Source of the DNA: Rhodopirellula sp.
GTDB lineage: Bacteria > Planctomycetota > Planctomycetia > Pirellulales > Pirellulaceae
DNA: 64,000 nt
NCBI GenBank assembly: GCA_002701385.1
Contig: NZVD01000060.1
Coordinates: 73,534 to 137,533, forward strand
Direction: 5' to 3'
Made by a program: the position numbers and the translations under genes. Positions 1-64,000 of this stretch are shown one piece after another (position 1 is the first letter of the stretch; the number at the start of each line of letters is the position of its first letter). The notes below the pieces were generated by a model. That model saw only the letters and a list, made by a program, of their open reading frames with translations. It was not told where the DNA came from and searched no databases.

Positions 1-203
1 CCAGATAGGCCAACATCGTCCGTAATGTTAATCGCATCGCTGTGCCTGACTTTCTAATTTACCTAAATTATCGGTTTGCCCTTCAAACATCCATTTCCAA
101 AAGGCTCTACTGTATTAGTGGCAAGAACGGCGTAAATCCGTACAATTTTCTGCAAAGATTACTTAGTTTTCCCGTTATCCGTTTCTAAACATCGTAGGTA
201 CCT

Positions 204-1526
204 GTGGATTCACTATTTGAAGCGTCTGAACAATCGAATTTAGAGCGAGCCAAGCCATTGGCTGCTCGTATGCGTCCCACGAATCTAACTGAATTCGCAG
301 GTCAGCAGCATTTTCTCGGGGAAGGAAAACTACTGCGACGCTTACTGCAGGCAGATCGTCTGGGCTCTGTGATTTTCTACGGCCCTCCGGGATGTGGAAA
401 AACCACTCTCGCTCAGCTGCTTGCAACAGAAACGAAAAGCACGTTCAGGCAACTTAGTGCTGTTACCAGCGGAGTCAAAGATCTACGTGAAGTTTTAGAA
501 GCTGCTCAAAACGAATTGCGGGGAGGCGGTGACCGGACACTTCTGTTTATTGACGAAATCCATCGCTTCAATAAAGCACAACAGGATGCACTCCTGCCTG
601 ACGTTGAAAATGGTGTCATCACGCTAGTGGGAGCGACTACCTCGAATCCCTTTTTTGCCGTCAACAATGCTCTTACCAGCCGTAGTACGATTTTTCAGTT
701 TGAACCGCTATCGGTTGAAGATATTGAACAGTTACTCGACAGAGCCCTACATGACCAATTCAAAGGACTCGGGCGCTACGATGTAACGCTTACAGACGAA
801 GCCAGGACTTTTATTGCAGAGGTCTCAGATGGCGATGCTCGTCGAGCTCTTTCCATTCTCGAGATTGGAGTACTGTCGAGTCAGACATTTCCGCTTGAGT
901 TTAATCGCCATTTGGCGGAAGAGTCGATTCAACGTAAAGCCATGCAATACGATGCCGGCGGCGATGAGCACTATGACGTCGCCAGTGCACTGATTAAAAG
1001 TATCCGGGGAAGTGATGTGGATGCTGGGATTTACTGGTTGGCACGAATGCTTGAAGGAGGCGAGGACATTCGCTTCATCTGTCGTCGCCTAGTGATCCTA
1101 GCAAGTGAAGACATTGGTAATGCCGACCCTCATGCCTTGAGTGTGGCGGTGGCATGCATGCAAGCATGTGAATACATTGGACTTCCCGAATGCCAGCTCA
1201 CGCTTTGCCAAACAGTAGCGTATCTAGCGTGTGCTCCTAAATCCAATGCTTCCACCATCGCCATCAATGAAGCTCGAAGTGATGTGCGATCCGGCCGCAC
1301 CATCCCTGTCCCCCGAGCTCTGCGGGATAAGCACTACTCCGGCGCCAAACAATTCGGGCATGGGGAGGGCTACAAGTACGCTCACAATCACGAAGACGGC
1401 GTGGCAGCTTTCGACTATTTGGGAGTCGAGAAAAACTACTACAATCCGGTAGACCGAGGATTCGAATCTGAATTACTCCGACGCCTGGAGATAATCCGAG
1501 CGAAGCTTAGGCAGAGCGATCAATAA
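204..1526 (+). CDS. rarA: Replication-associated recombination protein A (RarA/MgsA), AAA+ ATPase
   Basis: 440-aa ORF with a GTG start. Walker [10 protein letters not shown] and Walker [13 protein letters not shown]. MgsA-type C-terminal region ([21 protein letters not shown]; [24 protein letters not shown]). Confidence 0.9.
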
Positions 1527-1600
1527 CCCTAAGTCGGTTATTGCCCTGATCCTCTTAAATTCGGCGCCGCTGATCTTGGACTGGCTAATGCGCCGCGTGA

Positions 1601-3019
1601 TTACCGAACTAGCACTTGGCTTCCTGCGCTAAGGATGTGATAGACATCCCGAGCATCCACTGGATTTAGTTTGACGCTTCCCAGTCCGGATTGGCGTGTT
1701 GCCGGATCCTGTGGCTGAGTATGAATACTGAGGCTTCCGCCCAGATCCATCCAGTATTTTCCGTACGGATTATTTAACGCCCCACCCTGAATAATCGAAC
1801 CGTCGGCAGCGTAATAGCTGCGATCTTCCTGTTTATCCAAAATGGAATACTGGCGAGGTTGCGAATTGAACTCGTTACCCAATTCCACTTGAAAACGTCC
1901 TGCATACAGATTTCCAGTGAACAATGTCAGTTCTTTATTTGTGACACTAATTTCACCTCGGAACGGCCCTTGGACAATTTTCAATTCGTCACCAGCTTGC
2001 AAAGTTGTGGCATCCTGGATGCCATTGATGTTAGCCAAGAGCTGTTTGGGAACTCGTAATTGGAATGCAATCGATGCCAACGAGTCATTCGGCCCTACCG
2101 TATAGGCTTCAAAGAGGTAATGTTTTCGTGAGTAAATCACTTCCCCTGCCAGATAATCCAACACAGGAACCAGTTGCTTGTGCTGTTGACCACTTAGTTC
2201 CTGACTACCGTAGTAAACCGATAAGGCCTGCAAGGCTTCACGAAGATGGCCCGTCTCGACTTGCTGCTGAGCGGCAGCCCAAGCAGTCGCAAAGGCCGAT
2301 GAGGCAGGAGCAGGGTTTTGTTCAGCAACGTTATTCGCCGGAGAGACATTGCCATCATTAAACACCGGAGCTTCCAGTTGGCTGTTATCAGCATTATTGT
2401 CAAGATGAAAGCCACTGTCGTTCGTGTCAGTGCCCGCCAGCGGAAAAGCGTCTTCGCTACCTGCAGCCGCAGGAAACGTGTCATCTGTACCAGCACCAGC
2501 AGATGCGTCGGCGGGTTGGAAATCGCCTCCGCTGGAATCGACCAAGGGGAAATCCTCCGTCGAAATATTAGGTTCCAGCACAAACTGAGGGTCGTCTGTC
2601 GATGTCGCGTCTTCTTGCGTGACAGGTTCTGGGGAGAGTGAAGGGGGAACGTTTTCCGCTACTTCCACGGGCTCTTCATTCAGAGGCGTCTCGACAGCCG
2701 ATTCCATGGGTAATTCTGAATTGGAAGCAACTTCAAGGTCGAGCTGTCCTGCTGCAGGAGATTCAAACGTCCCATCGTCAGCTGCAGTCGCTACGGAAGC
2801 TTCTTCCACTAGCGGAGAATCATTGTTTAAATCGGCCAATAACTGTTCTGCTGAAACTTCAGTTCCCAGGTCGAGCTCGAGAGGTCCGGCTCCACCTTCA
2901 GCCATTGCGTCAATCACTTCCTGAGGTGGAGGGGATGCTTCCCGATACAACACGTGATAAGCGCCGTATAAAATGACCACCATGAAGGTAAAGATGAATA
3001 GTGTTTTTACCCTTTGCAT
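1601..3019 (-). CDS. Membrane-anchored LysM domain protein with C-terminal YkuD (L,D-transpeptidase)-like domain
   Basis: 472-aa ORF. N-terminal TM anchor (LFIFTFMVVILYGAY). About 200 aa of acidic Asp/Glu/Ser/Pro-rich low-complexity region. LysM-like segment (DSLASIAFQLRVPKQLLANINGI..LQAGDELKI). C-terminal YkuD-like segment (SIHTQP..SGLGSVKLNPVDARDVYHIL). Domains called by eye. Confidence 0.65.
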   Translation of the reverse strand: MQRVKTLFIFTFMVVILYGAYHVLYREASPPPQEVIDAMAEGGAGPLELDLGTEVSAEQLLADLNNDSPLVEEASVATAADDGTFESPAAGQLDLEVASNSELPMESAVETPLNEEPVEVAENVPPSLSPEPVTQEDATSTDDPQFVLEPNISTEDFPLVDSSGGDFQPADASAGAGTDDTFPAAAGSEDAFPLAGTDTNDSGFHLDNNADNSQLEAPVFNDGNVSPANNVAEQNPAPASSAFATAWAAAQQQVETGHLREALQALSVYYGSQELSGQQHKQLVPVLDYLAGEVIYSRKHYLFEAYTVGPNDSLASIAFQLRVPKQLLANINGIQDATTLQAGDELKIVQGPFRGEISVTNKELTLFTGNLYAGRFQVELGNEFNSQPRQYSILDKQEDRSYYAADGSIIQGGALNNPYGKYWMDLGGSLSIHTQPQDPATRQSGLGSVKLNPVDARDVYHILSAGSQVLVR

Positions 3020-3126
3020 TTTCGTCCTCCCTGACGAAATACAGACTTCGTTAGAATAAATATAAGTTTGGCTTTCCCAAGCCGATTAATAATCTGTTGT
3101 TTTTATTACAGGTAGTCCCCACCGCC

Positions 3127-3393
3127 ATGTCTTACGACGATGAAATCGATGACTACTATGTCGAGGAATGGTCAGAACCCGATATTTGGGATGACGATCC
3201 AACGGACATGCTGTCGTGTCCTGAATGCGGTGAAGAGGTCTACGAATTCGCGGACCTATGTCCTCATTGTGGTATGTTTATCACACCATCTGCAGCGGCG
3301 TATAATCCCTGGCAAGGCCGTCCTTTGTGGTGGTTGGCTCTGGCCGTGATCGGAATCATGGGGTTCCTATTGTCTCTGCAGTTACTGTTCTAG
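3127..3393 (+). CDS. Small zinc-ribbon membrane protein (hypothetical)
   Basis: Acidic N-terminus, CPECG..CPHCG zinc-ribbon pair and a C-terminal TM helix (LWWLALAVIGIMGFLLSLQLLF). ATG at 3127 is preferred over the upstream TTG at 3097 used by the ORF track. Confidence 0.55.
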   Translation: MSYDDEIDDYYVEEWSEPDIWDDDPTDMLSCPECGEEVYEFADLCPHCGMFITPSAAAYNPWQGRPLWWLALAVIGIMGFLLSLQLLF

Positions 3394-3548
3394 CCCGACG
3401 GAATTCCGACGCAACTAATCCAGTACAGCAAGGGCAAAATCTACGTCTTCACATACATTCACTCGGAATACTAAGCCAAAACCCAATTATGAGGAAAGAG
3501 GAGTTTTTAGATTTAAACATTTAACTAGTTGGCCAACTGGATAAATGG

Positions 3549-4088
3549 TTAAATGTCAAAGTCTTCGATCGTCAGCAAGGTATGCAGTTCATAGCCTTTG
3601 GCAGCAAAAGCTTCGCGGCCACCTGAGAGACGATCAATGATTGCAATGACCTTTTCGACCTTGAGGCCGGCCGCTTCGACATGCTCGATCGCCTTGAGAC
3701 TGCTACCGCCGGTGGTAACAACGTCTTCGACGATAATGACCCGGTCACCCGCTCCCACCGGACCTTCTACCTGATTTCCCTTACCATGCTCTTTGGCCTC
3801 TTTGCGGACGATAAAACCCCGCAGTGATTTTCCCTGATTGTCGGCCTCTGTAAGAATCGCGGCCGTAATGGGATCCGCGCCGATGGCCATACCACCAACC
3901 GCATCCGGTAATTCGTCACCGATGAGTTCCAGAATTCCCTGAGCGACGAGCCGAGTGCCATGCGAGTCGAGAGTGACTTTACGGCAATCGAGATAGAAGC
4001 TGGCTTTTTTACCCGAGGCCAGTGTGAAGTCTCCGAACTCAAGGGCCTTTTCGCGGACGACTTCCTTCAACGCTTCTTTGGAATACAT
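3549..4088 (-). CDS. pyrE: Orotate phosphoribosyltransferase
   Basis: PRPP-binding motif VIIVEDVVTTGGS. Typical N-terminus (ALEFGDFTLASGKKASFYLDCRKV). ATG at 4088 has a GGAGG about 10 nt upstream; the ORF-track start at 4109 adds 7 unlikely residues. Confidence 0.9.
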   Translation of the reverse strand: MYSKEALKEVVREKALEFGDFTLASGKKASFYLDCRKVTLDSHGTRLVAQGILELIGDELPDAVGGMAIGADPITAAILTEADNQGKSLRGFIVRKEAKEHGKGNQVEGPVGAGDRVIIVEDVVTTGGSSLKAIEHVEAAGLKVEKVIAIIDRLSGGREAFAAKGYELHTLLTIEDFDI

Positions 4089-4202
4089 AACCTGACAACC
4101 TCCGTGCATTAGGCGAACATTTACTTACTGTACCTTTCCTACAGTGTAATGCGTGCGCGCCACAGCGGGTAGCAGACTAAATCAGAATCACCTGAATGCG
4201 TC

Positions 4203-4979
4203 TTACGAGGCGTTGGCTTTAGCCCGAGCTTCACGTAATCCACGGCTGAGAATATCACGCAACATCGGTGAATAGTCCTCGAAGCGAGCTTCATCCGGAG
4301 CTCCAGCAGCGAATTGATAAATCGCATCACGGGGCTTAAGCCCCAATGATAGTAAGCTGGAACTCACCGTACCACGGTCATTACTTCGAAGTACCATACT
4401 TGGTCGCATCGGCGAAACCGGGCTACGCGCGAATACTTTACTAGCAACGGCTAAGAATTTTACCGACGAATCAAGCGTCTGAAGAGTCAGCAGACGACTC
4501 GCCAATTGACAGCGTTCATCCCGTGGGTCATTCAGATTGCGATTGCCGATGACATTGAGCCCCTCTTTGAGTGGCACCACTTCCGGTTCGTCTGTTCCAT
4601 GCACAGCCCAACCTGTTTCACCGTCAGCAATGACGTAATTCACCCCTTCGTAGCGTTTGGTCAACAGCTCATCCATGGCCAAGCCCACGGCTTCCTGAGC
4701 ACTCGTACTACGAAGTAATTCACGGCAAAGCACACCGCGAGAACGAGGAACCACTGGCGGGATCAACTTGCGGCGATTGCATGCCGCGACAAATAACCCA
4801 TGCTGGTTAACGCCCAACCATGTTCCCCCCGCTTGCTGATCGACTCCGCTTAAAATGCGCGGTTTTCCTGATTGAATCGAAGGTATCGTGCTGGGGCGAT
4901 CATAAAATTCATCTCGGTTGGCAGCAACCAAAATGGGCGCCTCCGGCACCGACTTATATTGAATGGCAAGAATGCACAT
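4203..4979 (-). CDS. NRDE-family (TANGO2-like) protein
   Basis: MCILA.. N-terminus followed by ILVAANRDEFYDRP and GGTWLGVN, the signature of the NRDE family. Start placed at the Met-Cys (4979) rather than the ORF-track 5036. Confidence 0.8.
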   Translation of the reverse strand: MCILAIQYKSVPEAPILVAANRDEFYDRPSTIPSIQSGKPRILSGVDQQAGGTWLGVNQHGLFVAACNRRKLIPPVVPRSRGVLCRELLRSTSAQEAVGLAMDELLTKRYEGVNYVIADGETGWAVHGTDEPEVVPLKEGLNVIGNRNLNDPRDERCQLASRLLTLQTLDSSVKFLAVASKVFARSPVSPMRPSMVLRSNDRGTVSSSLLSLGLKPRDAIYQFAAGAPDEARFEDYSPMLRDILSRGLREARAKANAS

Positions 4980-5314
4980 ATATATGATTTTAAGTTTTAG
5001 CAGCTTATAGGACGAGTGACCTGCTGTCTTCCTCACAAGCGATCACAATCGCACTCGGTTAAAGAACTCAATCTAATTCCACCCCTTTAAGTCAAACACC
5101 CTATTTCGGGGGGTATGCTTCAAATTAATTACTGCTGAGCCTTCAAATACTACCCTCAAGGGTGTTTTGATGATGTTGGCGACGCATTAAACTGCTTATT
5201 ACGCCTGGACAAATGCAGGCTTAAGCAGCCATAAGCAGGCAATAGCCTTCATGCTGAAATAACGTCCTCATCTTTGCTGAACTTCCTCCTACTTATTGAA
5301 CGAGAATTGTTGTT

Positions 5315-6430
5315 ATGTCGTCGAATTCCCACCCAATTCGCATCGCTATCATCGGAGCCGGTGCTGTAAGTGATTATCACCATGTGCCGGGCATCAATAT
5401 CGACCCTCGCGCCGAACTGGTCGCGGCCTGCGATATGAGTGAAGCCTTGCTTGAGCAGCGCAAAAGCGACTGGGGCATCGACAAAGTCACCACTGACTTT
5501 CAGCAGATTTGTGACGACCCCGATATCGATGCAGTGATCATCGCTACGCCGAACTTTACTCACCACGAACAGGCCATTGCAGCTGCCAAGGGTGGCAAGC
5601 ACATCATGTGCGAAAAACCTCTTGCCCTGAATGCTCAGCAGGTTCGCGAAATGCGAGATGCGGCTGTGGAAGCTGGCGTTGTTCATATGACAGCTTTTAC
5701 CTACCGTTTTGCTCCCTCCATGCGATATATTCGGCATCTCGTGCAATCAGGAGCGATTGGTCAGCCTCGCCACTTCCGAAGCCAGCGGTTCTTAGACTGG
5801 CCAGAGACCAGTTGGGGATGGCGACAGTACAAAAAGACAGCCGGTGCTGGCGACCTATTTGATATGACGATTCACCGCATCGACTTTGCGATGGACTTAA
5901 TGGGGAAAATTGATAAGCTCTGCGGTGGCGTTGCACAATTTTGTCCTCGGGATGTTACCACCGATGGCGAGTCCTGCCCGCCATCCGACGTGGATGACTG
6001 GTCGGCACTGATCGGCGTATTCGAAAATGGAGGCGTTGGCGTCTGGGAAGGGACAACTGTTGCCAAAGGATATGGCTTCAATGGCTTTGGTCATGAGCTG
6101 GCTGAAATCAATGGTTCCGAAGCAACTGTCCGTTACCGTCTGCACGAACCTAATAAAATCTGGCTCGGAAAAACCGGAGAAGACGTTGCCCCGGTTGATG
6201 TGCCTGAGGAATTCCTCAAGCCTGCCGACAGTCCACGTGATCCACACGAAGGCAAACCTGCTGACGTCTTCCGTTACGATCTGGTCTGGGAATTCTGCTC
6301 TGCCATCACCGAAGGACGGGATGCCATGCCAAGCTTTGATCATGGACTAAATGCTCAGATCATCGCTGACGCTGTACTTGAATCCAATGAAAGTGCTGCC
6401 TGGGTCGACGTCGCCGATCGTCTGGTTTAG
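5315..6430 (+). CDS. Gfo/Idh/MocA-family NAD(P)-dependent oxidoreductase
   Basis: N-terminal Rossmann motif IRIAIIGAGAVS, the conserved MCEKPLA motif and a C-terminal alpha/beta domain typical of the family. Confidence 0.85.
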   Translation: MSSNSHPIRIAIIGAGAVSDYHHVPGINIDPRAELVAACDMSEALLEQRKSDWGIDKVTTDFQQICDDPDIDAVIIATPNFTHHEQAIAAAKGGKHIMCEKPLALNAQQVREMRDAAVEAGVVHMTAFTYRFAPSMRYIRHLVQSGAIGQPRHFRSQRFLDWPETSWGWRQYKKTAGAGDLFDMTIHRIDFAMDLMGKIDKLCGGVAQFCPRDVTTDGESCPPSDVDDWSALIGVFENGGVGVWEGTTVAKGYGFNGFGHELAEINGSEATVRYRLHEPNKIWLGKTGEDVAPVDVPEEFLKPADSPRDPHEGKPADVFRYDLVWEFCSAITEGRDAMPSFDHGLNAQIIADAVLESNESAAWVDVADRLV

Positions 6431-6513
6431 TTCAGCTCAACCAGGACGCTACCCACCACCCCGACACACCTACTACGTACTGTATAGCCAAATCTTAATT
6501 TCTATCGATCTGT

Positions 6514-7575
6514 ATGAGTAACTCCTCTAATCAATCTAATCCTGAATCCGGTAGCCCAGACCGTATAGTCGTGGCCTCCCAAAGCCGTCAGGTAAATGAA
6601 ATGATGGGTGTACAGATTTTGGCTTCCGGCTGTTACGCGCCTGAAAACGTCATACACAACGAATCATTGGCAGCGCTGGGGTATGACGCGGACTGGATCA
6701 TTCAACGGACTGGAATTAAGTCCCGCTGTCGAGCCTCGGAAGAACAGGCCTGTAGCGATGTCGCCTACGAAGCCGCACGGCGGTGCCTTGATCAGGGCGG
6801 CATCGACGCCAGTGAAATCGATCTAATTCTGTTGGCAACCATAACGCCCGACCAACCAACACCATCGACCGCCTGTCATGTCCAGCGGATGCTTGGTTCC
6901 AACGCACCAGCCATGGACTTGGGTGCAGCGTGTTCTGGGTTCATGTATGCTTTAGTGACAGGCATGCAATTCATTAAGACGGGGACTTACAAGCGAGTCC
7001 TAATCATCGGCGCCGACCTGATGAGCCGCACCGTCAACCCTGCGGATAAGAAGACGTTTCCGTTATTTGGAGATGGCGCAGGTGCCGTCGTCATTGGTCC
7101 CGGCTCTGATCAACAGGGATTTGTTTCCTATACATTGGGAGCCGATGGCCATGGTGCCGAGCTGCTCGAGCTACCAGCCGGAGGCACACGTTGCCCGGCC
7201 ACCCCTGAAACACTACAGCAGAACCTCCAATACCTGCAAATGGACGGACGAAGTGTCTTTAAATGGGCCATACGAACGCTCTCCGATTCCGTGAATCAAG
7301 TGCTCAAGGCGGCCAATCTATCTGCAACTGATATCGACCTCACACTTTTCCACCAGGCGAACATTCGAATCATCGATGCAGCCGCTTCCGATCTCGGACT
7401 TAACTCCGGGCAGGTCTTTGTTAATTTAGATAAATACGGAAATACATCAGCGGCTAGTATCCCTCTTGCACTGGCAGAAGCTCAGCAAGAGGGAAGGATT
7501 CAGCCGGGGCAAAATATCCTCATCAGTGGATTTGGGGCTGGGTTGGCCTGGGGCGCTGGCGTCTGGCGTTGGTAA
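6514..7575 (+). CDS. fabH: 3-oxoacyl-ACP synthase III (beta-ketoacyl-ACP synthase III)
   Basis: Catalytic triad contexts GAACSGFMYAL (Cys), FHQANIRII (His) and YGNTSAASIPLAL (Asn). The true start may be the Met pair at 6601, because the first 29 aa are low-complexity. Confidence 0.9.
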   Translation: MSNSSNQSNPESGSPDRIVVASQSRQVNEMMGVQILASGCYAPENVIHNESLAALGYDADWIIQRTGIKSRCRASEEQACSDVAYEAARRCLDQGGIDASEIDLILLATITPDQPTPSTACHVQRMLGSNAPAMDLGAACSGFMYALVTGMQFIKTGTYKRVLIIGADLMSRTVNPADKKTFPLFGDGAGAVVIGPGSDQQGFVSYTLGADGHGAELLELPAGGTRCPATPETLQQNLQYLQMDGRSVFKWAIRTLSDSVNQVLKAANLSATDIDLTLFHQANIRIIDAAASDLGLNSGQVFVNLDKYGNTSAASIPLALAEAQQEGRIQPGQNILISGFGAGLAWGAGVWRW

Positions 7576-7629
7576 CAAGCGTCGGCAAGATACAGTTCAT
7601 TCACACACCATTTAGGGTTAACGAACGTT

Positions 7630-9441
7630 ATGAGCGAAGCTACCGTTAAATCACTACCTCCTCGCGAGTCCGTCAACGAAACGGATACCTGGGACCTGTC
7701 GAGCCTGTATGCAACGACCCAAGACTGGGAAACGGATTACACTCTGGCTGAAGAAAAGCTCGAGGCTTATGCAGCATTTCAAGGGCGGCTCGGGGAGAGT
7801 GCAGAAACTCTTGCCGAACTACTGGCTTTCGATAGTGAAATGGATTTACTGCTAGAGCGTCTGGGCTACTATGCATTCCTACGCCTCACAGAAGATCAGG
7901 CTAATAGTGACAGTCAGGCTTTGGAAGCCCGCATGCAAAACCTTGGGGCTCGCGCCGCACAGGCAGGCAGCTGGATTCGCCCTGAGCTTTTGGCAATCGA
8001 CTCCGCATCGATGGATGCCTTTCTGGATTCGGAATGTCTACAGCACTATCAACTGCAGCTTCAACGTATTTTGCGTTACCGCCCTCATACTCTGGGAGAA
8101 AAGGAAGAGCAGTTGCTAGCTATGCAGGCAGAAATGGCTCAGGCTTCCTCAAAGACTTTCCGCCAACTCCATGACGCTGATCTGAAATTTGGTGAGGTGG
8201 AGAACGACAAGGGAGAGTTGGTGGAGCTTGGCAACGCCACGTTTAGTCAATTTCTTATTTCGCCCGATCGTAACGTTCGCAAGACAGCATTTCATCAGTA
8301 CTACGATCAGTTTCAGGCTCATGAAAACACGCTCGCAGCAACACTCGGCGGCTCGATTCAAAAAGATGTTTACTACGCTCGGGCACGTCAACACGACAGT
8401 GCTCTAGCCGGCGCACTCTTTCCGGACAATGTACCGAAGAGTGTCTATGACAATTTGATCGCATCGGTTCGTAATAATTTTGAACCACTATATAAATACT
8501 ACGAACTCCGTCGTCGCCTGATGGATATCGACGAAATCCATCACTACGACACCTATGTTCCGATCATCAGTGACCTGCAGGTGAATCGCACCTGGAATCA
8601 AGCGACCGATCTGGTCATGGAATCTTTAACACCGCTGGGAAGCGAATACTGTGAGATTCTTGAAGCTGGTCTGCGAGGACGTTGGTGTGATCGCTATCCC
8701 AACGCCGGCAAACAAAGCGGTGCGTTTAGTGCGGGCAGCTATATTGGCGATCCCTACATTCTGATGAATTACAAACCCGAAGTGCTCAACGACGTCTTTA
8801 CGCTCACCCATGAAGCTGGTCACTCTATGCACTCGTACTACAGCTCTAAAACACAGAGCTTCGAGTATTACAACTACACGATCTTTGTTGCCGAAGTAGC
8901 CAGTACGTTCAATGAACAGTTGCTGAGTAGCTACATGATGGAACATGCACAGGATGATCGTGAACGGGCCTACCTTATCAACCGAGATATCGATGCCATT
9001 CGTGGCACAATCATCCGGCAAACCATGTTCGCCGAATTTGAGAAGATCACTCATGAAATGGCGGAACAAGGGCAGCCACTCACGGTGCAATCTTTCCGGG
9101 AAGTTTACGGTCAGCTACTCAAGGATTACTTTGGTCCTGACTTCGTAGTCGATGACTGCCTGTCCTTGGAGTGTTTCCGCATTCCTCATTTTTACCGGGC
9201 CTTCTACGTCTACAAATATGCCACCGGACTATCTGCAGCTATTGCGTTAAGTAAAAGAGTACTCAACGGAGGGCAGCAAGAATTATCTGACTACCTCGCC
9301 TTCCTGCAAGGTGGATGCAGTAAAGACCCGTTGGATCTTCTCCGGGATGCCGGCGTCGACATGGAACAACCTGAACCGGTGGATACGGCATTACAACAGT
9401 TTGCTACCTTAGTGGATCAACTCGAGACGCTTTTGGGGTAA
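7630..9441 (+). CDS. pepF: Oligoendopeptidase F (M3B metallopeptidase)
   Basis: 603 aa. HEXXH zinc motif HEAGHSMH, with length and N-terminus (TWDLSSLY) typical of PepF. Confidence 0.85.
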   Translation: MSEATVKSLPPRESVNETDTWDLSSLYATTQDWETDYTLAEEKLEAYAAFQGRLGESAETLAELLAFDSEMDLLLERLGYYAFLRLTEDQANSDSQALEARMQNLGARAAQAGSWIRPELLAIDSASMDAFLDSECLQHYQLQLQRILRYRPHTLGEKEEQLLAMQAEMAQASSKTFRQLHDADLKFGEVENDKGELVELGNATFSQFLISPDRNVRKTAFHQYYDQFQAHENTLAATLGGSIQKDVYYARARQHDSALAGALFPDNVPKSVYDNLIASVRNNFEPLYKYYELRRRLMDIDEIHHYDTYVPIISDLQVNRTWNQATDLVMESLTPLGSEYCEILEAGLRGRWCDRYPNAGKQSGAFSAGSYIGDPYILMNYKPEVLNDVFTLTHEAGHSMHSYYSSKTQSFEYYNYTIFVAEVASTFNEQLLSSYMMEHAQDDRERAYLINRDIDAIRGTIIRQTMFAEFEKITHEMAEQGQPLTVQSFREVYGQLLKDYFGPDFVVDDCLSLECFRIPHFYRAFYVYKYATGLSAAIALSKRVLNGGQQELSDYLAFLQGGCSKDPLDLLRDAGVDMEQPEPVDTALQQFATLVDQLETLLG

Positions 9442-9573
9442 TCGCTACAGTTTACCAACGTGCAATTCGGGACTTGTAAGTCTGCGCTTACACCATCAAA
9501 ATAAGAAACATAGCAATCACGTTATGTGCACTAGAAATAGATCGAATCATTCATACTACCTAAGGAGTACACC

Positions 9574-10569
9574 ATGGCACGTCCGGTAACACTTTTCACC
9601 GGCCAATGGGCAGACCTCCCCGCAGAAACCATGTGTCAGAAAACCAAAGAGTTTGGTTATGACGGCATTGAGCTTGCCTGCTGGGGTGACCACTTTAACG
9701 TTGTAGAAGCGTTGGAAAATGACAACTATTGTGCTGAAAAGCACGAGCAGCTTGAACGGCATGGCCTGATCTGTAAAGCCATTAGTGCTCACTTAGCCGG
9801 ACAAGCCGTGTTGGATAATATCGATGAACGCCATCAGGCGATCCTGCCCGAACACGTCTGGGGCGACGGCGATCCTGCCGGAGTCAATGAACGTGCCATA
9901 GAAGAAATGAAGAATACCGCTCGAGCGGCTCAAAAATTCGGCGTGGATACGGTCAACGGTTTTACCGGTTCAAGTATCTGGCACCTGCTGTACTCATTTC
10001 CACCTGTACCCGAATCCATGATTCAGGCTGGGTTCGATTTGTTCGCAGAACGTTGGAATCCTATCTTCGATGTCTTTGGTGAATGCGGTGTACGGTTTGC
10101 ACTGGAAGTTCATCCAACAGAAATCGCCTTTGATATCTACACGGCCGAACGGGCGTTGGAAGCAGTCGACCACCGGGAAGAATTTGGTTTCAACTTCGAT
10201 CCCAGTCACCTGATCTGGCAGGGCGTTGATCCTGTTGAATTCATCCGTGCGTTTCCTGATCGCATCTATCACGTGCACATCAAAGATGCTATCCGCACGC
10301 TTAACGGACGCACAGGCATCAACTGCAGTCACCTCAACTTCGGTGATCCACGTCGTGGATGGGACTTCCGTAGTCCCGGCCGAGGAGAGGTAAACTTCGA
10401 AGAAATCGTTCGTGAACTAAATCACATCGGTTACACCGGTCCTCTTTCCATTGAATGGGAAGACTGTGGAATGCAGCGAGATCAGGGAGCTACTGAAGCT
10501 TGTGCCTTCACGAAGAACGTGGATATCTCACCATCAGATGTGCAATTTGATGACGCCTTTGACAACTAA
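9574..10569 (+). CDS. Sugar phosphate isomerase/epimerase family protein (xylose isomerase-like TIM barrel)
   Basis: 331 aa with motifs typical of the AP-endonuclease-2/xylose-isomerase-like TIM barrel fold ([27 protein letters not shown]). Confidence 0.75.
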
Positions 10570-10589
10570 AAAAGCGTCAACCAAAACAA

Positions 10590-10623
10590 AAGGCAGGTGT
10601 GATCAAGCACCTGCCTTTTTTTT
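10590..10623. terminator. Bidirectional intrinsic terminator between convergent genes
   Basis: Perfect 9-bp stem aggcaggtg / cacctgcct (10591-10599 and 10608-10616) with an 8-nt loop. Flanked by an A-rich tract upstream and T7 downstream. Lies between the stops at 10569 (+) and 10641 (-). Confidence 0.8.
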
Positions 10624-10640
10624 GCGCCAACCGTCCCGAC

Positions 10641-11426
10641 TTAAAACGGAAACGATTCGTCTAACGGTGACTTGGCCAGTTCGACGAGAAACCCCCCCAG
10701 CCGTTCCACCAAAACTTCCATGATCTTCTCACCCTTTTCTGCCGACGCCTGATGCGGATACCCTGACCCACTGTTGGTGGTCAGCAAATCCCATTGCCTC
10801 GTGAGACCAACCCAGCCTTGATTGACTGCATCAAATCTGGTTGGTTGTGTCGCTCCATCATCCGCCATCAACGTCCCGTCCTCATTCTTGGCTACCAGAT
10901 GGTTGCGATAAGCCAAAATCAAGGAAGTCTCCATTTCCCCGGCATGGTCTTCCTGATGTTCAAAAATGTCGTGATAAACATCTTCAAGCATGCGGAACCA
11001 GTTGGTCAAAAATAGATGCGCCTCGGTCTGCCCAGACAATTCACGCAGTAACGGTTTGAATTCATTCCCACCATGGCTATTGAGAATCACGACTTTCCTA
11101 ATTCCGCTACGTACCAAAGATTCCACCAGATCTTCAATCACTTTAAAGAGCGTGGTTGGGTATAGATTCATCGCCAGCGGGAAATGACGCATATTGGTTT
11201 CTGTCCCATACGGTACCGTTGGCAATAAAACGACTTTCGCGCCCTGATTAAAAGCGGCTTCACACACTCTTGACCCAATATCTTCTGCCTCGTAATGATC
11301 AGTTCCATAAGGCAAATGAAGATTATGCGGCTCGGTGGCTCCCATTGGCAGTACTGCCACTTCATAAGGGTTTTCTTTGATGTAACCGTAGTTGGCTTCG
11401 GATAAGATCCAGGGACGCATGCTCAA
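10641..11426 (-). CDS. Creatininase-family amidohydrolase
   Basis: 261 aa with family motifs MGATEPHNLHLPYGTD, NSHGGN and HAGEMETS. Confidence 0.8.
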   Translation of the reverse strand: MSMRPWILSEANYGYIKENPYEVAVLPMGATEPHNLHLPYGTDHYEAEDIGSRVCEAAFNQGAKVVLLPTVPYGTETNMRHFPLAMNLYPTTLFKVIEDLVESLVRSGIRKVVILNSHGGNEFKPLLRELSGQTEAHLFLTNWFRMLEDVYHDIFEHQEDHAGEMETSLILAYRNHLVAKNEDGTLMADDGATQPTRFDAVNQGWVGLTRQWDLLTTNSGSGYPHQASAEKGEKIMEVLVERLGGFLVELAKSPLDESFPF

Positions 11427-11445
11427 ATCACCAAGTTAAAGGAAG

Positions 11446-13269
11446 CTATTGTTGTAGTTTCGGTAGATTGGATTTTACTCGGTCTACCACCGAGTCGCTC
11501 ATCCGTGTCCCGGTTAATTCAAGAATGATGAGATTGACCATTGTCTCCAAATCACCCGCCGCCTGATCAGAAATCCCCGTACCTGTTAGGTACAAAACCT
11601 CGAGTGTCGATTTCCCGGCAAGCAGGCTGAGCGCCTTGTCGGTTACCTTGGTGTGGGCTAAATCAAGTGTTTCCAGCCTAGGCAGATCCGCGAGGACCTC
11701 CACGGTAGGGTCAGATATATCGGTGGAATCCAGTGTGACTTCTTCCAAATTTCGAAGGACCGAAAACACCGGGACGCTTTGATCTGAAACCGGACATCCT
11801 GTTAGATCGAGCCAGGTCAGCGTCTGCTGATCCTTCAATGAAGCAAGTCCCTTATCCGTAACTTTGCCATGGGCAGCGCTAAAGACCTTTAGCTGAGTCC
11901 CTGGCCTGAGTAATTTCAAATTTTCGTCTGAGACGATCAAAAACTCCCGATACTCTGACTCAATCTGCGATAACGGAACTCCAGCTATCTGCCCAAAACT
12001 CCCTTCGGTATCTGTTTTGGTATAGATCTTCCTCAGAAGTTCAAAGATTGCCTGCCGGTATTTGCCCTCGGCTCCATTCATTAAAAAGTGAGTGAGGCCA
12101 CTGAACTGGGCATACATTGGAACAATATTTGGGTGACGTTCCAGTTGTGTGCGATCCAACAAGACTAACTGTTCGATTGGAACATAGAACTGATTCACAA
12201 AGAAATGATAACGAGCGTACTGTAATCGCTGAGACTCAAAGCCACCCACCGTCACAAAGCGACCAAAATCCTGCATGGACTCCATGTAGTTGGCCACACC
12301 CTCAATCGCCCAGATATTCTGCTGTTCCCCTACATTCTTTAAACTCGGTCCCAACTCACTGAATAACTGATGAACCACTTCGTGAACCCAGGGATTTGAC
12401 TGAGGACGCTCCAGCTGCAAAAAGGCTGTTCCACTCGAAGGATAATAGAATCCCGTAGAATTCGAATTGACGATTGCTCGCTGCTGAAAGAATTGCTGAT
12501 ACTGCCGCTGCTCTGCAAACAAAACAACTTGATGGATGCGGCGATTATATAGTGGAGCATTTTCTCCATGGATCCGCTTTTTCAATGCATTGGTGTCACA
12601 CCAGAATTCGACAAACATTTGTTGCCAAACAGAGTATAACTGTTCCAATTCCCGTGCCAGTCTGGCACCATCGGCCGCAGTCGCGTTGGTGGAAATCTCG
12701 AAATGAGCTGTCTTAATTGTGTAGTACTGACCACTCTGCCATCCAGTCAATGGCATCGTCTTTTTAGCTCGGATCGGCTTAGGGCGTAATTGCACGACCG
12801 TCGAGTCAGAATAGCCAAGGATTTTACGAGCTTGGACGTGACGGTGGTTTTCATGAAGTACCCGGTGCAGCAATCGATAGGCTGCGGGAAGATCATGAGC
12901 GGTCTCTAATGCCTGCTTAAATAAACGTTCTGCTTCCTGCTCGCGAATCTCAGCGAAGCGGTCATACCAGAATTTCTCAAGCTGAGGGGCATTGGCAGGC
13001 GGTCGCTCATGATCGACATTTTGAAACGGATAGAACACCTGTTGATCCGTTCGCAAAGGCACAATCCAGTCTCGAGTTACCTTTGCCTGATGGTCAAGCC
13101 CCAACTCGTCACACTTAATAGCCAGCTGTTCAAGCTGTTCTGCAAAGGTTGACTGACGATCGGCGGCCGTATCACCGTCTTGCGCAATCACCGCCCCACT
13201 GGTCAAAACCAGCAAGGTCAGCACCAAACAGAGAGAATGAGTGTTCTTCGATATCAATCTTCTAATCAT
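11446..13269 (-). CDS. Secreted HExxH protein (putative zinc metallopeptidase-like, possibly DUF1570-type) with C-terminal leucine-rich repeats
   Basis: Signal peptide (LCLVLTLLVLTSGAVIAQ). HEVVH motif (NPWVHEVVHQLF). The C-terminal ~140 aa are ~24-aa LRRs (LDLTGCPVSD.., LDLAHTKVTD.., LYLTGTGISD.., LELTGTRMSD..). Confidence 0.6.
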   Translation of the reverse strand: MIRRLISKNTHSLCLVLTLLVLTSGAVIAQDGDTAADRQSTFAEQLEQLAIKCDELGLDHQAKVTRDWIVPLRTDQQVFYPFQNVDHERPPANAPQLEKFWYDRFAEIREQEAERLFKQALETAHDLPAAYRLLHRVLHENHRHVQARKILGYSDSTVVQLRPKPIRAKKTMPLTGWQSGQYYTIKTAHFEISTNATAADGARLARELEQLYSVWQQMFVEFWCDTNALKKRIHGENAPLYNRRIHQVVLFAEQRQYQQFFQQRAIVNSNSTGFYYPSSGTAFLQLERPQSNPWVHEVVHQLFSELGPSLKNVGEQQNIWAIEGVANYMESMQDFGRFVTVGGFESQRLQYARYHFFVNQFYVPIEQLVLLDRTQLERHPNIVPMYAQFSGLTHFLMNGAEGKYRQAIFELLRKIYTKTDTEGSFGQIAGVPLSQIESEYREFLIVSDENLKLLRPGTQLKVFSAAHGKVTDKGLASLKDQQTLTWLDLTGCPVSDQSVPVFSVLRNLEEVTLDSTDISDPTVEVLADLPRLETLDLAHTKVTDKALSLLAGKSTLEVLYLTGTGISDQAAGDLETMVNLIILELTGTRMSDSVVDRVKSNLPKLQQ

Positions 13270-13434
13270 GCTCTTATTTTAGCCCACACCCATCAAAACT
13301 TCTGCTCCCTCTCGTTCACTACGCTGACAATCCGAGATTCTTACTTGTCTTTGAGGTTCTGGGCACAGTAGAATTCGTCAGCAAGCCAGCCTGACTCGCT
13401 ATTCTCAATCATCTGATTTTCAAGAAGTATCGTC

Positions 13435-14460
13435 GTGCCTAAGAAATCCACTCTGCTCGTGCTGTGTACCCTTCTCTGCCTACAGGCATCCATGAATGCC
13501 CCCCTACAGGCCGCCCCTGTGGTTGATCTGGAGTTAGCGATGGATGGAGTGCCGGATTTTGCCGTTGTACGTAAATGGGTCGATCTACTGCAAAAAGCCG
13601 GATTCAAAAATGTCCGAGCCCGCAGTATTAAGCCGACCGACAAGCCGGAAGTCAAACCGGTGGGCAAAGGGGACAACCAACTCTATATCGTGACTGGCAT
13701 TCTTTCAGGAACTAAGATCATTCTTCCCAATGGTTCGATCCGATATGGAGATCTCGAAGGAGCCAAGGACTGGCTGGCTAAGCTTAGTGGCGATGGCGTC
13801 GAAAATTTGACCGCCGAGAAAGGCGCATACGGACTCACCAAAGAACAAATCGTGAAGATCTATGACGAACTGTCCAAGCCAGTCACACTCTCGACTAAAG
13901 ACCGAGCCACGAAAGATGTGATTCGGGGAATCTCCCAAGTGTGGAAAGTGCGAGTCGGAGTAGACACCAATGCACGCCAGTCTCTTTTTAGCGATCAGCC
14001 GTATGCCGGTGAATTAAAGGGCCTGACCAGTGGCTCGGCAATGGCCATGGTCCTTAAGTCTGTGGGACTCGTTATGTATCCCAAGAAGCCGGTCGGCGGA
14101 GAGGTCCAAATAATGATCTCACAACACAAAAAGGATCAGGAATTCTGGCCAACAGGCTGGGCGTTGGAGACTAATCCCGGTAAAGCCGCTCCGGAACTAT
14201 TTAATGAACTCGACGTGGAAATCAAAGCGACTGAAATCTCTAAAACACTGGGAGCCATTGCAGGTCGGTTAAAAACTCCAATTCTGATCGATTATGGAGA
14301 AATTCAACGTCGCGGTTTAAGTCTGGAAAAACGGGTTAACATCCCGCCGGGAAAGACCTTCTATAAAAAGATCATCGACCGAGCTCTTTCTCAGGGAGGT
14401 CTCCGTAGTGAATTTCGGACCGACGAAGCTGGTAAAGTCTTTCTTTGGGTCACCTACTAG
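13435..14460 (+). CDS. Secreted hypothetical protein
   Basis: 341-aa ORF with a GTG start and a signal peptide (LLVLCTLLCLQASMNAPLQA). Followed by a strong terminator. No recognisable motif. Confidence 0.6.
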   Translation: MPKKSTLLVLCTLLCLQASMNAPLQAAPVVDLELAMDGVPDFAVVRKWVDLLQKAGFKNVRARSIKPTDKPEVKPVGKGDNQLYIVTGILSGTKIILPNGSIRYGDLEGAKDWLAKLSGDGVENLTAEKGAYGLTKEQIVKIYDELSKPVTLSTKDRATKDVIRGISQVWKVRVGVDTNARQSLFSDQPYAGELKGLTSGSAMAMVLKSVGLVMYPKKPVGGEVQIMISQHKKDQEFWPTGWALETNPGKAAPELFNELDVEIKATEISKTLGAIAGRLKTPILIDYGEIQRRGLSLEKRVNIPPGKTFYKKIIDRALSQGGLRSEFRTDEAGKVFLWVTY

Positions 14461-14490
14461 GCCAACAGTTATTCAATACTGCTGACAAAT

Positions 14491-14526
14491 AAAAAAGCAC
14501 GCTAGCTTCCACTAGCGTGCTTTTTT
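14491..14526. terminator. Bidirectional intrinsic terminator
   Basis: 9-bp stem gcacgctag / ctagcgtgc (14497-14505 and 14512-14520) with a 6-nt loop, A6 upstream and T6 downstream. Sits downstream of both the + strand CDS ending at 14460 and the - strand tRNA-His. Confidence 0.85.
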
Positions 14527-14531
14527 AATAG

Positions 14532-14606
14532 GGTGGCTAAGGGGATTCGAACCCCCGACCCCTGGAACCACAATCCAGTGCTCTAACCAACTGAGCTACA
14601 GCCACC
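14532..14606 (-). tRNA. tRNA-His (anticodon GTG)
   Basis: The reverse complement folds as a cloverleaf: G-1 + GTGGCTG acceptor, GCTC D-stem, CTGGA/TCCAG anticodon stem with loop TTGTGGT (GTG), GGGGG-TTCGAAT-CCCCT T-arm, TAGCCAC acceptor and discriminator C. The G-1 is genomically encoded and diagnostic of tRNA-His. CCA is not encoded. Confidence 0.9.
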
Positions 14607-14698
14607 ACTGAGGAATTTAATTTAATTAGCAACTTCCAGATCGACAAGTGGACAAGTCGCTTTGTATTCGATTATCCAATCTTGAATTGGTCTCACGG

Positions 14699-16099
14699 CT
14701 AGCTAGCGATGATATCGTGATTGACATTGCCAAACACATCGGTCAGGCGGAAATCACGACCGCTATAGCGAAAGGTCAGTTCTTCATGATTGATCCCAAG
14801 CAAATGGAGAATCGTCGCATGCAGGTCATGAACATCCATCCGACCCTCAACAGCATTGACCCCCAATTCATCTGTTGCTCCGTGGATATACCCACCTTTC
14901 ACACCGCCACCACACAACCAGGTAGTAAACCCAGTATTGTGATGATTCCGTCCGGTTTTCCCCTGAGCGGTCGGTGTGCGTCCAAATTCACCGCCCCAAA
15001 TAATCAGCGTATCATCAAGCAAACCACGCTGTTTCAGATCCTGAATCAAGGCTGCGATCGGTTGATCACTCTTACCTGCATCGCGCTTATGGTCCATGAT
15101 ATTCCCATGGGCGTCCCACGGTTGTCCAGAACCGTAATAGATCTGCACCATACGTACTCCACGCTCCACCAGTCGGCGAGCCACTAAACAACCATTGGCA
15201 AACTGTCCCTCACCATAGGCATCAAGTGTTTCCTGCGATTCACGGGTAATGTCAAATGCCTGTTGAGCTTCAAATTGCATCCCATAAGCGACTTCCAGAG
15301 ACTGAATTCTAGCCTCCAAATTCAGATCCGCTGTTCGCTTTTCGAGGTGTTTTCGATTGCTTTGCTGAAGCAGGTCTAACAATCTACGCTGCGCATCGGG
15401 GGTCAGATTTTTGTTATTGATGTGGCCGATCACATTCTTCGGATCCACCTTGGAGTTGTTGATATGAGTCCCTTGATAAATCCCAGGCAGGAAACTATTT
15501 CCCCATAACGCCGGTCCGACAACTGGCTTACCCGGACACAACACCACGAACCCTGGCAGATTTTGATTTTCCGTTCCCAATCCGTATGTGACCCAGGATC
15601 CCAGGCAGGGACGAATGGGCTGTTGATTGCCACTGTTCATCATCAGCAACCCTGGCTCATGATTCGGAGTGGTTGTATGCATGCCGCGCAAGATACATAA
15701 CTCGTCTGCGACTTTACCCAGATTCGGGTAAAGCTCACTCATGTCGATTCCGGCTTCCCCGTACTTACCGAAGCTAAACGGGGACGGCATATACTTTCCA
15801 CCTTTGCCCGTTTTACCTTCCTGTACTTTCAATTCCGGCTTCGGATCAAAAGTATCAACATGAGATGGACCTCCATTCATAAACAGGAAGATCACGTGCT
15901 TCGCGCGGGGTGTATGATGCGTCTGTTTAGGAATAAGAGGGCTCGTTGACTTCACCGCAGCATCCAATTGCTGCTCCTGTGCCAACAAGGCCGAAAGGCC
16001 CAGCATACCAAAGCCAACGCCACTCGATTTCAGTAGCTGCCGGCGAGATACTAGGTTGTTCTTTAGTAACGGGTTGTTAACGATTTGAGGGTCGTACAT
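14699..16099 (-). CDS. DUF1501 domain protein (sulfatase/alkaline-phosphatase-like fold) with Tat signal
   Basis: 466 aa. Twin-arginine motif SRRQLLKSSGVGFGMLGL. Strong paralogy to the 51702-53174 product (GGPSHVDTFDPKPEL, WGGEFGRTP, HDLHATILHLLG). Immediately downstream of a DUF1553 gene. Confidence 0.85.
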   Translation of the reverse strand: MYDPQIVNNPLLKNNLVSRRQLLKSSGVGFGMLGLSALLAQEQQLDAAVKSTSPLIPKQTHHTPRAKHVIFLFMNGGPSHVDTFDPKPELKVQEGKTGKGGKYMPSPFSFGKYGEAGIDMSELYPNLGKVADELCILRGMHTTTPNHEPGLLMMNSGNQQPIRPCLGSWVTYGLGTENQNLPGFVVLCPGKPVVGPALWGNSFLPGIYQGTHINNSKVDPKNVIGHINNKNLTPDAQRRLLDLLQQSNRKHLEKRTADLNLEARIQSLEVAYGMQFEAQQAFDITRESQETLDAYGEGQFANGCLVARRLVERGVRMVQIYYGSGQPWDAHGNIMDHKRDAGKSDQPIAALIQDLKQRGLLDDTLIIWGGEFGRTPTAQGKTGRNHHNTGFTTWLCGGGVKGGYIHGATDELGVNAVEGRMDVHDLHATILHLLGINHEELTFRYSGRDFRLTDVFGNVNHDIIAS

Positions 16100-16151
16100 A
16101 TTTTAATTTCTTCGGATTGGTTTTAGGGGGCCTAAGCGGAAATCCCACCTC

Positions 16152-19100
16152 TTAATCAACAAACATAAACTCATTAGCACTCAACAGGGCCAATGCGTAT
16201 TGATCCCAGGCACTTTTCATATCTGACTCCGAGCCTACGGTCTCCAGGAATTCTTTCCCTAAAGCAACATCGGCATCATCAGCACTACGGCCATAAAGTA
16301 GTTCGAACACCTTTTGAATCTTTTCTTCAAGCGTGCCAACCATTTCACTTTCGACGCGTGAACTCAGTGCTCGGGCTCGGTTCATCATGAAGTCACTATT
16401 AAGGACAAACAACTGCTGCAAAGGAACGGTGGTGACTGGACGGGCAGCCGCAGTAATATTCGGGTCTGGGAAGTCAAACAACCTCAAGAGCTCATTTAAT
16501 CGATGACGGCTTACAAATCCATACAAGGTTCGACGCTTATTGTTTGCATCATCCAGATTCGTGGACGGACCACCCATATCTAGTTGTAACTCACCTGAGA
16601 CAGCCAATAGGCCGTCCCGCCAGGGCTCCACTTCCAATCGACGACGGTTCATACGCCAAATCAACTTATTGTCGGGATCTGCTTCAAACTTTTGAGCATT
16701 GAATTCACTACTCTGCTGATACGTCGCTGAGTTCATCACCAAACGGTGAATATGTTTCATTGACCAGCTATTCTGCATAAACTCCAAAGCCAGAAAATCC
16801 AGTAAAGCAGGATGACTTGGACGGTCCCCTAGTGTCCCGAAGTTACTCAGTGTTCCCACCAATCCTTTACCAAAGTGCCCGGACCAAATCCGATTGACCA
16901 TCACCCGAGCCGTGAGTGGATTGTCTTCTGAAGCGATCGAGTTGGCAAATTCCAATCGTCCGCTACCTGCGGATTCATACGGAACCTTTTCGCCTTGTGT
17001 AAAGATTGCCAGATTCGCTCGCTCGGCAATATCTCCTTTCTTCCCGGGGTCACCGGCAAGATAAACGGGGAGATCTTGAGCCTTGCCTTCGGTCAGAGAA
17101 TGAGCGCGGAGGATTTCAATCGCTTCTGCCTCTTTCTTCAGCTGTTCATGTGAGTTTCGCAACTCCACAATCTGAGCCTTCGTATCACCTTCCAGACGAG
17201 CTTCTGCTTCGTTGGGAGGTAACGCCAGCAAGCCCTCTTCATAAAGCATGCTTGACAATAAGATGGCATCCTGGCGAAGGGCTTCATCATTTAACTCTTG
17301 CTCATTTAATTCAGCCTCTGCCACGGCCTCCTGCGGTAGGGGATCCAATTCCAATCTCACACCTGACCAGACTGCGTGATCTGAACTGATGGAATTCTCA
17401 TCAGGACCTCCAGCTCCGGTGGTCACCAACGTTACATATTTAGCTGCCGACGGAACTTCAACCTCTAATTCGAAGAATTGGCCATCTGCTTTCATGGGAG
17501 GCGGAATGACACCCGTGAAGTAATACGTAAAGTCGCTGTATGTGATCTGCATTTTCTTGCCGTTGACATAACCGCCAAGAATCGCATCCATGACTTTTCG
17601 ATCTTTATGAGGTTTGGAAATAATAACGGCAAAGTGAGCACTCGCTCCTGAGTTCTTAACGTCATCGTTCAGGCCTGCGCGATCGACTTTGAATCGAAAC
17701 TTTTGATCCTGCTGCATCAGGCCCGCTTTACGAATTTCATCCAGGTCAAAGGTGACCAGAGCATTCGCATGCATTCCAATACCTTGCTCCTGTCGCTTAC
17801 CAGCAGCCTGATAGCCTTGCCCTGTGGTGGAGATACCATCCTTGCCTAGCCAGGAGTCGTTCGAGACTTTGCCATAAGCTCGGTCGTCGGCTCCGAGGTG
17901 AACAAAATCAAAGTCAATCTCTGGACCGATATGAATGCGTTCACCCCAACCAAAAGCGGTTTTCAAGACTCCGAGATCGCTCGGCTCAGCCGTTGCCCCA
18001 AACGCATCCGAAGAAAGAGCTCCATCTAAAGGTACGGTCTTTCCATCATCAAACAAATTGCCCAGAGGTAACACACCAGGTTTTACCTTGGCCACATCTT
18101 CACTTTTCACGAAGGCAACATTTTCACCAAATAACTCAAACAGCTTTTCGCGTGATGCTAATTTGGCTTCCACCTGCTGCTGTAGTGCCACGCCTACTTC
18201 CTTAGCCTTGGCTAAAATCAATTCGTCTTGCGACTGATCTTTGTCAGCAGGAAGCGAATCTCGCCATTCGAACCACTCAGCCAAATACGGACGCGTCTGT
18301 TGCTGACTCTTGTTTTTCATCTGTAGCAACGCCACCCATCGCTTGAGAAGCGTCTCACTTAACCCACTGTCCTTAAGCACTTCCTGATAGATCTTCTTTT
18401 GATCGTTTTCAACCTTATTGCGTTCCAGCCATTGGAATGCGGTCGTAACATAATTCGGAATTTCCTGCGTAAGGGATGGTCGCAGTTGCTTGCCGGCCGT
18501 CACTAAGAAGCGATTGATTTCCAGTTCTTTATCCTTAACGGCCTGATCTGCACTCCCACGCTGTTGCACAACAGAAGGCGAGACGACCGGCCGTTCCTGA
18601 TAATTCGTACTGGCAAATAAACCTGCGAGCCCATAATAGTCACTTGTCGAAATCGGGTCATATTTGTGATCGTGACAACGAGCACAGGAAACCGTTAGCC
18701 CCAATACTCCGCGACTGACAGTATCAATCCGGTCATCCCATTCATCTGCCGCCGCTTTTGCCTTCTCAACATTTTCCGCATAGTAAACCGGGCCTAATGC
18801 GAACAGCCCCAAGGCTGCTAAACGTTCGTGTTGGTTAGGAGCATCAATCAGGTCGCCAGCGACTTGGTATTTGACGAATGTGTTGTAGGGCATGTCGTCA
18901 TTAAAAGACTGGACAACCCAATCCCGGTACAAATAGCCCCGTGGGTATTTTCTCGCCTTAAATGTATGGGCCTGATCTTCGCCGTATCGAGCAACATCCA
19001 GCCAATACCGCCCCCAACGCTCACCGTAATGCTTGGAAGCCAGCAATGACTCAACCACTTTAGAAAATGCTTCAGCACTGTCGTCATTGAGGAATGACTC

Positions 19101-19733
19101 AACCTGCAGCGGTGTAGGTGGCAGACCTATCAGATCATAATACGCACGACGAATGAGCGTTCGTTTATCTGCCCGTGGCCCCGGCTCCATATGATTCTCT
19201 TCCAGGCTGGCAAGAATGTAGTTATCAACTTCGTTCTTGACCCAATCCGACTGACGAACTTGAGGGAGATCTGTCGCAGCAGGTTTCTTAAACGACCAGA
19301 AATCCGCAGCCTTGGCATAGTCGATGGAGCTGCGAGTGACGACTTGCCCGCCTTCCCGGGGATCAACAGCTCCGTTCTTAATCCACAACTCGAAATCTTT
19401 TAAAACACTTTCCGGCAACTTGCCCTTAGGCGGCATCTCAAAAGACTCATACTTCATAGCACTCAATAAGAGGCTCTCATCCGGTTTACCCGGAACAATT
19501 CCAGCTCCTGAATCGCCGCCCTGACGAATTCCCTTGCGGCTATCGAGCAGGTAACCACCCTTAACTGAATCACTCTCAAGGCTGTGGCAGGAATAACAAT
19601 GCTGCACTAAGACCGGGCGAATCTTCGTTTCAAAGAATTCAACTTGGACAGGATCGAGTTTATCTTCAGCTCTTAGCGAGTGACTAAAGACGATGACGCA
19701 TAACAATGACAGTGCGGAATAGGTTCGCAACAT
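16152..19733 (-). CDS. PSCyt/DUF1549/DUF1553 domain protein (planctomycete cytochrome c-like) with an internal NPCBM-like insert
   Basis: Signal peptide after Met40 of the ORF-track product (MLRTYSALSLLCVIVFSHSLRA), so the start is placed at 19733. CxxCH motif CYSCHS. DUF1549-type GERWGRYWLDVARY. DUF1553-type CARCHDHKYDPI. C-terminal LSANEFMFVD. Confidence 0.85.
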   Translation of the reverse strand: MLRTYSALSLLCVIVFSHSLRAEDKLDPVQVEFFETKIRPVLVQHCYSCHSLESDSVKGGYLLDSRKGIRQGGDSGAGIVPGKPDESLLLSAMKYESFEMPPKGKLPESVLKDFELWIKNGAVDPREGGQVVTRSSIDYAKAADFWSFKKPAATDLPQVRQSDWVKNEVDNYILASLEENHMEPGPRADKRTLIRRAYYDLIGLPPTPLQVESFLNDDSAEAFSKVVESLLASKHYGERWGRYWLDVARYGEDQAHTFKARKYPRGYLYRDWVVQSFNDDMPYNTFVKYQVAGDLIDAPNQHERLAALGLFALGPVYYAENVEKAKAAADEWDDRIDTVSRGVLGLTVSCARCHDHKYDPISTSDYYGLAGLFASTNYQERPVVSPSVVQQRGSADQAVKDKELEINRFLVTAGKQLRPSLTQEIPNYVTTAFQWLERNKVENDQKKIYQEVLKDSGLSETLLKRWVALLQMKNKSQQQTRPYLAEWFEWRDSLPADKDQSQDELILAKAKEVGVALQQQVEAKLASREKLFELFGENVAFVKSEDVAKVKPGVLPLGNLFDDGKTVPLDGALSSDAFGATAEPSDLGVLKTAFGWGERIHIGPEIDFDFVHLGADDRAYGKVSNDSWLGKDGISTTGQGYQAAGKRQEQGIGMHANALVTFDLDEIRKAGLMQQDQKFRFKVDRAGLNDDVKNSGASAHFAVIISKPHKDRKVMDAILGGYVNGKKMQITYSDFTYYFTGVIPPPMKADGQFFELEVEVPSAAKYVTLVTTGAGGPDENSISSDHAVWSGVRLELDPLPQEAVAEAELNEQELNDEALRQDAILLSSMLYEEGLLALPPNEAEARLEGDTKAQIVELRNSHEQLKKEAEAIEILRAHSLTEGKAQDLPVYLAGDPGKKGDIAERANLAIFTQGEKVPYESAGSGRLEFANSIASEDNPLTARVMVNRIWSGHFGKGLVGTLSNFGTLGDRPSHPALLDFLALEFMQNSWSMKHIHRLVMNSATYQQSSEFNAQKFEADPDNKLIWRMNRRRLEVEPWRDGLLAVSGELQLDMGGPSTNLDDANNKRRTLYGFVSRHRLNELLRLFDFPDPNITAAARPVTTVPLQQLFVLNSDFMMNRARALSSRVESEMVGTLEEKIQKVFELLYGRSADDADVALGKEFLETVGSESDMKSAWDQYALALLSANEFMFVD

Positions 19734-19934
19734 AGGGCCGTCAATAATAGGAGGTGGGATAGTTTGGGTAACTCTATTCATTATCTCATAAGGGCACGTT
19801 GTAATGAAGACTGATGGAGAGAATTCGAATTGTTTGAATTCGAAATCCATAATATCCCCACCACCTCGAATCTCTTATAAATAAAGAATACCTAAACCAA
19901 TTCCCCAAAAAACTTCTCCGTCTGGGAGTCTGAA

Positions 19935-20861
19935 ATGCGCATTGTCCCCAAAATCGCCGCTCTGTTACTCGTGCTGGTTATCGCGCCGTGCGCATCCGCT
20001 CAAATCGTCATTAAACCGGGACTCCCCAATCCAGGGAAATTCACCAGCAAACTCACTTTAGATATAGCCCAAACTTTAAATTTGGCCGGACAGGAATTAA
20101 CCACTGGTCAGAAGCGCGAGTTAATAACCAATAATCAGGTGAGCCAGCCTGCTGCGGACGGAAGCATCACCGTGGTGGAGACGTTTCAGTCACTCAAAGA
20201 CACAACCACGCTTCCCGGCGGAGCCACCTTGAAGTTTGATTCAGCTGAAGGTCCTAAGCCCCAAGGAACGGCTGCCGACTTTTTGGTCGACGTAATGGCT
20301 GTGATGGCCAAAGCCAAAACCACCATTGTTTTTGATAAGAGTGGAAAGGCGATTCGAGTGAATACAACAGCCCATGGTCTGGATGAATTAGACGAGCCCG
20401 GCAAGTCGCTTTTGCAGGCAGACCTCGATCCGCAACGACTCAAAGACATCGCCAATGCACAACGTGATGAGTATCATGCTGAACCAGTCAAACCCGGCGA
20501 TCAGTGGAAAAAGGAAACGTCGACCGATCTAGGGCAAGGAGCCAAATTCACGCACACGGCCGCAACAAAATACGTCGGAGTGGAAAACCGCAATGGTGTC
20601 AATCTTCACAAGGTCATAATCAGTTACTCGGACGTTAACTTTGAGCAGAATGCACCAGCGCCGGGAGCTCCCTCAATTGCTGGCACGGAAATGGAGGTTA
20701 TCGATGGGGGCAGCACCTATTTCTTTGACGCCGAAAAACAACAGGTGGTCGATTCCAATTTCAAGTTACACGTGAAGGGTAAAATCACACTCTCGGTACA
20801 AGGAATGGAAATCCCAGCTGAAATCGAAATCTCCATTTCACGTTCCGTCAAAATCGATTAG
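19935..20861 (+). CDS. Secreted hypothetical protein
   Basis: 308-aa ORF with a signal peptide (AALLLVLVIAPCASAQ). No recognisable catalytic motif. Confidence 0.6.
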   Translation: MRIVPKIAALLLVLVIAPCASAQIVIKPGLPNPGKFTSKLTLDIAQTLNLAGQELTTGQKRELITNNQVSQPAADGSITVVETFQSLKDTTTLPGGATLKFDSAEGPKPQGTAADFLVDVMAVMAKAKTTIVFDKSGKAIRVNTTAHGLDELDEPGKSLLQADLDPQRLKDIANAQRDEYHAEPVKPGDQWKKETSTDLGQGAKFTHTAATKYVGVENRNGVNLHKVIISYSDVNFEQNAPAPGAPSIAGTEMEVIDGGSTYFFDAEKQQVVDSNFKLHVKGKITLSVQGMEIPAEIEISISRSVKID

Positions 20862-20936
20862 CTCGCGCTGGATGTAAACAACAGTCTCGATTGGTGCACC
20901 TTTACACAACTTGTAAGTGGCAGGTATAAGAACAGC

Positions 20937-22721
20937 ATGAAGTCATTCTTCTACTTACTGCCTGTCCTGCTCTGCCTTGGTTGTTCCCCTCGGGAAGCGC
21001 CGATCGTCGAGCGTCCCGAGTCGGAGAACAGTGCGCGAGCTTCCCTTGATCTGTTTAACGACATCACATCCGAATCGGGCCTCAGTTTCACCCACTACAA
21101 CGGGATGACCGGCGAATTGTATTTGCCAGAGTTAATGGGAAGTGGTACTGTCCTATTCGACTTTGATAACGATGGAGATCTCGATATCTATCTCTTACAG
21201 GGCGCTCTGCTCGGCGAAAAGACGACACTCGAAGATTCGATTTACCCACCGGACCAAATTCCACGGGACCAGCTCTTTCGTAATGATTTGACTACTGATG
21301 AGGAGGGAAACGCTCACGTCTCCTTCGTCAATGTGACTGAGTCATCCGGCATTGATGCTCGGGGGTATGGCATGGGAGCCGCGGTGAGCGATTTTAACCA
21401 CGATGGCTGGCTCGATCTCTATATCACCAACTGGGGTAAAAACCAAATGTGGCAGAATAACGGTGACAATACGTTTACAGATGTTACTGCTGATGCCGCC
21501 GTCCAATCCTCTCAATGGGGCACCAGCGCCGCTTTTCTGGACATTAATAACGACGGCTGGGATGACTTGATTGTCACGAATTACATTACTTTTGGATACG
21601 ACACCCATCGCCCCTGCTTCCTCAGCAACGGCGCGCTCGGTTACTGTGGTCCCAAAAGTGGAGTGCCCGAGCCGGATCGATTATTTCTTAACAAGCAGGA
21701 CGGGACTTTCCAAGATATTTCCGCGATCTCGGGAATCGCCACAAAACCGGAAGCCGGACTGGGCGTTCTGGTTCGTGACTTCAATCGGGATGGGTGGATA
21801 GATATTTATGTGGCCAATGACGCTGGACACAATCAACTGTGGATCAACCAGCAGGATAATACTTTTGTCGATGAAGCGTTAATTCGTGGATGTGCTTGTA
21901 ATATCGATGGATTTGCCGAAGGCAGTATGGGTGTCGACGCTGCAGATATTGACGGAGATGGCGACGAAGACCTGGTCATGGGGCATTGGGCTGAGGAAAC
22001 CAATACTGTGTATCTCAATCTGGGAGACGGTTTCTTTGAGGATGCGACAGATCAATTCAAACTCGGCGGCCCCAGTCTTGGATACACGGCCTTTGGAACA
22101 GCTTGGTTTGACTACGACAATGATGGTTGGCTTGATTTATTTATGGCAAACGGAGCCACTAATTTTGTAGAGACTCGACAACGTGCCGGCGAAACCTACC
22201 CTTTGCAGGAACGAAATCAGCTATTCCGCAATATTGACGGCACGACATTCGATGATCTAACCGAAGTAGCAGGTGAGTTATGCCATTCTCTGGAAATCAC
22301 TCGCGGTGCCTCCTTTGGCGATATCGACAATGATGGAGATACCGATATTCTTATTGGAAACAACTCCGGACCTGCTCGACTCTACACCAACGAATCCGGT
22401 TCACATCAACACTGGATTGGTGTCCTGCTACAAAACCAGTCGTCTAATACGCCTCAGCTCCAATGCCAAGTCAACGTCGAGTTGGCCGACGGACGTAAGC
22501 TTACTCGGACACCACGAACCGATGGTAGCTATCTATCAGTCAATGATCCACGGGTACTGTTCGGGTTGGGGGCCTCTGCCGAATCCATCACTCTGACTGT
22601 CCATTGGCATGACGGTACCCGCGAGTCTTTTATGGGAATCACGCCTAATCAGTACGTCACCTTAAAACAAGGAAACGGAAAAGCTTTGTCTGCCGGGGAG
22701 ACAAAGGAGCCTACCGAATGA
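20937..22721 (+). CDS. CRTAC1-family protein (FG-GAP/VCBS repeats plus ASPIC/UnbV C-terminal domain), lipoprotein
   Basis: Lipobox LLCLGCS. Repeated DxDxDGxxD calcium-binding-type repeats (DFDNDGDLDIY, DFNHDGWLDLY, DINNDGWDDLI, DFNRDGWIDIY, DIDGDGDEDLV, DYDNDGWLDLF, DIDNDGDTDIL). C-terminal UnbV-like region (GSYLSVNDPRVLFGLG). Confidence 0.8.
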   Translation: MKSFFYLLPVLLCLGCSPREAPIVERPESENSARASLDLFNDITSESGLSFTHYNGMTGELYLPELMGSGTVLFDFDNDGDLDIYLLQGALLGEKTTLEDSIYPPDQIPRDQLFRNDLTTDEEGNAHVSFVNVTESSGIDARGYGMGAAVSDFNHDGWLDLYITNWGKNQMWQNNGDNTFTDVTADAAVQSSQWGTSAAFLDINNDGWDDLIVTNYITFGYDTHRPCFLSNGALGYCGPKSGVPEPDRLFLNKQDGTFQDISAISGIATKPEAGLGVLVRDFNRDGWIDIYVANDAGHNQLWINQQDNTFVDEALIRGCACNIDGFAEGSMGVDAADIDGDGDEDLVMGHWAEETNTVYLNLGDGFFEDATDQFKLGGPSLGYTAFGTAWFDYDNDGWLDLFMANGATNFVETRQRAGETYPLQERNQLFRNIDGTTFDDLTEVAGELCHSLEITRGASFGDIDNDGDTDILIGNNSGPARLYTNESGSHQHWIGVLLQNQSSNTPQLQCQVNVELADGRKLTRTPRTDGSYLSVNDPRVLFGLGASAESITLTVHWHDGTRESFMGITPNQYVTLKQGNGKALSAGETKEPTE

Positions 22722-24274
22722 GATTAATCCTCTTCTTTATCCTCCTCATCGCGTCGCTCACCGGTTGCAGTCAAGGCACCATTGAGATCCCTGCTGGTGT
22801 CCGCCCTATCACCCAACCGGAATTGAGTAAGCTTGATTCCGAAGCACAAGGGAAAATTAAATTCGCTTGTACCTCCTTGATTCAAATTCAATCCGGCACA
22901 CAAGAACTTCCCGAACTCCGTAAACTTGCTGCACAATATGGCCAAGCCGGAATGCTGCTGCATGCCTATGCGATCATCGATCAGTCTACGATTTGCTACC
23001 AAAATGCGATCTTGCTTGATCCTGCTGAGGGCCTTCGGTGGCATTACCTGCTTGCCCATACGCTGCGTGAAGCCAATCAAATGTCGGAAGCGATAGAGCA
23101 CTTCAACGAAGCTGAACAGACTTATACCAAACTCGGCAACCAGCAACCTGCATTACTTCAGGCGATCTATTACTACTTGGGAGACACACACTTATCTCTC
23201 CAGCAACTCGATCAGGCAGAGTCTGCATTCCGAAAAGCTCTGGAGGTCGATGAATCAGCCATCGCGCATTGGGGAATAGGAAAAGTTAAACTCGCCAACA
23301 GTCCTGCCGATGCCATCGCTCCGTTCCAATCGGCGCTCAAGTTGGCTCCCGGAACACGAACCGTTCATTACAGCTTAATGATGGCCTACAACAAACTGGG
23401 GAATCGCAGACAGGCTCAATTTCATCAGCAGGAGTTTCATAAGGGTGGATTTGAGTTATTCTTATCCGATCCAATATTGGATTCTGTGGAAGATTTGAAA
23501 ACGACTACCGCTGCACTCAGATCACGCGGTGACACGGCGTTGTTCACCTATGGAGATTTCCCCACAGCGATCAGACATTACACCTCGGCATTAGAAAAAT
23601 CTCCTAAAGATACCTCATTACATCTCAATCTCGGACTGGCAAAACTGCGCATGAATCGACTGGAAGAAGCATCCGAGCATTTTCACGATACTTTAGATAT
23701 CAATCCGAAGAGTTCCAGAGCATTAACCAATCTGGGGCTAATTGCAGCAGCGCGAAATGATTTAGCTCAGGCATTATCTTTACTTCAAAACGCGGTGGCA
23801 GCGGAACCAAGCAACCATGAAATCCGCCAGCAACTTGCACGGTTTTTAGTATCCGATGGACAATCCGCTGAGGCGATTCAACACTTACAGAAGATTATTG
23901 AGCGTTCACCGGCAAATCAACCAGCCTTAACGATGTTGATCTTTTGTCTGTTAGCAAATGATCAATTTGCTGAGTCACAGGTGCATCTTGAAACGGCCTT
24001 GGCAATCTTTCCTGCTGACCAGGAACTGGCGTTCTACGGAGTCTTTGGCTTTGCCACAGCCAAGGAAGAAACCCACCGGGACATAGCACGAGCGAAACAG
24101 CTGTTTACCCAACTGGACCGACCACAACGTACCGTAGCCGAAGGTTTTTTATTCGCGGGTCAGGGTTTATTTGAAGAAGCAGTGAAGATTGAGAGTCAAC
24201 TCGATGAAAGTGAAAACTTACAGCGATATCAGAAACAACAGCTTCCTGTTCTAATACACTATTCAGAATTCTAG
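22718..24274 (+). CDS. Tetratricopeptide-repeat lipoprotein
   Basis: Lipobox SLTGCS and multiple TPR-like 34-aa helical repeats. The ATG overlaps the upstream stop (ATGA at 22718-22721). Confidence 0.7.
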   Translation: MRLILFFILLIASLTGCSQGTIEIPAGVRPITQPELSKLDSEAQGKIKFACTSLIQIQSGTQELPELRKLAAQYGQAGMLLHAYAIIDQSTICYQNAILLDPAEGLRWHYLLAHTLREANQMSEAIEHFNEAEQTYTKLGNQQPALLQAIYYYLGDTHLSLQQLDQAESAFRKALEVDESAIAHWGIGKVKLANSPADAIAPFQSALKLAPGTRTVHYSLMMAYNKLGNRRQAQFHQQEFHKGGFELFLSDPILDSVEDLKTTTAALRSRGDTALFTYGDFPTAIRHYTSALEKSPKDTSLHLNLGLAKLRMNRLEEASEHFHDTLDINPKSSRALTNLGLIAAARNDLAQALSLLQNAVAAEPSNHEIRQQLARFLVSDGQSAEAIQHLQKIIERSPANQPALTMLIFCLLANDQFAESQVHLETALAIFPADQELAFYGVFGFATAKEETHRDIARAKQLFTQLDRPQRTVAEGFLFAGQGLFEEAVKIESQLDESENLQRYQKQQLPVLIHYSEF

Positions 24275-24299
24275 TTCATCTATTCTCCGAAACCATTCC

Positions 24300-25775
24300 A
24301 TGTCACCAACCCTGCATCCCTTACGCACGACCGCCATCTTATGGAGTGTGCTCTGCCTTTCAACCACACTCGTTACGACAGTCCGTGCACAAACGACTCC
24401 GAATATCATATTCATCATGGCGGATGACATGGGGTATGGAGACATCGGGGCTTACAACAGCGAATCTCAGATTGAAACTCCCAATTTGAATCTACTCGCC
24501 AAACAAGGTATGCGTTTCACCGATGCACATGCTCCAGCCGGACTCTGTGTTCAAACAAGGTACGGGTTGTTAACCGGACAATATCCATTTCGAACCACTC
24601 TTAAAGAAAAGACCGATCCCTGTATCTCCGAGGACCAACTCACTCTTCCTGGCATGTTGCAAGATGCTGGCTATTACACCGCGATGCTTGGGAAGTGGCA
24701 TTTGGGATTCGAAGGTGGAAAGGATAAAGAAGACTACTCAGGTGGTCTACATGGAGGGCCAAAGGACCGTGGATTCGACTACTATTTCGGGATACCTGCC
24801 TCACTTGATATCCCGCCTTACTATTGGATCCAAAACCGGAGCCCGCTACTGCCTCCCACTGAGTTTATCGAAGATAACTTTAGTGATGGCTGGACTAAGA
24901 TTCAGGGAGCCTTCTGGCGTAAAGGCCGCATCGCTCCGGGGTTTGTGCATGCTGAAGTATTACCAACGTTGACTCGACGTGCCAATTTCTTTCTGGATAC
25001 TCAAGCGCAACTTCCCTCCGAATCCCGGAAGCCCTTTTTTCTTTACCTACCTTTACCCGCACCTCATACCCCATGGCTCCCCAATCGTAAATTTACGGGT
25101 AAGAGTAATGCCAGTATGTATGGTGACTTCGTCATGATGGTCGACGATATGGTCGGCCAAATTATGCGACGGCTTGAGCAGCATCAACTTGCCGAAAACA
25201 CTATCCTCATATTCACCAGTGACAATGGTCCTGTTTGGTATCCGGCCGATACACGGCGATTGGGACATAGCAGCACCGGGCCTCTGCGCGGGATGAAAGC
25301 GGATTCGTATGAAGGAGGCCATCGTGTGCCATTTATTGTTCGCTGGCCAGCTAAGACGCCTGCCGATTCAGTCAACAACCACCTAATCTGTCACACGGAT
25401 ATGCTGGCCACGTTTGCCAAGTTAACCGGCCAATCTATTCCTGACGGGCAGGCACCGGACAGTATTAATCAATCTGTGTTACTGCATTCGGCGCAATTAA
25501 GTGAATCTCCTCGTGAGACCTTAATCACCAGTAACGGCCGTCAGTATTTTGGAGTTCGACACGGCAACTGGAAGCTGATCACTGGGCTGGGCAGCGGCGG
25601 CTTCACTCAACCCCGAGACGTTAAACCCAAGCCCAACGGACCGTCTGGTCAGCTTTTCAATCTTCAAGATGATCTGGGGGAAAGAAACAACCTCTGGGAA
25701 GAACACCCTGAAGTTGTCCAGCGATTGCAGGATATTCTTAAACAAAGTCAGGACCGTGGGTCTACGATAAGGTGA
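24300..25775 (+). CDS. Arylsulfatase-family (type I sulfatase) protein
   Basis: Signal peptide. Metal-binding N-terminus IIFIMADDMGYGD. LTGQYP motif, GKWHLG and FTSDNGP. The FGly-site motif reads C-V-Q-T-R instead of C-x-P/A-x-R. Confidence 0.8.
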   Translation: MSPTLHPLRTTAILWSVLCLSTTLVTTVRAQTTPNIIFIMADDMGYGDIGAYNSESQIETPNLNLLAKQGMRFTDAHAPAGLCVQTRYGLLTGQYPFRTTLKEKTDPCISEDQLTLPGMLQDAGYYTAMLGKWHLGFEGGKDKEDYSGGLHGGPKDRGFDYYFGIPASLDIPPYYWIQNRSPLLPPTEFIEDNFSDGWTKIQGAFWRKGRIAPGFVHAEVLPTLTRRANFFLDTQAQLPSESRKPFFLYLPLPAPHTPWLPNRKFTGKSNASMYGDFVMMVDDMVGQIMRRLEQHQLAENTILIFTSDNGPVWYPADTRRLGHSSTGPLRGMKADSYEGGHRVPFIVRWPAKTPADSVNNHLICHTDMLATFAKLTGQSIPDGQAPDSINQSVLLHSAQLSESPRETLITSNGRQYFGVRHGNWKLITGLGSGGFTQPRDVKPKPNGPSGQLFNLQDDLGERNNLWEEHPEVVQRLQDILKQSQDRGSTIR

Positions 25776-26689
25776 TGAGCGAAACATCAGACACTTCTAA
25801 TTCGGACGCCGATCCGACCGTTCGAACACGATTCAATCTTAAAGTGGGATTGCAAGTCGTGATAATTCTCTCAATTGTCGGTGTCACTTTTTTCGTGCTT
25901 CTGGAAAAAGCTCGACAGAACCAGCGGCGACAATCACTAAATTCTCCTCAGGAAGATGTCGAACAAGCCGGACAGGTAGATCACACACATCCGTTGGACC
26001 CCATTCTGGATATTGCTTACCAGTCACTCAAAACAATCAAAACCGATGTGATTGATTACACAGCCGAACTGGCACGTCATGAACGAATCGGTGAACAACT
26101 GATGCCTCCGAGCCGCATGGCATTGAAGATTCGGAACCCCCGCGATGACCAGGCTTTCTCCATTTATGTCCTCTTTACTGAACCGGAAAATACAAAAGGG
26201 CGGGAAGTCATCTGGGTCGATGGAAAAAACGATAATAATATCGTGGCTCATGAGGCGGGATTTCTAGGGCTATTACGAGTCGTGCAACGGCCGGACAGTT
26301 TTGTCGCTATGGTGGGAAACCGTTATCCTATTACCGAGACGGGATTCCAAAAACTCATGGAGAAGCTAATCCAATACGGCTTGCGCGATCGTAAATTTGG
26401 AGACTGTGAAGTTGAAATCCTTGACGACGTGATTGTCGGTAGCGTGCAGTGCAAACGCCTGAGAATTATTCATCCTGTTAAAGAAGGGCCTTATACGTTT
26501 CATATTGCCGAAGTTGATATGGATATGCGACGCCAGATTCCAATACGTCTGGCAACCTGGGACTGGCCAGAACCAGGTCAGCAGCCACAACTGGTCGAAG
26601 AGTACGTCTATCACAACGTCGAACTCAATGTCGGCTTGCAGGATTTAGATTTTAATCCGGACAATCCCGCCTATGATTACCCCGATTAG
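25772..26689 (+). CDS. Membrane-anchored hypothetical protein (tentatively DUF1571-like)
   Basis: 305-aa ORF whose GTG/ATG start overlaps the sulfatase stop (25772-25777). One N-terminal TM helix (VVIILSIVGVTFFVLL). The family assignment comes from memory of a planctomycete paralog family and is unverified. Confidence 0.55.
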   Translation: MMSETSDTSNSDADPTVRTRFNLKVGLQVVIILSIVGVTFFVLLEKARQNQRRQSLNSPQEDVEQAGQVDHTHPLDPILDIAYQSLKTIKTDVIDYTAELARHERIGEQLMPPSRMALKIRNPRDDQAFSIYVLFTEPENTKGREVIWVDGKNDNNIVAHEAGFLGLLRVVQRPDSFVAMVGNRYPITETGFQKLMEKLIQYGLRDRKFGDCEVEILDDVIVGSVQCKRLRIIHPVKEGPYTFHIAEVDMDMRRQIPIRLATWDWPEPGQQPQLVEEYVYHNVELNVGLQDLDFNPDNPAYDYPD

Positions 26690-26859
26690 AGGCCGGCGGA
26701 CCAGAACGAATCTCCATGCTTATTGAGTCTTACAATTCACACGCCTGACCAAACGAACTATATTTAAGCGATAACGCTGTTGGGATTGTCTAACTCTCTG
26801 TGACAATATAGATGCCACAGTTTTACTCCAGCGATCTTATGGAAAGTGATTGATCTTCA

Positions 26860-27882
26860 ATGACAACTTTGCGAATACTCCCAGTAATACTACTAACCTT
26901 CACGATGTTCGGATGTGGATCGGATGAAATCGAAGTCTCCAAGGAACAATCAGCAGCACAGATGAAGGTTACAGAATTAGGTGGTCAATGGACTGGGCGG
27001 GGAGCGGTTTCGATCGATTTCAGCGCCTCCCGAATGTCCTCTCAAAACAAAACGATCTCTGATGCGGATCTGGCTGTTCTAGCAGAAGTTGAAAATCTGG
27101 AGATGCTGGATCTTTCCGGCTCGCCAATCACCGATGCGGGTATCGCGCACATTGCTGAGCTCAAAAAACTCAATACGATTAACCTGACCGGTACACAAGT
27201 GACCCCCGAGGGGATTAAAGCGATTTCCGGGCTACCGCTCTATCAGATCACTCTGAAGAATTGCTCCGATGAAATTGCAGTGCAACTCGGAACTATTCCC
27301 ACCCTTAAAATTCTACAACTGGATGGCACACTGCTAGGCAACGAAGGAATAGCTGCTTTGGCAGAGTTGAATGATCTACGCCAACTGACTGTCTCTGGAG
27401 CTCAGCTAACCAATGAAGGTCTAGCAACGTTAAGTGATTTATCCAACCTCATCTCACTCGACATTAGTAATACAAAGGTCACAGATGAAGGTTTAGCAAT
27501 CCTGGGAGGTCTTTCCACTTTGAATTCTCTCGGGCTTACCGGAACGGCTGTCACCCAACAGGGTGTTACCTCTCTGCAACAGTTGTTGCCAGATACATTT
27601 ATTGATTTTCAGGATCTTAATGCAAACGGCAATCTTGATGATCCTAACGGAGATGTTTCTGCTCCACCTGTAGAGGCTTCTAACTCTCAGAGAGAATTTC
27701 CCGTGGAGGCTGAGGAAAAGAAAAGTCCGCTGGACCTTTTGACTGGTTTCTTTGGCGACGACGAGCCTCAAATAGAGGGAGGCAACGATGGTGGGGAGCT
27801 CACCGAGCCGGAAGAACCGGAAGAAAAAGCAGGGGGAACACTCGGAGCTATCTTCCGATCCCTGAATCCACTGGACAATTAA
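26860..27882 (+). CDS. Leucine-rich-repeat lipoprotein with acidic C-terminal tail
   Basis: Lipobox TMFGCGS. About eight ~24-aa LRRs (LDLSGSPITDAGIAHIAELKKL, INLTGTQVTPEGI.., LDISNTKVTDEGLAIL..). Asp/Glu/Pro-rich tail. Confidence 0.7.
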   Translation: MTTLRILPVILLTFTMFGCGSDEIEVSKEQSAAQMKVTELGGQWTGRGAVSIDFSASRMSSQNKTISDADLAVLAEVENLEMLDLSGSPITDAGIAHIAELKKLNTINLTGTQVTPEGIKAISGLPLYQITLKNCSDEIAVQLGTIPTLKILQLDGTLLGNEGIAALAELNDLRQLTVSGAQLTNEGLATLSDLSNLISLDISNTKVTDEGLAILGGLSTLNSLGLTGTAVTQQGVTSLQQLLPDTFIDFQDLNANGNLDDPNGDVSAPPVEASNSQREFPVEAEEKKSPLDLLTGFFGDDEPQIEGGNDGGELTEPEEPEEKAGGTLGAIFRSLNPLDN

Positions 27883-27967
27883 CCACAAAGTTCCCCCGTC
27901 ACATTCAGGGCCAATTGTCGACGAGTTTACCTATCGTAGTGCGCGGAACGTAGTCGGAGACAACTAT

Positions 27968-28651
27968 CTAATTGTCTAACTGTTTCATCCGGTATTCGGC
28001 CACGATCTCGGCCGCGTTTTCATTAAAGTAGTCCCGACAACCCGTACAGCAAACATAGTACGTCTTACCTTCGAAAGTCACTGGCATGGTGCCCTTACCA
28101 CCGGAAACAATACAGACGACTTCCTGCACTCCTTTGCCAAACATACTACCTTTTCGCGTCGCTCCTACTTCACCTAACCGTGTATAGAGTGCTGCGGATA
28201 GTTTGCGTTCAAACGAGACAACCATTCTCTTTCCGGCGGCAACGGTACGAAATGAGATGCGGGAAGGTAACGTCATCTCGGCATTGGTAAGGACTAACTT
28301 TCCTGAGTCATCTCGTTTCCCGCGTAGTTCGATCTTCTTGCCATCGGCATTCACTCCACGAGCTACATAGACACCATCTTCAAACGACACCCGCAACTCT
28401 TTTACAAACTTCCCTTTCGGGCTTTTATAAACCAAAGCGGAGTCCTGCTTGGTAAATTTCCATTCCCAATGACTTTCTTCAATCCAGCCACCTTGTGTCG
28501 AGCCTCGTTTGAGTTGCCCTACGCCTTTCCATTGCCCGATGAATTCCTGAATCTCCTGAAGCTCCAGTTTCGGCTTCACTTTTTCATAAGCGGCAGAAGT
28601 TGTCAGGCTGACAGCCAGTAGTATCAAAAGGCAGAGTGATAGTTGTTTCAT
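27968..28651 (-). CDS. Secreted protein with C-terminal YHS/TRASH-type metal-binding domain
   Basis: Signal peptide (LCLLILLAVSLTTSAA). C-terminal CIVSGGKGTMPVTFEGKTYYVCCTGCRDYFNENAAEIVAEY matches the YHS pattern (C-x-V-x-G ... YY-x-CC-x-x-C-x-x-x-F). Confidence 0.65.
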   Translation of the reverse strand: MKQLSLCLLILLAVSLTTSAAYEKVKPKLELQEIQEFIGQWKGVGQLKRGSTQGGWIEESHWEWKFTKQDSALVYKSPKGKFVKELRVSFEDGVYVARGVNADGKKIELRGKRDDSGKLVLTNAEMTLPSRISFRTVAAGKRMVVSFERKLSAALYTRLGEVGATRKGSMFGKGVQEVVCIVSGGKGTMPVTFEGKTYYVCCTGCRDYFNENAAEIVAEYRMKQLDN

Positions 28652-29814
28652 GATTCGAATACGATAATGCTGGCGGTGAAGCCATGTAAAAAATTCTTAC
28701 TGCCAACCGGCCCTAATTCGCCCTGAGCGAAAAAACCGGCAACGGGGATTTGACCTAAATGTTCTCGAAGCACTCCGGCATCGTGGGACGCGACATCAAA
28801 AAGTCTGGTTCCCCGTCCGTTGCAGGTGAACAGTAATGCCGCGGACCCTGAGTTTTCCAGCTGGCTAACCAGCTGGTTTAATTCTAAGCTCGCGGACTCA
28901 TGATCGCGAATATGAAACTGCACGGTCTGTCCCACGCGTAAAAAATCCGCGACGACCACGGCCTTTTGATCAGGCTCCACACCGATCACATTCCGGATCA
29001 GAAAATCTCCCATTTCATACTCATCCTGATACTCACTCACCACCTGGCCTATATGAAACCCGTTCTGCATGGCCGCCTGTTCATGGTTTGGTAGTTCTTC
29101 ATACAGCTGTTTTAAGACATCCAACGCCGGCTTGCCTCCAAGCCCCAGAATCATATTCTGTTCCACTCCAGTAATCACATAACGCTGGCCAATGGGACGA
29201 CACCCCTGCGAGACAACCGAGTGCGTTTTAATGCCACCCTGTAAGACCACCACCGCTGCCCCGTTGTTATAGACTTCTGAGCCAACTACGATTCGGTTTT
29301 CGTCCGGCGTGTGAAATCCGGATGCCATTCCGCCTATGACGGGAACGCCGGGCCTGTCTTCATCTAGCCGACTGAGTAATCCATCAGCAGGAAACGAAAA
29401 CGGCTCACCTACCAGAAGCATGACCGCATCATCTGACCATTCACCTGCCAGCGATTCAGGCCAGCCAATAAACGTTCCTCCATCAGGTGTTCGTTCAAAG
29501 GTGAGTCGCATCGAGTCCACTTGCGTCTCCGGCAGTGAAGCACACCAGATCGAAATCGCAGGCTCCCCTTCAACTTCAATCGCGTCAGCAACAATGCTCT
29601 CTCCGGTCGAACCCAATGAATGTACCGGAGCAAGATCGGCGGTCAGTTTCTCAACAATCTCTTCTAACTCACTTTGAAAGTGAGGCGATACGAAAACGGT
29701 TAGTAGATCGATTCCACTGGGTAATTGTTCACCGAGTTTTTTGCATGAATCCTCTATTGGCAAACGCCAATCCAATGATCTCACCACCGCGCTGGCAAAC
29801 TGGTTGTTCGACAT
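28648..29814 (-). CDS. FIST N/FIST C domain-containing sensory protein
   Basis: About 388 aa from the ATG at 29814 (the ORF-track start 29922 adds an unlikely hydrophobic leader). Architecture and motifs typical of FIST proteins (LLTVFVSPHF, VIGGMASG, GFFAQGELGP). The stop overlaps the downstream start (ATGA at 28648-28651). Confidence 0.65.
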   Translation of the reverse strand: MSNNQFASAVVRSLDWRLPIEDSCKKLGEQLPSGIDLLTVFVSPHFQSELEEIVEKLTADLAPVHSLGSTGESIVADAIEVEGEPAISIWCASLPETQVDSMRLTFERTPDGGTFIGWPESLAGEWSDDAVMLLVGEPFSFPADGLLSRLDEDRPGVPVIGGMASGFHTPDENRIVVGSEVYNNGAAVVVLQGGIKTHSVVSQGCRPIGQRYVITGVEQNMILGLGGKPALDVLKQLYEELPNHEQAAMQNGFHIGQVVSEYQDEYEMGDFLIRNVIGVEPDQKAVVVADFLRVGQTVQFHIRDHESASLELNQLVSQLENSGSAALLFTCNGRGTRLFDVASHDAGVLREHLGQIPVAGFFAQGELGPVGSKNFLHGFTASIIVFES

Positions 29815-29950
29815 GTCTAACTCTCCCGAAAATAAATTGGATCGTATCTGGTGATGGAATTTGATTGCGAGTCGATCACTAACGCTAATATAGTAGAGGT
29901 ACAACGTGACGAACACCGCCATCCCGACCGCTCTTTTCCTACCCCGTATT

Positions 29951-31057
29951 ATGTCAAAATCATTAATCCTAACGCTCGCACTTCTTTATTGTTTCCCTGA
30001 CACCAGTCTCGGACAAATCCGCAAACTTAGCTGGTTGAAGGACGCTCAAACCCCTCCGGCAGGAGAATTCAATCTCAATCCACTGAATCACTGGCAGGCC
30101 AATCTCGATCAAGTCATAACTTCCCGTAGGCAATGGGAAAAACCAAAGCATGTCGAGAGCCGCAGTGTTCGGGAAGTCATCGAAAAGCGATGGCTGGAAT
30201 TCCTCGGCCCCTTGGCGACTCAACCTCGAAAACTACCTAAGCTGGAAGTTTTGGATCGCCAGATTATTGGCGATGTGGAACGGACATTGGTGAAATACGA
30301 AGTCCTGCCAGGCGACTTTGTTGAAGCCTATATCCTTAAGCCGACTCAGGTTGTTGGAAAAATCCCTGGCGTAGTGGTACTGCATTCGACGGTAGAAAAC
30401 AGTATCGAGTTGCCTGCTGGAATAGATGGCCGTCCGGAAGAATTTCATGGTCTGGGTGCGGCACAACGAGGGATGGTTGCTATCGTGCCACGAAATTATC
30501 TGTGGCCTACCAACCACGGAATACAGGCCGGCGAAATGGCCGCTGATTTTTTGAAAAAGTACCCCGAATCAAAAGGGATGGCACGAATGCTATACGACAG
30601 TCAGGTCGCTACAGATATTCTCGCAGCATTGCCGGAAGTCGACCCGCATCGCTTAGGTTGTGTCGGGCACAGTCTAGGTGCTAAAGAAGTGCTTTATCTG
30701 GCCGCCTTTGACCAACGAATCAAAGTAACGGTTTTTAGTGAAGGAGGCATTGGTACGAGCTTTTCCAACTGGGATGCGCCTTGGTATTTAGGTGACACCA
30801 TCCATACAGACTTTCCTCATGATCACGAAGAGCTACTTGCCTTGATCGCGCCAAGACCCTTTCTGCTGATCGCTGGGGATTCAGCCGATGGCAATCGAAG
30901 CTGGCCCTATATTGCAAAAGCGATGGCAGTCTATCGGTTCTATACCAATACACCGGCCATCGCTTTTTATAATCATGGCACTGGTCACCCGCTAACACCA
31001 GAAGCGGAAAAACGAAGTTACCAGTGGTTAGTCGAAGGGCTCAAACACGCTCGCTAA
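29951..31057 (+). CDS. Secreted alpha/beta hydrolase (dienelactone-hydrolase/esterase-like)
   Basis: Signal peptide from Met at 29951 (MSKSLILTLALLYCF). Nucleophile elbow GHSLG. C-terminal His context HGTGHP. Homologous by eye to both halves of the 41143-43431 product. Confidence 0.7.
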   Translation: MSKSLILTLALLYCFPDTSLGQIRKLSWLKDAQTPPAGEFNLNPLNHWQANLDQVITSRRQWEKPKHVESRSVREVIEKRWLEFLGPLATQPRKLPKLEVLDRQIIGDVERTLVKYEVLPGDFVEAYILKPTQVVGKIPGVVVLHSTVENSIELPAGIDGRPEEFHGLGAAQRGMVAIVPRNYLWPTNHGIQAGEMAADFLKKYPESKGMARMLYDSQVATDILAALPEVDPHRLGCVGHSLGAKEVLYLAAFDQRIKVTVFSEGGIGTSFSNWDAPWYLGDTIHTDFPHDHEELLALIAPRPFLLIAGDSADGNRSWPYIAKAMAVYRFYTNTPAIAFYNHGTGHPLTPEAEKRSYQWLVEGLKHAR

Positions 31058-31074
31058 CTAGAGCAAACCTTTTG

Positions 31075-31458
31075 TTACCAAGGCCCCCGAATGTAATAGA
31101 CTCCGAATTGTTCCGTACTGCTGGGATACATCGGTGTTTTCTTAAACGGTCCGCGTACCGTCGCGCCGGATGCGGGATTTAGGCTGAACTGATGGTACAG
31201 TGGTACGATCAAGTTGCCAGAAACACCCCAGTTGTGAATTCGCATGGTAGTGGCGGTCGGCGGAACGATTAAGGCGATCGGAGTGCCGGTGTGCTGATGC
31301 CCGTAGACTCCATTCCATGAGGTTTGAGCCGCATGCTGACGTTGAAAAGTCTGCATGATACGGTTTCGTCGGCCAGCCTGAGCTTCTGATTCAAAGGAGA
31401 CTGAGCTAATAAGAAGAGCCAGACATACGCCGACCCAGAATTTGAATTGCTTGTGCAT
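31075..31458 (-). CDS. Small secreted hypothetical protein
   Basis: 127-aa ORF with a signal peptide (FWVGVCLALLISSVSFESEAQA). No known motif. Confidence 0.5.
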   Translation of the reverse strand: MHKQFKFWVGVCLALLISSVSFESEAQAGRRNRIMQTFQRQHAAQTSWNGVYGHQHTGTPIALIVPPTATTMRIHNWGVSGNLIVPLYHQFSLNPASGATVRGPFKKTPMYPSSTEQFGVYYIRGPW

Positions 31459-31501
31459 TTGGACATTCCTGAGGGAGTTTCAGCCGCACAAGCCTGAGAA
31501 C

Positions 31502-31930
31502 TTATCGATAACGAATGAAAGTTCGTGTGAATCCTGAGCCGTTTGGATAGTAGTTGTGATAACTACGATTGTGTCGGTACAGAAACTCGTGGGGCATTAA
31601 AGGTTGATATGTATTGTAAGTATGCCCTATGTGTAGTGGTACCTGACGAGGAGCTGGGTAAATTACAGAAGGAATTCCGCCACCCTGAGTAGGACTGTAG
31701 TAATTGTAGAAGAGACGCGGATTAGTAGGAACCGCCCTTTGTTCTTGAATCGGCGTGGCAGCCGGTGCCTGCTTTAGCACGGCAGGTTCCTGAGGCGCTG
31801 CTTTCGCTTTGGCTTCGGTTGATTTACGAGTGAGTTTTAGCTTCGGCCCTGCCGCTTCCACCATCACGCTGGGAAGCATAAACAAAACTGAAAACAGAAC
31901 GCTAGCAATGATCTTAGATTTAGCCATCAT
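31502..31930 (-). CDS. Small secreted Tyr/Pro/His-rich hypothetical protein
   Basis: 142-aa ORF with a signal peptide (IIASVLFSVLFMLPSVMVEA). GAGGAG Shine-Dalgarno-like sequence 5 nt upstream of the ATG. The C-terminal half is rich in Y/P/H/N (YPAPRQVPLHIGHTYNTYQPLMPHEFLYRHNRSYHNYY). Confidence 0.55.
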   Translation of the reverse strand: MMAKSKIIASVLFSVLFMLPSVMVEAAGPKLKLTRKSTEAKAKAAPQEPAVLKQAPAATPIQEQRAVPTNPRLFYNYYSPTQGGGIPSVIYPAPRQVPLHIGHTYNTYQPLMPHEFLYRHNRSYHNYYPNGSGFTRTFIRYR

Positions 31931-32221
31931 TTGACTCCTCGTTAGGGCCGACTTTTCACCATTTCAGTCGGCACTCCCATTGTCTGTGTTTATCCTAACC
32001 ACAGACGAATTGTTACCTTAATATTCTAATTCGGCCTTTTCCGGTTGTAGGGACAAATGTTTGTCCTGAATTCAGCGTGATTGGTCTAGAATCCGTGCTT
32101 TGCACGCCCAGTTTCTTAGACTCAGCTATTAAGAAACCGTGATAACCGGTATAATCGTCAGTCTTTAACACGACTGTCTGCATGGGATTAGGGGGCATCA
32201 AGGCCTCCACTTACAGACGTT

Positions 32222-34306
32222 TTGAATGGAGTCACGTGTTGCAAAGGGAGTGCACCACCATTGGCTAGTACAGCAAGCGGAAAGAGTAAACCTCGTCGAA
32301 CGACAGCCAAAGCAATGGCCGCCAAGCAGCGGTCTATTTCGGTCAGTGAGTTCTTTGCCAAGAACCGACACCTCTTAGGGTTCGACAACCCTCGCAAGGC
32401 CCTCTTAACCACGGTCAAAGAAGCCGTCGATAACTCATTAGATGCTTGTGAAGAAGCTGGGATTGGTCCGGAGATTTGGGTGACGATCACTCAGACAGAG
32501 CCAGACCGATACAAAGTATCTATTCAGGATAATGGTCCGGGGATTCTCAAACGACAGATCCCATTAATTTTTGGGAAGTTGTTATACGGTTCAAAATTTC
32601 ATCGTCTACGGATGAGTCGTGGACAACAGGGGATCGGGATCAGTGCTGCCGGAATGTACGGAATGCTGACCACCGGAAAACCGGTCAAGATTGTCTCGAA
32701 GCTTTCCATTCGCAAACCCGCTCACTACTACGAACTTCAGATCGACACGAAAACTAACAACCCACAAATTCTCAACAACCGTGGCGACGGACTTGATATT
32801 CCTGCTGGTGAAAAAGGCCGGAAGATCATGGAGAAGAAAAACATCGAGTGGGAAGCATTCTACCCCATACCTGAAGTGGGAGAAGATGAGACGCCTCCAG
32901 AGCCTGTCGAGGTTCGCAGTGGTACACGTGTCACTTTGGAAATTGAAGCAAAATATCAGCGAGGGCGCGGCAGCGTCGATGAGTATCTGGAGATGACTGC
33001 CATCGCCAATCCTCACGTCACCTTACATTACCTCGACCCTGAAGGCACACTACACACCTATGCACGGAGCACCGATCAGCTCCCACCAGAAGCCAAGGAA
33101 ATTAAACCCCATCCGTATGGTGTCGAGTTAGGTCGATTGGTCACCATGCTCAAGGAAATGAAGGAGGGGACGATCACGCAGTTCCTGACCTCCAGTTTCA
33201 GTCGAGTCAGCCCGGCGGTGGCACGTCGGATTTGTGAAGGAGCGGATGTTAGTACTCGTAGCAGTGTCAAAAAAATCAGCCGCGACGAAGCAGATAAAAT
33301 CTATAAATCCATTCAGCAGACCAAGATCAAGGCTCCCAGCACAGACTGTATTGCTCCGATCGGTGAAGAACTGCTACTCAAGGGACTTCATCAGGTCGTA
33401 CCTGGCGAATTTTATGTGGCCGCCACCCGGCCTCCCTCCGTCTATCGCGGTAATCCGTTCCAGATTGAATGTGCTCTGGCTTACGGGGGACACAATGCGG
33501 CTCAAAAGGTATCCCGGGAATTGCTCGAGCGACTCATCGATGAAACGGACGCTCGGACGTTACGACAGTTTTTGATGAACACCTTCGACGGACTTGGTGC
33601 CGACTCGGCTGACAAAATCATGAAGGCTGGTGAGTTTGGCAGTCGACAATCCCCTTCAAAGCTGAAACAGGATCAGATCGAACGTCTGCACGACTGCATG
33701 AAAAATGTAAACGTCTCTGACGGGCAAGCGATGCAAGTCTTACGATATGCCAATCGCGTACCACTGCAATTTAAGATGCGTGACTGTGCGATAACGCAAA
33801 CGGTCATGAAAATGAATTGGCGTAGTTACGGTCTGTCTCAGTCACGTAGCAATCTACCGTCCGGCCCGGTGAGAGTCATGGTGCACGTCGCCAGTGTCTG
33901 GGTCCCATTCACCAGCGAATCCAAAGAGGCGATCGCCCATTACGATGAAATCCAAAAGGAAATTCGTTTGGGACTGCAAACCGTGGGACGAAAACTGGGA
34001 ATGTTCCTACGTCGCCGACAACAGGTGAAAAAGGAAGGCGAACGTCGAAACGTATTCGTCCGCTACCTCGGTGAAGTAGCTCAGGCTGTCTCCGACCTGA
34101 ACGGATCAGATCGTGACGAAATCTATAATCACCTGACTCGAGTTGCCAAACGAGTGACCAAGGAAGCGGATACTAAGCTGGATGATCGAGGTAACAAGGT
34201 CACTGAGGAAAACTACGGTGATAATGTACTGATCATTAAGGATGACCCTGAAGAAGGGCTCACCGAACAACTTGATAAAACCACTCCGCAAAAGAAACTG
34301 TTTTAA
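32222..34306 (+). CDS. top6B: DNA topoisomerase VI subunit B (type IIB topoisomerase ATPase)
   Basis: GHKL/Bergerat motifs: N-box KEAVDNSLDACEE, G1 DNGPGI, G2 GQQGIGISA. H2TH/transducer signatures: APSTDCIAPIGEE, YRGNPFQIECALAYGG, LRYANRVPLQFKMRDCAIT, VHVASVWVPFTSESKEAIA. The ORF-track start is TTG at 32222; an in-frame ATG at 32315 (MAAKQRSISVSEFF) is an alternative. Confidence 0.9.
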   Translation: MNGVTCCKGSAPPLASTASGKSKPRRTTAKAMAAKQRSISVSEFFAKNRHLLGFDNPRKALLTTVKEAVDNSLDACEEAGIGPEIWVTITQTEPDRYKVSIQDNGPGILKRQIPLIFGKLLYGSKFHRLRMSRGQQGIGISAAGMYGMLTTGKPVKIVSKLSIRKPAHYYELQIDTKTNNPQILNNRGDGLDIPAGEKGRKIMEKKNIEWEAFYPIPEVGEDETPPEPVEVRSGTRVTLEIEAKYQRGRGSVDEYLEMTAIANPHVTLHYLDPEGTLHTYARSTDQLPPEAKEIKPHPYGVELGRLVTMLKEMKEGTITQFLTSSFSRVSPAVARRICEGADVSTRSSVKKISRDEADKIYKSIQQTKIKAPSTDCIAPIGEELLLKGLHQVVPGEFYVAATRPPSVYRGNPFQIECALAYGGHNAAQKVSRELLERLIDETDARTLRQFLMNTFDGLGADSADKIMKAGEFGSRQSPSKLKQDQIERLHDCMKNVNVSDGQAMQVLRYANRVPLQFKMRDCAITQTVMKMNWRSYGLSQSRSNLPSGPVRVMVHVASVWVPFTSESKEAIAHYDEIQKEIRLGLQTVGRKLGMFLRRRQQVKKEGERRNVFVRYLGEVAQAVSDLNGSDRDEIYNHLTRVAKRVTKEADTKLDDRGNKVTEENYGDNVLIIKDDPEEGLTEQLDKTTPQKKLF

Positions 34307-34348
34307 TCCCTAAAGAACAGCAGGATCCTGCTTTACCAGAGATAAGAG

Positions 34349-35503
34349 ATGGCAAAGAAAAAGGCGAAAAAGCCGACACCAGCACAACAAGCTCGCAAGG
34401 CAAAGCTCACCGCGAAAGATAAAAAGACTCTGAATTCCCTCGTCGGAATGGCCGATGGTGTCGTGCGACAGGCAAGCCGCGGACGCGCTCCGTACTTTGA
34501 AGTACCATCACGTAGTTTGTCCAACGTGAAATACAGCCCCACCAAAAAGATCATTGAGATGGGGAGTTCCAAGAACAAGCGTGAACTATTTAATCTCTCT
34601 CAAGCTCGAACTTACATGCAAACCTTGCTGGTCGGCAGAGGATGTAAAGAACTTATCGAACAGGGTAAAACGACCAGCATTCGTGGTCTCTACTACTTAC
34701 TCAAACACACCATCGACGGAACTCGGGAAGAAACATTTAACGATCAGGGAGATTGCGATCCCGTCATTGAAGACGTGGAAGTCACGCTCAACGCCTTACG
34801 GGAAGAACTGCATGTCTATGCTTCTAACCGAGGTGCCATGGTCGGGAACATCCAGTTGATTGACTCAGGAGACGAAATCGACTGTTCAAGGATGGGATCC
34901 GGCGGATATGCCATCCCATCGATTGTCGAAGAAGAAGTCATGCAATTTGTAAAGTGTGATGCCGACTTTATCCTCCATGTTGAAAAAGACACCGTCTGGC
35001 GACGGTTCAATGAAGATAAGTTTTGGAAACAGCACAATTGCATTTTAACGCACGGGAACGGACAACCTCCACGCGGCGTGCGACGTCTTCTCAGTCGCAT
35101 GCACAACGAGTTAGGCTTGCCCATCTACTGTTTGCTCGATAACGATCCCTGGGGCTATTACATCTACAGCGTTATCAAGCAGGGGTCCATCAATCTTGCT
35201 TATGAATCACGTCGAATGGCAATTCCGGGAGCCAAGTTTATTGGACTACGAAGCCGGGATTACGAACTTTGTGAATTGAACCCCAGCGTGACAATCAAGC
35301 TCAGTGATAATGACATTAAACGAGCCAATCAAATCGCCAAGTATCCCTGGTTTGAGAAAAAGAAACGCTGGCAGAAAGAAATCAAGAAGATGTTGAGTAA
35401 CGGATTTAAACTCGAGGTCGAAGCATTGATTTCCAAGGATATTAGCTATGTCACTCAGGAGTACGTACCCGAACGACTTGCTGAAGCTAACTTCCTCGAC
35501 TAA
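34349..35503 (+). CDS. top6A: DNA topoisomerase VI subunit A (Spo11-like, 5Y-CAP plus Toprim)
   Basis: Catalytic-Tyr context TSIRGLYYLLKHT. Toprim Glu context ILHVEKDTVWRRF. GNGQPPRGVRRLL. Toprim DxD context YCLLDNDPWGYYIYSVIKQGS. 42 nt downstream of top6B. Confidence 0.9.
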   Translation: MAKKKAKKPTPAQQARKAKLTAKDKKTLNSLVGMADGVVRQASRGRAPYFEVPSRSLSNVKYSPTKKIIEMGSSKNKRELFNLSQARTYMQTLLVGRGCKELIEQGKTTSIRGLYYLLKHTIDGTREETFNDQGDCDPVIEDVEVTLNALREELHVYASNRGAMVGNIQLIDSGDEIDCSRMGSGGYAIPSIVEEEVMQFVKCDADFILHVEKDTVWRRFNEDKFWKQHNCILTHGNGQPPRGVRRLLSRMHNELGLPIYCLLDNDPWGYYIYSVIKQGSINLAYESRRMAIPGAKFIGLRSRDYELCELNPSVTIKLSDNDIKRANQIAKYPWFEKKKRWQKEIKKMLSNGFKLEVEALISKDISYVTQEYVPERLAEANFLD

Positions 35504-35551
35504 CTCCAGAATACTATCGCTAGCCATTTTAATCAGACGGGAGCCACCGTC

Positions 35552-35992
35552 GTGAACTCACCTGACCGCTCGTATCAGTTACGTCCTCTTACAATGGACG
35601 ACTTTCAACAGGTGACCAATTTATGGCGTAGTACCGACGGCATGAGTCAGCTCGAGTCCGCCGAAGAACTGGGGCGATTTCTCACACGGAATCCTGACTG
35701 CAGTATCCTTGCGGAAGAAAACGGGCAACTGTTAGGCGCAATTCTCTGTGGTCATGATGGCAGGCGAGGCTACATGTATCATGCCGCTGTTTCAGCCCTG
35801 GCTCGAGGTCGAGGAGTGGGCCGAACAATGGTTGACTATTGTATTGGCCAACTGCGAGATCTAAAAATTCAACGAGTCACACTCTTTACGCTCGATGATA
35901 ATTGCCCTGCGAAAGAGTTCTGGAAACACCTTGGGTTTCGTCAACGGCATGACATTACGCAATTTGCTTTTGATATCAAAGAATTCAGCTAA
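35552..35992 (+). CDS. GNAT-family N-acetyltransferase
   Basis: 146 aa. Acetyl-CoA-binding motif-A-like ARGRGVGRTMV and overall GNAT layout. GTG start 48 nt after top6A. Confidence 0.7.
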   Translation: MNSPDRSYQLRPLTMDDFQQVTNLWRSTDGMSQLESAEELGRFLTRNPDCSILAEENGQLLGAILCGHDGRRGYMYHAAVSALARGRGVGRTMVDYCIGQLRDLKIQRVTLFTLDDNCPAKEFWKHLGFRQRHDITQFAFDIKEFS

Positions 35993-35995
35993 GCG

Positions 35996-36763
35996 ATGTC
36001 TCTCTACGATTATCCGCGGTATTACGATCTGGTCTACGGCTCGGACTGGAAAGCAGAATTCGATTTTCTCACTGGCATCTTTAATCAGCATGTGACTGGC
36101 ACGACAAAGCGATTGTTGGAACCGGCCTGTGGAACCGGCCGTTTGATGTTCAGGCTGGAACGCGCTGGGCTGGAAGTCGATGGCCTCGATCTAAGCGAAA
36201 AGGCTGTTGACTATTGCAACCGTCGCCTTCGCAAACATGGGTTTCGTGAGTCTGCCTGGGTCGGCGACATGACGGATTTTAAGGTTTCGCAGAAATACTG
36301 CGCAGCCTTTAACACTATCAATAGCTTTCGTCACTTGGAAACACATCAACAAGCGTTGAATCACTTGAGGTGTATGGCCCGAGCGATCCGTAAGGGTGGT
36401 GTCTATGTATTGGGACTACACTTATGTCCAGAGATAGGACAACCTATTGAAGAAGAGTCGTGGCTGGCACGCCGCGGTCACCTGTGTGTACAGACAAGTA
36501 TGTGGTTAGTCGAGCGAAATTTATCTAAGCGATATGAAAGATATCACATGCAATATGATATCTGGACTCCTACGAACCATCAGGTACTCGATGACGAATT
36601 CAATTTTCGCACCTACACCAAGCAGCAGTTTGAGTCGCAATTAGTCGGACAAGTCGCTGAATTTAAAATCACCGCGGCGTATGACTTCAGCTACGATCTC
36701 CAGCGACCTATCGAAGTGGATCATGCTACCGAAGACGTCGTCTATATTCTCAAAAGAGTATAA
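35996..36763 (+). CDS. Class I SAM-dependent methyltransferase
   Basis: 255 aa. Motif I LLEPACGTGRL, followed by an acidic residue at the end of beta-2 (VDGLDLS). Starts 3 nt after the GNAT stop. Confidence 0.75.
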   Translation: MSLYDYPRYYDLVYGSDWKAEFDFLTGIFNQHVTGTTKRLLEPACGTGRLMFRLERAGLEVDGLDLSEKAVDYCNRRLRKHGFRESAWVGDMTDFKVSQKYCAAFNTINSFRHLETHQQALNHLRCMARAIRKGGVYVLGLHLCPEIGQPIEEESWLARRGHLCVQTSMWLVERNLSKRYERYHMQYDIWTPTNHQVLDDEFNFRTYTKQQFESQLVGQVAEFKITAAYDFSYDLQRPIEVDHATEDVVYILKRV

Positions 36764-36808
36764 TCGTCGATAACCAATGCACTGACTCAGCTTTCATGGA
36801 GTAACCTG

Positions 36809-38887
36809 ATGCGTTTTCTTGTCCTCCCGGCAATCGCGACATTGCTGTCTTTTAGTATGGAGTCCCTAATGACTGCTCAGGCAACAGAACCTGATTTCGA
36901 TGAGATCTCTGGATGGATCGAAAGACAACTCGAGTATACCAAAGACCCCAGTCTCTCCGTCGCCGTCGTGAAGGATGGAACCATACTCTTTGCCGAAGGT
37001 TTTGGGTGGGCTGACAAACAACGACGGAAAAGAGCGGATGCCCATACAGCTTACTCGATCGCATCCGTCTCCAAGCCTCTCACAGCAACTGCAATTCAAC
37101 GACTGGCGGAAGCCGGGAAGCTCGACGTGGATCAGCCGGCGAATACATACCTCGGTAAAGTGAAGATTACTAATCCATTCGGCGATGCGGACGACATCAC
37201 CCTACGCCACTTGATGAATCATACATCGGGGTTGGGTTTGCATTATCAGTTTTATTATCAGTCCGATGATCATCCTGTCCCCTACCGCGATACCACCATT
37301 CAACATTACGGCATTGCCGTCCGACCGCCGGGAGAGTCCTATCGTTATTGCAATTTGGGTTACGGAATTCTGGACTACATCATTGCCCGTCAGTCGAGAC
37401 TGTCTTATGCCGAGTTCATGGACAAACATGTCTTCGGTCCCCTTGGCATGACCCACAGTTTTGTCGGACTGCCAACCGACAAACAAAAAAACATCGCTGT
37501 TAGATATAACCGACAGGGTCAGGCTATTCCACATTATGAATTCGATCATGACGGAGGCTCCGCCATCTATGCCTCAGCCTATGACTTAGCTCGCTTCGCC
37601 GTACTCCATATTGGTAGCGGACTTCACGAGGTCCTGTCGCCTGCATTTGTCGAACAAATGAAAGAGCCCACTGCCTCCGTCAATTCGAATGCCGGATATG
37701 GTATGGGTTGGCTTATCGAAGATGGAGACCATTATTTGGTGAGTCACACGGGGGGGATGCCAGGAGTCGCCACGCGGGTCACGCTGGCCCCGAAAGAGGG
37801 ACTCGCTGTCATTTGTCTTAGCAATACTGAAAGTAGCCTCCCTCATCAGGCTGTAAAAAAGATTTTGTCGGACTGTCTCGACGACTATCCGTATGACCAC
37901 CCCAACTTACTGTTGCGACCTCGTCGTCAGACCCCCCCTCCCTTCAAGCCAACCGAAGAATTGATCGGCACCTGGACCGGCGAGATTAAGACCTATGAAG
38001 GCGAACGCCACCTGACTCTCTGGCTTGGTAAAGATGGAACCTGCAGGGCACGATTGGAAGGCCAGCTCGTAACTCTGGTGACCAATGCTCAGTTCAACGA
38101 CGGGTTGCTGACCGGAATCATCAATGGAGACTTACAAACGTCAGATACCTCACGGGTAAAGCATCGCCTAAGGCTGCAGTTAGTGCTCCGCAAAGGGCAA
38201 CTGGTCGGCGCCGTGGAAGCCGTCACTGATCTAACAACTCAGTGGATTCAAGGCGAAAAAATAATCCCGAAAAACTATTACGGACTGAGCCATTTTACAT
38301 CGCTCAAACGCTCGTCAAAGATTGGTAGTCAGCAGGTTTTGTTCAATGGACGCAATCTGGATGGCTGGCAGATCATCAAGAAATATGACTTTAAGAATCA
38401 TGGATCAATCACGGGCAAGGACGGAGTACTAAAGCTTGGTAAAGGAAGCCCCGCATCAGGTGTTCGCGTCGCAGGTGATTTCCCCAAAATGAACTATCAA
38501 GTCGAGCTGGAAGCACGACGAGTCGAAGGCAGTGACTTCTTTTGTGGCATGACCTTTCCGATCCACGATGCCTACTGTACTTTGATCATCGGAGGCTGGG
38601 GAGGAGGTGTCGTGGGACTGTCCAATATTGATACGATGGCCGCTGTCGAAAATGAAACTACCAGTTATCTGGATGTCGAAAACAACCGCTGGTACAAGGT
38701 GGCTGTGAGTGTCGACGAGGAACGTGTTCGTGTCTGGATTGATAATAAAGAATACGCCAATGTGAAAACGAAAGAGCATAAGTTTGATATCTGGTGGGAA
38801 CAGGAACCGGCCATGCCATTTGGATTGGTCAGTTGGAACACCGGGGCTGAATTCCGAAACATTAAAATCAAACCTTCCCAACCCTAG
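36809..38887 (+). CDS. Serine hydrolase (beta-lactamase/penicillin-binding fold) fused to a C-terminal DUF1080 (3-keto-disaccharide hydrolase-like) domain
   Basis: Signal peptide. SxxK (SVSKPLT), YxN (YCN) and HTG (SHTGGMPG) motifs in the N-terminal ~350 aa. C-terminal ~190 aa has the DUF1080 pattern (VLFNGRNLDGWQ .. RWYKVAVSVDEERVRVWIDNKE). Confidence 0.75.
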   Translation: MRFLVLPAIATLLSFSMESLMTAQATEPDFDEISGWIERQLEYTKDPSLSVAVVKDGTILFAEGFGWADKQRRKRADAHTAYSIASVSKPLTATAIQRLAEAGKLDVDQPANTYLGKVKITNPFGDADDITLRHLMNHTSGLGLHYQFYYQSDDHPVPYRDTTIQHYGIAVRPPGESYRYCNLGYGILDYIIARQSRLSYAEFMDKHVFGPLGMTHSFVGLPTDKQKNIAVRYNRQGQAIPHYEFDHDGGSAIYASAYDLARFAVLHIGSGLHEVLSPAFVEQMKEPTASVNSNAGYGMGWLIEDGDHYLVSHTGGMPGVATRVTLAPKEGLAVICLSNTESSLPHQAVKKILSDCLDDYPYDHPNLLLRPRRQTPPPFKPTEELIGTWTGEIKTYEGERHLTLWLGKDGTCRARLEGQLVTLVTNAQFNDGLLTGIINGDLQTSDTSRVKHRLRLQLVLRKGQLVGAVEAVTDLTTQWIQGEKIIPKNYYGLSHFTSLKRSSKIGSQQVLFNGRNLDGWQIIKKYDFKNHGSITGKDGVLKLGKGSPASGVRVAGDFPKMNYQVELEARRVEGSDFFCGMTFPIHDAYCTLIIGGWGGGVVGLSNIDTMAAVENETTSYLDVENNRWYKVAVSVDEERVRVWIDNKEYANVKTKEHKFDIWWEQEPAMPFGLVSWNTGAEFRNIKIKPSQP

Positions 38888-39018
38888 TGATTACCCCTGT
38901 CGTATCACTGACATGCACGTCACACCATTTACTTGCCACACTTGCTCAACTTGGGATAATCACTCTCAAACCTGCTCTAAGGTTCATTCAGTTCGTTTAG
39001 AAAAGAAGGAACCTGTCA

Positions 39019-39972
39019 ATGATTCATCATTTAGGACACCTCGTACGACGCGGCGAAATGACGATCACCGAATCCAATCAAGTTGAAGGTTGGCTGCAGC
39101 TTTATGGACAAGAAACACTCATCCGGTATGAGTTGGAATCCAATCAAGACACACCTCTAGTAGGATGTCGAATTACTTTTGAGCCCGAACTGGTAGAGGA
39201 TGGTGAAACTGAGCTTCCGTCCGAAATTCAGGCCATTCAGTTTGGTGATCTGATTTCTCTGATGATCCGGGAGGTTGAGCCTCCTATGTTTGACCACACC
39301 AACATCGACCTTAAAGTCGATGGCACCTATCGATGCAGCCTTCAGCTCGTCTGGGAATCGCATGACGGTATTATTGATGTCGCCATTGCACCGGCTCAAA
39401 TTGATGTGCAATGGAACGATGCCGAGCTGCGGCAAAGTGATACAATCCCCGAATCAATCTTGCCGGTTAAGTACCGTGAGACGATTAATCAAAGGCTTGA
39501 ACAAATTGATAAGGCTTACAGCGAAGACAATGGCGAGTATCTGATCTCAGTCAAAATGCCTTCCGATGCTCAACTTGAAAACCTCGCCGAATTTCAAATT
39601 CAAACTATGGTCCATAAGGTTGAAGAAGGCCCCAAACACCGGATGATCGAGTTCATGAAAGAGATCAGCACTCAGGAAAAAAACATCCCAATTTGCGACC
39701 TCCTCGAACCACCGATTAAAACCCCGTTGGTCGAAGACATGAGTCGTGACCAGCTTCAGGATAAGGTGTTGGAGATTCTTGGCCGTCTAAGCGTTCTGGG
39801 TGTGGAATTCAAGCGTTGTGAACACTTTGATAATGCCAAACTCTACGATTGGCTCATTCATAAAGTCATCCCCTGGGAACGCGTGCATCCGGAATTACAA
39901 CAATTCCAAATGACGCGTTTCTTTGACACCAGCCTATGGTGCGACGACTGCGGAATTTATCAGAGCCTGTGA
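39019..39972 (+). CDS. Hypothetical cytoplasmic protein (no recognisable domain)
   Basis: 317-aa acidic ORF with no signal peptide. The C-terminus carries Cys/His residues (CEH .. CDDCG). No overlapping alternative gene. Confidence 0.5.
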   Translation: MIHHLGHLVRRGEMTITESNQVEGWLQLYGQETLIRYELESNQDTPLVGCRITFEPELVEDGETELPSEIQAIQFGDLISLMIREVEPPMFDHTNIDLKVDGTYRCSLQLVWESHDGIIDVAIAPAQIDVQWNDAELRQSDTIPESILPVKYRETINQRLEQIDKAYSEDNGEYLISVKMPSDAQLENLAEFQIQTMVHKVEEGPKHRMIEFMKEISTQEKNIPICDLLEPPIKTPLVEDMSRDQLQDKVLEILGRLSVLGVEFKRCEHFDNAKLYDWLIHKVIPWERVHPELQQFQMTRFFDTSLWCDDCGIYQSL

Positions 39973-40072
39973 TCCGACTAGTAAACTGGAAGATCAATTA
40001 CTCTGCAACTCAGGCTGGCCAATTGCCTAATTTTGTAACTGGCTAACTGACTGATTGGCTAAATGGAAACCC

Positions 40073-41083
40073 TTATTTACCCAGCACCCAGACATTACGA
40101 AATACCACTGGGTTTCCATGGCCCTGTAGATAAAGGATGCCTGGCTCTGGGCCTTCTGGGTGCTTTCCAGGTGTACCGTGAGTTAGCTCCAGATCGTCAT
40201 GGATCACAACTCCATTATGCTTGATGGTGACACGAGCGTTTTTGATTTTCTTACCAGCGTCGTCGTAACGAGCCGCCGTAAAATCAACGTCATAGGTTTG
40301 CCATACCAGCGGAGGTAAAGCCATGTTGACGATTGGTTCCGAGATAGAGTAAATCCCGCCACATTCGTTGTTCTTACCTTCTAATCCGAATGAATCAAGT
40401 ATCTGACATTCGTACCGCCCATGAACGTACATCCCGCTGTTACCGCGGCCCTGTCCACGAGCAAACGGCATAAACGGCGTTCGGAATTCGAGGTGCAGTG
40501 AATGATCCTGGAATTTCGCTTTTGACTCTACATCGTGGCGAAGCAGATTCCCCAACACAATTTGTCCTCGTGTCCAGTTCTCTGCTGACTTAGCTGTGCC
40601 ATCAAATAATACGGTAGCACCCTTTGGAGGCTTCATTCCTATGGTTTCACTCTGACGATTGACCTTTTCCAGTTTGGCGATGAGTTTATCACCTTCAGCA
40701 GCAATCAATTTGCCATCCTTGATCGTAGCAATAGCCGTTCCTTCGTCATCTTCTAATTTGAAAACAACTTGTCCCCGATCATTCAAAGCTCCTTCTACAG
40801 CTTCGGTCTTATCTCCCCGTTTCCAACCAGCTCCAGGCAATCCACCGGTAAACGACACGGCACGAAACTTACCAGAACCTAACGCAATAATCTGCAAGCC
40901 GATCTTGGTCTTTTCGCCATCCTCGATGAAGTCACCAACGTACTCACCTTGAATTTGATAATCGAGGACTTTGGCAGCTTCAGCCGGATCGATCCATTCT
41001 TTTTTTTCCTGAGCTGTAACAGTGGCGATACTACCGAACGTAAATGCCACCACAAGCGTGAGTGCTATCGATTTTCTCATCAT
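40073..41083 (-). CDS. Secreted DUF1080 (3-keto-disaccharide hydrolase-like) domain protein
   Basis: Signal peptide (ALTLVVAFTFGSIATVTAQ). C-terminal DUF1080 pattern (GNSGMYVHGRYECQILDSFG, GGIYSISEP, HNGVVIHDDLEL, VFRNVWV). Confidence 0.75.
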   Translation of the reverse strand: MMRKSIALTLVVAFTFGSIATVTAQEKKEWIDPAEAAKVLDYQIQGEYVGDFIEDGEKTKIGLQIIALGSGKFRAVSFTGGLPGAGWKRGDKTEAVEGALNDRGQVVFKLEDDEGTAIATIKDGKLIAAEGDKLIAKLEKVNRQSETIGMKPPKGATVLFDGTAKSAENWTRGQIVLGNLLRHDVESKAKFQDHSLHLEFRTPFMPFARGQGRGNSGMYVHGRYECQILDSFGLEGKNNECGGIYSISEPIVNMALPPLVWQTYDVDFTAARYDDAGKKIKNARVTIKHNGVVIHDDLELTHGTPGKHPEGPEPGILYLQGHGNPVVFRNVWVLGK

Positions 41084-41142
41084 GAGTTGCTTCCTATTTA
41101 AACTTCAATCTTCGTTCCAAGTGAACGGCGAATATCTTTGTT

Positions 41143-43431
41143 TTATTCTACTGGCTCGGGCCAGTCTAAGTGTTTGTGTAAGAATTTAAATGTCCCAACA
41201 CCATTAATAGTGTGCGGGCCGTCAAACCATTCAATCTCGGCCTTGTCTTTGAGCTTTAGTCGGCCCTGATACATAAACCGGACTTTACCAAATTCATATC
41301 CTACCCACTGATCTTCCCCAACTCCATCGAAGTGTCCTCTCTCGACCATAAATGGTCGGGGACAGATTAAATAAGCCATTTCGGCATAGTTAAATGTGCC
41401 ACCCAAATTCCACTCAAAGATCTCATACTCTCCGGTGAACATATAACTGAAGTTGTACTGAGTGGTCGCATTTTTGAGCACCCACTCATTGAAGTCGGCA
41501 GAACAAATACTTAAGCAGTAATCAGTCACCAACGGAGGAATTCGCATGGCACTCTTTCCACCATAGGATAGACCATAAAAGGCAATCCGCTTGTCATCCA
41601 CATTCGGCTGAGTTTTCAGCCAATTCACAATCTGTTGATGTTGCGGTACGATCAAAGAAAACAACGTCTTTCGTTGAGGGTAGCTCTTTCGCTGCAGCGT
41701 GCGGAAACGATCCTTAAAGATATAGAGATTCTGAGGAGCAAATGTGATGAATCCGCGTTCGGCCAACTTGGTCGCAAATGCTGAATAGTATTGGATATTT
41801 TGTTCACCAATCACATCCTGTGGCCGGCCTTCCAGTCCGTGCTGACAAACTACGACCGGACGTTGTTCACCCTCATCAATCCCTTTGGGAATTGTGATAA
41901 TCCCATAGGCGATAATGTCATCAAAGACATCCAGCACGACTTCGTATCGCGTCCAGGCATCTGTTTCTTCGATGAGACGAGACCGGGGGTTCAGCGCCTT
42001 AAAAGGCAGATCGAAGTGCCCAATAGTTTCTTCCCGGAAGTAATCTCGATAGGGTTCAATCGTCTTTTCGTATGCCTCGACACTGCTGGTATCCACGTCC
42101 TTAAAAAAGTCCTTACGGATAAAATGGCTCTCGGTCAGTAACCACTGAGTGTGGGCATTGATTTCATGAGCCTGTTGCGATTCCCGTGCTTGAACATCCG
42201 TTAGCTCACGACACAATTTCGGAGCCGAACCAACGGCTGCTATTTTGGAATTTGGGAGTACTGCTGCCGCCACAGACTGAAGTGCCTTTTCAGATGCGAA
42301 GACGCCGTAGCCATCCCCACTAACGATCAGTGAAAGTGCATCTAACTGCTCGTTACCGATTAGTTTCTTCGCACGGGCGACTTCACTACTAACCACCTTC
42401 GGGTCTGGTGTATCAAGGCTGGCAGGAGCGCCTCCTTCACTTGGCAATTCAAATTCCGGACCCTTTGCGGCTTCAATGACCAATGATCTGGGAGCAATCA
42501 GACTAGCTAACTCCGCGTCGCCAAACTGATCTAGCAACCCATACACGTTGCGGCTCACCGGTTCTGACCACATGTCCTGCCGCGAGTCAAAATACCCACT
42601 CACTAACGTGGCATCGATCCGAGTATCTAGTGCGGCACTATACAAGGCAAGCAAACCACCTTCACCATATCCAACCACACCGATCTGTACATCGCTGTCA
42701 TTACGGGACTCACACCAATCCACCACCGCCAGTACCTTTTGAATTTCAAACCCGATGAGGTGGCGGCCTAGTTCATAACTACTGCGATAAAGGAATTCGC
42801 GTGTCGTCATCTTGGCTCGATTGTTACGTGATTCATACTGCCTACTAATCACAGCCGGCACGATCACCGTAAAACCACTTTCAGCGAGTCGTTTCGCATA
42901 CTGCTGATCGGCAGGTAACCCATCGGCCAGTCCACTTATCATCTCTGGAGTCTGATCTGCGTCCGGAATGGCAATAAAATATGCGCCGTTGGGCTTGTTC
43001 GGTTTAAGTAACAACCCCACCCCTGAAATATCTCTTACCGACGGCCACCGTACATTAAAGGCCAGAAACGATTCCCCCTTGGCAACTTCCACCGGGCCAC
43101 CTGTTCCGGCCACAATCTGGAGATCACCAAAGGTTTTACGCTTATCCACCACTCCGGTAATCTCGGCCAGACGTGCACGACTGTTTGCTACAGAGGCCTC
43201 GTAGGCAGCAGCTGAACTGGAGTCACGATTCCAATACCGTTCCCGCGCAGTAATTGTATTGTCGAGTTGTCGCAGTAGAAATTTATCAGCACCCGTAACA
43301 ATCTGGGATGCAATGTCGCCTTCGAGCGTCAGTGGTTTCGTATTCTCAAGCGGCTGAGCCTGAATAGTCTGGGTGAGTAAACAAAGAGCAATGAGGCACA
43401 GTGTGAAATTACGAGACATCTTTGGGGACAC
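41143..43431 (-). CDS. Secreted tandem alpha/beta-hydrolase-fold protein (N-terminal domain lacks the nucleophile, C-terminal domain intact)
   Basis: 762 aa with a signal peptide. The N-terminal domain elbow reads GYGEGG (Gly at the nucleophile position). The C-terminal domain elbow is GLSYGG. Both domains end with an IAPR/ICPRP segment, as does the 29951-31057 product. Confidence 0.65.
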   Translation of the reverse strand: MSPKMSRNFTLCLIALCLLTQTIQAQPLENTKPLTLEGDIASQIVTGADKFLLRQLDNTITARERYWNRDSSSAAAYEASVANSRARLAEITGVVDKRKTFGDLQIVAGTGGPVEVAKGESFLAFNVRWPSVRDISGVGLLLKPNKPNGAYFIAIPDADQTPEMISGLADGLPADQQYAKRLAESGFTVIVPAVISRQYESRNNRAKMTTREFLYRSSYELGRHLIGFEIQKVLAVVDWCESRNDSDVQIGVVGYGEGGLLALYSAALDTRIDATLVSGYFDSRQDMWSEPVSRNVYGLLDQFGDAELASLIAPRSLVIEAAKGPEFELPSEGGAPASLDTPDPKVVSSEVARAKKLIGNEQLDALSLIVSGDGYGVFASEKALQSVAAAVLPNSKIAAVGSAPKLCRELTDVQARESQQAHEINAHTQWLLTESHFIRKDFFKDVDTSSVEAYEKTIEPYRDYFREETIGHFDLPFKALNPRSRLIEETDAWTRYEVVLDVFDDIIAYGIITIPKGIDEGEQRPVVVCQHGLEGRPQDVIGEQNIQYYSAFATKLAERGFITFAPQNLYIFKDRFRTLQRKSYPQRKTLFSLIVPQHQQIVNWLKTQPNVDDKRIAFYGLSYGGKSAMRIPPLVTDYCLSICSADFNEWVLKNATTQYNFSYMFTGEYEIFEWNLGGTFNYAEMAYLICPRPFMVERGHFDGVGEDQWVGYEFGKVRFMYQGRLKLKDKAEIEWFDGPHTINGVGTFKFLHKHLDWPEPVE

Positions 43432-43498
43432 CTTAGCGGAGTAGTAGGAAGAAGCTAACGAAATTGATTCTACGGCCTATCCTGAAAGCAATCAAAAG

Positions 43499-44422
43499 CT
43501 ACACATGGTCAACATGACGAAAATAAGCGAGCTCGCGTTGCTGTTCCGTCGTTAGCTGTTTCTCAGTCAACGACTTCCACATCGTAATTTCCATCTGACG
43601 GTCATTGATCTCGAGCCAAGGTTGTTCAGTTGAGATGGGGGGAAACCAGCCATGAACCTCGCCGATTCCCTGACTTTCAGCATACAAGCTCACAGAACCG
43701 GCGACTCGACGTAGCTGTTCAGGGGTATGTGAGACTACAGCGAAATCTTCCAAGCAGGCTAAGTCATCCTTACAACGCAGATGCAGATAACCACAACACT
43801 CACCTTGTTCGATGAGCCACAAGTAAGTGTCCTGTCGATGTTTCTGAGCGAGAAAATTCCAATAGTCCAAAGTACGAAACAAGGAGCAGGTCCGATCTTG
43901 TTGATTCACGTCATAAAAATGCTGCATCTTCTCTACGGCATCTGCTGGATTGAATAGCTCAACTTCAAAGCCTGCTGTCGCTCCAGGTTTAATGCAAACA
44001 TTCGGGGCGTCATTCACCACATACCCCAGACGGGCATAGTACTGAGGATCAATATCTGAAAATAGAAAGCTCCATCGGACATCCTCCTGAGCCTGATCCT
44101 GCTCTGCAAAATAAAGAAGCTCAGCGGCGAATCCACGTCGCCGGAAATCTGGGTGTGTGTGCACGGCACCGATGAACATCGTCTTTTCAAGTGTGCCATC
44201 CAGCGACAAACTCATTGGAAAGACACCCAATGAAGCAGCAACCTGCCCTTCCAATACACCGACATACCATGTCGCCCGTAGATGATGAAGCGACTTCAAT
44301 CGCCATTGAACATACTTGTCTAAGGGTAAGTCGTTACCCCAGAATTCATAGACATTGGTAAATGCGGCTCGCCTTTCATCTAGGCTCGCCCGGTGGCAAT
44401 CTAACTTTGGTAGCGTCATCAA
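43499..44422 (-). CDS. GNAT-family acetyltransferase (two-domain, Eis-like layout)
   Basis: 307 aa. Motif-A-like HPDFRRRGFAAELL in the N-terminal half. No signal peptide. Confidence 0.55.
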   Translation of the reverse strand: MMTLPKLDCHRASLDERRAAFTNVYEFWGNDLPLDKYVQWRLKSLHHLRATWYVGVLEGQVAASLGVFPMSLSLDGTLEKTMFIGAVHTHPDFRRRGFAAELLYFAEQDQAQEDVRWSFLFSDIDPQYYARLGYVVNDAPNVCIKPGATAGFEVELFNPADAVEKMQHFYDVNQQDRTCSLFRTLDYWNFLAQKHRQDTYLWLIEQGECCGYLHLRCKDDLACLEDFAVVSHTPEQLRRVAGSVSLYAESQGIGEVHGWFPPISTEQPWLEINDRQMEITMWKSLTEKQLTTEQQRELAYFRHVDHV

Positions 44423-44473
44423 AAGCGTTACTACTTCCTTAATCTATTGCCCGGTTTCTCCATTCGAAGTTTC

Positions 44474-47400
44474 TTATTTCCAGACTTCATTGAAAAACCC
44501 AGTGTCGACAATACGCCCCGGTACAAGGTCGGTCGGTGGACTTGAGAGATCGATCACCGACCAATCCGGTAATTTAGGATTCTGTAGTGAATTAGTCCGA
44601 TCATGCCCTTCACGATGAGTTGGCCCACTATTCAGGACGATATACTTCTGTTGATTGAGGGGGTTCGGGTAAATCATGACAGGCACGTGGGAATCTGACT
44701 CATACGTCTTACCGTTTACGACGAGTGTCTCCTGATTCCATTGGATTGGCAACGACTCTTTCTTTTGCATGACTAACTGTAGCAGCGTGTTTGACCGTGT
44801 GTCGCCAAAGACTATGAGATTATTTGTTCGTACATCTTCCTGAGAAACATCTTTATCCCATTTCACCTTAGGCACACCGCGATAGAGTGTTTTCCAGCGA
44901 TGTAAAAAGTGCTCCAGCTCGAAGTGCACCCAGCGTTCAACGTTGGGATTGGCTGATTTTTTGCTTGGCAAGACAACCAAAAAGGATGAAAGAAATGCGT
45001 CGTCGATGGGGCCTTGCAGGCCTGGGCGTTTCACTAAGCCTTTGGGTCCGGAGGCAGCACGCTTCCATGCTTCATCCTGACCCGACCCTTTGGTTAGATA
45101 AACTGCTTCAGAAATCTGCAATGCTTTGGTACGTGGAATCTGAATGACCTGATCATCAATTTTTATTGTTGCTCCATTTAAAGATAATACCGGATCCAAC
45201 GTCAACGCAGTCACATTCCGAGTTGTGAGATGATAGGTCTGAGGGTCGACAATCTCTGCATCGACTCGGCTGTCCTGCCAGTGCTTGGCCAATCCTGTAA
45301 CTTCCAACCAGTGCATGCGGTTATAACGCAATGTCTGAGTCTGCAATGTCACCTTTTTGGGGATCTCTGACTGCCCCTGCTGGACGGCCTCATCCATTTG
45401 CTTGAGAATCTGAGCCAAGGAATCGGGGTGATACCGATGTCCCATCCCCGGACCGATAACATGAGGTAACTTGGATCCTTCCGCTTCAAAGGCTCGTTCC
45501 ATCACTCGAGCTGCTTGAATTTGCTTATCGAGTTCACCGCTATAAGCAACCACTGGCAAATTAAACAAGTTGCGGACATAGTTGGGCACATCATACATAC
45601 CCCATAATGTCTGAACATATTTCGCCGGATAGTTTTCCGGTTGCATGCGGTTGTACTCTTTCGTTTCGGCAAACCCGGCCCCAGGCCCCACGGCGACCCA
45701 ATGATCTGCATAATGAGCCCCAACATGCCAGGCGCCAGCACCGCCCATTGAGAATCCCATCAAGACAACGCGACGAGGATCAATGTTGTACTGTTGGCTT
45801 ACGTGTTGAACACACTCCAGTACATCGATCTCTCCTGCAGACTTAAAGCCCATACAATGGCGACCAAATGGATGGACCACTATCGCGTCCGCCGGAGCAA
45901 CCTGACTTTTCCGAGTCATGCGTTGATGGATGAAATGCATGTCCGTCGTCTTATCTCCACGGCCATGTAGCCAGACATACAATGGTGCCGGCTTTTCAAA
46001 ATCAAAGTTCTCGGGAATTTCCAAACCATAAGGCTGGGGACTGCCATCTATGCTGGAGTAATAGCCTCGAACGACCAGACCGGTCGAGCGTGTCCAGTCG
46101 TTTTTCCCAGCTGCCAACAACGCCACTCGACGCTCTGCCTCGCCTAGAACAGACTTGGCGATATCGACATGACTTGATGAGTAAAACTCGCCTAAATCTA
46201 CTGCCCACTGAACACCTTTGACCAGAGCAGAAACATCGGCTGATAATGCACCACGGGCCTGAGGTAATTCCATAGCAATCTGAAGTGCTTGGAGGCGGTG
46301 GCCGAGAGCATCCAGTTTGCCCTTCTCTATCTCAACTCCCTGTGGCGGAATCTTATGTGGTATTTTTTCCAGCGTTGGCAGTCCGGAACGATCCAGTGTA
46401 CTGATTGGCTTACCTAAGTGAGTACCTAAACGACGATGAAAGCGATCCGGCGTTAGTGGAACTGGAATCTTATCCTGAGTACTAACGATCCACTCATCCA
46501 AAGCCCCACTCAGTCTGGATTTGACTTCTGCTAATCCGGAATCGGCTGCGAGGTTTCGCAAGGAGTGAGGGTCGGCATGTAGATCGTACAATTCTTCGGC
46601 TGCTCGCGGATAGAGAAAGCACTGGCGTTGATGGTCAGGCAACATACCTGCTGCCTCTAACGCCTGCATGCTGTCATAACTGAGGCTCCTGACAGCGTCG
46701 GCAGGCGGAGTTGCGGGATACTCCGGAAATGAGTTCCTAATATACAGATAACGACCATCTCGAACGGCTCGGTCATGAGCGGCATAATCATGCCAGTTAT
46801 GCTCAGCAAAGATGTATTCTCGACTGACAGAAGATGCATTCCGAAGACCGTTGGCGAAAGATTTTCCCTGGAAAGAGGATGGCAGCTCCAGGCCTGCAAG
46901 CTGAATGAATGTCGGAGCGATATCCACGCTGCTAACTAAGTTAGTATTGACGACGCCCGGGTCAATTCCACGGGGCCAACTTACAACAAACGGAGTGCGA
47001 ATGCCGCTGTCATACATAGTTGTCTTACATCGCGGGAATGGACGGCCGTTGTCAGCCATCACAATAATGACCGTATTGTCGAACTCTCCCTGCGTCTTGA
47101 GTTCAGCTACGACCTTTCCGACATACTCGTCCATTCTGCTGACTTCATCGTAGTACAACGCCAGATCTTTGCGGACATCTTCAGTATCCGGCATGAATGG
47201 AGGAACGATCACATCCTCGTTTGTGTGAGGAGGAGTGACGGCATCTTTTGACCAGCTACGATGAGCGTCGGTTGATGCGAACCACATAAAAAACGGCTTG
47301 TCTTTATCACGGCCTTTTAGCGTAGGCACCCATTCTTCACAGCCACTGGGGCGTCCACCTTTGATCGAATCGAAGTGTTCTCGCGGCGCATTGCCAAGAT

Positions 47401-47797
47401 GCCATTTACCCGCCGCTGCCGTATAGTAACCAGCCTCTTTCAGCACTTTGGCAAATGTGATCTGATCTTCCGGAAGCGGCTGATGTAATTCTCCCGCCCC
47501 AGTCGAATGAGGATAGCGGCCGGTCATAATACTACAGCGACTGGGGCTACAGGAACTGGTCGTCAGAAACGCGAGATCAAACCGCATCCCCTGCTTAGCC
47601 AGTTGGTCAACATGCGGCGTTCGGATATTGGGATGACCATAGGCTCCGTAGTCATTCCAACTGATATCATCGCCAATAATGACAATGAAATTCGGACGCT
47701 CATCTGCCACCAAACGGCCTGATAAAAGACAGGGAAGCAAAAGGATTAATCGCGATACAATTACCTGAAACTTGAGTTGATTCTTGGGTTGAAACAT
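44474..47797 (-). CDS. Type I sulfatase fused to a C-terminal alpha/beta-hydrolase (esterase/peptidase-like) domain
   Basis: 1107 aa with a signal peptide. The sulfatase part has IIGDDISWNDYG, a canonical CSPSRCSIMTGRYP, GKWHLG and MADNGRP. The C-terminal part has WLHGRGD, the elbow GFSMGGAG, SGELD and GMGHRY (a candidate Ser-Asp-His triad). Confidence 0.8.
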   Translation of the reverse strand: MFQPKNQLKFQVIVSRLILLLPCLLSGRLVADERPNFIVIIGDDISWNDYGAYGHPNIRTPHVDQLAKQGMRFDLAFLTTSSCSPSRCSIMTGRYPHSTGAGELHQPLPEDQITFAKVLKEAGYYTAAAGKWHLGNAPREHFDSIKGGRPSGCEEWVPTLKGRDKDKPFFMWFASTDAHRSWSKDAVTPPHTNEDVIVPPFMPDTEDVRKDLALYYDEVSRMDEYVGKVVAELKTQGEFDNTVIIVMADNGRPFPRCKTTMYDSGIRTPFVVSWPRGIDPGVVNTNLVSSVDIAPTFIQLAGLELPSSFQGKSFANGLRNASSVSREYIFAEHNWHDYAAHDRAVRDGRYLYIRNSFPEYPATPPADAVRSLSYDSMQALEAAGMLPDHQRQCFLYPRAAEELYDLHADPHSLRNLAADSGLAEVKSRLSGALDEWIVSTQDKIPVPLTPDRFHRRLGTHLGKPISTLDRSGLPTLEKIPHKIPPQGVEIEKGKLDALGHRLQALQIAMELPQARGALSADVSALVKGVQWAVDLGEFYSSSHVDIAKSVLGEAERRVALLAAGKNDWTRSTGLVVRGYYSSIDGSPQPYGLEIPENFDFEKPAPLYVWLHGRGDKTTDMHFIHQRMTRKSQVAPADAIVVHPFGRHCMGFKSAGEIDVLECVQHVSQQYNIDPRRVVLMGFSMGGAGAWHVGAHYADHWVAVGPGAGFAETKEYNRMQPENYPAKYVQTLWGMYDVPNYVRNLFNLPVVAYSGELDKQIQAARVMERAFEAEGSKLPHVIGPGMGHRYHPDSLAQILKQMDEAVQQGQSEIPKKVTLQTQTLRYNRMHWLEVTGLAKHWQDSRVDAEIVDPQTYHLTTRNVTALTLDPVLSLNGATIKIDDQVIQIPRTKALQISEAVYLTKGSGQDEAWKRAASGPKGLVKRPGLQGPIDDAFLSSFLVVLPSKKSANPNVERWVHFELEHFLHRWKTLYRGVPKVKWDKDVSQEDVRTNNLIVFGDTRSNTLLQLVMQKKESLPIQWNQETLVVNGKTYESDSHVPVMIYPNPLNQQKYIVLNSGPTHREGHDRTNSLQNPKLPDWSVIDLSSPPTDLVPGRIVDTGFFNEVWK

Positions 47798-47927
47798 GGG
47801 ATCAAGACCTGCTGTGGATTTTCTGTTGGTTCGTTCTGTCAGTATACTTCACATCTCTCCACGCCTGTGGATTCAACTGATAAAATGAAATTGAACCTAT
47901 TGCCCTAAACCTATCTGGAGCAAAAAC

Positions 47928-48869
47928 ATGAGCCCACTTCCACGTGTGATTACAGACGATGTCCTTTCCGACAACCTCATCGAGTTATTGGCTGGCAAAA
48001 TCGAACGTCTCCCCTGGGCAACTTTAGATGGCGAATCAGATACCGCAGTGGATGGAGTGCTCACTTTTGGTCACATGCTGGTGACGGCAGAGCATATGGC
48101 AAAATTCCCTAATCTAAAAGTCGTTAGCAATTATGGCGTGGGTGTTGATCACATTGATGTCGCAGCGGCTCACGAGCTGAACATTCCGGTAGGTAATACT
48201 CCACACGTACTCAATGGCACGACCGCTGATCAGGCCATGACTTTACTACTGGCCGCAGGAAGACGATTACGCGAAGGGGACATCTATGCCCGCAGCCCGG
48301 AATTCACCTACTTCGACCCTGCGTATATGCTGGGAACAGAAGTGCACCATCAAACGGTTGGAATTATCGGATTAGGTGGAATCGGCTACCAAATCGCTCG
48401 GCGATGCGCGGCGTTCGATATGAAAATCCTTTACCACAAACGCACGGAGCTGAAGGATAACCCAAGTAATTTAGAGCTGACTTATGTCTCATTGGACGAG
48501 CTCCTCGAACAATCGGACTATGTCGTTACGATTTGTCCGTTGACTGAAGAAACGACGGGGCTTATCAGCACTAAAGAATTTGCCAAGATGAAGAATTCTG
48601 CTGTGCTCGTAAACGTCGCTCGGGGGCCGGTTGTCGATACGGCCGCTCTTACCACGGCTCTACAGGAAGGGCAGATCTATGCTGCCGGTCTGGACGTCAC
48701 CGATCCCGAACCTTTACCGCGTGACCATCCCTTGCTTGCCTTGAACAACGTCACTATCGCTCCGCACCTCGGCAGTGCGACTATACAAACGCGGCGAAAA
48801 ATGGCTGAAATCAGTGTCGACAACTTGCTGCTCGGCCTTCGTGGTGAATCATTACTACATTCGGTTTAA
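47928..48869 (+). CDS. D-isomer-specific 2-hydroxyacid dehydrogenase (glyoxylate/hydroxypyruvate reductase-like)
   Basis: NAD-binding motif GIIGLGGIGYQIARR. Catalytic contexts VNVARGPVVD and APHLGSAT. Confidence 0.85.
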   Translation: MSPLPRVITDDVLSDNLIELLAGKIERLPWATLDGESDTAVDGVLTFGHMLVTAEHMAKFPNLKVVSNYGVGVDHIDVAAAHELNIPVGNTPHVLNGTTADQAMTLLLAAGRRLREGDIYARSPEFTYFDPAYMLGTEVHHQTVGIIGLGGIGYQIARRCAAFDMKILYHKRTELKDNPSNLELTYVSLDELLEQSDYVVTICPLTEETTGLISTKEFAKMKNSAVLVNVARGPVVDTAALTTALQEGQIYAAGLDVTDPEPLPRDHPLLALNNVTIAPHLGSATIQTRRKMAEISVDNLLLGLRGESLLHSV

Positions 48870-48889
48870 GAATTTCTACAGAAGAGAAA

Positions 48890-51697
48890 ATGTCCCGGAT
48901 ACGACTTTCATCGTTTGTTTTTTGGCTTTCGGCGTTGTGCCTACTTAGCTCGTTCGTGCTGGTCGGGGTCGCACAGCCACCTGCTTCAACGCCTGCGTTC
49001 TCTACGGAGCAGCTCGACTTTTTTGAAACTAACGTTCGGCCAGTACTCGTTTCCAAATGCATCGAATGCCATGGGCCTGATACTCAGGAATCTGAATTAA
49101 GAATCGATTCAAGGGAGGCCATTATCAAAGGCTCGACTTCCGGCAGCATCGTCGACTTGAAGGCACCCGAAAAGAGCTTGCTGCTTCAAGTGCTAAGTCA
49201 TCAACAGGATATCCAGATGCCGCCGGACGACAAATTGGCGGATAAGGAAATTGCTGCGATCAAAGCCTGGATCGAGTTGCGACTTCCTTGGCCGCCAGGT
49301 GATCAGGGAAAAATTACAAAATACGATTCGTATGACACCATGCGACGTGAACACTGGGCATTTCAGCCTATCGAGCCCGTGCAGTTGCCAGCGGTCAATG
49401 ACATTACCTGGGCTCGCAGTCCACTAGATACGCTTGTGCTGGCCAAGCTTGAATCTGCTGAAATTAAGCCTTCCCCTGAAGCCGATCGCCGAACGCTGAT
49501 TCGTCGAGTCTATTTCAATCTTCTGGGCATTCCTCCAACTCCTCAACAAGCCCAGTCATTTGTTGATAATCCGGAACCCGATGCCTATGAGCAACTGGTA
49601 GATCAAGTCCTCAGTGCACCCCAATTCGGAGAGCGTTGGGGGAGACATTGGCTCGATGTCGCTCGCTACAGCGATACACTAGGATACAACTTCCAGCGTG
49701 AGCGCAGATTCCCCTTTTCCTATACCTATCGAGACTACGTCGTCCGGGCCTTCAATCAGGACATTCCGTATGATGATTTTATCCGTCATCAACTTGCGGC
49801 TGACCTAATGACACTTGAAGACCAACGTGATCTAGCCGGTATGGGATTACTCACTGTTGGTCGACAGTATCGGCGTGAGCAACTCGACACTGACGACCGC
49901 ATCGATACTGTGACTCGGGGATTCATGGGACTGACCGTTGCCTGTGCCCGTTGCCATGATCATAAATATGATGCCATTCCCACAGAGGATTATTATTCGC
50001 TTTACGGAGTTTTCGCCAGTGCTCGCGTCCCTGCCGAGCTTCCAACGATTCAGACGCCGGAAGAGACAATTGGCTATACCCAGTTCGCAGAAGGGTTGGC
50101 GGTCGTTCAGGGTGAATTAGACGAATATGACACCAAACGTGCCGGCGAATTCACTGAGTTATTTCGTGATAAGGTGTTTGACTATTTTGTTCGAGCCGCT
50201 GGCCGTCCAGATGAAACGCAAATTAAGTCAATTGAGGCACTTTCTGTTCGCGATACGGATATCCGAAACGCACAAGTCACTCAATGGCAATCCTACGTCC
50301 TTAAAACCGTAGCCAATGATGACCCGTTCTTCTCATTGCTAAAAATACTTGGAGCTACCCAGGCTGACAAATTCGTAGAAGTCGAATCAGCAGCAAGGGA
50401 AAAACTAATGACGCTCGAAGAAGGAATTGAGAGCGGCCAGGTTAACCCGCTTCTTAAACGAGCTTATCTGGAGAATCCACCAAAGTCTGTCTTGGAACTA
50501 TCAATAATCTACGCCAACATCCTGCAGGACGTACGAAATGAAACCAAGAAGCTCGGGACGCAACTTACTCCCGCTCAGCAACAGGTCTACCAGCACCTGA
50601 TCAGTGAAAACTCACCCACCCATGTCACATTGGAAAACGTCAATCAGTTTTACAATCGGGCGGATGGGAATACGCGTAACGGTCTGGTCAGAAAAATCGA
50701 CCTCTACAAATCGACGACACCGGGCAATCCGCCACGAGCGATGGTCATGGAAGAGAAACCAAATCCTTATAATCCCGTGGTCTTCATCCGAGGTAATTCC
50801 GGAAGACGTGGTGAACCCGTCAAGAGGCAATTCCTATATGCGCTAGATGGCGATCAGCAGGAGCCTTTTAAGAATGGTGGTGGTCGACTGGAGTTGGCGG
50901 AAAAGATCGCCCACCCAGACAACCCACTTACCAGGCGAGTGTTGATCAATCGAATCTGGTCACATCATTTTGGCAAGTCCTTGGTGACGTCGCCCAGCGA
51001 CTTTGGAATACGCTGTGACAAACCCATCCAACTTGATCTTATGGATTATCTGGCAAATGTTTTGTTGGAAAACGACTGGTCCATCAAAGAAGTGCATCGC
51101 GAAATTTTACTTTCGGCAACGTTTCGTCAAGCATCTGTCGACCGACCTCAAGCCAGATCCGTGGATCCTGAAAACGCATTATTCTGGAGGAAGAACCGTC
51201 AGCGACTCGAATACGAAGCATTTCGGGATTCAGTGATGTATGTCACCAACGAATTGGACTTCCGCATGGGAGGACTCTCAGAAGACCTAACTAATTCCCC
51301 CACGAATCACCGTCGAGCGATCTATTCGTTTATCGACAGACAGGATCTGGCAGGACTGCTTCGGGTGTTTGATTTCCCTAATCCCGATAGTCATAGCGCT
51401 CAACGTCCGGTTACCACCGTTCCTCAACAGGCCTTATTCATTATGAATTCGCCGGTCATTTTGGAGCGTGCAAAACGTTTCGTTCTCAGTTCTGAATTTC
51501 AAACCACCGCCGAATCTGAACGACTCTCTTACTTGTACCAAAGATTCTTCCAACGCTCTCCATCTTCAACCGAAGAGAAAGTCGCTAAGCAGTTTTTTGC
51601 TGGCTGGATTGAATCGAGTGAAACCTCAAAAATGGATGCCTGGCAACAATACGCCCATCTGTTATTGATGACCAACGAATTCATGTTCGTGGACTAA
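48890..51697 (+). CDS. PSCyt/DUF1549/DUF1553 domain protein (planctomycete cytochrome c-like)
   Basis: Signal peptide, CxxCH motif CIECHG, GERWGRHWLDVARY, CARCHDHKYDAI and C-terminal LMTNEFMFVD. Paralog of the 16152-19733 product. Confidence 0.85.
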   Translation: MSRIRLSSFVFWLSALCLLSSFVLVGVAQPPASTPAFSTEQLDFFETNVRPVLVSKCIECHGPDTQESELRIDSREAIIKGSTSGSIVDLKAPEKSLLLQVLSHQQDIQMPPDDKLADKEIAAIKAWIELRLPWPPGDQGKITKYDSYDTMRREHWAFQPIEPVQLPAVNDITWARSPLDTLVLAKLESAEIKPSPEADRRTLIRRVYFNLLGIPPTPQQAQSFVDNPEPDAYEQLVDQVLSAPQFGERWGRHWLDVARYSDTLGYNFQRERRFPFSYTYRDYVVRAFNQDIPYDDFIRHQLAADLMTLEDQRDLAGMGLLTVGRQYRREQLDTDDRIDTVTRGFMGLTVACARCHDHKYDAIPTEDYYSLYGVFASARVPAELPTIQTPEETIGYTQFAEGLAVVQGELDEYDTKRAGEFTELFRDKVFDYFVRAAGRPDETQIKSIEALSVRDTDIRNAQVTQWQSYVLKTVANDDPFFSLLKILGATQADKFVEVESAAREKLMTLEEGIESGQVNPLLKRAYLENPPKSVLELSIIYANILQDVRNETKKLGTQLTPAQQQVYQHLISENSPTHVTLENVNQFYNRADGNTRNGLVRKIDLYKSTTPGNPPRAMVMEEKPNPYNPVVFIRGNSGRRGEPVKRQFLYALDGDQQEPFKNGGGRLELAEKIAHPDNPLTRRVLINRIWSHHFGKSLVTSPSDFGIRCDKPIQLDLMDYLANVLLENDWSIKEVHREILLSATFRQASVDRPQARSVDPENALFWRKNRQRLEYEAFRDSVMYVTNELDFRMGGLSEDLTNSPTNHRRAIYSFIDRQDLAGLLRVFDFPNPDSHSAQRPVTTVPQQALFIMNSPVILERAKRFVLSSEFQTTAESERLSYLYQRFFQRSPSSTEEKVAKQFFAGWIESSETSKMDAWQQYAHLLLMTNEFMFVD

Positions 51698-51701
51698 AAC
51701 A

Positions 51702-53174
51702 ATGAAGAAACCAAACGAAGGAATATTTCACAGTAGCCCTGCTGCATTAACGGGCTTCAGTCGCCGCGAGTTACTGGCTCGATCGGGGACGGGATTGGGC
51801 ATGATGGGGCTCGCCGGATTGCTTGGGGATGACTCATTGCTGTCGACTTCTCAGGCCGCCGATGCTGTCAGCCCACTAGCGCCCAAACAACCTCACTTTG
51901 AAGGCAAGGCGAAACATGTCATTCACATCTTCTGCAACGGCGGACCGTCGCACGTCGATACATTCGACAACAAGCCTGAATTGACCAAGCATCATGGTAA
52001 GCCTCTTCCATTCAGTAATTTAAAAACAGAACGCAAAACAGGCCATTGCTTCGGGACTCCTTTTAGCTGGAAGCAATATGGGGAATCCGGCATTGAAGTC
52101 AGTGAACTATACGCAAAAACGGCAGCTGCCCATATCGATGACATGTGCATCGTCCGTAGTATGCATGCGGATGTACCTAACCACGAGCCCTCGTTGTTGC
52201 TCATGAATTGCGGGGAATCAACATTGATTCGTCCCAGTGTTGGGTCATGGATTTCGTATGGACTGGGAACGGAGAATCAAAACCTCCCTTCGTTCATTGC
52301 CATGTCTCCGGGAGGCTATCCCATTAAAGGGGCACAGAATTGGCAATCTGCATTCTTGCCTGGCATCTATCAGGGCACGTACATCGACAGCAAGCATCGC
52401 GATGTGGAAAAACTGATTGCTAACATTCGCAACTCCGACATTCCTCTAAATCAACAACGGCAACAGCTGAATGCATTAAAACGTCTTAACGAAATTCATC
52501 GAGAGCAACGCGGAGAGTCACCAGAGCTGGACGCACGGATCGAAAACTATGAGCTGGCTTATCGAATGCAATTGGAAGCCAGCGATGTCTTTGATGTCAG
52601 CGACGAACCAGCTCATGTTGTGGAAAGCTATGGGACCAGTGACGCGGCTCGGCAAATGCTCATCGCCCGACGGCTTGTTCAACGTGGTGTGCGTTACGTC
52701 CAGTTATGGCACGGCGCCGGTCAACCCTGGGACAATCATGATGACATTGAAGCAAACCATCGAAGATTGGCGGGGCAACAGGATAGTGCCATTGCTGCCT
52801 TGATGAGTGATCTAAAACGGTTAGGGCTGTTTGATGAAACACTGATTATCTGGGGTGGTGAGTTCGGTAGGACACCGGTAGTCGAATTGCCAACCGCCGG
52901 TGCTAATCAAGGAAAGATTAACGGACGTGACCACAATCACTGGGGATTCACTGTCTGGCTGGCCGGCGGAGGCATACGCGGTGGTCAAACTTACGGCACG
53001 ACCGATCCGTTTGGCTTCCGAGCCGAAGAAAATCCAGTACATGTCCATGATCTGCACGCTACCATGCTGCACTTAATGGGTTTTGATCACAAGCAGTTAA
53101 CCTACCGGTACGCCGGCCGGGACTACCGCCTGACCGACGTCCATGGTGAAGTAAAACAGGACTGGCTGGCTTAA
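51702..53174 (+). CDS. DUF1501 domain protein with Tat signal
   Basis: Twin-arginine motif SRRELLARSGTGLGMMGL. GGPSHVDTFDNKPEL, WGGEFGRTP and HDLHATMLHLMG. Starts 4 nt after the DUF1553 gene. Confidence 0.85.
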   Translation: MKKPNEGIFHSSPAALTGFSRRELLARSGTGLGMMGLAGLLGDDSLLSTSQAADAVSPLAPKQPHFEGKAKHVIHIFCNGGPSHVDTFDNKPELTKHHGKPLPFSNLKTERKTGHCFGTPFSWKQYGESGIEVSELYAKTAAAHIDDMCIVRSMHADVPNHEPSLLLMNCGESTLIRPSVGSWISYGLGTENQNLPSFIAMSPGGYPIKGAQNWQSAFLPGIYQGTYIDSKHRDVEKLIANIRNSDIPLNQQRQQLNALKRLNEIHREQRGESPELDARIENYELAYRMQLEASDVFDVSDEPAHVVESYGTSDAARQMLIARRLVQRGVRYVQLWHGAGQPWDNHDDIEANHRRLAGQQDSAIAALMSDLKRLGLFDETLIIWGGEFGRTPVVELPTAGANQGKINGRDHNHWGFTVWLAGGGIRGGQTYGTTDPFGFRAEENPVHVHDLHATMLHLMGFDHKQLTYRYAGRDYRLTDVHGEVKQDWLA

Positions 53175-53178
53175 CGAG

Positions 53179-54174
53179 TTAAACAGCTTCCCATTGATTG
53201 GTCTCAGCTGCTTTTAAGATCGCTTCGATCACTTTCATGTTTCCAACGGCATCGGAAATGGGCGTTGGTACATCCGTGTTATCCATCACAGCACGCGAGA
53301 ACAGATCTCCCTGAATACCGTATTGATCACAAATATCAAATACGATCTCTTCAATTTCTCCACACGCCTTTTGGTGCCACATTTTACATGGCTGATCCGG
53401 CGGAGCATTAAAAGGTATCTCTATCTCGATACGACCTTCCACTCCGAAAATGTTGACTCGCTGATACGGCGCTAGTTGAGTTGAGCAAGTAAATGTCGAT
53501 GTGCCACTTCCAAAATCAAGAATCGCACTCGACAAAATGTCGGTGCCAAATTCCGGATGAAATTCCGCCACACCGGTAACTCGGGAAGGCTCCCCGGCAA
53601 AGATGAAGCGTGAAAGACTGATTGGGTAACAACCAATATCCATCAAGCCGCCTCCACCAATGTCAGCCATATTACGAATATTATTCGGGTCATCGTTGAA
53701 GTAGGAAAAAAGCGAATTGATAGTAACGAGCTGGCCAATGCCACCTGTCTGTACGATCTCCCGAGCCTTTTGCCATTGAGGATGATGGCGATACATAAAG
53801 GCTTCCATACACTTGAGGTCTGGATGTGCCGCTGCGGCATCGACCAGTTGTTGACCTTCTTCACTGGTCAGGGCAATGGGCTTTTCGCAAAGCACGTGCT
53901 TGCCGGCTTCCAACGCCTGAATCGAAACTGGAACATGCATATGGTTCGGAAGGGGATTGTAGATTGCGTCAATCTCCGGATCGGCTAACAGAGCTTCATA
54001 CGATCCATAGGCCTTGGGAATGCCTAATTCAGCGGCCGTCGCATCCGCCTTTTCCTGTGTTCTTGAGGCAATCGCCACGATGTCACAAAATTCGGCTCCC
54101 TGCATCGCTGGAATCACCTTCTCAGTACCGATCTTGGCCGTGCTTACAACACCCCAACGTAATTTGTCTGCCAT
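53179..54174 (-). CDS. Gfo/Idh/MocA-family oxidoreductase
   Basis: Rossmann N-terminus LRWGVVSTAKIG, the conserved LCEKPIA motif and 331-aa length. Confidence 0.85.
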   Translation of the reverse strand: MADKLRWGVVSTAKIGTEKVIPAMQGAEFCDIVAIASRTQEKADATAAELGIPKAYGSYEALLADPEIDAIYNPLPNHMHVPVSIQALEAGKHVLCEKPIALTSEEGQQLVDAAAAHPDLKCMEAFMYRHHPQWQKAREIVQTGGIGQLVTINSLFSYFNDDPNNIRNMADIGGGGLMDIGCYPISLSRFIFAGEPSRVTGVAEFHPEFGTDILSSAILDFGSGTSTFTCSTQLAPYQRVNIFGVEGRIEIEIPFNAPPDQPCKMWHQKACGEIEEIVFDICDQYGIQGDLFSRAVMDNTDVPTPISDAVGNMKVIEAILKAAETNQWEAV

Positions 54175-54257
54175 ATCTGTTCGCGTTTCACTCCTGATTA
54201 AAGATCTTTATTCGCAATTCATTGTATGTTTTGCAAACCGGATTTCCAGCAGGGACG

Positions 54258-55214
54258 CTAAGACGATTGAAATCGAATACCGGGCTGAATCTGATAGCCT
54301 CGTAAGAATTCGCCGGCGGTCAGTAGGCGTTTTCCAGCGGGTTGAATTTGATGAAACGCTACACATCCATCGCCACAGGCAACGATCAATCGCTCGTCCT
54401 CCGCGGCAATCACTTCCCCGGGCTCACCGGAACCATGTTGCTCTGCCAACACCATTTCTTTCACCAATAATCGAAGCGGTTGTTTACCTCGATCCCATAG
54501 CGTGAAGCTACCGGGCCAGGGCTGAACTCCTCGATGACGGTTAATGACATCTAGAGCACTGTCGGACCAACAAATCGCCCCATGCTGTTTCGTTAGTCGA
54601 GGTGCTTTTGTAACTTCTTGTGAATCTTGTATCGCACCTAGAGTCGATTTACCATCCCAGGACGCCAACAGTTCGATGGCCTCGAGAACAGCCGGGACAC
54701 CGAGTTGAGATAATCGTACTTCTAGAGTCTCTGCCGTTTCATGTGCTTCAATCGGAGTATCGACTTGAACGAGTGTCGGACCACCATCGAGCTTGGGAGT
54801 CATGTGAATCACGGTGACTCCTGAATGGGAGTCGCCGTTGATGACCGCCCATTGCACCGGTGCTGCTCCACGATACTTAGGTAGTAAGGAACCATGTAAA
54901 TTGATCCCACCCAATCGTGTAGTCGCCAATGTATCCCGACTAAGAATCTGCCCATAGTCACAAACGACCATTAGGTCCGCTCCGACTTCACCTAATTGCT
55001 GAACCACCTCGGGGTCATTGATCGAATCGGGGGCCCATACATCCATCCCCAGATGATCAGCGGCTTCTCGCATCGGATTCGGCGGAGGTTTTTTTCTACC
55101 GCGGGCAGGCCGGGTAGGTCGAGTGACAACAACAGGAACATCATGTCCGGCAGCCAGAATGGCTTCAAACATCGGTACAGCAAAGGGGCCAGTGCCCATA
55201 ACAATCAATCGCAT
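54258..55214 (-). CDS. fmt: Methionyl-tRNA formyltransferase
   Basis: MRLIVMGTGPFAVP N-terminus (start placed at 55214). Signature HGSLLPKYRGAAPVQWAVING. 18 nt downstream of def. Confidence 0.9.
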   Translation of the reverse strand: MRLIVMGTGPFAVPMFEAILAAGHDVPVVVTRPTRPARGRKKPPPNPMREAADHLGMDVWAPDSINDPEVVQQLGEVGADLMVVCDYGQILSRDTLATTRLGGINLHGSLLPKYRGAAPVQWAVINGDSHSGVTVIHMTPKLDGGPTLVQVDTPIEAHETAETLEVRLSQLGVPAVLEAIELLASWDGKSTLGAIQDSQEVTKAPRLTKQHGAICWSDSALDVINRHRGVQPWPGSFTLWDRGKQPLRLLVKEMVLAEQHGSGEPGEVIAAEDERLIVACGDGCVAFHQIQPAGKRLLTAGEFLRGYQIQPGIRFQSS

Positions 55215-55232
55215 CGAGTTAGCACCTGCCAA

Positions 55233-55814
55233 TTATTGACAAAACTTTGCTTCCCATTCAGCCAATTGCTCATGAACCGATGTCTCATCCGGAATTAGAC
55301 CATCAGCAAGCTTTGACTGGTATTCTATTTCAAAATCTTCAATCTCTGGTTGGATGGCCTGCAAACTATGCTCGACCATCCGTTCGGTAAACATAACGCC
55401 GTCCAAATGATCCGTTTCGTGTTGAACGACTCGGGCCATGAAATCATCGAGGTCTAGGCTGATCGCTTTACCATCAATACCGAACGCTTCAACGTGAATA
55501 CTCTTGGAGCGGTTAACGGGGCCATAAACTCCGGGCAGACTCAAACAGCCCTCATCAGCCACCTCATTCCCTGTGCCTTTGCTAATGACCGGATTAATAA
55601 AAACAAATTCCTCGCCTTCTTCACGGTCGCCGGCAGGATTTGCGACAAATAATCGCAAAGGCAAATTCACTTGATTGGCTGCCAAGCCCACGCCTTTGGC
55701 TTCGTACATTAACTCGAACATTTCAGACACGATGGCCTTTAGTTCAGCATTAATTCGAATCACTGGCTTCGATTTATACTTTAAGGTTGGATGAGGATGA
55801 GTAATGATTTCCAT
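55233..55814 (-). CDS. def: Peptide deformylase
   Basis: The three conserved motifs are GVGLAANQ, EGCLSLPG and QHETDHLDG. Start placed at the ATG at 55814 (MEIITHPHPTL); the ORF-track start 55946 adds 44 non-homologous residues. Confidence 0.9.
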   Translation of the reverse strand: MEIITHPHPTLKYKSKPVIRINAELKAIVSEMFELMYEAKGVGLAANQVNLPLRLFVANPAGDREEGEEFVFINPVISKGTGNEVADEGCLSLPGVYGPVNRSKSIHVEAFGIDGKAISLDLDDFMARVVQHETDHLDGVMFTERMVEHSLQAIQPEIEDFEIEYQSKLADGLIPDETSVHEQLAEWEAKFCQ

Positions 55815-56036
55815 GAATGAACTCAAAAGGCACGACACGTTTCGGGGTCTCAATAATAAAGAGATTAGCATCGAAACTGCGAATCTGAAAGTCCGGAAAG
55901 TTGACAACAACCGCGGAGGCCTGCTCGGTGAAGCATCAATCCTCATGGATGGATGCTTCGCTTATATTCCCACACGACTTATAATGAACAAACCAAGCAC
56001 TAGTCCAATTCAATCCTCTGCGACCTCCACATTTTA

Positions 56037-57131
56037 GTGAATTCTCCCACAAATCCAGATTCCGCTCCGCAGACTGATGCGTTGTTTTCCAGTATCGAAG
56101 AGATGCCTGAAAACCAGCAGGAACTGCTCTCAAATCTGAGTGACTCTGATGGCATGTTCTACTACGAAAACAACAGTAATTCGGCGTTGTTTATCTCGGT
56201 GGGAATTCACATTGCCGTTTTTGCATTACTGGTCTACACCTGGAAGACTACTATCTTCAAAGGAGCTGCAGACGAGCAATCTGCCGAAGGTGGGATCGTC
56301 CTGGTAAATAACTCTGCTGAAAGTCCCACGTATCATCAGAACCCTAGCGAAGAGACTTCACAGTCCACGCAACAATCCTCTGAATCCGTTAGTGAATTAG
56401 TGGAACAAAGTACACAACTCGATGCACTCTCAAATATTCAACTTCCCGGAGGATTACCGGACGGCACAGCCGAACCGATTATCGATACCAGTGGTAGTGC
56501 CGAGAGTGCTTTACCGACTCTCGAAGAACTGACCAATAATCAAACATCCAATGGAGGAGACTTTGGAAAAGTCGAAACGGGTGTATTTGGTATCAAAGGA
56601 AAAGGCTCTCGGTTTATTTATGTTTTCGACCGCTCGGCTTCCATGTCCGGCTACATGGGAAAGCCGATGCATGCAGCCCAGCAACAGCTACTAGCCAGCT
56701 TGACGGACCTGAAAGAAAACCATCAATTCCAAATCATCTTCTATAACGAGTATCCATCGGTCTTTAATCCGTTTCATCCCTCACCACCTAAGCTTTTGTA
56801 TGGCAATCAGATTAACCGTACCGAAGCGGTCAATTTCGTTGAAGGAATCAAGCCATCAGGACAGACCAACCATATTGCAGCACTCAAAGCAGCACTCAAT
56901 ATGAAACCCGATGTGATCTTCTTCCTGACCGATGCCGATGAACCCCAGCTGACAACTGACGAGCTAGCTTTGATCACGAACCGTAATGACGGAGTGGGAG
57001 CTTCGATTAACTGCATACAATTCGGAGTGGGAAGATATCTGGGTTCCAAAAATTTCCTGATGCGACTAGCTGACCTCAATGGTGGGCAATACAGCTATGT
57101 CGACTTGAATAAACTGACGCCCATACGTTAA
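56037..57131 (+). CDS. TonB-like N-terminal membrane anchor fused to a vWA (MIDAS) domain
   Basis: TM helix LFISVGIHIAVFALLVYT with Ser-x3-His, closely resembling the E. coli TonB anchor LLSVCIHGAVVAGLLYT. Ser/Gln/Glu-rich linker. vWA domain with MIDAS residues (DRSAS, GQT, TDAD). GTG start; alternative starts are possible upstream of the TM helix. Confidence 0.7.
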   Translation: MNSPTNPDSAPQTDALFSSIEEMPENQQELLSNLSDSDGMFYYENNSNSALFISVGIHIAVFALLVYTWKTTIFKGAADEQSAEGGIVLVNNSAESPTYHQNPSEETSQSTQQSSESVSELVEQSTQLDALSNIQLPGGLPDGTAEPIIDTSGSAESALPTLEELTNNQTSNGGDFGKVETGVFGIKGKGSRFIYVFDRSASMSGYMGKPMHAAQQQLLASLTDLKENHQFQIIFYNEYPSVFNPFHPSPPKLLYGNQINRTEAVNFVEGIKPSGQTNHIAALKAALNMKPDVIFFLTDADEPQLTTDELALITNRNDGVGASINCIQFGVGRYLGSKNFLMRLADLNGGQYSYVDLNKLTPIR

Positions 57132-57168
57132 TCTTCCGTTTTCAACTCTCCCCCAACAGAAAGCAATC

Positions 57169-58266
57169 ATGGCTGCGCATACAGGATCAATTCGATGCCA
57201 GAGATGGTTCGTATTTCTATTAGCCTTTCTGACTACGACCACGTTTTTTGCAACTAACTGCTCAGGTCAGGAAATGCCACCTGATACTGTTACAGTTTGG
57301 AACAGCAATACCAAAAAGAGCCAGAGCTATCGCGGGCGAATTGTAAGTTATGACGCCAGCGAATTGAAGCTACAGTTGGCTTCCGGGCGAGAGCAGTCCC
57401 TGCCCTCTGCACAAATTACTGACATTACCAGTCGTTGGCATGACGATTACGTCAAAGCCGAAGATTTTGTACAGCAACGCCGCTTTGAACGCGCCTCCAT
57501 AAGCTATAAGCAAGCACTTACAGCTGAAACCCGCCTCTGGGTAAAACACCGTATAACTGCAAGATTGGTTGCCTGTGAGCAGAATGACGGGAATTGGCAT
57601 AACGCTGCGAACCAGTTTTTTAACACCTTAATGAGTCAACAGTCGGGTACGCCCTATTTGAGTGCGGCACCGCTCGCCTGGCATACACTTTCAGCCTCCG
57701 GCGAATTATTGCATCGTGGCCGAGAGCTCATGCGATCTGCGAATGCTCTGAAGCAGCTTGTCGGAGCTAGCTGGTTGCTGACCACTCCTTACCGAAGTGA
57801 AGCCATAGTCATTTTTAAACAACTGGAACAACATCAGGATAAGACGATCGCCCTGCTTGCTGTTGCACAAACATGGCGTACCCGGATTCCACTAGCCAAG
57901 CAGGACGACTTGAAACAATGGGAGCAACTAGTCCTCCAACTCCCCAGAGACCTTCGAGCCGGTCCGCTCCATATTCTGGCTCAGATGCAGCGCAGCTTGG
58001 GGCTACACGAAGAGGCTGTTCTAACCTGGATGAAAATCCCAATCCTCTATCCCGCCACACACCATTTGTCGGCCGAGGCTTTATACGCATCGATTCGCGA
58101 ACTCATGACATTAACGCAATATTCAGAAGCGCTCATCCTCTGCAAAGAGTTTGCCAGTCGCTATTCAGATACAACTACCGGCACGCAAGCTGAGCGACTC
58201 GAATTAGATATTCGGGCTCGAATCAAGGCACGCGATCAGATCAATCAGGAAGGAGATGCCTCGTGA
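57169..58266 (+). CDS. Secreted alpha-helical-repeat (TPR-like) protein
   Basis: 365 aa. Signal peptide with a possible lipobox (FFATNCS). Helical-repeat-like C-terminal two thirds. The stop overlaps the exbB-like start (GTGA at 58263-58266). Confidence 0.6.
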   Translation: MAAHTGSIRCQRWFVFLLAFLTTTTFFATNCSGQEMPPDTVTVWNSNTKKSQSYRGRIVSYDASELKLQLASGREQSLPSAQITDITSRWHDDYVKAEDFVQQRRFERASISYKQALTAETRLWVKHRITARLVACEQNDGNWHNAANQFFNTLMSQQSGTPYLSAAPLAWHTLSASGELLHRGRELMRSANALKQLVGASWLLTTPYRSEAIVIFKQLEQHQDKTIALLAVAQTWRTRIPLAKQDDLKQWEQLVLQLPRDLRAGPLHILAQMQRSLGLHEEAVLTWMKIPILYPATHHLSAEALYASIRELMTLTQYSEALILCKEFASRYSDTTTGTQAERLELDIRARIKARDQINQEGDAS

Positions 58267-59066
58267 GACGGTTTAACTGGTTCACCACCCTTGGCACCAC
58301 GGGCCTTGTATTCGGACTCATGTTTCAAGTGTCCGCCATGGCACAGGACGCTGAAGGCAGAACGGCTCAGGTCAAAGGATTTACAGATATAGTCTTTTCC
58401 GGTGGCATCACTGGATTGGCAATCCTGATTCTCCTGCTCTGTTTATCCTTAACCGCAGTCTACTTGGTCATTGAACACTTATTGACCTTACGAGCCAAAG
58501 ACATCATGCCTACCGATTTGGGTATTCAGTTAAGAGATCAGCTCGTGGCTGGTAAATACCGCGAAGCAGATGCACTTTGTCGTGAGAATCCATGCCTGTT
58601 AAGTTTTGTCATCAGCCATGGATTGGGCGAGATGGAAGGAGGCTGGGAAGCCATCGAAAAAGCGATGGAGGATGCCATGGCTGAGCAATCCGCACGTCTA
58701 TTTCGAAAAATCGAATACCTCTCGGTGATTGGGAACATTGCACCGATGGTGGGCCTACTAGGCACGGTTACCGGAATGATCTTCGCCTTTCAGCAGGTTG
58801 CAACCACACAGGGAGCAGCAGGTGCAGGTGACCTAGCCGAAGGTATCTATCAGGCTCTGGTCACCACGGTAGGCGGACTGATCGTTGCGATCCCATCCTT
58901 AGGAGCTTTCGCCATCTTTCGTAACCGAGTGGATCATCTGGTTGCAGAAGCATCTTACGTTGTCCAGCATACGATCGCTCCTGTAAAACAAAGAGCACGA
59001 CACGCTTCAAAGAATGCTAAGCAACCAGCAGCCACTCCTAAAGCCAAATCACCCGAGCAGGGTTAA
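58263..59066 (+). CDS. exbB: MotA/TolQ/ExbB-family proton channel protein
   Basis: Three TM helices with the family signature IAPMVGLLGTVTGMIFAF and LVTTVGGLIVAIPSL. Confidence 0.85.
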   Translation: MRRFNWFTTLGTTGLVFGLMFQVSAMAQDAEGRTAQVKGFTDIVFSGGITGLAILILLLCLSLTAVYLVIEHLLTLRAKDIMPTDLGIQLRDQLVAGKYREADALCRENPCLLSFVISHGLGEMEGGWEAIEKAMEDAMAEQSARLFRKIEYLSVIGNIAPMVGLLGTVTGMIFAFQQVATTQGAAGAGDLAEGIYQALVTTVGGLIVAIPSLGAFAIFRNRVDHLVAEASYVVQHTIAPVKQRARHASKNAKQPAATPKAKSPEQG

Positions 59067-59100
59067 CCGCATATTCATCTGAGATTGGTTCCGCCAAACA

Positions 59101-59526
59101 ATGCACATTCCTAGTTACGCCAGATCGAAAGAAGTCGGCTTTAACATGACACCGATGATTGATGTCGTGTTCCTGCTGATCATTTTCTTTCTCGTTTCCA
59201 GCCATCTGGCCAAACAGGAATCCCAGATGGAAATTGATTTACCGAATGCCGAATCCGGCCTGGAATCCGAAGTCAGTACGACTCCCAGAATCGTAATCAA
59301 CGTAACCAGTTCCGGCCAGTTATTAATCTCTGGTCGCCGTGTCTCTGAATTCGAAGTAGAAGACCGGCTTGTTGAGCATGTGCAGAATAACGGTCCCAAT
59401 GTCGAAGTACGTATTCGAAGTGATCGTCAAATCCCCTTCGCACAGGTCCGACCGGTCATGCTGGCCTGCGCCAAAATGGGCATTTGGAATGTTGCGTTCT
59501 CGGTTTACCCGAATGAGGGACGGTAA
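59101..59526 (+). CDS. exbD: ExbD/TolR-family biopolymer transport protein
   Basis: N-terminal TM helix with the conserved Asp (MTPMIDVVFLLIIFFLV). Periplasmic domain typical of ExbD (VEVRIRSDRQIPFAQVRPVMLACAKMG). Confidence 0.85.
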   Translation: MHIPSYARSKEVGFNMTPMIDVVFLLIIFFLVSSHLAKQESQMEIDLPNAESGLESEVSTTPRIVINVTSSGQLLISGRRVSEFEVEDRLVEHVQNNGPNVEVRIRSDRQIPFAQVRPVMLACAKMGIWNVAFSVYPNEGR

Positions 59527-59528
59527 CC

Positions 59529-59978
59529 ATGAAACGACCCTCCATATTCAACGGTTCACGGCGGGAACTAGAAATCAAAATGACCCCCATGATCGACGTC
59601 GTCTTCCTACTGTTGGTCTTTTTTGTTTGGACAGCCAGTTTTCATGCCGTCGAATATCTATTGCCCAGTTCGCTTAGTCAAAAACAAGGCACTGGACAAA
59701 CCGTGAATGTCGATGAGCCACCACCGGAGATTGAATTCGAAGATATCGTTGTACGCATCTCGTTTACCAACAATCAACCAGCTTGGTCTGTTAATGGACA
59801 ACCAGTGGCAAGTCTCTCGGAAGTACGAAGTCGACTAGCCTTAGTCGCCGACATTAAAATAGATTCGCCTGTCATCCTTCACCCGGACGAAACTGTGCCA
59901 GTAGGAAACGTGATTGATGTTTACGACGCCACCCGGCTTGCCGGATTCACCCAAATTCAGTTTGCCATTGCCGAATGA
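59529..59978 (+). CDS. exbD: ExbD/TolR-family biopolymer transport protein (second paralog)
   Basis: MTPMIDVVFLLLVFFVW TM helix with the conserved Asp. Periplasmic domain (VILHPDETVPVGNVIDVYDATRLAG). Starts 2 nt after the previous stop. Confidence 0.85.
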   Translation: MKRPSIFNGSRRELEIKMTPMIDVVFLLLVFFVWTASFHAVEYLLPSSLSQKQGTGQTVNVDEPPPEIEFEDIVVRISFTNNQPAWSVNGQPVASLSEVRSRLALVADIKIDSPVILHPDETVPVGNVIDVYDATRLAGFTQIQFAIAE

Positions 59979-62443
59979 AAAATCGCATCCTCGCATTTCT
60001 AGTTTTGTTCTGCTGCTGTGTCACTGCGTACGCAGATCCACAGGATGAAACCGCGTTGTTGGAGGGACTGCAGCAACGAGGGCTGTTCAGTCTGGTTGAA
60101 TATCAGTGTCGTTCAAAAATCAATGATCCGGCATCTTCGGCCCGAACCAGAATGGAATGGACGGTTCACCTAATCAATGCATTTTCTCAAAATGCTTTAC
60201 GTCATCCGTCCGATCAACGAGAACCCTATTGGAAACGAGCACGAGACACGGCCGCAGACTTTGTTGCCAAGCATCCCAACGACCCGTTGGTGATCCCCGT
60301 CAAACTACAAGCGGCGCTCGTACTCTCTGCCAACGGTGAACTACTCAGGCTCGAGTCAACCATTTCTAAATCAGCGGGCGTTCAGCGAGAGTACTCGCGG
60401 GAACAACTAAGGCTAGCCACACGTGCACTCAGTGAATTGGATATAGAAATTCGCGACTTTCTCCCTCAGGTGAATCAGGAGGCAACCGAGGACCAGTTAT
60501 CTCAAGCAGAACTATTATCAATACAGCAAAACCTCCAATATCAGTTGGCTCGTACCTACCGGAATCAGGCAAATACCTATGCCGACGGTACAAACGATCA
60601 AATCGCTTCCTTACAACGAGCAATAACCGCCCTAAAAAAACCACTCACTCAACTAGCCGATGAAGATCCTCTGGTAGCCAATCTCTATCTGGCATTACTC
60701 GCATGCCACCGCGAACTCAAGCAATTCGACGAAGCAAACTCTGCTATATCGAAACTCCAGGAGCTTCCGCTTACACCGGTCACAAGGCTCAAACTACGAG
60801 CGGAAAGTGTCCGACTATCGCTAGACACAGGCGACCTGGAATCTGCCTTGAAGTCGCTCAACGCACCACATACTTCTAAAGCAACGTTAGTGCCCGAATT
60901 CGATCTTGCGCACTTAGATGCTCGTATCTATTTCTGGAGTAAAGCCGCCAAAGAAGAAAATCTAAAACAGGCTGAGAATTATCAGCAACAGTCCGTCCTC
61001 ACCGTGAAATATATCGAAGAGCTACATGGACCCTATTGGGGACGTGTCGCTGAGCTTCGTCTTTTACGCTTCGCCGGTATGAACGGCGATAATACCAATC
61101 TGGCAGTATTAGAACGAACGGCAGACGATCTCTATCGGAAAGAGAAGCTGACCGAAGCCATTGCCGCTTATGATGCCACGGCTGAAGCGGCACGCAATGG
61201 AGGCGATAACGATCTCGCATTCCGGACCCTCTATAAAGCCGCCTTGATCGAACAAAAGCGAGGAAACACTGAAGCGTTTATCGAACGACTTACTACCACA
61301 GGCGTCCAGCTAAGAACCCACCAACAGGCACCCGCAGTGCATATGCTGGGCGTTCGAACTCTCATTGAATTACTCAACAAGGATCCCTCTCGTCAGCAAG
61401 ATTTTGAAACGCTACTGACAGAACACATAACCTATTTCGAACAGGGTAGCACGGTCGATCAGGCGGCTGTCTGGCTCGCAACCTTACAGCAACGACGCCA
61501 AAACTATGAAGAAGCCATTACGAACTACATGATCGTGCGGCCGGAATATCCAGATTATCCAACCATTATTTCCCATCTAGAGCAGTGTTGGGCTGTCCTT
61601 TTAAAAGACACACCCAATGAGGAATTACTATCGGTAGCGAAGCCCTTCATCGATCACTTGCGTTCGCTAATTTATGATGACTCCGATCAGATCCCGGACC
61701 AATGGAATAAAAACAGCCGCTACGCTGCCACGGCCTTGGCTGGATTCTTGCTCACCTATTCCACAGAGAATTACGACACGGCTGAATCGCTTTTGGCTGC
61801 GGCCAGCTCGGACGCCACGGACAAAAACTGGCTAGCTATCGCCAGCTCGCTACGTATCGTATCACTCGCTGCACAGGGCAAGAACAACGCCGCGCGTGAA
61901 CACATTAACGATCTAAAATCGAGTTCGCACGATCAATGGCTGCAAATGCTAGAGCAACTTCAGACCGTCTCGACCGGCGCTCCCGAAGCAACCGGAAAGG
62001 CAATCGCGCAGATGCAAATCCATCTGATTAATGAACTAACAGACCAATTAGTCGGTGTCATGCCTGACTTTAAAACCCGTTGGTATTTAATTGAAGCTGA
62101 AGCCTACATGCAGTCCGGAAATCTGAGTGATAGCCTCAAGAAATATCAGACTCTGGCCCAAAGGAATCCTCGCCACGGCCTGATTCAACTACGATATGCT
62201 CAGGCCCTGAGCCGCAGCGACGAACATTTCGAATCAGGGTTGATCCAATGGCGACGTATCCTACAGGGAAATCCACCGAAAAGTGATCGCTGGTACGAGG
62301 CGAAATATAATATCGCCAGTCTGTACCTCAGGGAAGGGAATCAGGAAGAAGCTCGAAAACAAATCCGATACCTAGAGGTCACCAGTGGCTTCGGCACCTG
62401 GGAGCAATCTTTTCAGGAACTCCTAAGACAAGCTAGTCCCTAG
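59975..62443 (+). CDS. Large secreted tetratricopeptide-repeat protein
   Basis: 822 aa with a signal peptide (ILAFLVLFCCCVTAYA) and TPR-like helical repeats throughout. The ATG overlaps the exbD stop (ATGA at 59975-59978). Confidence 0.7.
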   Translation: MKNRILAFLVLFCCCVTAYADPQDETALLEGLQQRGLFSLVEYQCRSKINDPASSARTRMEWTVHLINAFSQNALRHPSDQREPYWKRARDTAADFVAKHPNDPLVIPVKLQAALVLSANGELLRLESTISKSAGVQREYSREQLRLATRALSELDIEIRDFLPQVNQEATEDQLSQAELLSIQQNLQYQLARTYRNQANTYADGTNDQIASLQRAITALKKPLTQLADEDPLVANLYLALLACHRELKQFDEANSAISKLQELPLTPVTRLKLRAESVRLSLDTGDLESALKSLNAPHTSKATLVPEFDLAHLDARIYFWSKAAKEENLKQAENYQQQSVLTVKYIEELHGPYWGRVAELRLLRFAGMNGDNTNLAVLERTADDLYRKEKLTEAIAAYDATAEAARNGGDNDLAFRTLYKAALIEQKRGNTEAFIERLTTTGVQLRTHQQAPAVHMLGVRTLIELLNKDPSRQQDFETLLTEHITYFEQGSTVDQAAVWLATLQQRRQNYEEAITNYMIVRPEYPDYPTIISHLEQCWAVLLKDTPNEELLSVAKPFIDHLRSLIYDDSDQIPDQWNKNSRYAATALAGFLLTYSTENYDTAESLLAAASSDATDKNWLAIASSLRIVSLAAQGKNNAAREHINDLKSSSHDQWLQMLEQLQTVSTGAPEATGKAIAQMQIHLINELTDQLVGVMPDFKTRWYLIEAEAYMQSGNLSDSLKKYQTLAQRNPRHGLIQLRYAQALSRSDEHFESGLIQWRRILQGNPPKSDRWYEAKYNIASLYLREGNQEEARKQIRYLEVTSGFGTWEQSFQELLRQASP

Positions 62444-62464
62444 CGAATACGGTCTCATCACTGG

Positions 62465-63601
62465 CTATACCAAAGCTAGATTGTCTCGATGAATCACTTC
62501 TTCATAGGGACACTGCCCTAAGATCTGTTGGAATTCCTCACTGCGATGTCCGCGAATTTGCTCCAACTCATCCGAATTGTAATTGGTTAAGCCACGCGCC
62601 AATTCTTCGCCCGCTTCGTTACAGAGTTGAATGACATCACCTTTGTTGAAGTGCCCTTGATGCCCGATAATCCCAATGGCCAGCAAGCTGCTTCCTTCCT
62701 GTTGGATCGCGGCACAAGCACCTTTATCCAGCACAATCGTCCCTTGAGTTTGAGCTGAAAAACGTAACCAACGTTTCCAGGGAGACAGCGTTTTCCCCTC
62801 CGCAACAAACAGAGTGCCTAAGGATTCACCGGCCAGTATCCGCGTCAACACTTCGGATTCCCGCCCGTTGGCAATCACCGCATTCTCTCCAGCAGATGTC
62901 ACCATACGCACTGCCTGTAATTTGGAACCCATTCCGCCTGTTCCCAGCCCACCGGACGATTCCTGAACATATCCGGCGATCGTCTCATCTAAGGAAGTCA
63001 CCGTCGGCACCAATTCTGAAGTGTCATCTTCGGGATTGCCAGTAAATAGACCATCTACATCGGATAGGATGATGAGGAGCTGAGCTCCCAGGAGGTTTGT
63101 CACTAGGCCTGCCAACTGATCGTTGTCACCAAAGGTAGTTTGGAGTTCATCGACCGAAACAGTGTCGTTTTCATTAACTACGGGAATCACTTGAAGCTCG
63201 AGTAATTCCAACAGAGTATTACGGACATTAAGATAGCTGACACGGTCGTCCAGTTCATTCGCTGTTAGCAAAACCTGAGCGGCAAGACGCCCTTGTTCCT
63301 GGAAGAGCTTTTGGTAAGTTTGCATCAGATCGGTTTGCCCAACTGCTGCAATTGCCTGCAGCGTCGCGACATCCGTCGGTCTGGTTTCCATGCTCAGTCG
63401 ATTCATACCGGCGCCGACAGCACCTGAACTCACCAACACCACCTGTCGACCACTGTCAGCAATCGCGACTAATTGGTTCGCCAAGGCATTCATGCGTTGC
63501 AAATCTAGTTTCCCCTGCGCGTCGGTGAGTACGCGCGTGCCAACCTTCACCACAATTTTCTCTGCGGTTGCGGTCACTTCCTGACGCAATAGATCACTCA
63601 T
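62465..63601 (-). CDS. proB: Glutamate 5-kinase with C-terminal PUA domain
   Basis: Amino-acid kinase motifs KIVVKVGTRVLTD, LVSSGAVGAG and GDNDQLAG. C-terminal PUA-like segment (GDVIQLCNEAGEELARGLTNY). Confidence 0.9.
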   Translation of the reverse strand: MSDLLRQEVTATAEKIVVKVGTRVLTDAQGKLDLQRMNALANQLVAIADSGRQVVLVSSGAVGAGMNRLSMETRPTDVATLQAIAAVGQTDLMQTYQKLFQEQGRLAAQVLLTANELDDRVSYLNVRNTLLELLELQVIPVVNENDTVSVDELQTTFGDNDQLAGLVTNLLGAQLLIILSDVDGLFTGNPEDDTSELVPTVTSLDETIAGYVQESSGGLGTGGMGSKLQAVRMVTSAGENAVIANGRESEVLTRILAGESLGTLFVAEGKTLSPWKRWLRFSAQTQGTIVLDKGACAAIQQEGSSLLAIGIIGHQGHFNKGDVIQLCNEAGEELARGLTNYNSDELEQIRGHRSEEFQQILGQCPYEEVIHRDNLALV

Positions 63602-63662
63602 TCAATTCACCGGGGCCATACTTATAAGGACCTGTCAACTCGGTTGACCGACCAGAGGGAGA

Positions 63663-64000
63663 TTACAGTTTCTGGCCATTCCAACGCTGGAAGGCCTCGA
63701 GAGCTGGGAATTCGGGGAGTCCCAGGTCATTAAACTGTTTGGCTGTCGCCTTGTTTCGATCTTCAGCACGTTCCCAAAATTCCCGCGGATCCGACCCGGG
63801 GAACAGTGCCTCGTCCTTTTGGCTTTCGTGCTTAAAGATTGCTTTTCGTTTGGTCTGTTGATGACCGGGACTCAACGGAACGCTCAGGTCAATTTCATGA
63901 ATTGCATACTCATGCCACGCTCCTCGGTATAGCAATACCGCTGGTATTTTGTGTCCGCCTTCCTGAAGAACCTCAATGGCCTTGAATATGGCTTCTGCAC
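63663..64000 (-). CDS. C-terminal fragment of a larger protein (resembles the C-terminal domain of long-form glucosamine-6-phosphate deaminase-like proteins); 5' end lies outside the window
   Basis: The reading frame stays open upstream of the ORF-track TTG to the window edge (..AEAIFKAIEVLQEGGHKIPAVLLYRGAWHEY..). The motifs YRGAWHE, KAIFKHESQKD and DPREFWERAEDRN are recalled from that family but unverified. Confidence 0.45.
   Translation of the reverse strand, partial: AEAIFKAIEVLQEGGHKIPAVLLYRGAWHEYAIHEIDLSVPLSPGHQQTKRKAIFKHESQKDEALFPGSDPREFWERAEDRNKATAKQFNDLGLPEFPALEAFQRWNGQKL

What the first reader, a model, noticed from the sequence alone, without database searches (positions are those of the whole stretch)
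56037..57131. TonB-type Ser-x3-His membrane anchor fused to a vWA/MIDAS domain instead of a TonB C-terminal domain
Seen: residues 51-68 (nt 56187-56240), LFISVGIHIAVFALLVYT, align without gaps to the E. coli TonB anchor LLSVCIHGAVVAGLLYT. From the Ser onward, 10 of 15 positions are identical, including the Ser-x3-His pair that in TonB/TolA couples the anchor to ExbB-ExbD/TolQ-TolR. A Ser/Gln/Glu-rich linker of about 120 aa follows, not the Pro-rich TonB spacer. The C-terminus is a vWA domain with an apparently intact MIDAS (FDRSASMSG .. PSGQTNH .. FLTDADE). No TonB C-terminal-like sequence is visible in this protein or elsewhere in the window. The gene lies 37 nt upstream of an operon that encodes ExbB and two ExbD among its five genes. 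Inference: a proton-motive-force stator may energise a periplasm-spanning, metal-dependent adhesion or ligand-binding module rather than a TonB-box-binding domain. I know of no characterised example.
Basis: partly seen in the sequence, partly recalled or inferred. Interest (0 to 1): 0.7.

Follow-up and report, generated by a model that had tools for sequence, protein, structure and literature searches.

The report
TolA/TonB-like anchor carrying a vWA head
This planctomycete gene encodes an inner-membrane protein with a TonB/TolA-type motor-docking helix and a metal-dependent vWA binding domain in place of the usual TonB/TolA head, next to a proton-driven TolQ/TolR-like motor; this protein class was predicted computationally in 2025 and nobody has yet tested what it does.

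Summary
ORF 56037-57131 (364 aa) has one transmembrane helix carrying Ser54-x3-His58. A roughly 106-residue acidic, Pro-poor disordered linker follows, then a confident C-terminal vWA domain with a complete MIDAS. A gap of 37 nt with no terminator-like site separates it from five genes: a TPR protein, a TolQ/ExbB-like gene, two TolR/ExbD-like genes and a large TPR protein.

In 117 homologues, Ser54, His58 and all five MIDAS residues are invariant. A conserved strand-like GGIVLV motif lies 13 residues after the helix, where TonB's D-box and TolA's R-box sit. Motor genes lie downstream in 50 of 65 informative loci from Planctomycetota genomes. Direct profile matches of the anchor to TolA are in the correct register but below significance.

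Williams-Jones et al. 2025 (Mol Biol Evol, PMC12204202) already describe motor-driven force transducers with an SHLS helix, a motor box and a vWA C-terminal domain. They place them beside TPR, tolQ-like and paired tolR-like genes, and they name Planctomycetes. No experiments exist.

The verdict is a new member of a known, predicted and uncharacterised kind. Small additions here:
- an invariant MIDAS
- an extra TPR gene, CpoB-like in its C-terminal part
- a different gene order
- a subclade without adjacent motor genes

Interest 0.35.

The parts
56037..57131 (+). Gene for the vWA-type force transducer (364 aa): cytoplasmic tail, SH-motif transmembrane helix, disordered linker and vWA/MIDAS head
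   Evidence: ORF and translation. Family of 2825 clusters at 90% identity and 1216 clusters at 50% identity with E<=1e-30. AlphaFold2 model.
56181..56252 (+). Transmembrane helix, residues 49-72 (SALFISVGIHIAVFALLVYTWKTT). It carries Ser54-x3-His58-x6-Leu65. The fourth SHLS position is Trp69, not Ser.
   Evidence: AlphaFold2 helix 49-72 with pLDDT about 90. Ser54 113/113, His58 114/114, Leu65 89/117; position 69 is V/I/L/F/W. Aligns to TolA AIIISAVLHVILFAALIW in register.
56289..56309 (+). Conserved GGIVLVN segment, residues 85-91. Candidate D-box/R-box ('motor box') strand, predicted to bind the TolR/ExbD periplasmic dimer.
   Evidence: G86 115/117, I87 113/117, L89 112/117. It lies 13 residues after the helix, within the 10-15 residue spacing reported for TonB and TolA (PMC12905483). 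Compare TonB ISVTMVT (PMC10907165) and TolA IDAVMVD. AlphaFold2 gives only a 2-residue strand at low pLDDT.
56253..56570 (+). Periplasm-spanning disordered linker, residues 73-178. It is Ser/Glu/Gly/Gln-rich, Pro-poor and has net charge -15. It contains conserved LPGGLP (P141) and LP (P160) motifs.
   Evidence: Composition. pLDDT about 50. P141 invariant and P160 nearly invariant.
56571..57131 (+). vWA domain, residues 179-364. The MIDAS is D198-x-S200-x-S202 (nt 56628-56642), T277 (56865-56867) and D299 (56931-56933).
   Evidence: Pfam VWA_2. PDB profile hit to the ITIH4 vWA at E 1.3e-9, with the motifs aligned. Foldseek. All five MIDAS residues invariant in 117 sequences.
57169..58266 (+). 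g2: secreted protein of 365 aa with a signal peptide, a five-stranded beta domain (39-87) and a TPR superhelix. Its C-terminal TPR region is CpoB/YbgF-like.
   Evidence: No Pfam hit for the window copy, but 22 of 36 homologues hit TPR families. The family profile's best natural PDB hit is CpoB 6g5s_A at E 6.8e-8. AlphaFold2 pLDDT 80.9. Foldseek gives only generic TPR matches. Follows the vWA gene in most loci. Fused to the large TPR protein in L072 and L074.
58263..59066 (+). TolQ/ExbB-like proton-channel subunit (267 aa) with an N-terminal signal-like segment
   Evidence: Pfam MotA_ExbB at E 2.4e-27. NCBIfam tolQ 75.9 bits against exbB 51.2 bits, both below cut-off. Aligns to E. coli ExbB and TolQ with the TM2 Thr and the TM3 Thr and Pro retained. 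S62, T168, T201, T202 and P211 invariant in 52 of 52.
59101..59526 (+). TolR/ExbD-like subunit 1 (141 aa), with the transmembrane Asp21
   Evidence: Pfam ExbD at E 1.1e-25. NCBIfam tolR at E 1.7e-16. D21 in 41 of 41.
59529..59978 (+). TolR/ExbD-like subunit 2 (149 aa), a divergent paralogue with the transmembrane Asp23
   Evidence: Pfam ExbD at E 1.7e-22. D23 in 46 of 46. Only 24-33% identical to subunit 1 in tblastn cross-hits.
59975..62443 (+). Large secreted TPR protein (822 aa), the last gene of the cluster
   Evidence: TPR and ARM-like Pfam hits. Weak tol_pal_ybgF hit at E 0.0024. Conserved at this position in most loci. Invariant D208, R246, E277 and W355.

Best explanation
The gene encodes a TolA/TonB-type periplasmic force transducer whose C-terminal head is a MIDAS-bearing vWA domain. 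It works with the adjacent motor, a TolQ-like pentamer around a heterodimer of two TolR-like paralogues.

Shown here:
- the domain architecture
- the invariance of Ser54 and His58 in the helix, of the GGIVLV strand and of the MIDAS
- an intact motor, with its Asp, Thr and Pro residues retained
- a conserved six-gene arrangement

Inferred, step by step:
1. The helix docks on the outside of the TolQ-like ring through Ser54 and His58, against the invariant Ser62 of TolQ TM1.
2. The GGIVLV strand is clamped by the TolR-like periplasmic domains, as TonB's D-box is clamped by ExbD.
3. Proton flow turns the motor and pulls on the roughly 100-residue linker.
4. The vWA head holds a partner through a metal-bridged Asp or Glu, so the partner is pulled or released.
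5. The two secreted TPR proteins act as scaffolds or adaptors.

The partner is unknown. The physiological role is more likely Tol-like, meaning outer-membrane or cell-wall maintenance, than TonB-like nutrient import.
For: Architecture.

Anchor. Ser54 is present in 113 of 113 and His58 in 114 of 114 sequences. The S-x3-H motif was found in all but 2 (L061, L071) of the locus copies whose N-terminus could be read. TolA models are the only non-vWA envelope families hit. TolA is the only membrane-helix hit of the N-terminal profile in the PDB, in exact register.

D-box-like strand. It sits at the spacing reported for TonB and TolA.

Motor. The catalytic residues are retained. The TM1 Ser is invariant, matching the Ser and Trp hub on ExbB/TolQ TM1 described in PMC12905483.

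Synteny. vWA-g2-TolQ-TolR-TolR-TPR is found in 37 of 65 informative loci. Motor genes lie downstream in 50 of 65, at protein identities down to about 36%. No terminator-like site lies in the 37-nt gap.

Published prediction. PMC12204202 reports AlphaFold3 models that place the conserved His of such vWA proteins at the TonB/TolA site on the motor.

Tol-like flavour:
- TolQ and TolR HMMs score higher than ExbB and ExbD HMMs.
- The g2 profile's best natural PDB hit is CpoB.
- The large TPR protein weakly hits ybgF.
- Planctomycetes lack Pal (supplement of PMC12204202).
- The cluster sits beside def-fmt in 42 of 70 loci.
- The family is large, with 1216 clusters at 50% identity.
Against: - No experiment exists for any member of the class (PMC12204202).
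- The anchor-to-TolA/TonB profile matches are not significant on their own: E 0.006 in NCBIfam and E about 2 in the PDB. A decoy membrane ORF scored almost as high as TolA.
- The fourth SHLS residue is not Ser.
- AlphaFold2 gives the GGIVLV segment low confidence.
- I could not model a complex.
- About 9 of 65 loci carry the vWA gene with TPR genes but no adjacent motor. Four loci have none of the partners. Two copies (L061, L071) lack the SH motif.
- PDB phmmer scores E. coli ExbB and TolQ about equally, so the Tol-versus-Ton call is soft.
- TPR matches are promiscuous, so the CpoB resemblance is only suggestive.
Confidence: 0.7

Rival explanations
1. It is the TonB equivalent of a nutrient-import system. 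The vWA head engages an outer-membrane transporter, or another uptake device, and the motor powers import of, for example, polysaccharide or metal complexes.
For: The motor is ExbB/ExbD-like by Pfam and scores equally to E. coli ExbB and TolQ. The anchor is 10/15 identical to the TonB helix. The window is rich in sulfatases and other polymer-degrading genes.
Against: No TonB-dependent receptor or plug domain occurs in the window or in the conserved neighbourhood. Such receptors were found in few of the planctomycete genomes surveyed (PMC3422733), whereas this family is very widespread. NCBIfam TolQ and TolR models score higher than ExbB and ExbD models. The conserved partners are TPR proteins, one of them CpoB-like.
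Confidence: 0.12
2. It is part of a surface adhesion or gliding apparatus, as PMC12204202 tentatively suggests by analogy with the Myxococcus vWA adhesin CglB.
For: vWA/MIDAS domains are classic adhesion modules. The closest folds are ITIH, the anthrax-toxin receptor and the LapA vWA domain. The authors of PMC12204202 propose a gliding role.
Against: The head is tethered to the inner membrane by about 100 residues. It carries no outer-membrane or secretion signal, so it should stay in the periplasm. No gliding, Glt-like or secretion genes are conserved next to it. Its conserved position beside def-fmt and its very wide distribution fit a housekeeping envelope role better.
Confidence: 0.06
3. 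It is an ordinary membrane-anchored periplasmic vWA protein, of the BatA/BatB or YfbK kind. Its helix is only an anchor and its proximity to the motor genes has no mechanical meaning.
For: Membrane-anchored vWA proteins with TPR partners are common in bacteria (established knowledge of the Bacteroides Bat operon). The anchor's profile match to TolA is statistically weak. Some loci lack adjacent motor genes.
Against: An invariant polar Ser-x3-His pair inside a single-pass helix is not expected for a passive anchor, and neither is an invariant strand motif 13 residues after it. No BatA_N domain was detected. No MoxR or DUF58 partner was seen among the window ORFs of at least 180 aa. Linkage to TolQ/TolR genes persists down to about 36% identity. 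The subclade without adjacent motor genes still keeps PWLLS[ST]TLH and a strand motif.
Confidence: 0.1

Closest known systems
vWA-type motor-driven force transducers (Williams-Jones et al. 2025, Mol Biol Evol 42:msaf138, PMC12204202; seeded from Tichowtungia aerotolerans)
   Same: A single helix with the SHLS-type Ser and His, a disordered region with a strand ('motor box'), a domain II of about 100 residues and a vWA C-terminal domain. The neighbours are a TPR gene, one tolQ-like gene and two different tolR-like genes. Planctomycetes are listed among the host phyla.
   Different: Here the vWA gene lies upstream of the motor genes, not downstream. An additional TPR gene (g2) sits between them and a second large TPR gene follows. 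There is one transducer per locus, against two in Tichowtungia. The paper does not mention the MIDAS, which is invariant here. Direct sequence homology to the Tichowtungia proteins could not be tested.
TolA of the Tol-Pal system (E. coli TolQRA, e.g. PDB 9ddm and 9k49)
   Same: The Ser-x3-His-x6-Leu helix aligns in register. A strand motif follows the helix, as with TolA IDAVMVD. The motor is TolQ/TolR-like. TPR proteins with CpoB/YbgF-like repeats lie in the same cluster.
   Different: There is no TolA domain III. The linker is not alpha-helical. No TolB or Pal lies in the neighbourhood, and Planctomycetes lack Pal. There are two TolR paralogues instead of one.
TonB of the Ton system (E. coli TonB-ExbBD, PDB 9ddo)
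   Same: 10 of 15 residues of the helix are identical from the Ser onward. A D-box-like strand sits at similar spacing. The linker is of similar length. The motor is ExbB/ExbD-like.
   Different: There is no TonB_C domain and no Pro-rich spacer (about 6% against 25.6% Pro). No TonB-dependent receptors are nearby.
Second vWA family of the same paper: vWA proteins with a TolR-like trans-pore helix, paired with tolQ only
   Same: A vWA head on an inner-membrane helix next to a tolQ-like gene.
   Different: That family has an Asp-bearing pore helix, lacks SHLS and has no tolR genes nearby. Here the helix has Ser and His but no Asp, and two tolR-like genes are present.
MIDAS-type vWA ligand-binding domains (ITIH heavy chains, CMG2/ANTXR2, integrin I-domains)
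   Same: The same fold, with a complete DxSxS...T...D metal site.
   Different: Those are extracellular eukaryotic adhesion or receptor modules. Here the domain is periplasmic and tethered to a proton-driven motor.

Membership tests
vWA-type force transducers (PMC12204202) | N-terminal transmembrane helix with the SHLS motif, including the conserved His | tested here: met
   Ser54, His58 and Leu65 are present. Ser and His are invariant in 113/113 and 114/114 sequences. The last Ser of SHLS is replaced by Trp, or by V/I/L/F in homologues.
vWA-type force transducers (PMC12204202) | [quoted passage not shown] | tested here: met
   The conserved GGIVLV at 85-90 lies 13 residues after the helix. 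AlphaFold2 shows only short strands at 90-91 and 98-99 with low pLDDT.
vWA-type force transducers (PMC12204202) | Domain II of about 100 residues followed by a vWA-fold C-terminal domain | tested here: met
   The linker is 106 residues, with a family median of 102. The vWA fold has pLDDT above 90 and Foldseek E of 1e-12.
vWA-type force transducers (PMC12204202) | [quoted passage not shown] | tested here: met
   Present in the window. Motor genes lie downstream in 50 of 65 informative loci. The gene order differs from the one described.
vWA-type force transducers (PMC12204202) | Predicted docking of the helix His at the TonB/TolA site on the motor pentamer | not testable with these tools
   No multimer prediction was available. 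Indirect support only: the TolQ-like TM1 Ser62 is invariant.
vWA-type force transducers (PMC12204202) | Sequence homology to the Tichowtungia aerotolerans seed proteins | not tested
   No seed sequence or accession is held in the paper text or supplements.
TonB family | C-terminal TonB_C domain that binds TonB boxes by strand addition | tested here: not met
   No TonB_C Pfam or NCBIfam hit. The C-terminus is a vWA domain.
TonB family | Proline-rich periplasmic spacer | tested here: not met
   About 6% Pro against 25.6% in E. coli TonB.
TolA family | Match to TolA models above cut-off, including TolA domain III | tested here: not met
   TIGR02794 scores 15.6 bits against a cut-off of 59.45. Only the anchor region aligns.
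TolA family | Operon context with tolB and pal | tested here: not met
   No TolB, Pal or OmpA-like domain in window ORFs of at least 180 aa. Planctomycetes are reported to lack Pal.
TPH-vWA family (second vWA family of PMC12204202) | TolR-like pore helix with a conserved Asp, no SHLS, and tolQ without tolR nearby | tested here: not met
   The helix has no Asp and has Ser-x3-His. Two tolR-like genes are adjacent.
BatA/BatB aerotolerance-type vWA proteins | BatA_N domain, with MoxR-type ATPase and DUF58 partners | tested here: not met
   Only VWA_2 was found in the protein. No MoxR or DUF58 domain was seen in window ORFs of at least 180 aa.
MIDAS-containing vWA domains | DxSxS, Thr and Asp metal-site residues | tested here: met
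   D198, S200, S202, T277 and D299 are invariant in 117 sequences. They align to the ITIH4 motifs. Metal binding itself was not tested.

The most novel reading that the evidence does not exclude
In Pirellulales, which lack Pal and mostly lack TonB and its receptors, this six-gene module would be the functional replacement for Tol-Pal. The proton-driven motor would pull, through the vWA/MIDAS head, on an outer-membrane or cell-wall-associated partner. The two TPR proteins would act as CpoB-like coordinators. The system would keep the outer membrane attached during budding growth. Force would then be transmitted through a metal-ion-bridged contact instead of the beta-strand addition used by TolA and TonB.
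Probability: 0.2. Interest if true: 0.7.

Novelty: new member of a known kind. Interest (0 to 1): 0.35.

Why it matters
TonB and TolA are the only well-understood ways by which Gram-negative bacteria deliver inner-membrane energy to the outer envelope. Both grip their targets by strand addition. A third head type, a metal-dependent vWA domain on the same motor-docking chassis, would show that the 5:2 motor chassis is reused with a different gripping chemistry.

Planctomycetes lack Pal, and many lack TonB. In them this could be the main energised link across the envelope.

The idea is already published as a prediction, so this locus adds no new concept. It does add concrete test material:
- a very large, tightly syntenic Pirellulales family present in cultured strains (Blastopirellula marina DSM 3645, Bremerella)
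- invariant residues to mutate (Ser54, His58, the GGIVLV strand and the MIDAS residues)
- two conserved TPR partners

Tried and rejected
- Lipoprotein reading of g2: rejected. The Cys in its signal peptide is not conserved, and homologues have type I cleavage sites of the AxA type.
- Specific fold assignment for g2: Foldseek gave only generic TPR matches, with BamD on top at E 2e-4 and poor TM-scores. Only the sequence-profile hit to CpoB is somewhat specific.
- Profile proof of anchor homology: the 60-residue N-terminal profile against the PDB gave TolA at E about 2. Chance GroES hits on 'GGIVL' ranked above it. Against 1998 decoy ORFs, TolA and TonB ranked first and third among the non-family hits, but the decoy L036_15123 scored 13.2 bits against TolA's 13.8. 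I therefore do not claim statistical homology from this test.
A 10-sequence alignment was used instead.
- Looking for sequences of the published Tichowtungia proteins: none are held in the paper or its supplements.
- Rhodopirellula baltica transcriptome paper (PMC2754498): exbB RB12053 and exbD RB12055 are induced by salt stress, and a vWA gene, RB7557, is listed. I could not establish that either is the orthologue of this cluster.
- Literature search for planctomycete TonB together with crateriform uptake found nothing usable.
- The third homologue search, the metagenome scan, and the PADLOC and PHROGs libraries were left unused as not relevant.
Full report
**1. What is there**

The ORF at 56037-57131 (+) encodes 364 aa from a GTG start. 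Close homologues begin at the same position, some with ATG. The sequence reads as described. Residues 51-68 are LFISVGIHIAVFALLVYT. From the Ser onward they share 10 of 15 residues with the E. coli TonB helix. I verified the TonB sequence against PDB chain 9ddo_F.

The AlphaFold2 model was built on a 117-sequence alignment. It gives:
- a confident helix at residues 49-72
- a low-confidence region at 73-178
- a vWA domain at 179-360 with pLDDT above 90

Pfam VWA_2 matches above its gathering score. A family profile hits the ITIH4 vWA domain at E 1.3e-9. Foldseek finds ITIH1/ITIH4, CMG2/ANTXR2, alpha2-delta and CLCA1 vWA domains at E 1e-12 to 1e-8.

The linker is 15% Ser, 11% Glu, 9% Gly and 8.5% Gln. 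It has about 6% Pro and a net charge of -15, against 25.6% Pro in the E. coli TonB linker.

The stop codon is followed by 37 nt with no terminator-like site. Five genes then follow on the same strand:
- a 365-aa secreted protein, here called g2
- a MotA/ExbB/TolQ-family protein
- two ExbD/TolR-family proteins
- an 822-aa secreted TPR protein

Upstream and divergent lie def and fmt.

No TonB_C, TolA, TonB-dependent-receptor or Pal-like domain is present in any window ORF of at least 180 aa. The family profile finds no second copy in the window.

**2. Conservation**

The protein belongs to a very large family. There are 2825 clusters at 90% identity with E<=1e-3. There are 1216 clusters at 50% identity with E<=1e-30. 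At least 576 species-representative genomes hold a relative, and the 80 loci retrieved are all Planctomycetota. These include Blastopirellula marina DSM 3645 and Bremerella.

In a 117-sequence alignment reaching about 36% identity:
- Ser54 is present in 113 of 113 sequences and His58 in 114 of 114.
- Leu65 is Leu in 89 of 117 sequences and hydrophobic in nearly all the rest.
- The fourth position of the TonB/TolA 'SHLS' motif is not Ser.

Thirteen residues after the helix lies a nearly invariant G-G-I-V-L-V: G86 115/117, I87 113/117, L89 112/117.

All five MIDAS residues (D198, S200, S202, T277, D299) are invariant. DxSxS is present in 80 of 80 genomic loci.

**3. Is the anchor a TonB/TolA anchor?**

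Direct profile evidence is in the right place but weak.
- NCBIfam TolA models are the only envelope families hit besides vWA-containing ones. They give E 0.006-0.007 and align residues 45-125 to TolA 2-83. Five of 35 family members hit tolA_full.
- A 60-residue profile of the N-terminus searched against all PDB sequences returns five hits. Two are E. coli TolA, aligned AwllSlalHlallvlLal to AIIISAVLHVILFAALIW, but at E about 2.
- Against 1998 decoy ORFs plus TolA and TonB, the best non-family hits ran TolA (13.8 bits), one decoy membrane ORF (13.2 bits), then TonB (8.9 bits).

I therefore do not claim homology from E-values. The stronger argument is evolutionary. An invariant polar Ser-x3-His pair inside a single-pass helix has no reason to be kept in a passive anchor.

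The GGIVLV strand sits at the spacing reported for the TonB D-box and the TolA R-box, 10-15 residues after the helix (PMC12905483). It resembles TonB ISVTMVT (PMC10907165) and TolA IDAVMVD.

**4. The motor and the partners**

The TolQ/ExbB-like protein aligns with E. coli ExbB (6e-11) and TolQ (2.4e-10). It keeps the TM2 Thr and the TM3 Thr and Pro. Across 52 copies, S62 in TM1, T168, T201, T202 and P211 are invariant. A TM1 Ser is part of the contact hub for the TonB/TolA Ser and His (PMC12905483).

Both TolR/ExbD-like paralogues keep the transmembrane Asp, in 41 of 41 and 46 of 46 copies.

NCBIfam TolQ and TolR models score higher than ExbB and ExbD models, though all are below cut-off.

g2 has these features:
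- a type I signal peptide; the Cys in it is not conserved, so it is not a lipoprotein
- a five-stranded beta domain followed by a TPR superhelix
- TPR Pfam families in 22 of 36 homologues
- CpoB, the TPR protein of the Tol-Pal operon, as the profile's best natural PDB match, at E 6.8e-8, with YbgF at 0.013
- only generic TPR matches in Foldseek

In two genomes (L072, L074) g2 is fused to the large TPR protein in one 1160-aa ORF. This argues that the two TPR proteins act together.

**5. Synteny**

Of 65 loci with at least 4.5 kb downstream:
- 37 have the full order vWA-g2-TolQ-TolR-TolR-TPR.
- 50 have motor genes downstream on the same strand.
- 9 have only g2 and/or the TPR gene.
- 2 have only g2.
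- 4 have none of the partners.

def is the divergent neighbour in 42 of 70 loci.

The subclade without adjacent motor genes keeps PWLLS[ST]TLH. It has a strand motif of the classic alternating kind, GISLEA or GITLDA. Two copies (L061, L071) lack the Ser-His motif.

**6. Comparison with what is known**

The architecture and its interpretation are already published. Williams-Jones et al. [quoted passage not shown] These have a helix with SHLS, a disordered region with a motor box, a domain II of about 100 residues and a vWA C-terminal domain.

They report them in Proteobacteria, Planctomycetes, Verrucomicrobia, Bacteroidetes and Rhodothermaeota. [quoted passage not shown] AlphaFold3 models place the conserved His at the TonB/TolA site. 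The authors state that the function is unknown and that no phenotypes have been reported.

A literature search found no other paper on such proteins.

The window protein meets every defining feature I could test. It is not a TonB or TolA family member, because it has no TonB_C and no TolA domain III. It does not belong to the paper's second vWA family either, which has a pore helix with Asp and no tolR genes nearby.

Differences from the published description:
- The vWA gene is upstream of the motor genes, not downstream.
- An extra TPR gene, g2, is present.
- There is one transducer per locus.
- The MIDAS is invariant. The paper does not mention the MIDAS.

**7. Mechanism and role**

Most likely (0.7), the helix docks on the TolQ-like ring through Ser54 and His58. 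The GGIVLV strand is clamped by the TolR-like heterodimer. Proton flow pulls on the linker. The MIDAS head holds an acidic residue of a partner.

The architecture, the conservation and the synteny are shown here. The contacts and the pulling are inferred.

The partner is unknown. Candidates are the two TPR proteins, or an outer-membrane protein encoded elsewhere.

I lean towards a Tol-like envelope role over TonB-like import, for these reasons:
- TolQ and TolR models score higher than ExbB and ExbD models.
- g2's TPR region resembles CpoB.
- Planctomycetes lack Pal.
- TonB and its receptors were found in only four of the planctomycete genomes surveyed (PMC3422733).
- The cluster is a widespread, housekeeping-looking neighbour of def-fmt.

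This lean is weak. A surface adhesion or gliding role is unlikely for a head tethered to the inner membrane by about 100 residues.

**8. Verdict**

The finding is a new member of a known kind, one that is only predicted and not experimentally characterised.

Its value lies in test material: cultured hosts, invariant residues and conserved partners. It does not add a new concept.

Noticed in passing
L072:7065-10547 and L074:8643-12131: In two Pirellulales genomes the g2 TPR protein and the large TPR protein are fused into one ORF of about 1160 aa. These loci have no adjacent motor genes.
   Followed up: partly
L059, L063, L064, L065, L072, L073, L074, L080 (vWA gene at about 8001 in each): A subclade of the vWA family lacks adjacent TolQ/TolR genes. 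It keeps PWLLS[ST]TLH and carries a strand motif (GISLEA or GITLDA) closer to the alternating TonB D-box pattern than GGIVLV. Its motor must be encoded elsewhere.
   Followed up: partly
L061:1395-2315 and L071:7533-8591: Two family members have the vWA/MIDAS domain but no Ser-x3-His in the N-terminal hydrophobic segment. L061 looks like a plain signal peptide. They may be uncoupled paralogues.
   Followed up: no
L012, L014, L027, L052 (between g2 and the TolQ-like gene); L046 (between the vWA gene and g2): Insertions of about 2-3 kb interrupt the otherwise compact cluster. Their content was not examined.
   Followed up: no
window 32222-35503 (+): Adjacent genes for topoisomerase VI subunits B and A (Topo-VIb_trans plus HATPase_c; TP6A_N plus Toprim). 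This enzyme is mainly archaeal and eukaryotic, and here it sits in a planctomycete.
   Followed up: no
window 14699-19850 (-) and 48890-53174 (+): Two pairs of the planctomycete-specific PSCyt1/PSCyt2/PSD1 protein with a DUF1501 sulfatase-like protein. The second pair lies about 3 kb upstream of the vWA gene.
   Followed up: no
window 44474-47797 (-): A 1107-aa ORF combines an N-terminal sulfatase with a C-terminal peptidase_S9/esterase-like domain.
   Followed up: no
window 55233-55946 (-): The peptide deformylase ORF as listed has a 44-residue N-terminal extension before the Pfam domain. The true start is probably the Met at MEIITHPH, near 55814. That would widen the divergent promoter region shared with the vWA gene to about 220 nt.
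   Followed up: no
window 56280-56310 (residues 82-91): The segment AEGGIVLV gives chance-level profile hits to the GroES/Cpn10 'kGGIVLP' strand (E about 1). I judge this coincidental.
   Followed up: partly
window 58263-58350: The TolQ/ExbB-like protein starts with a signal-peptide-like segment (cleavage-like AMA/QD) before its first transmembrane helix, as in some long ExbB proteins.
   Followed up: no
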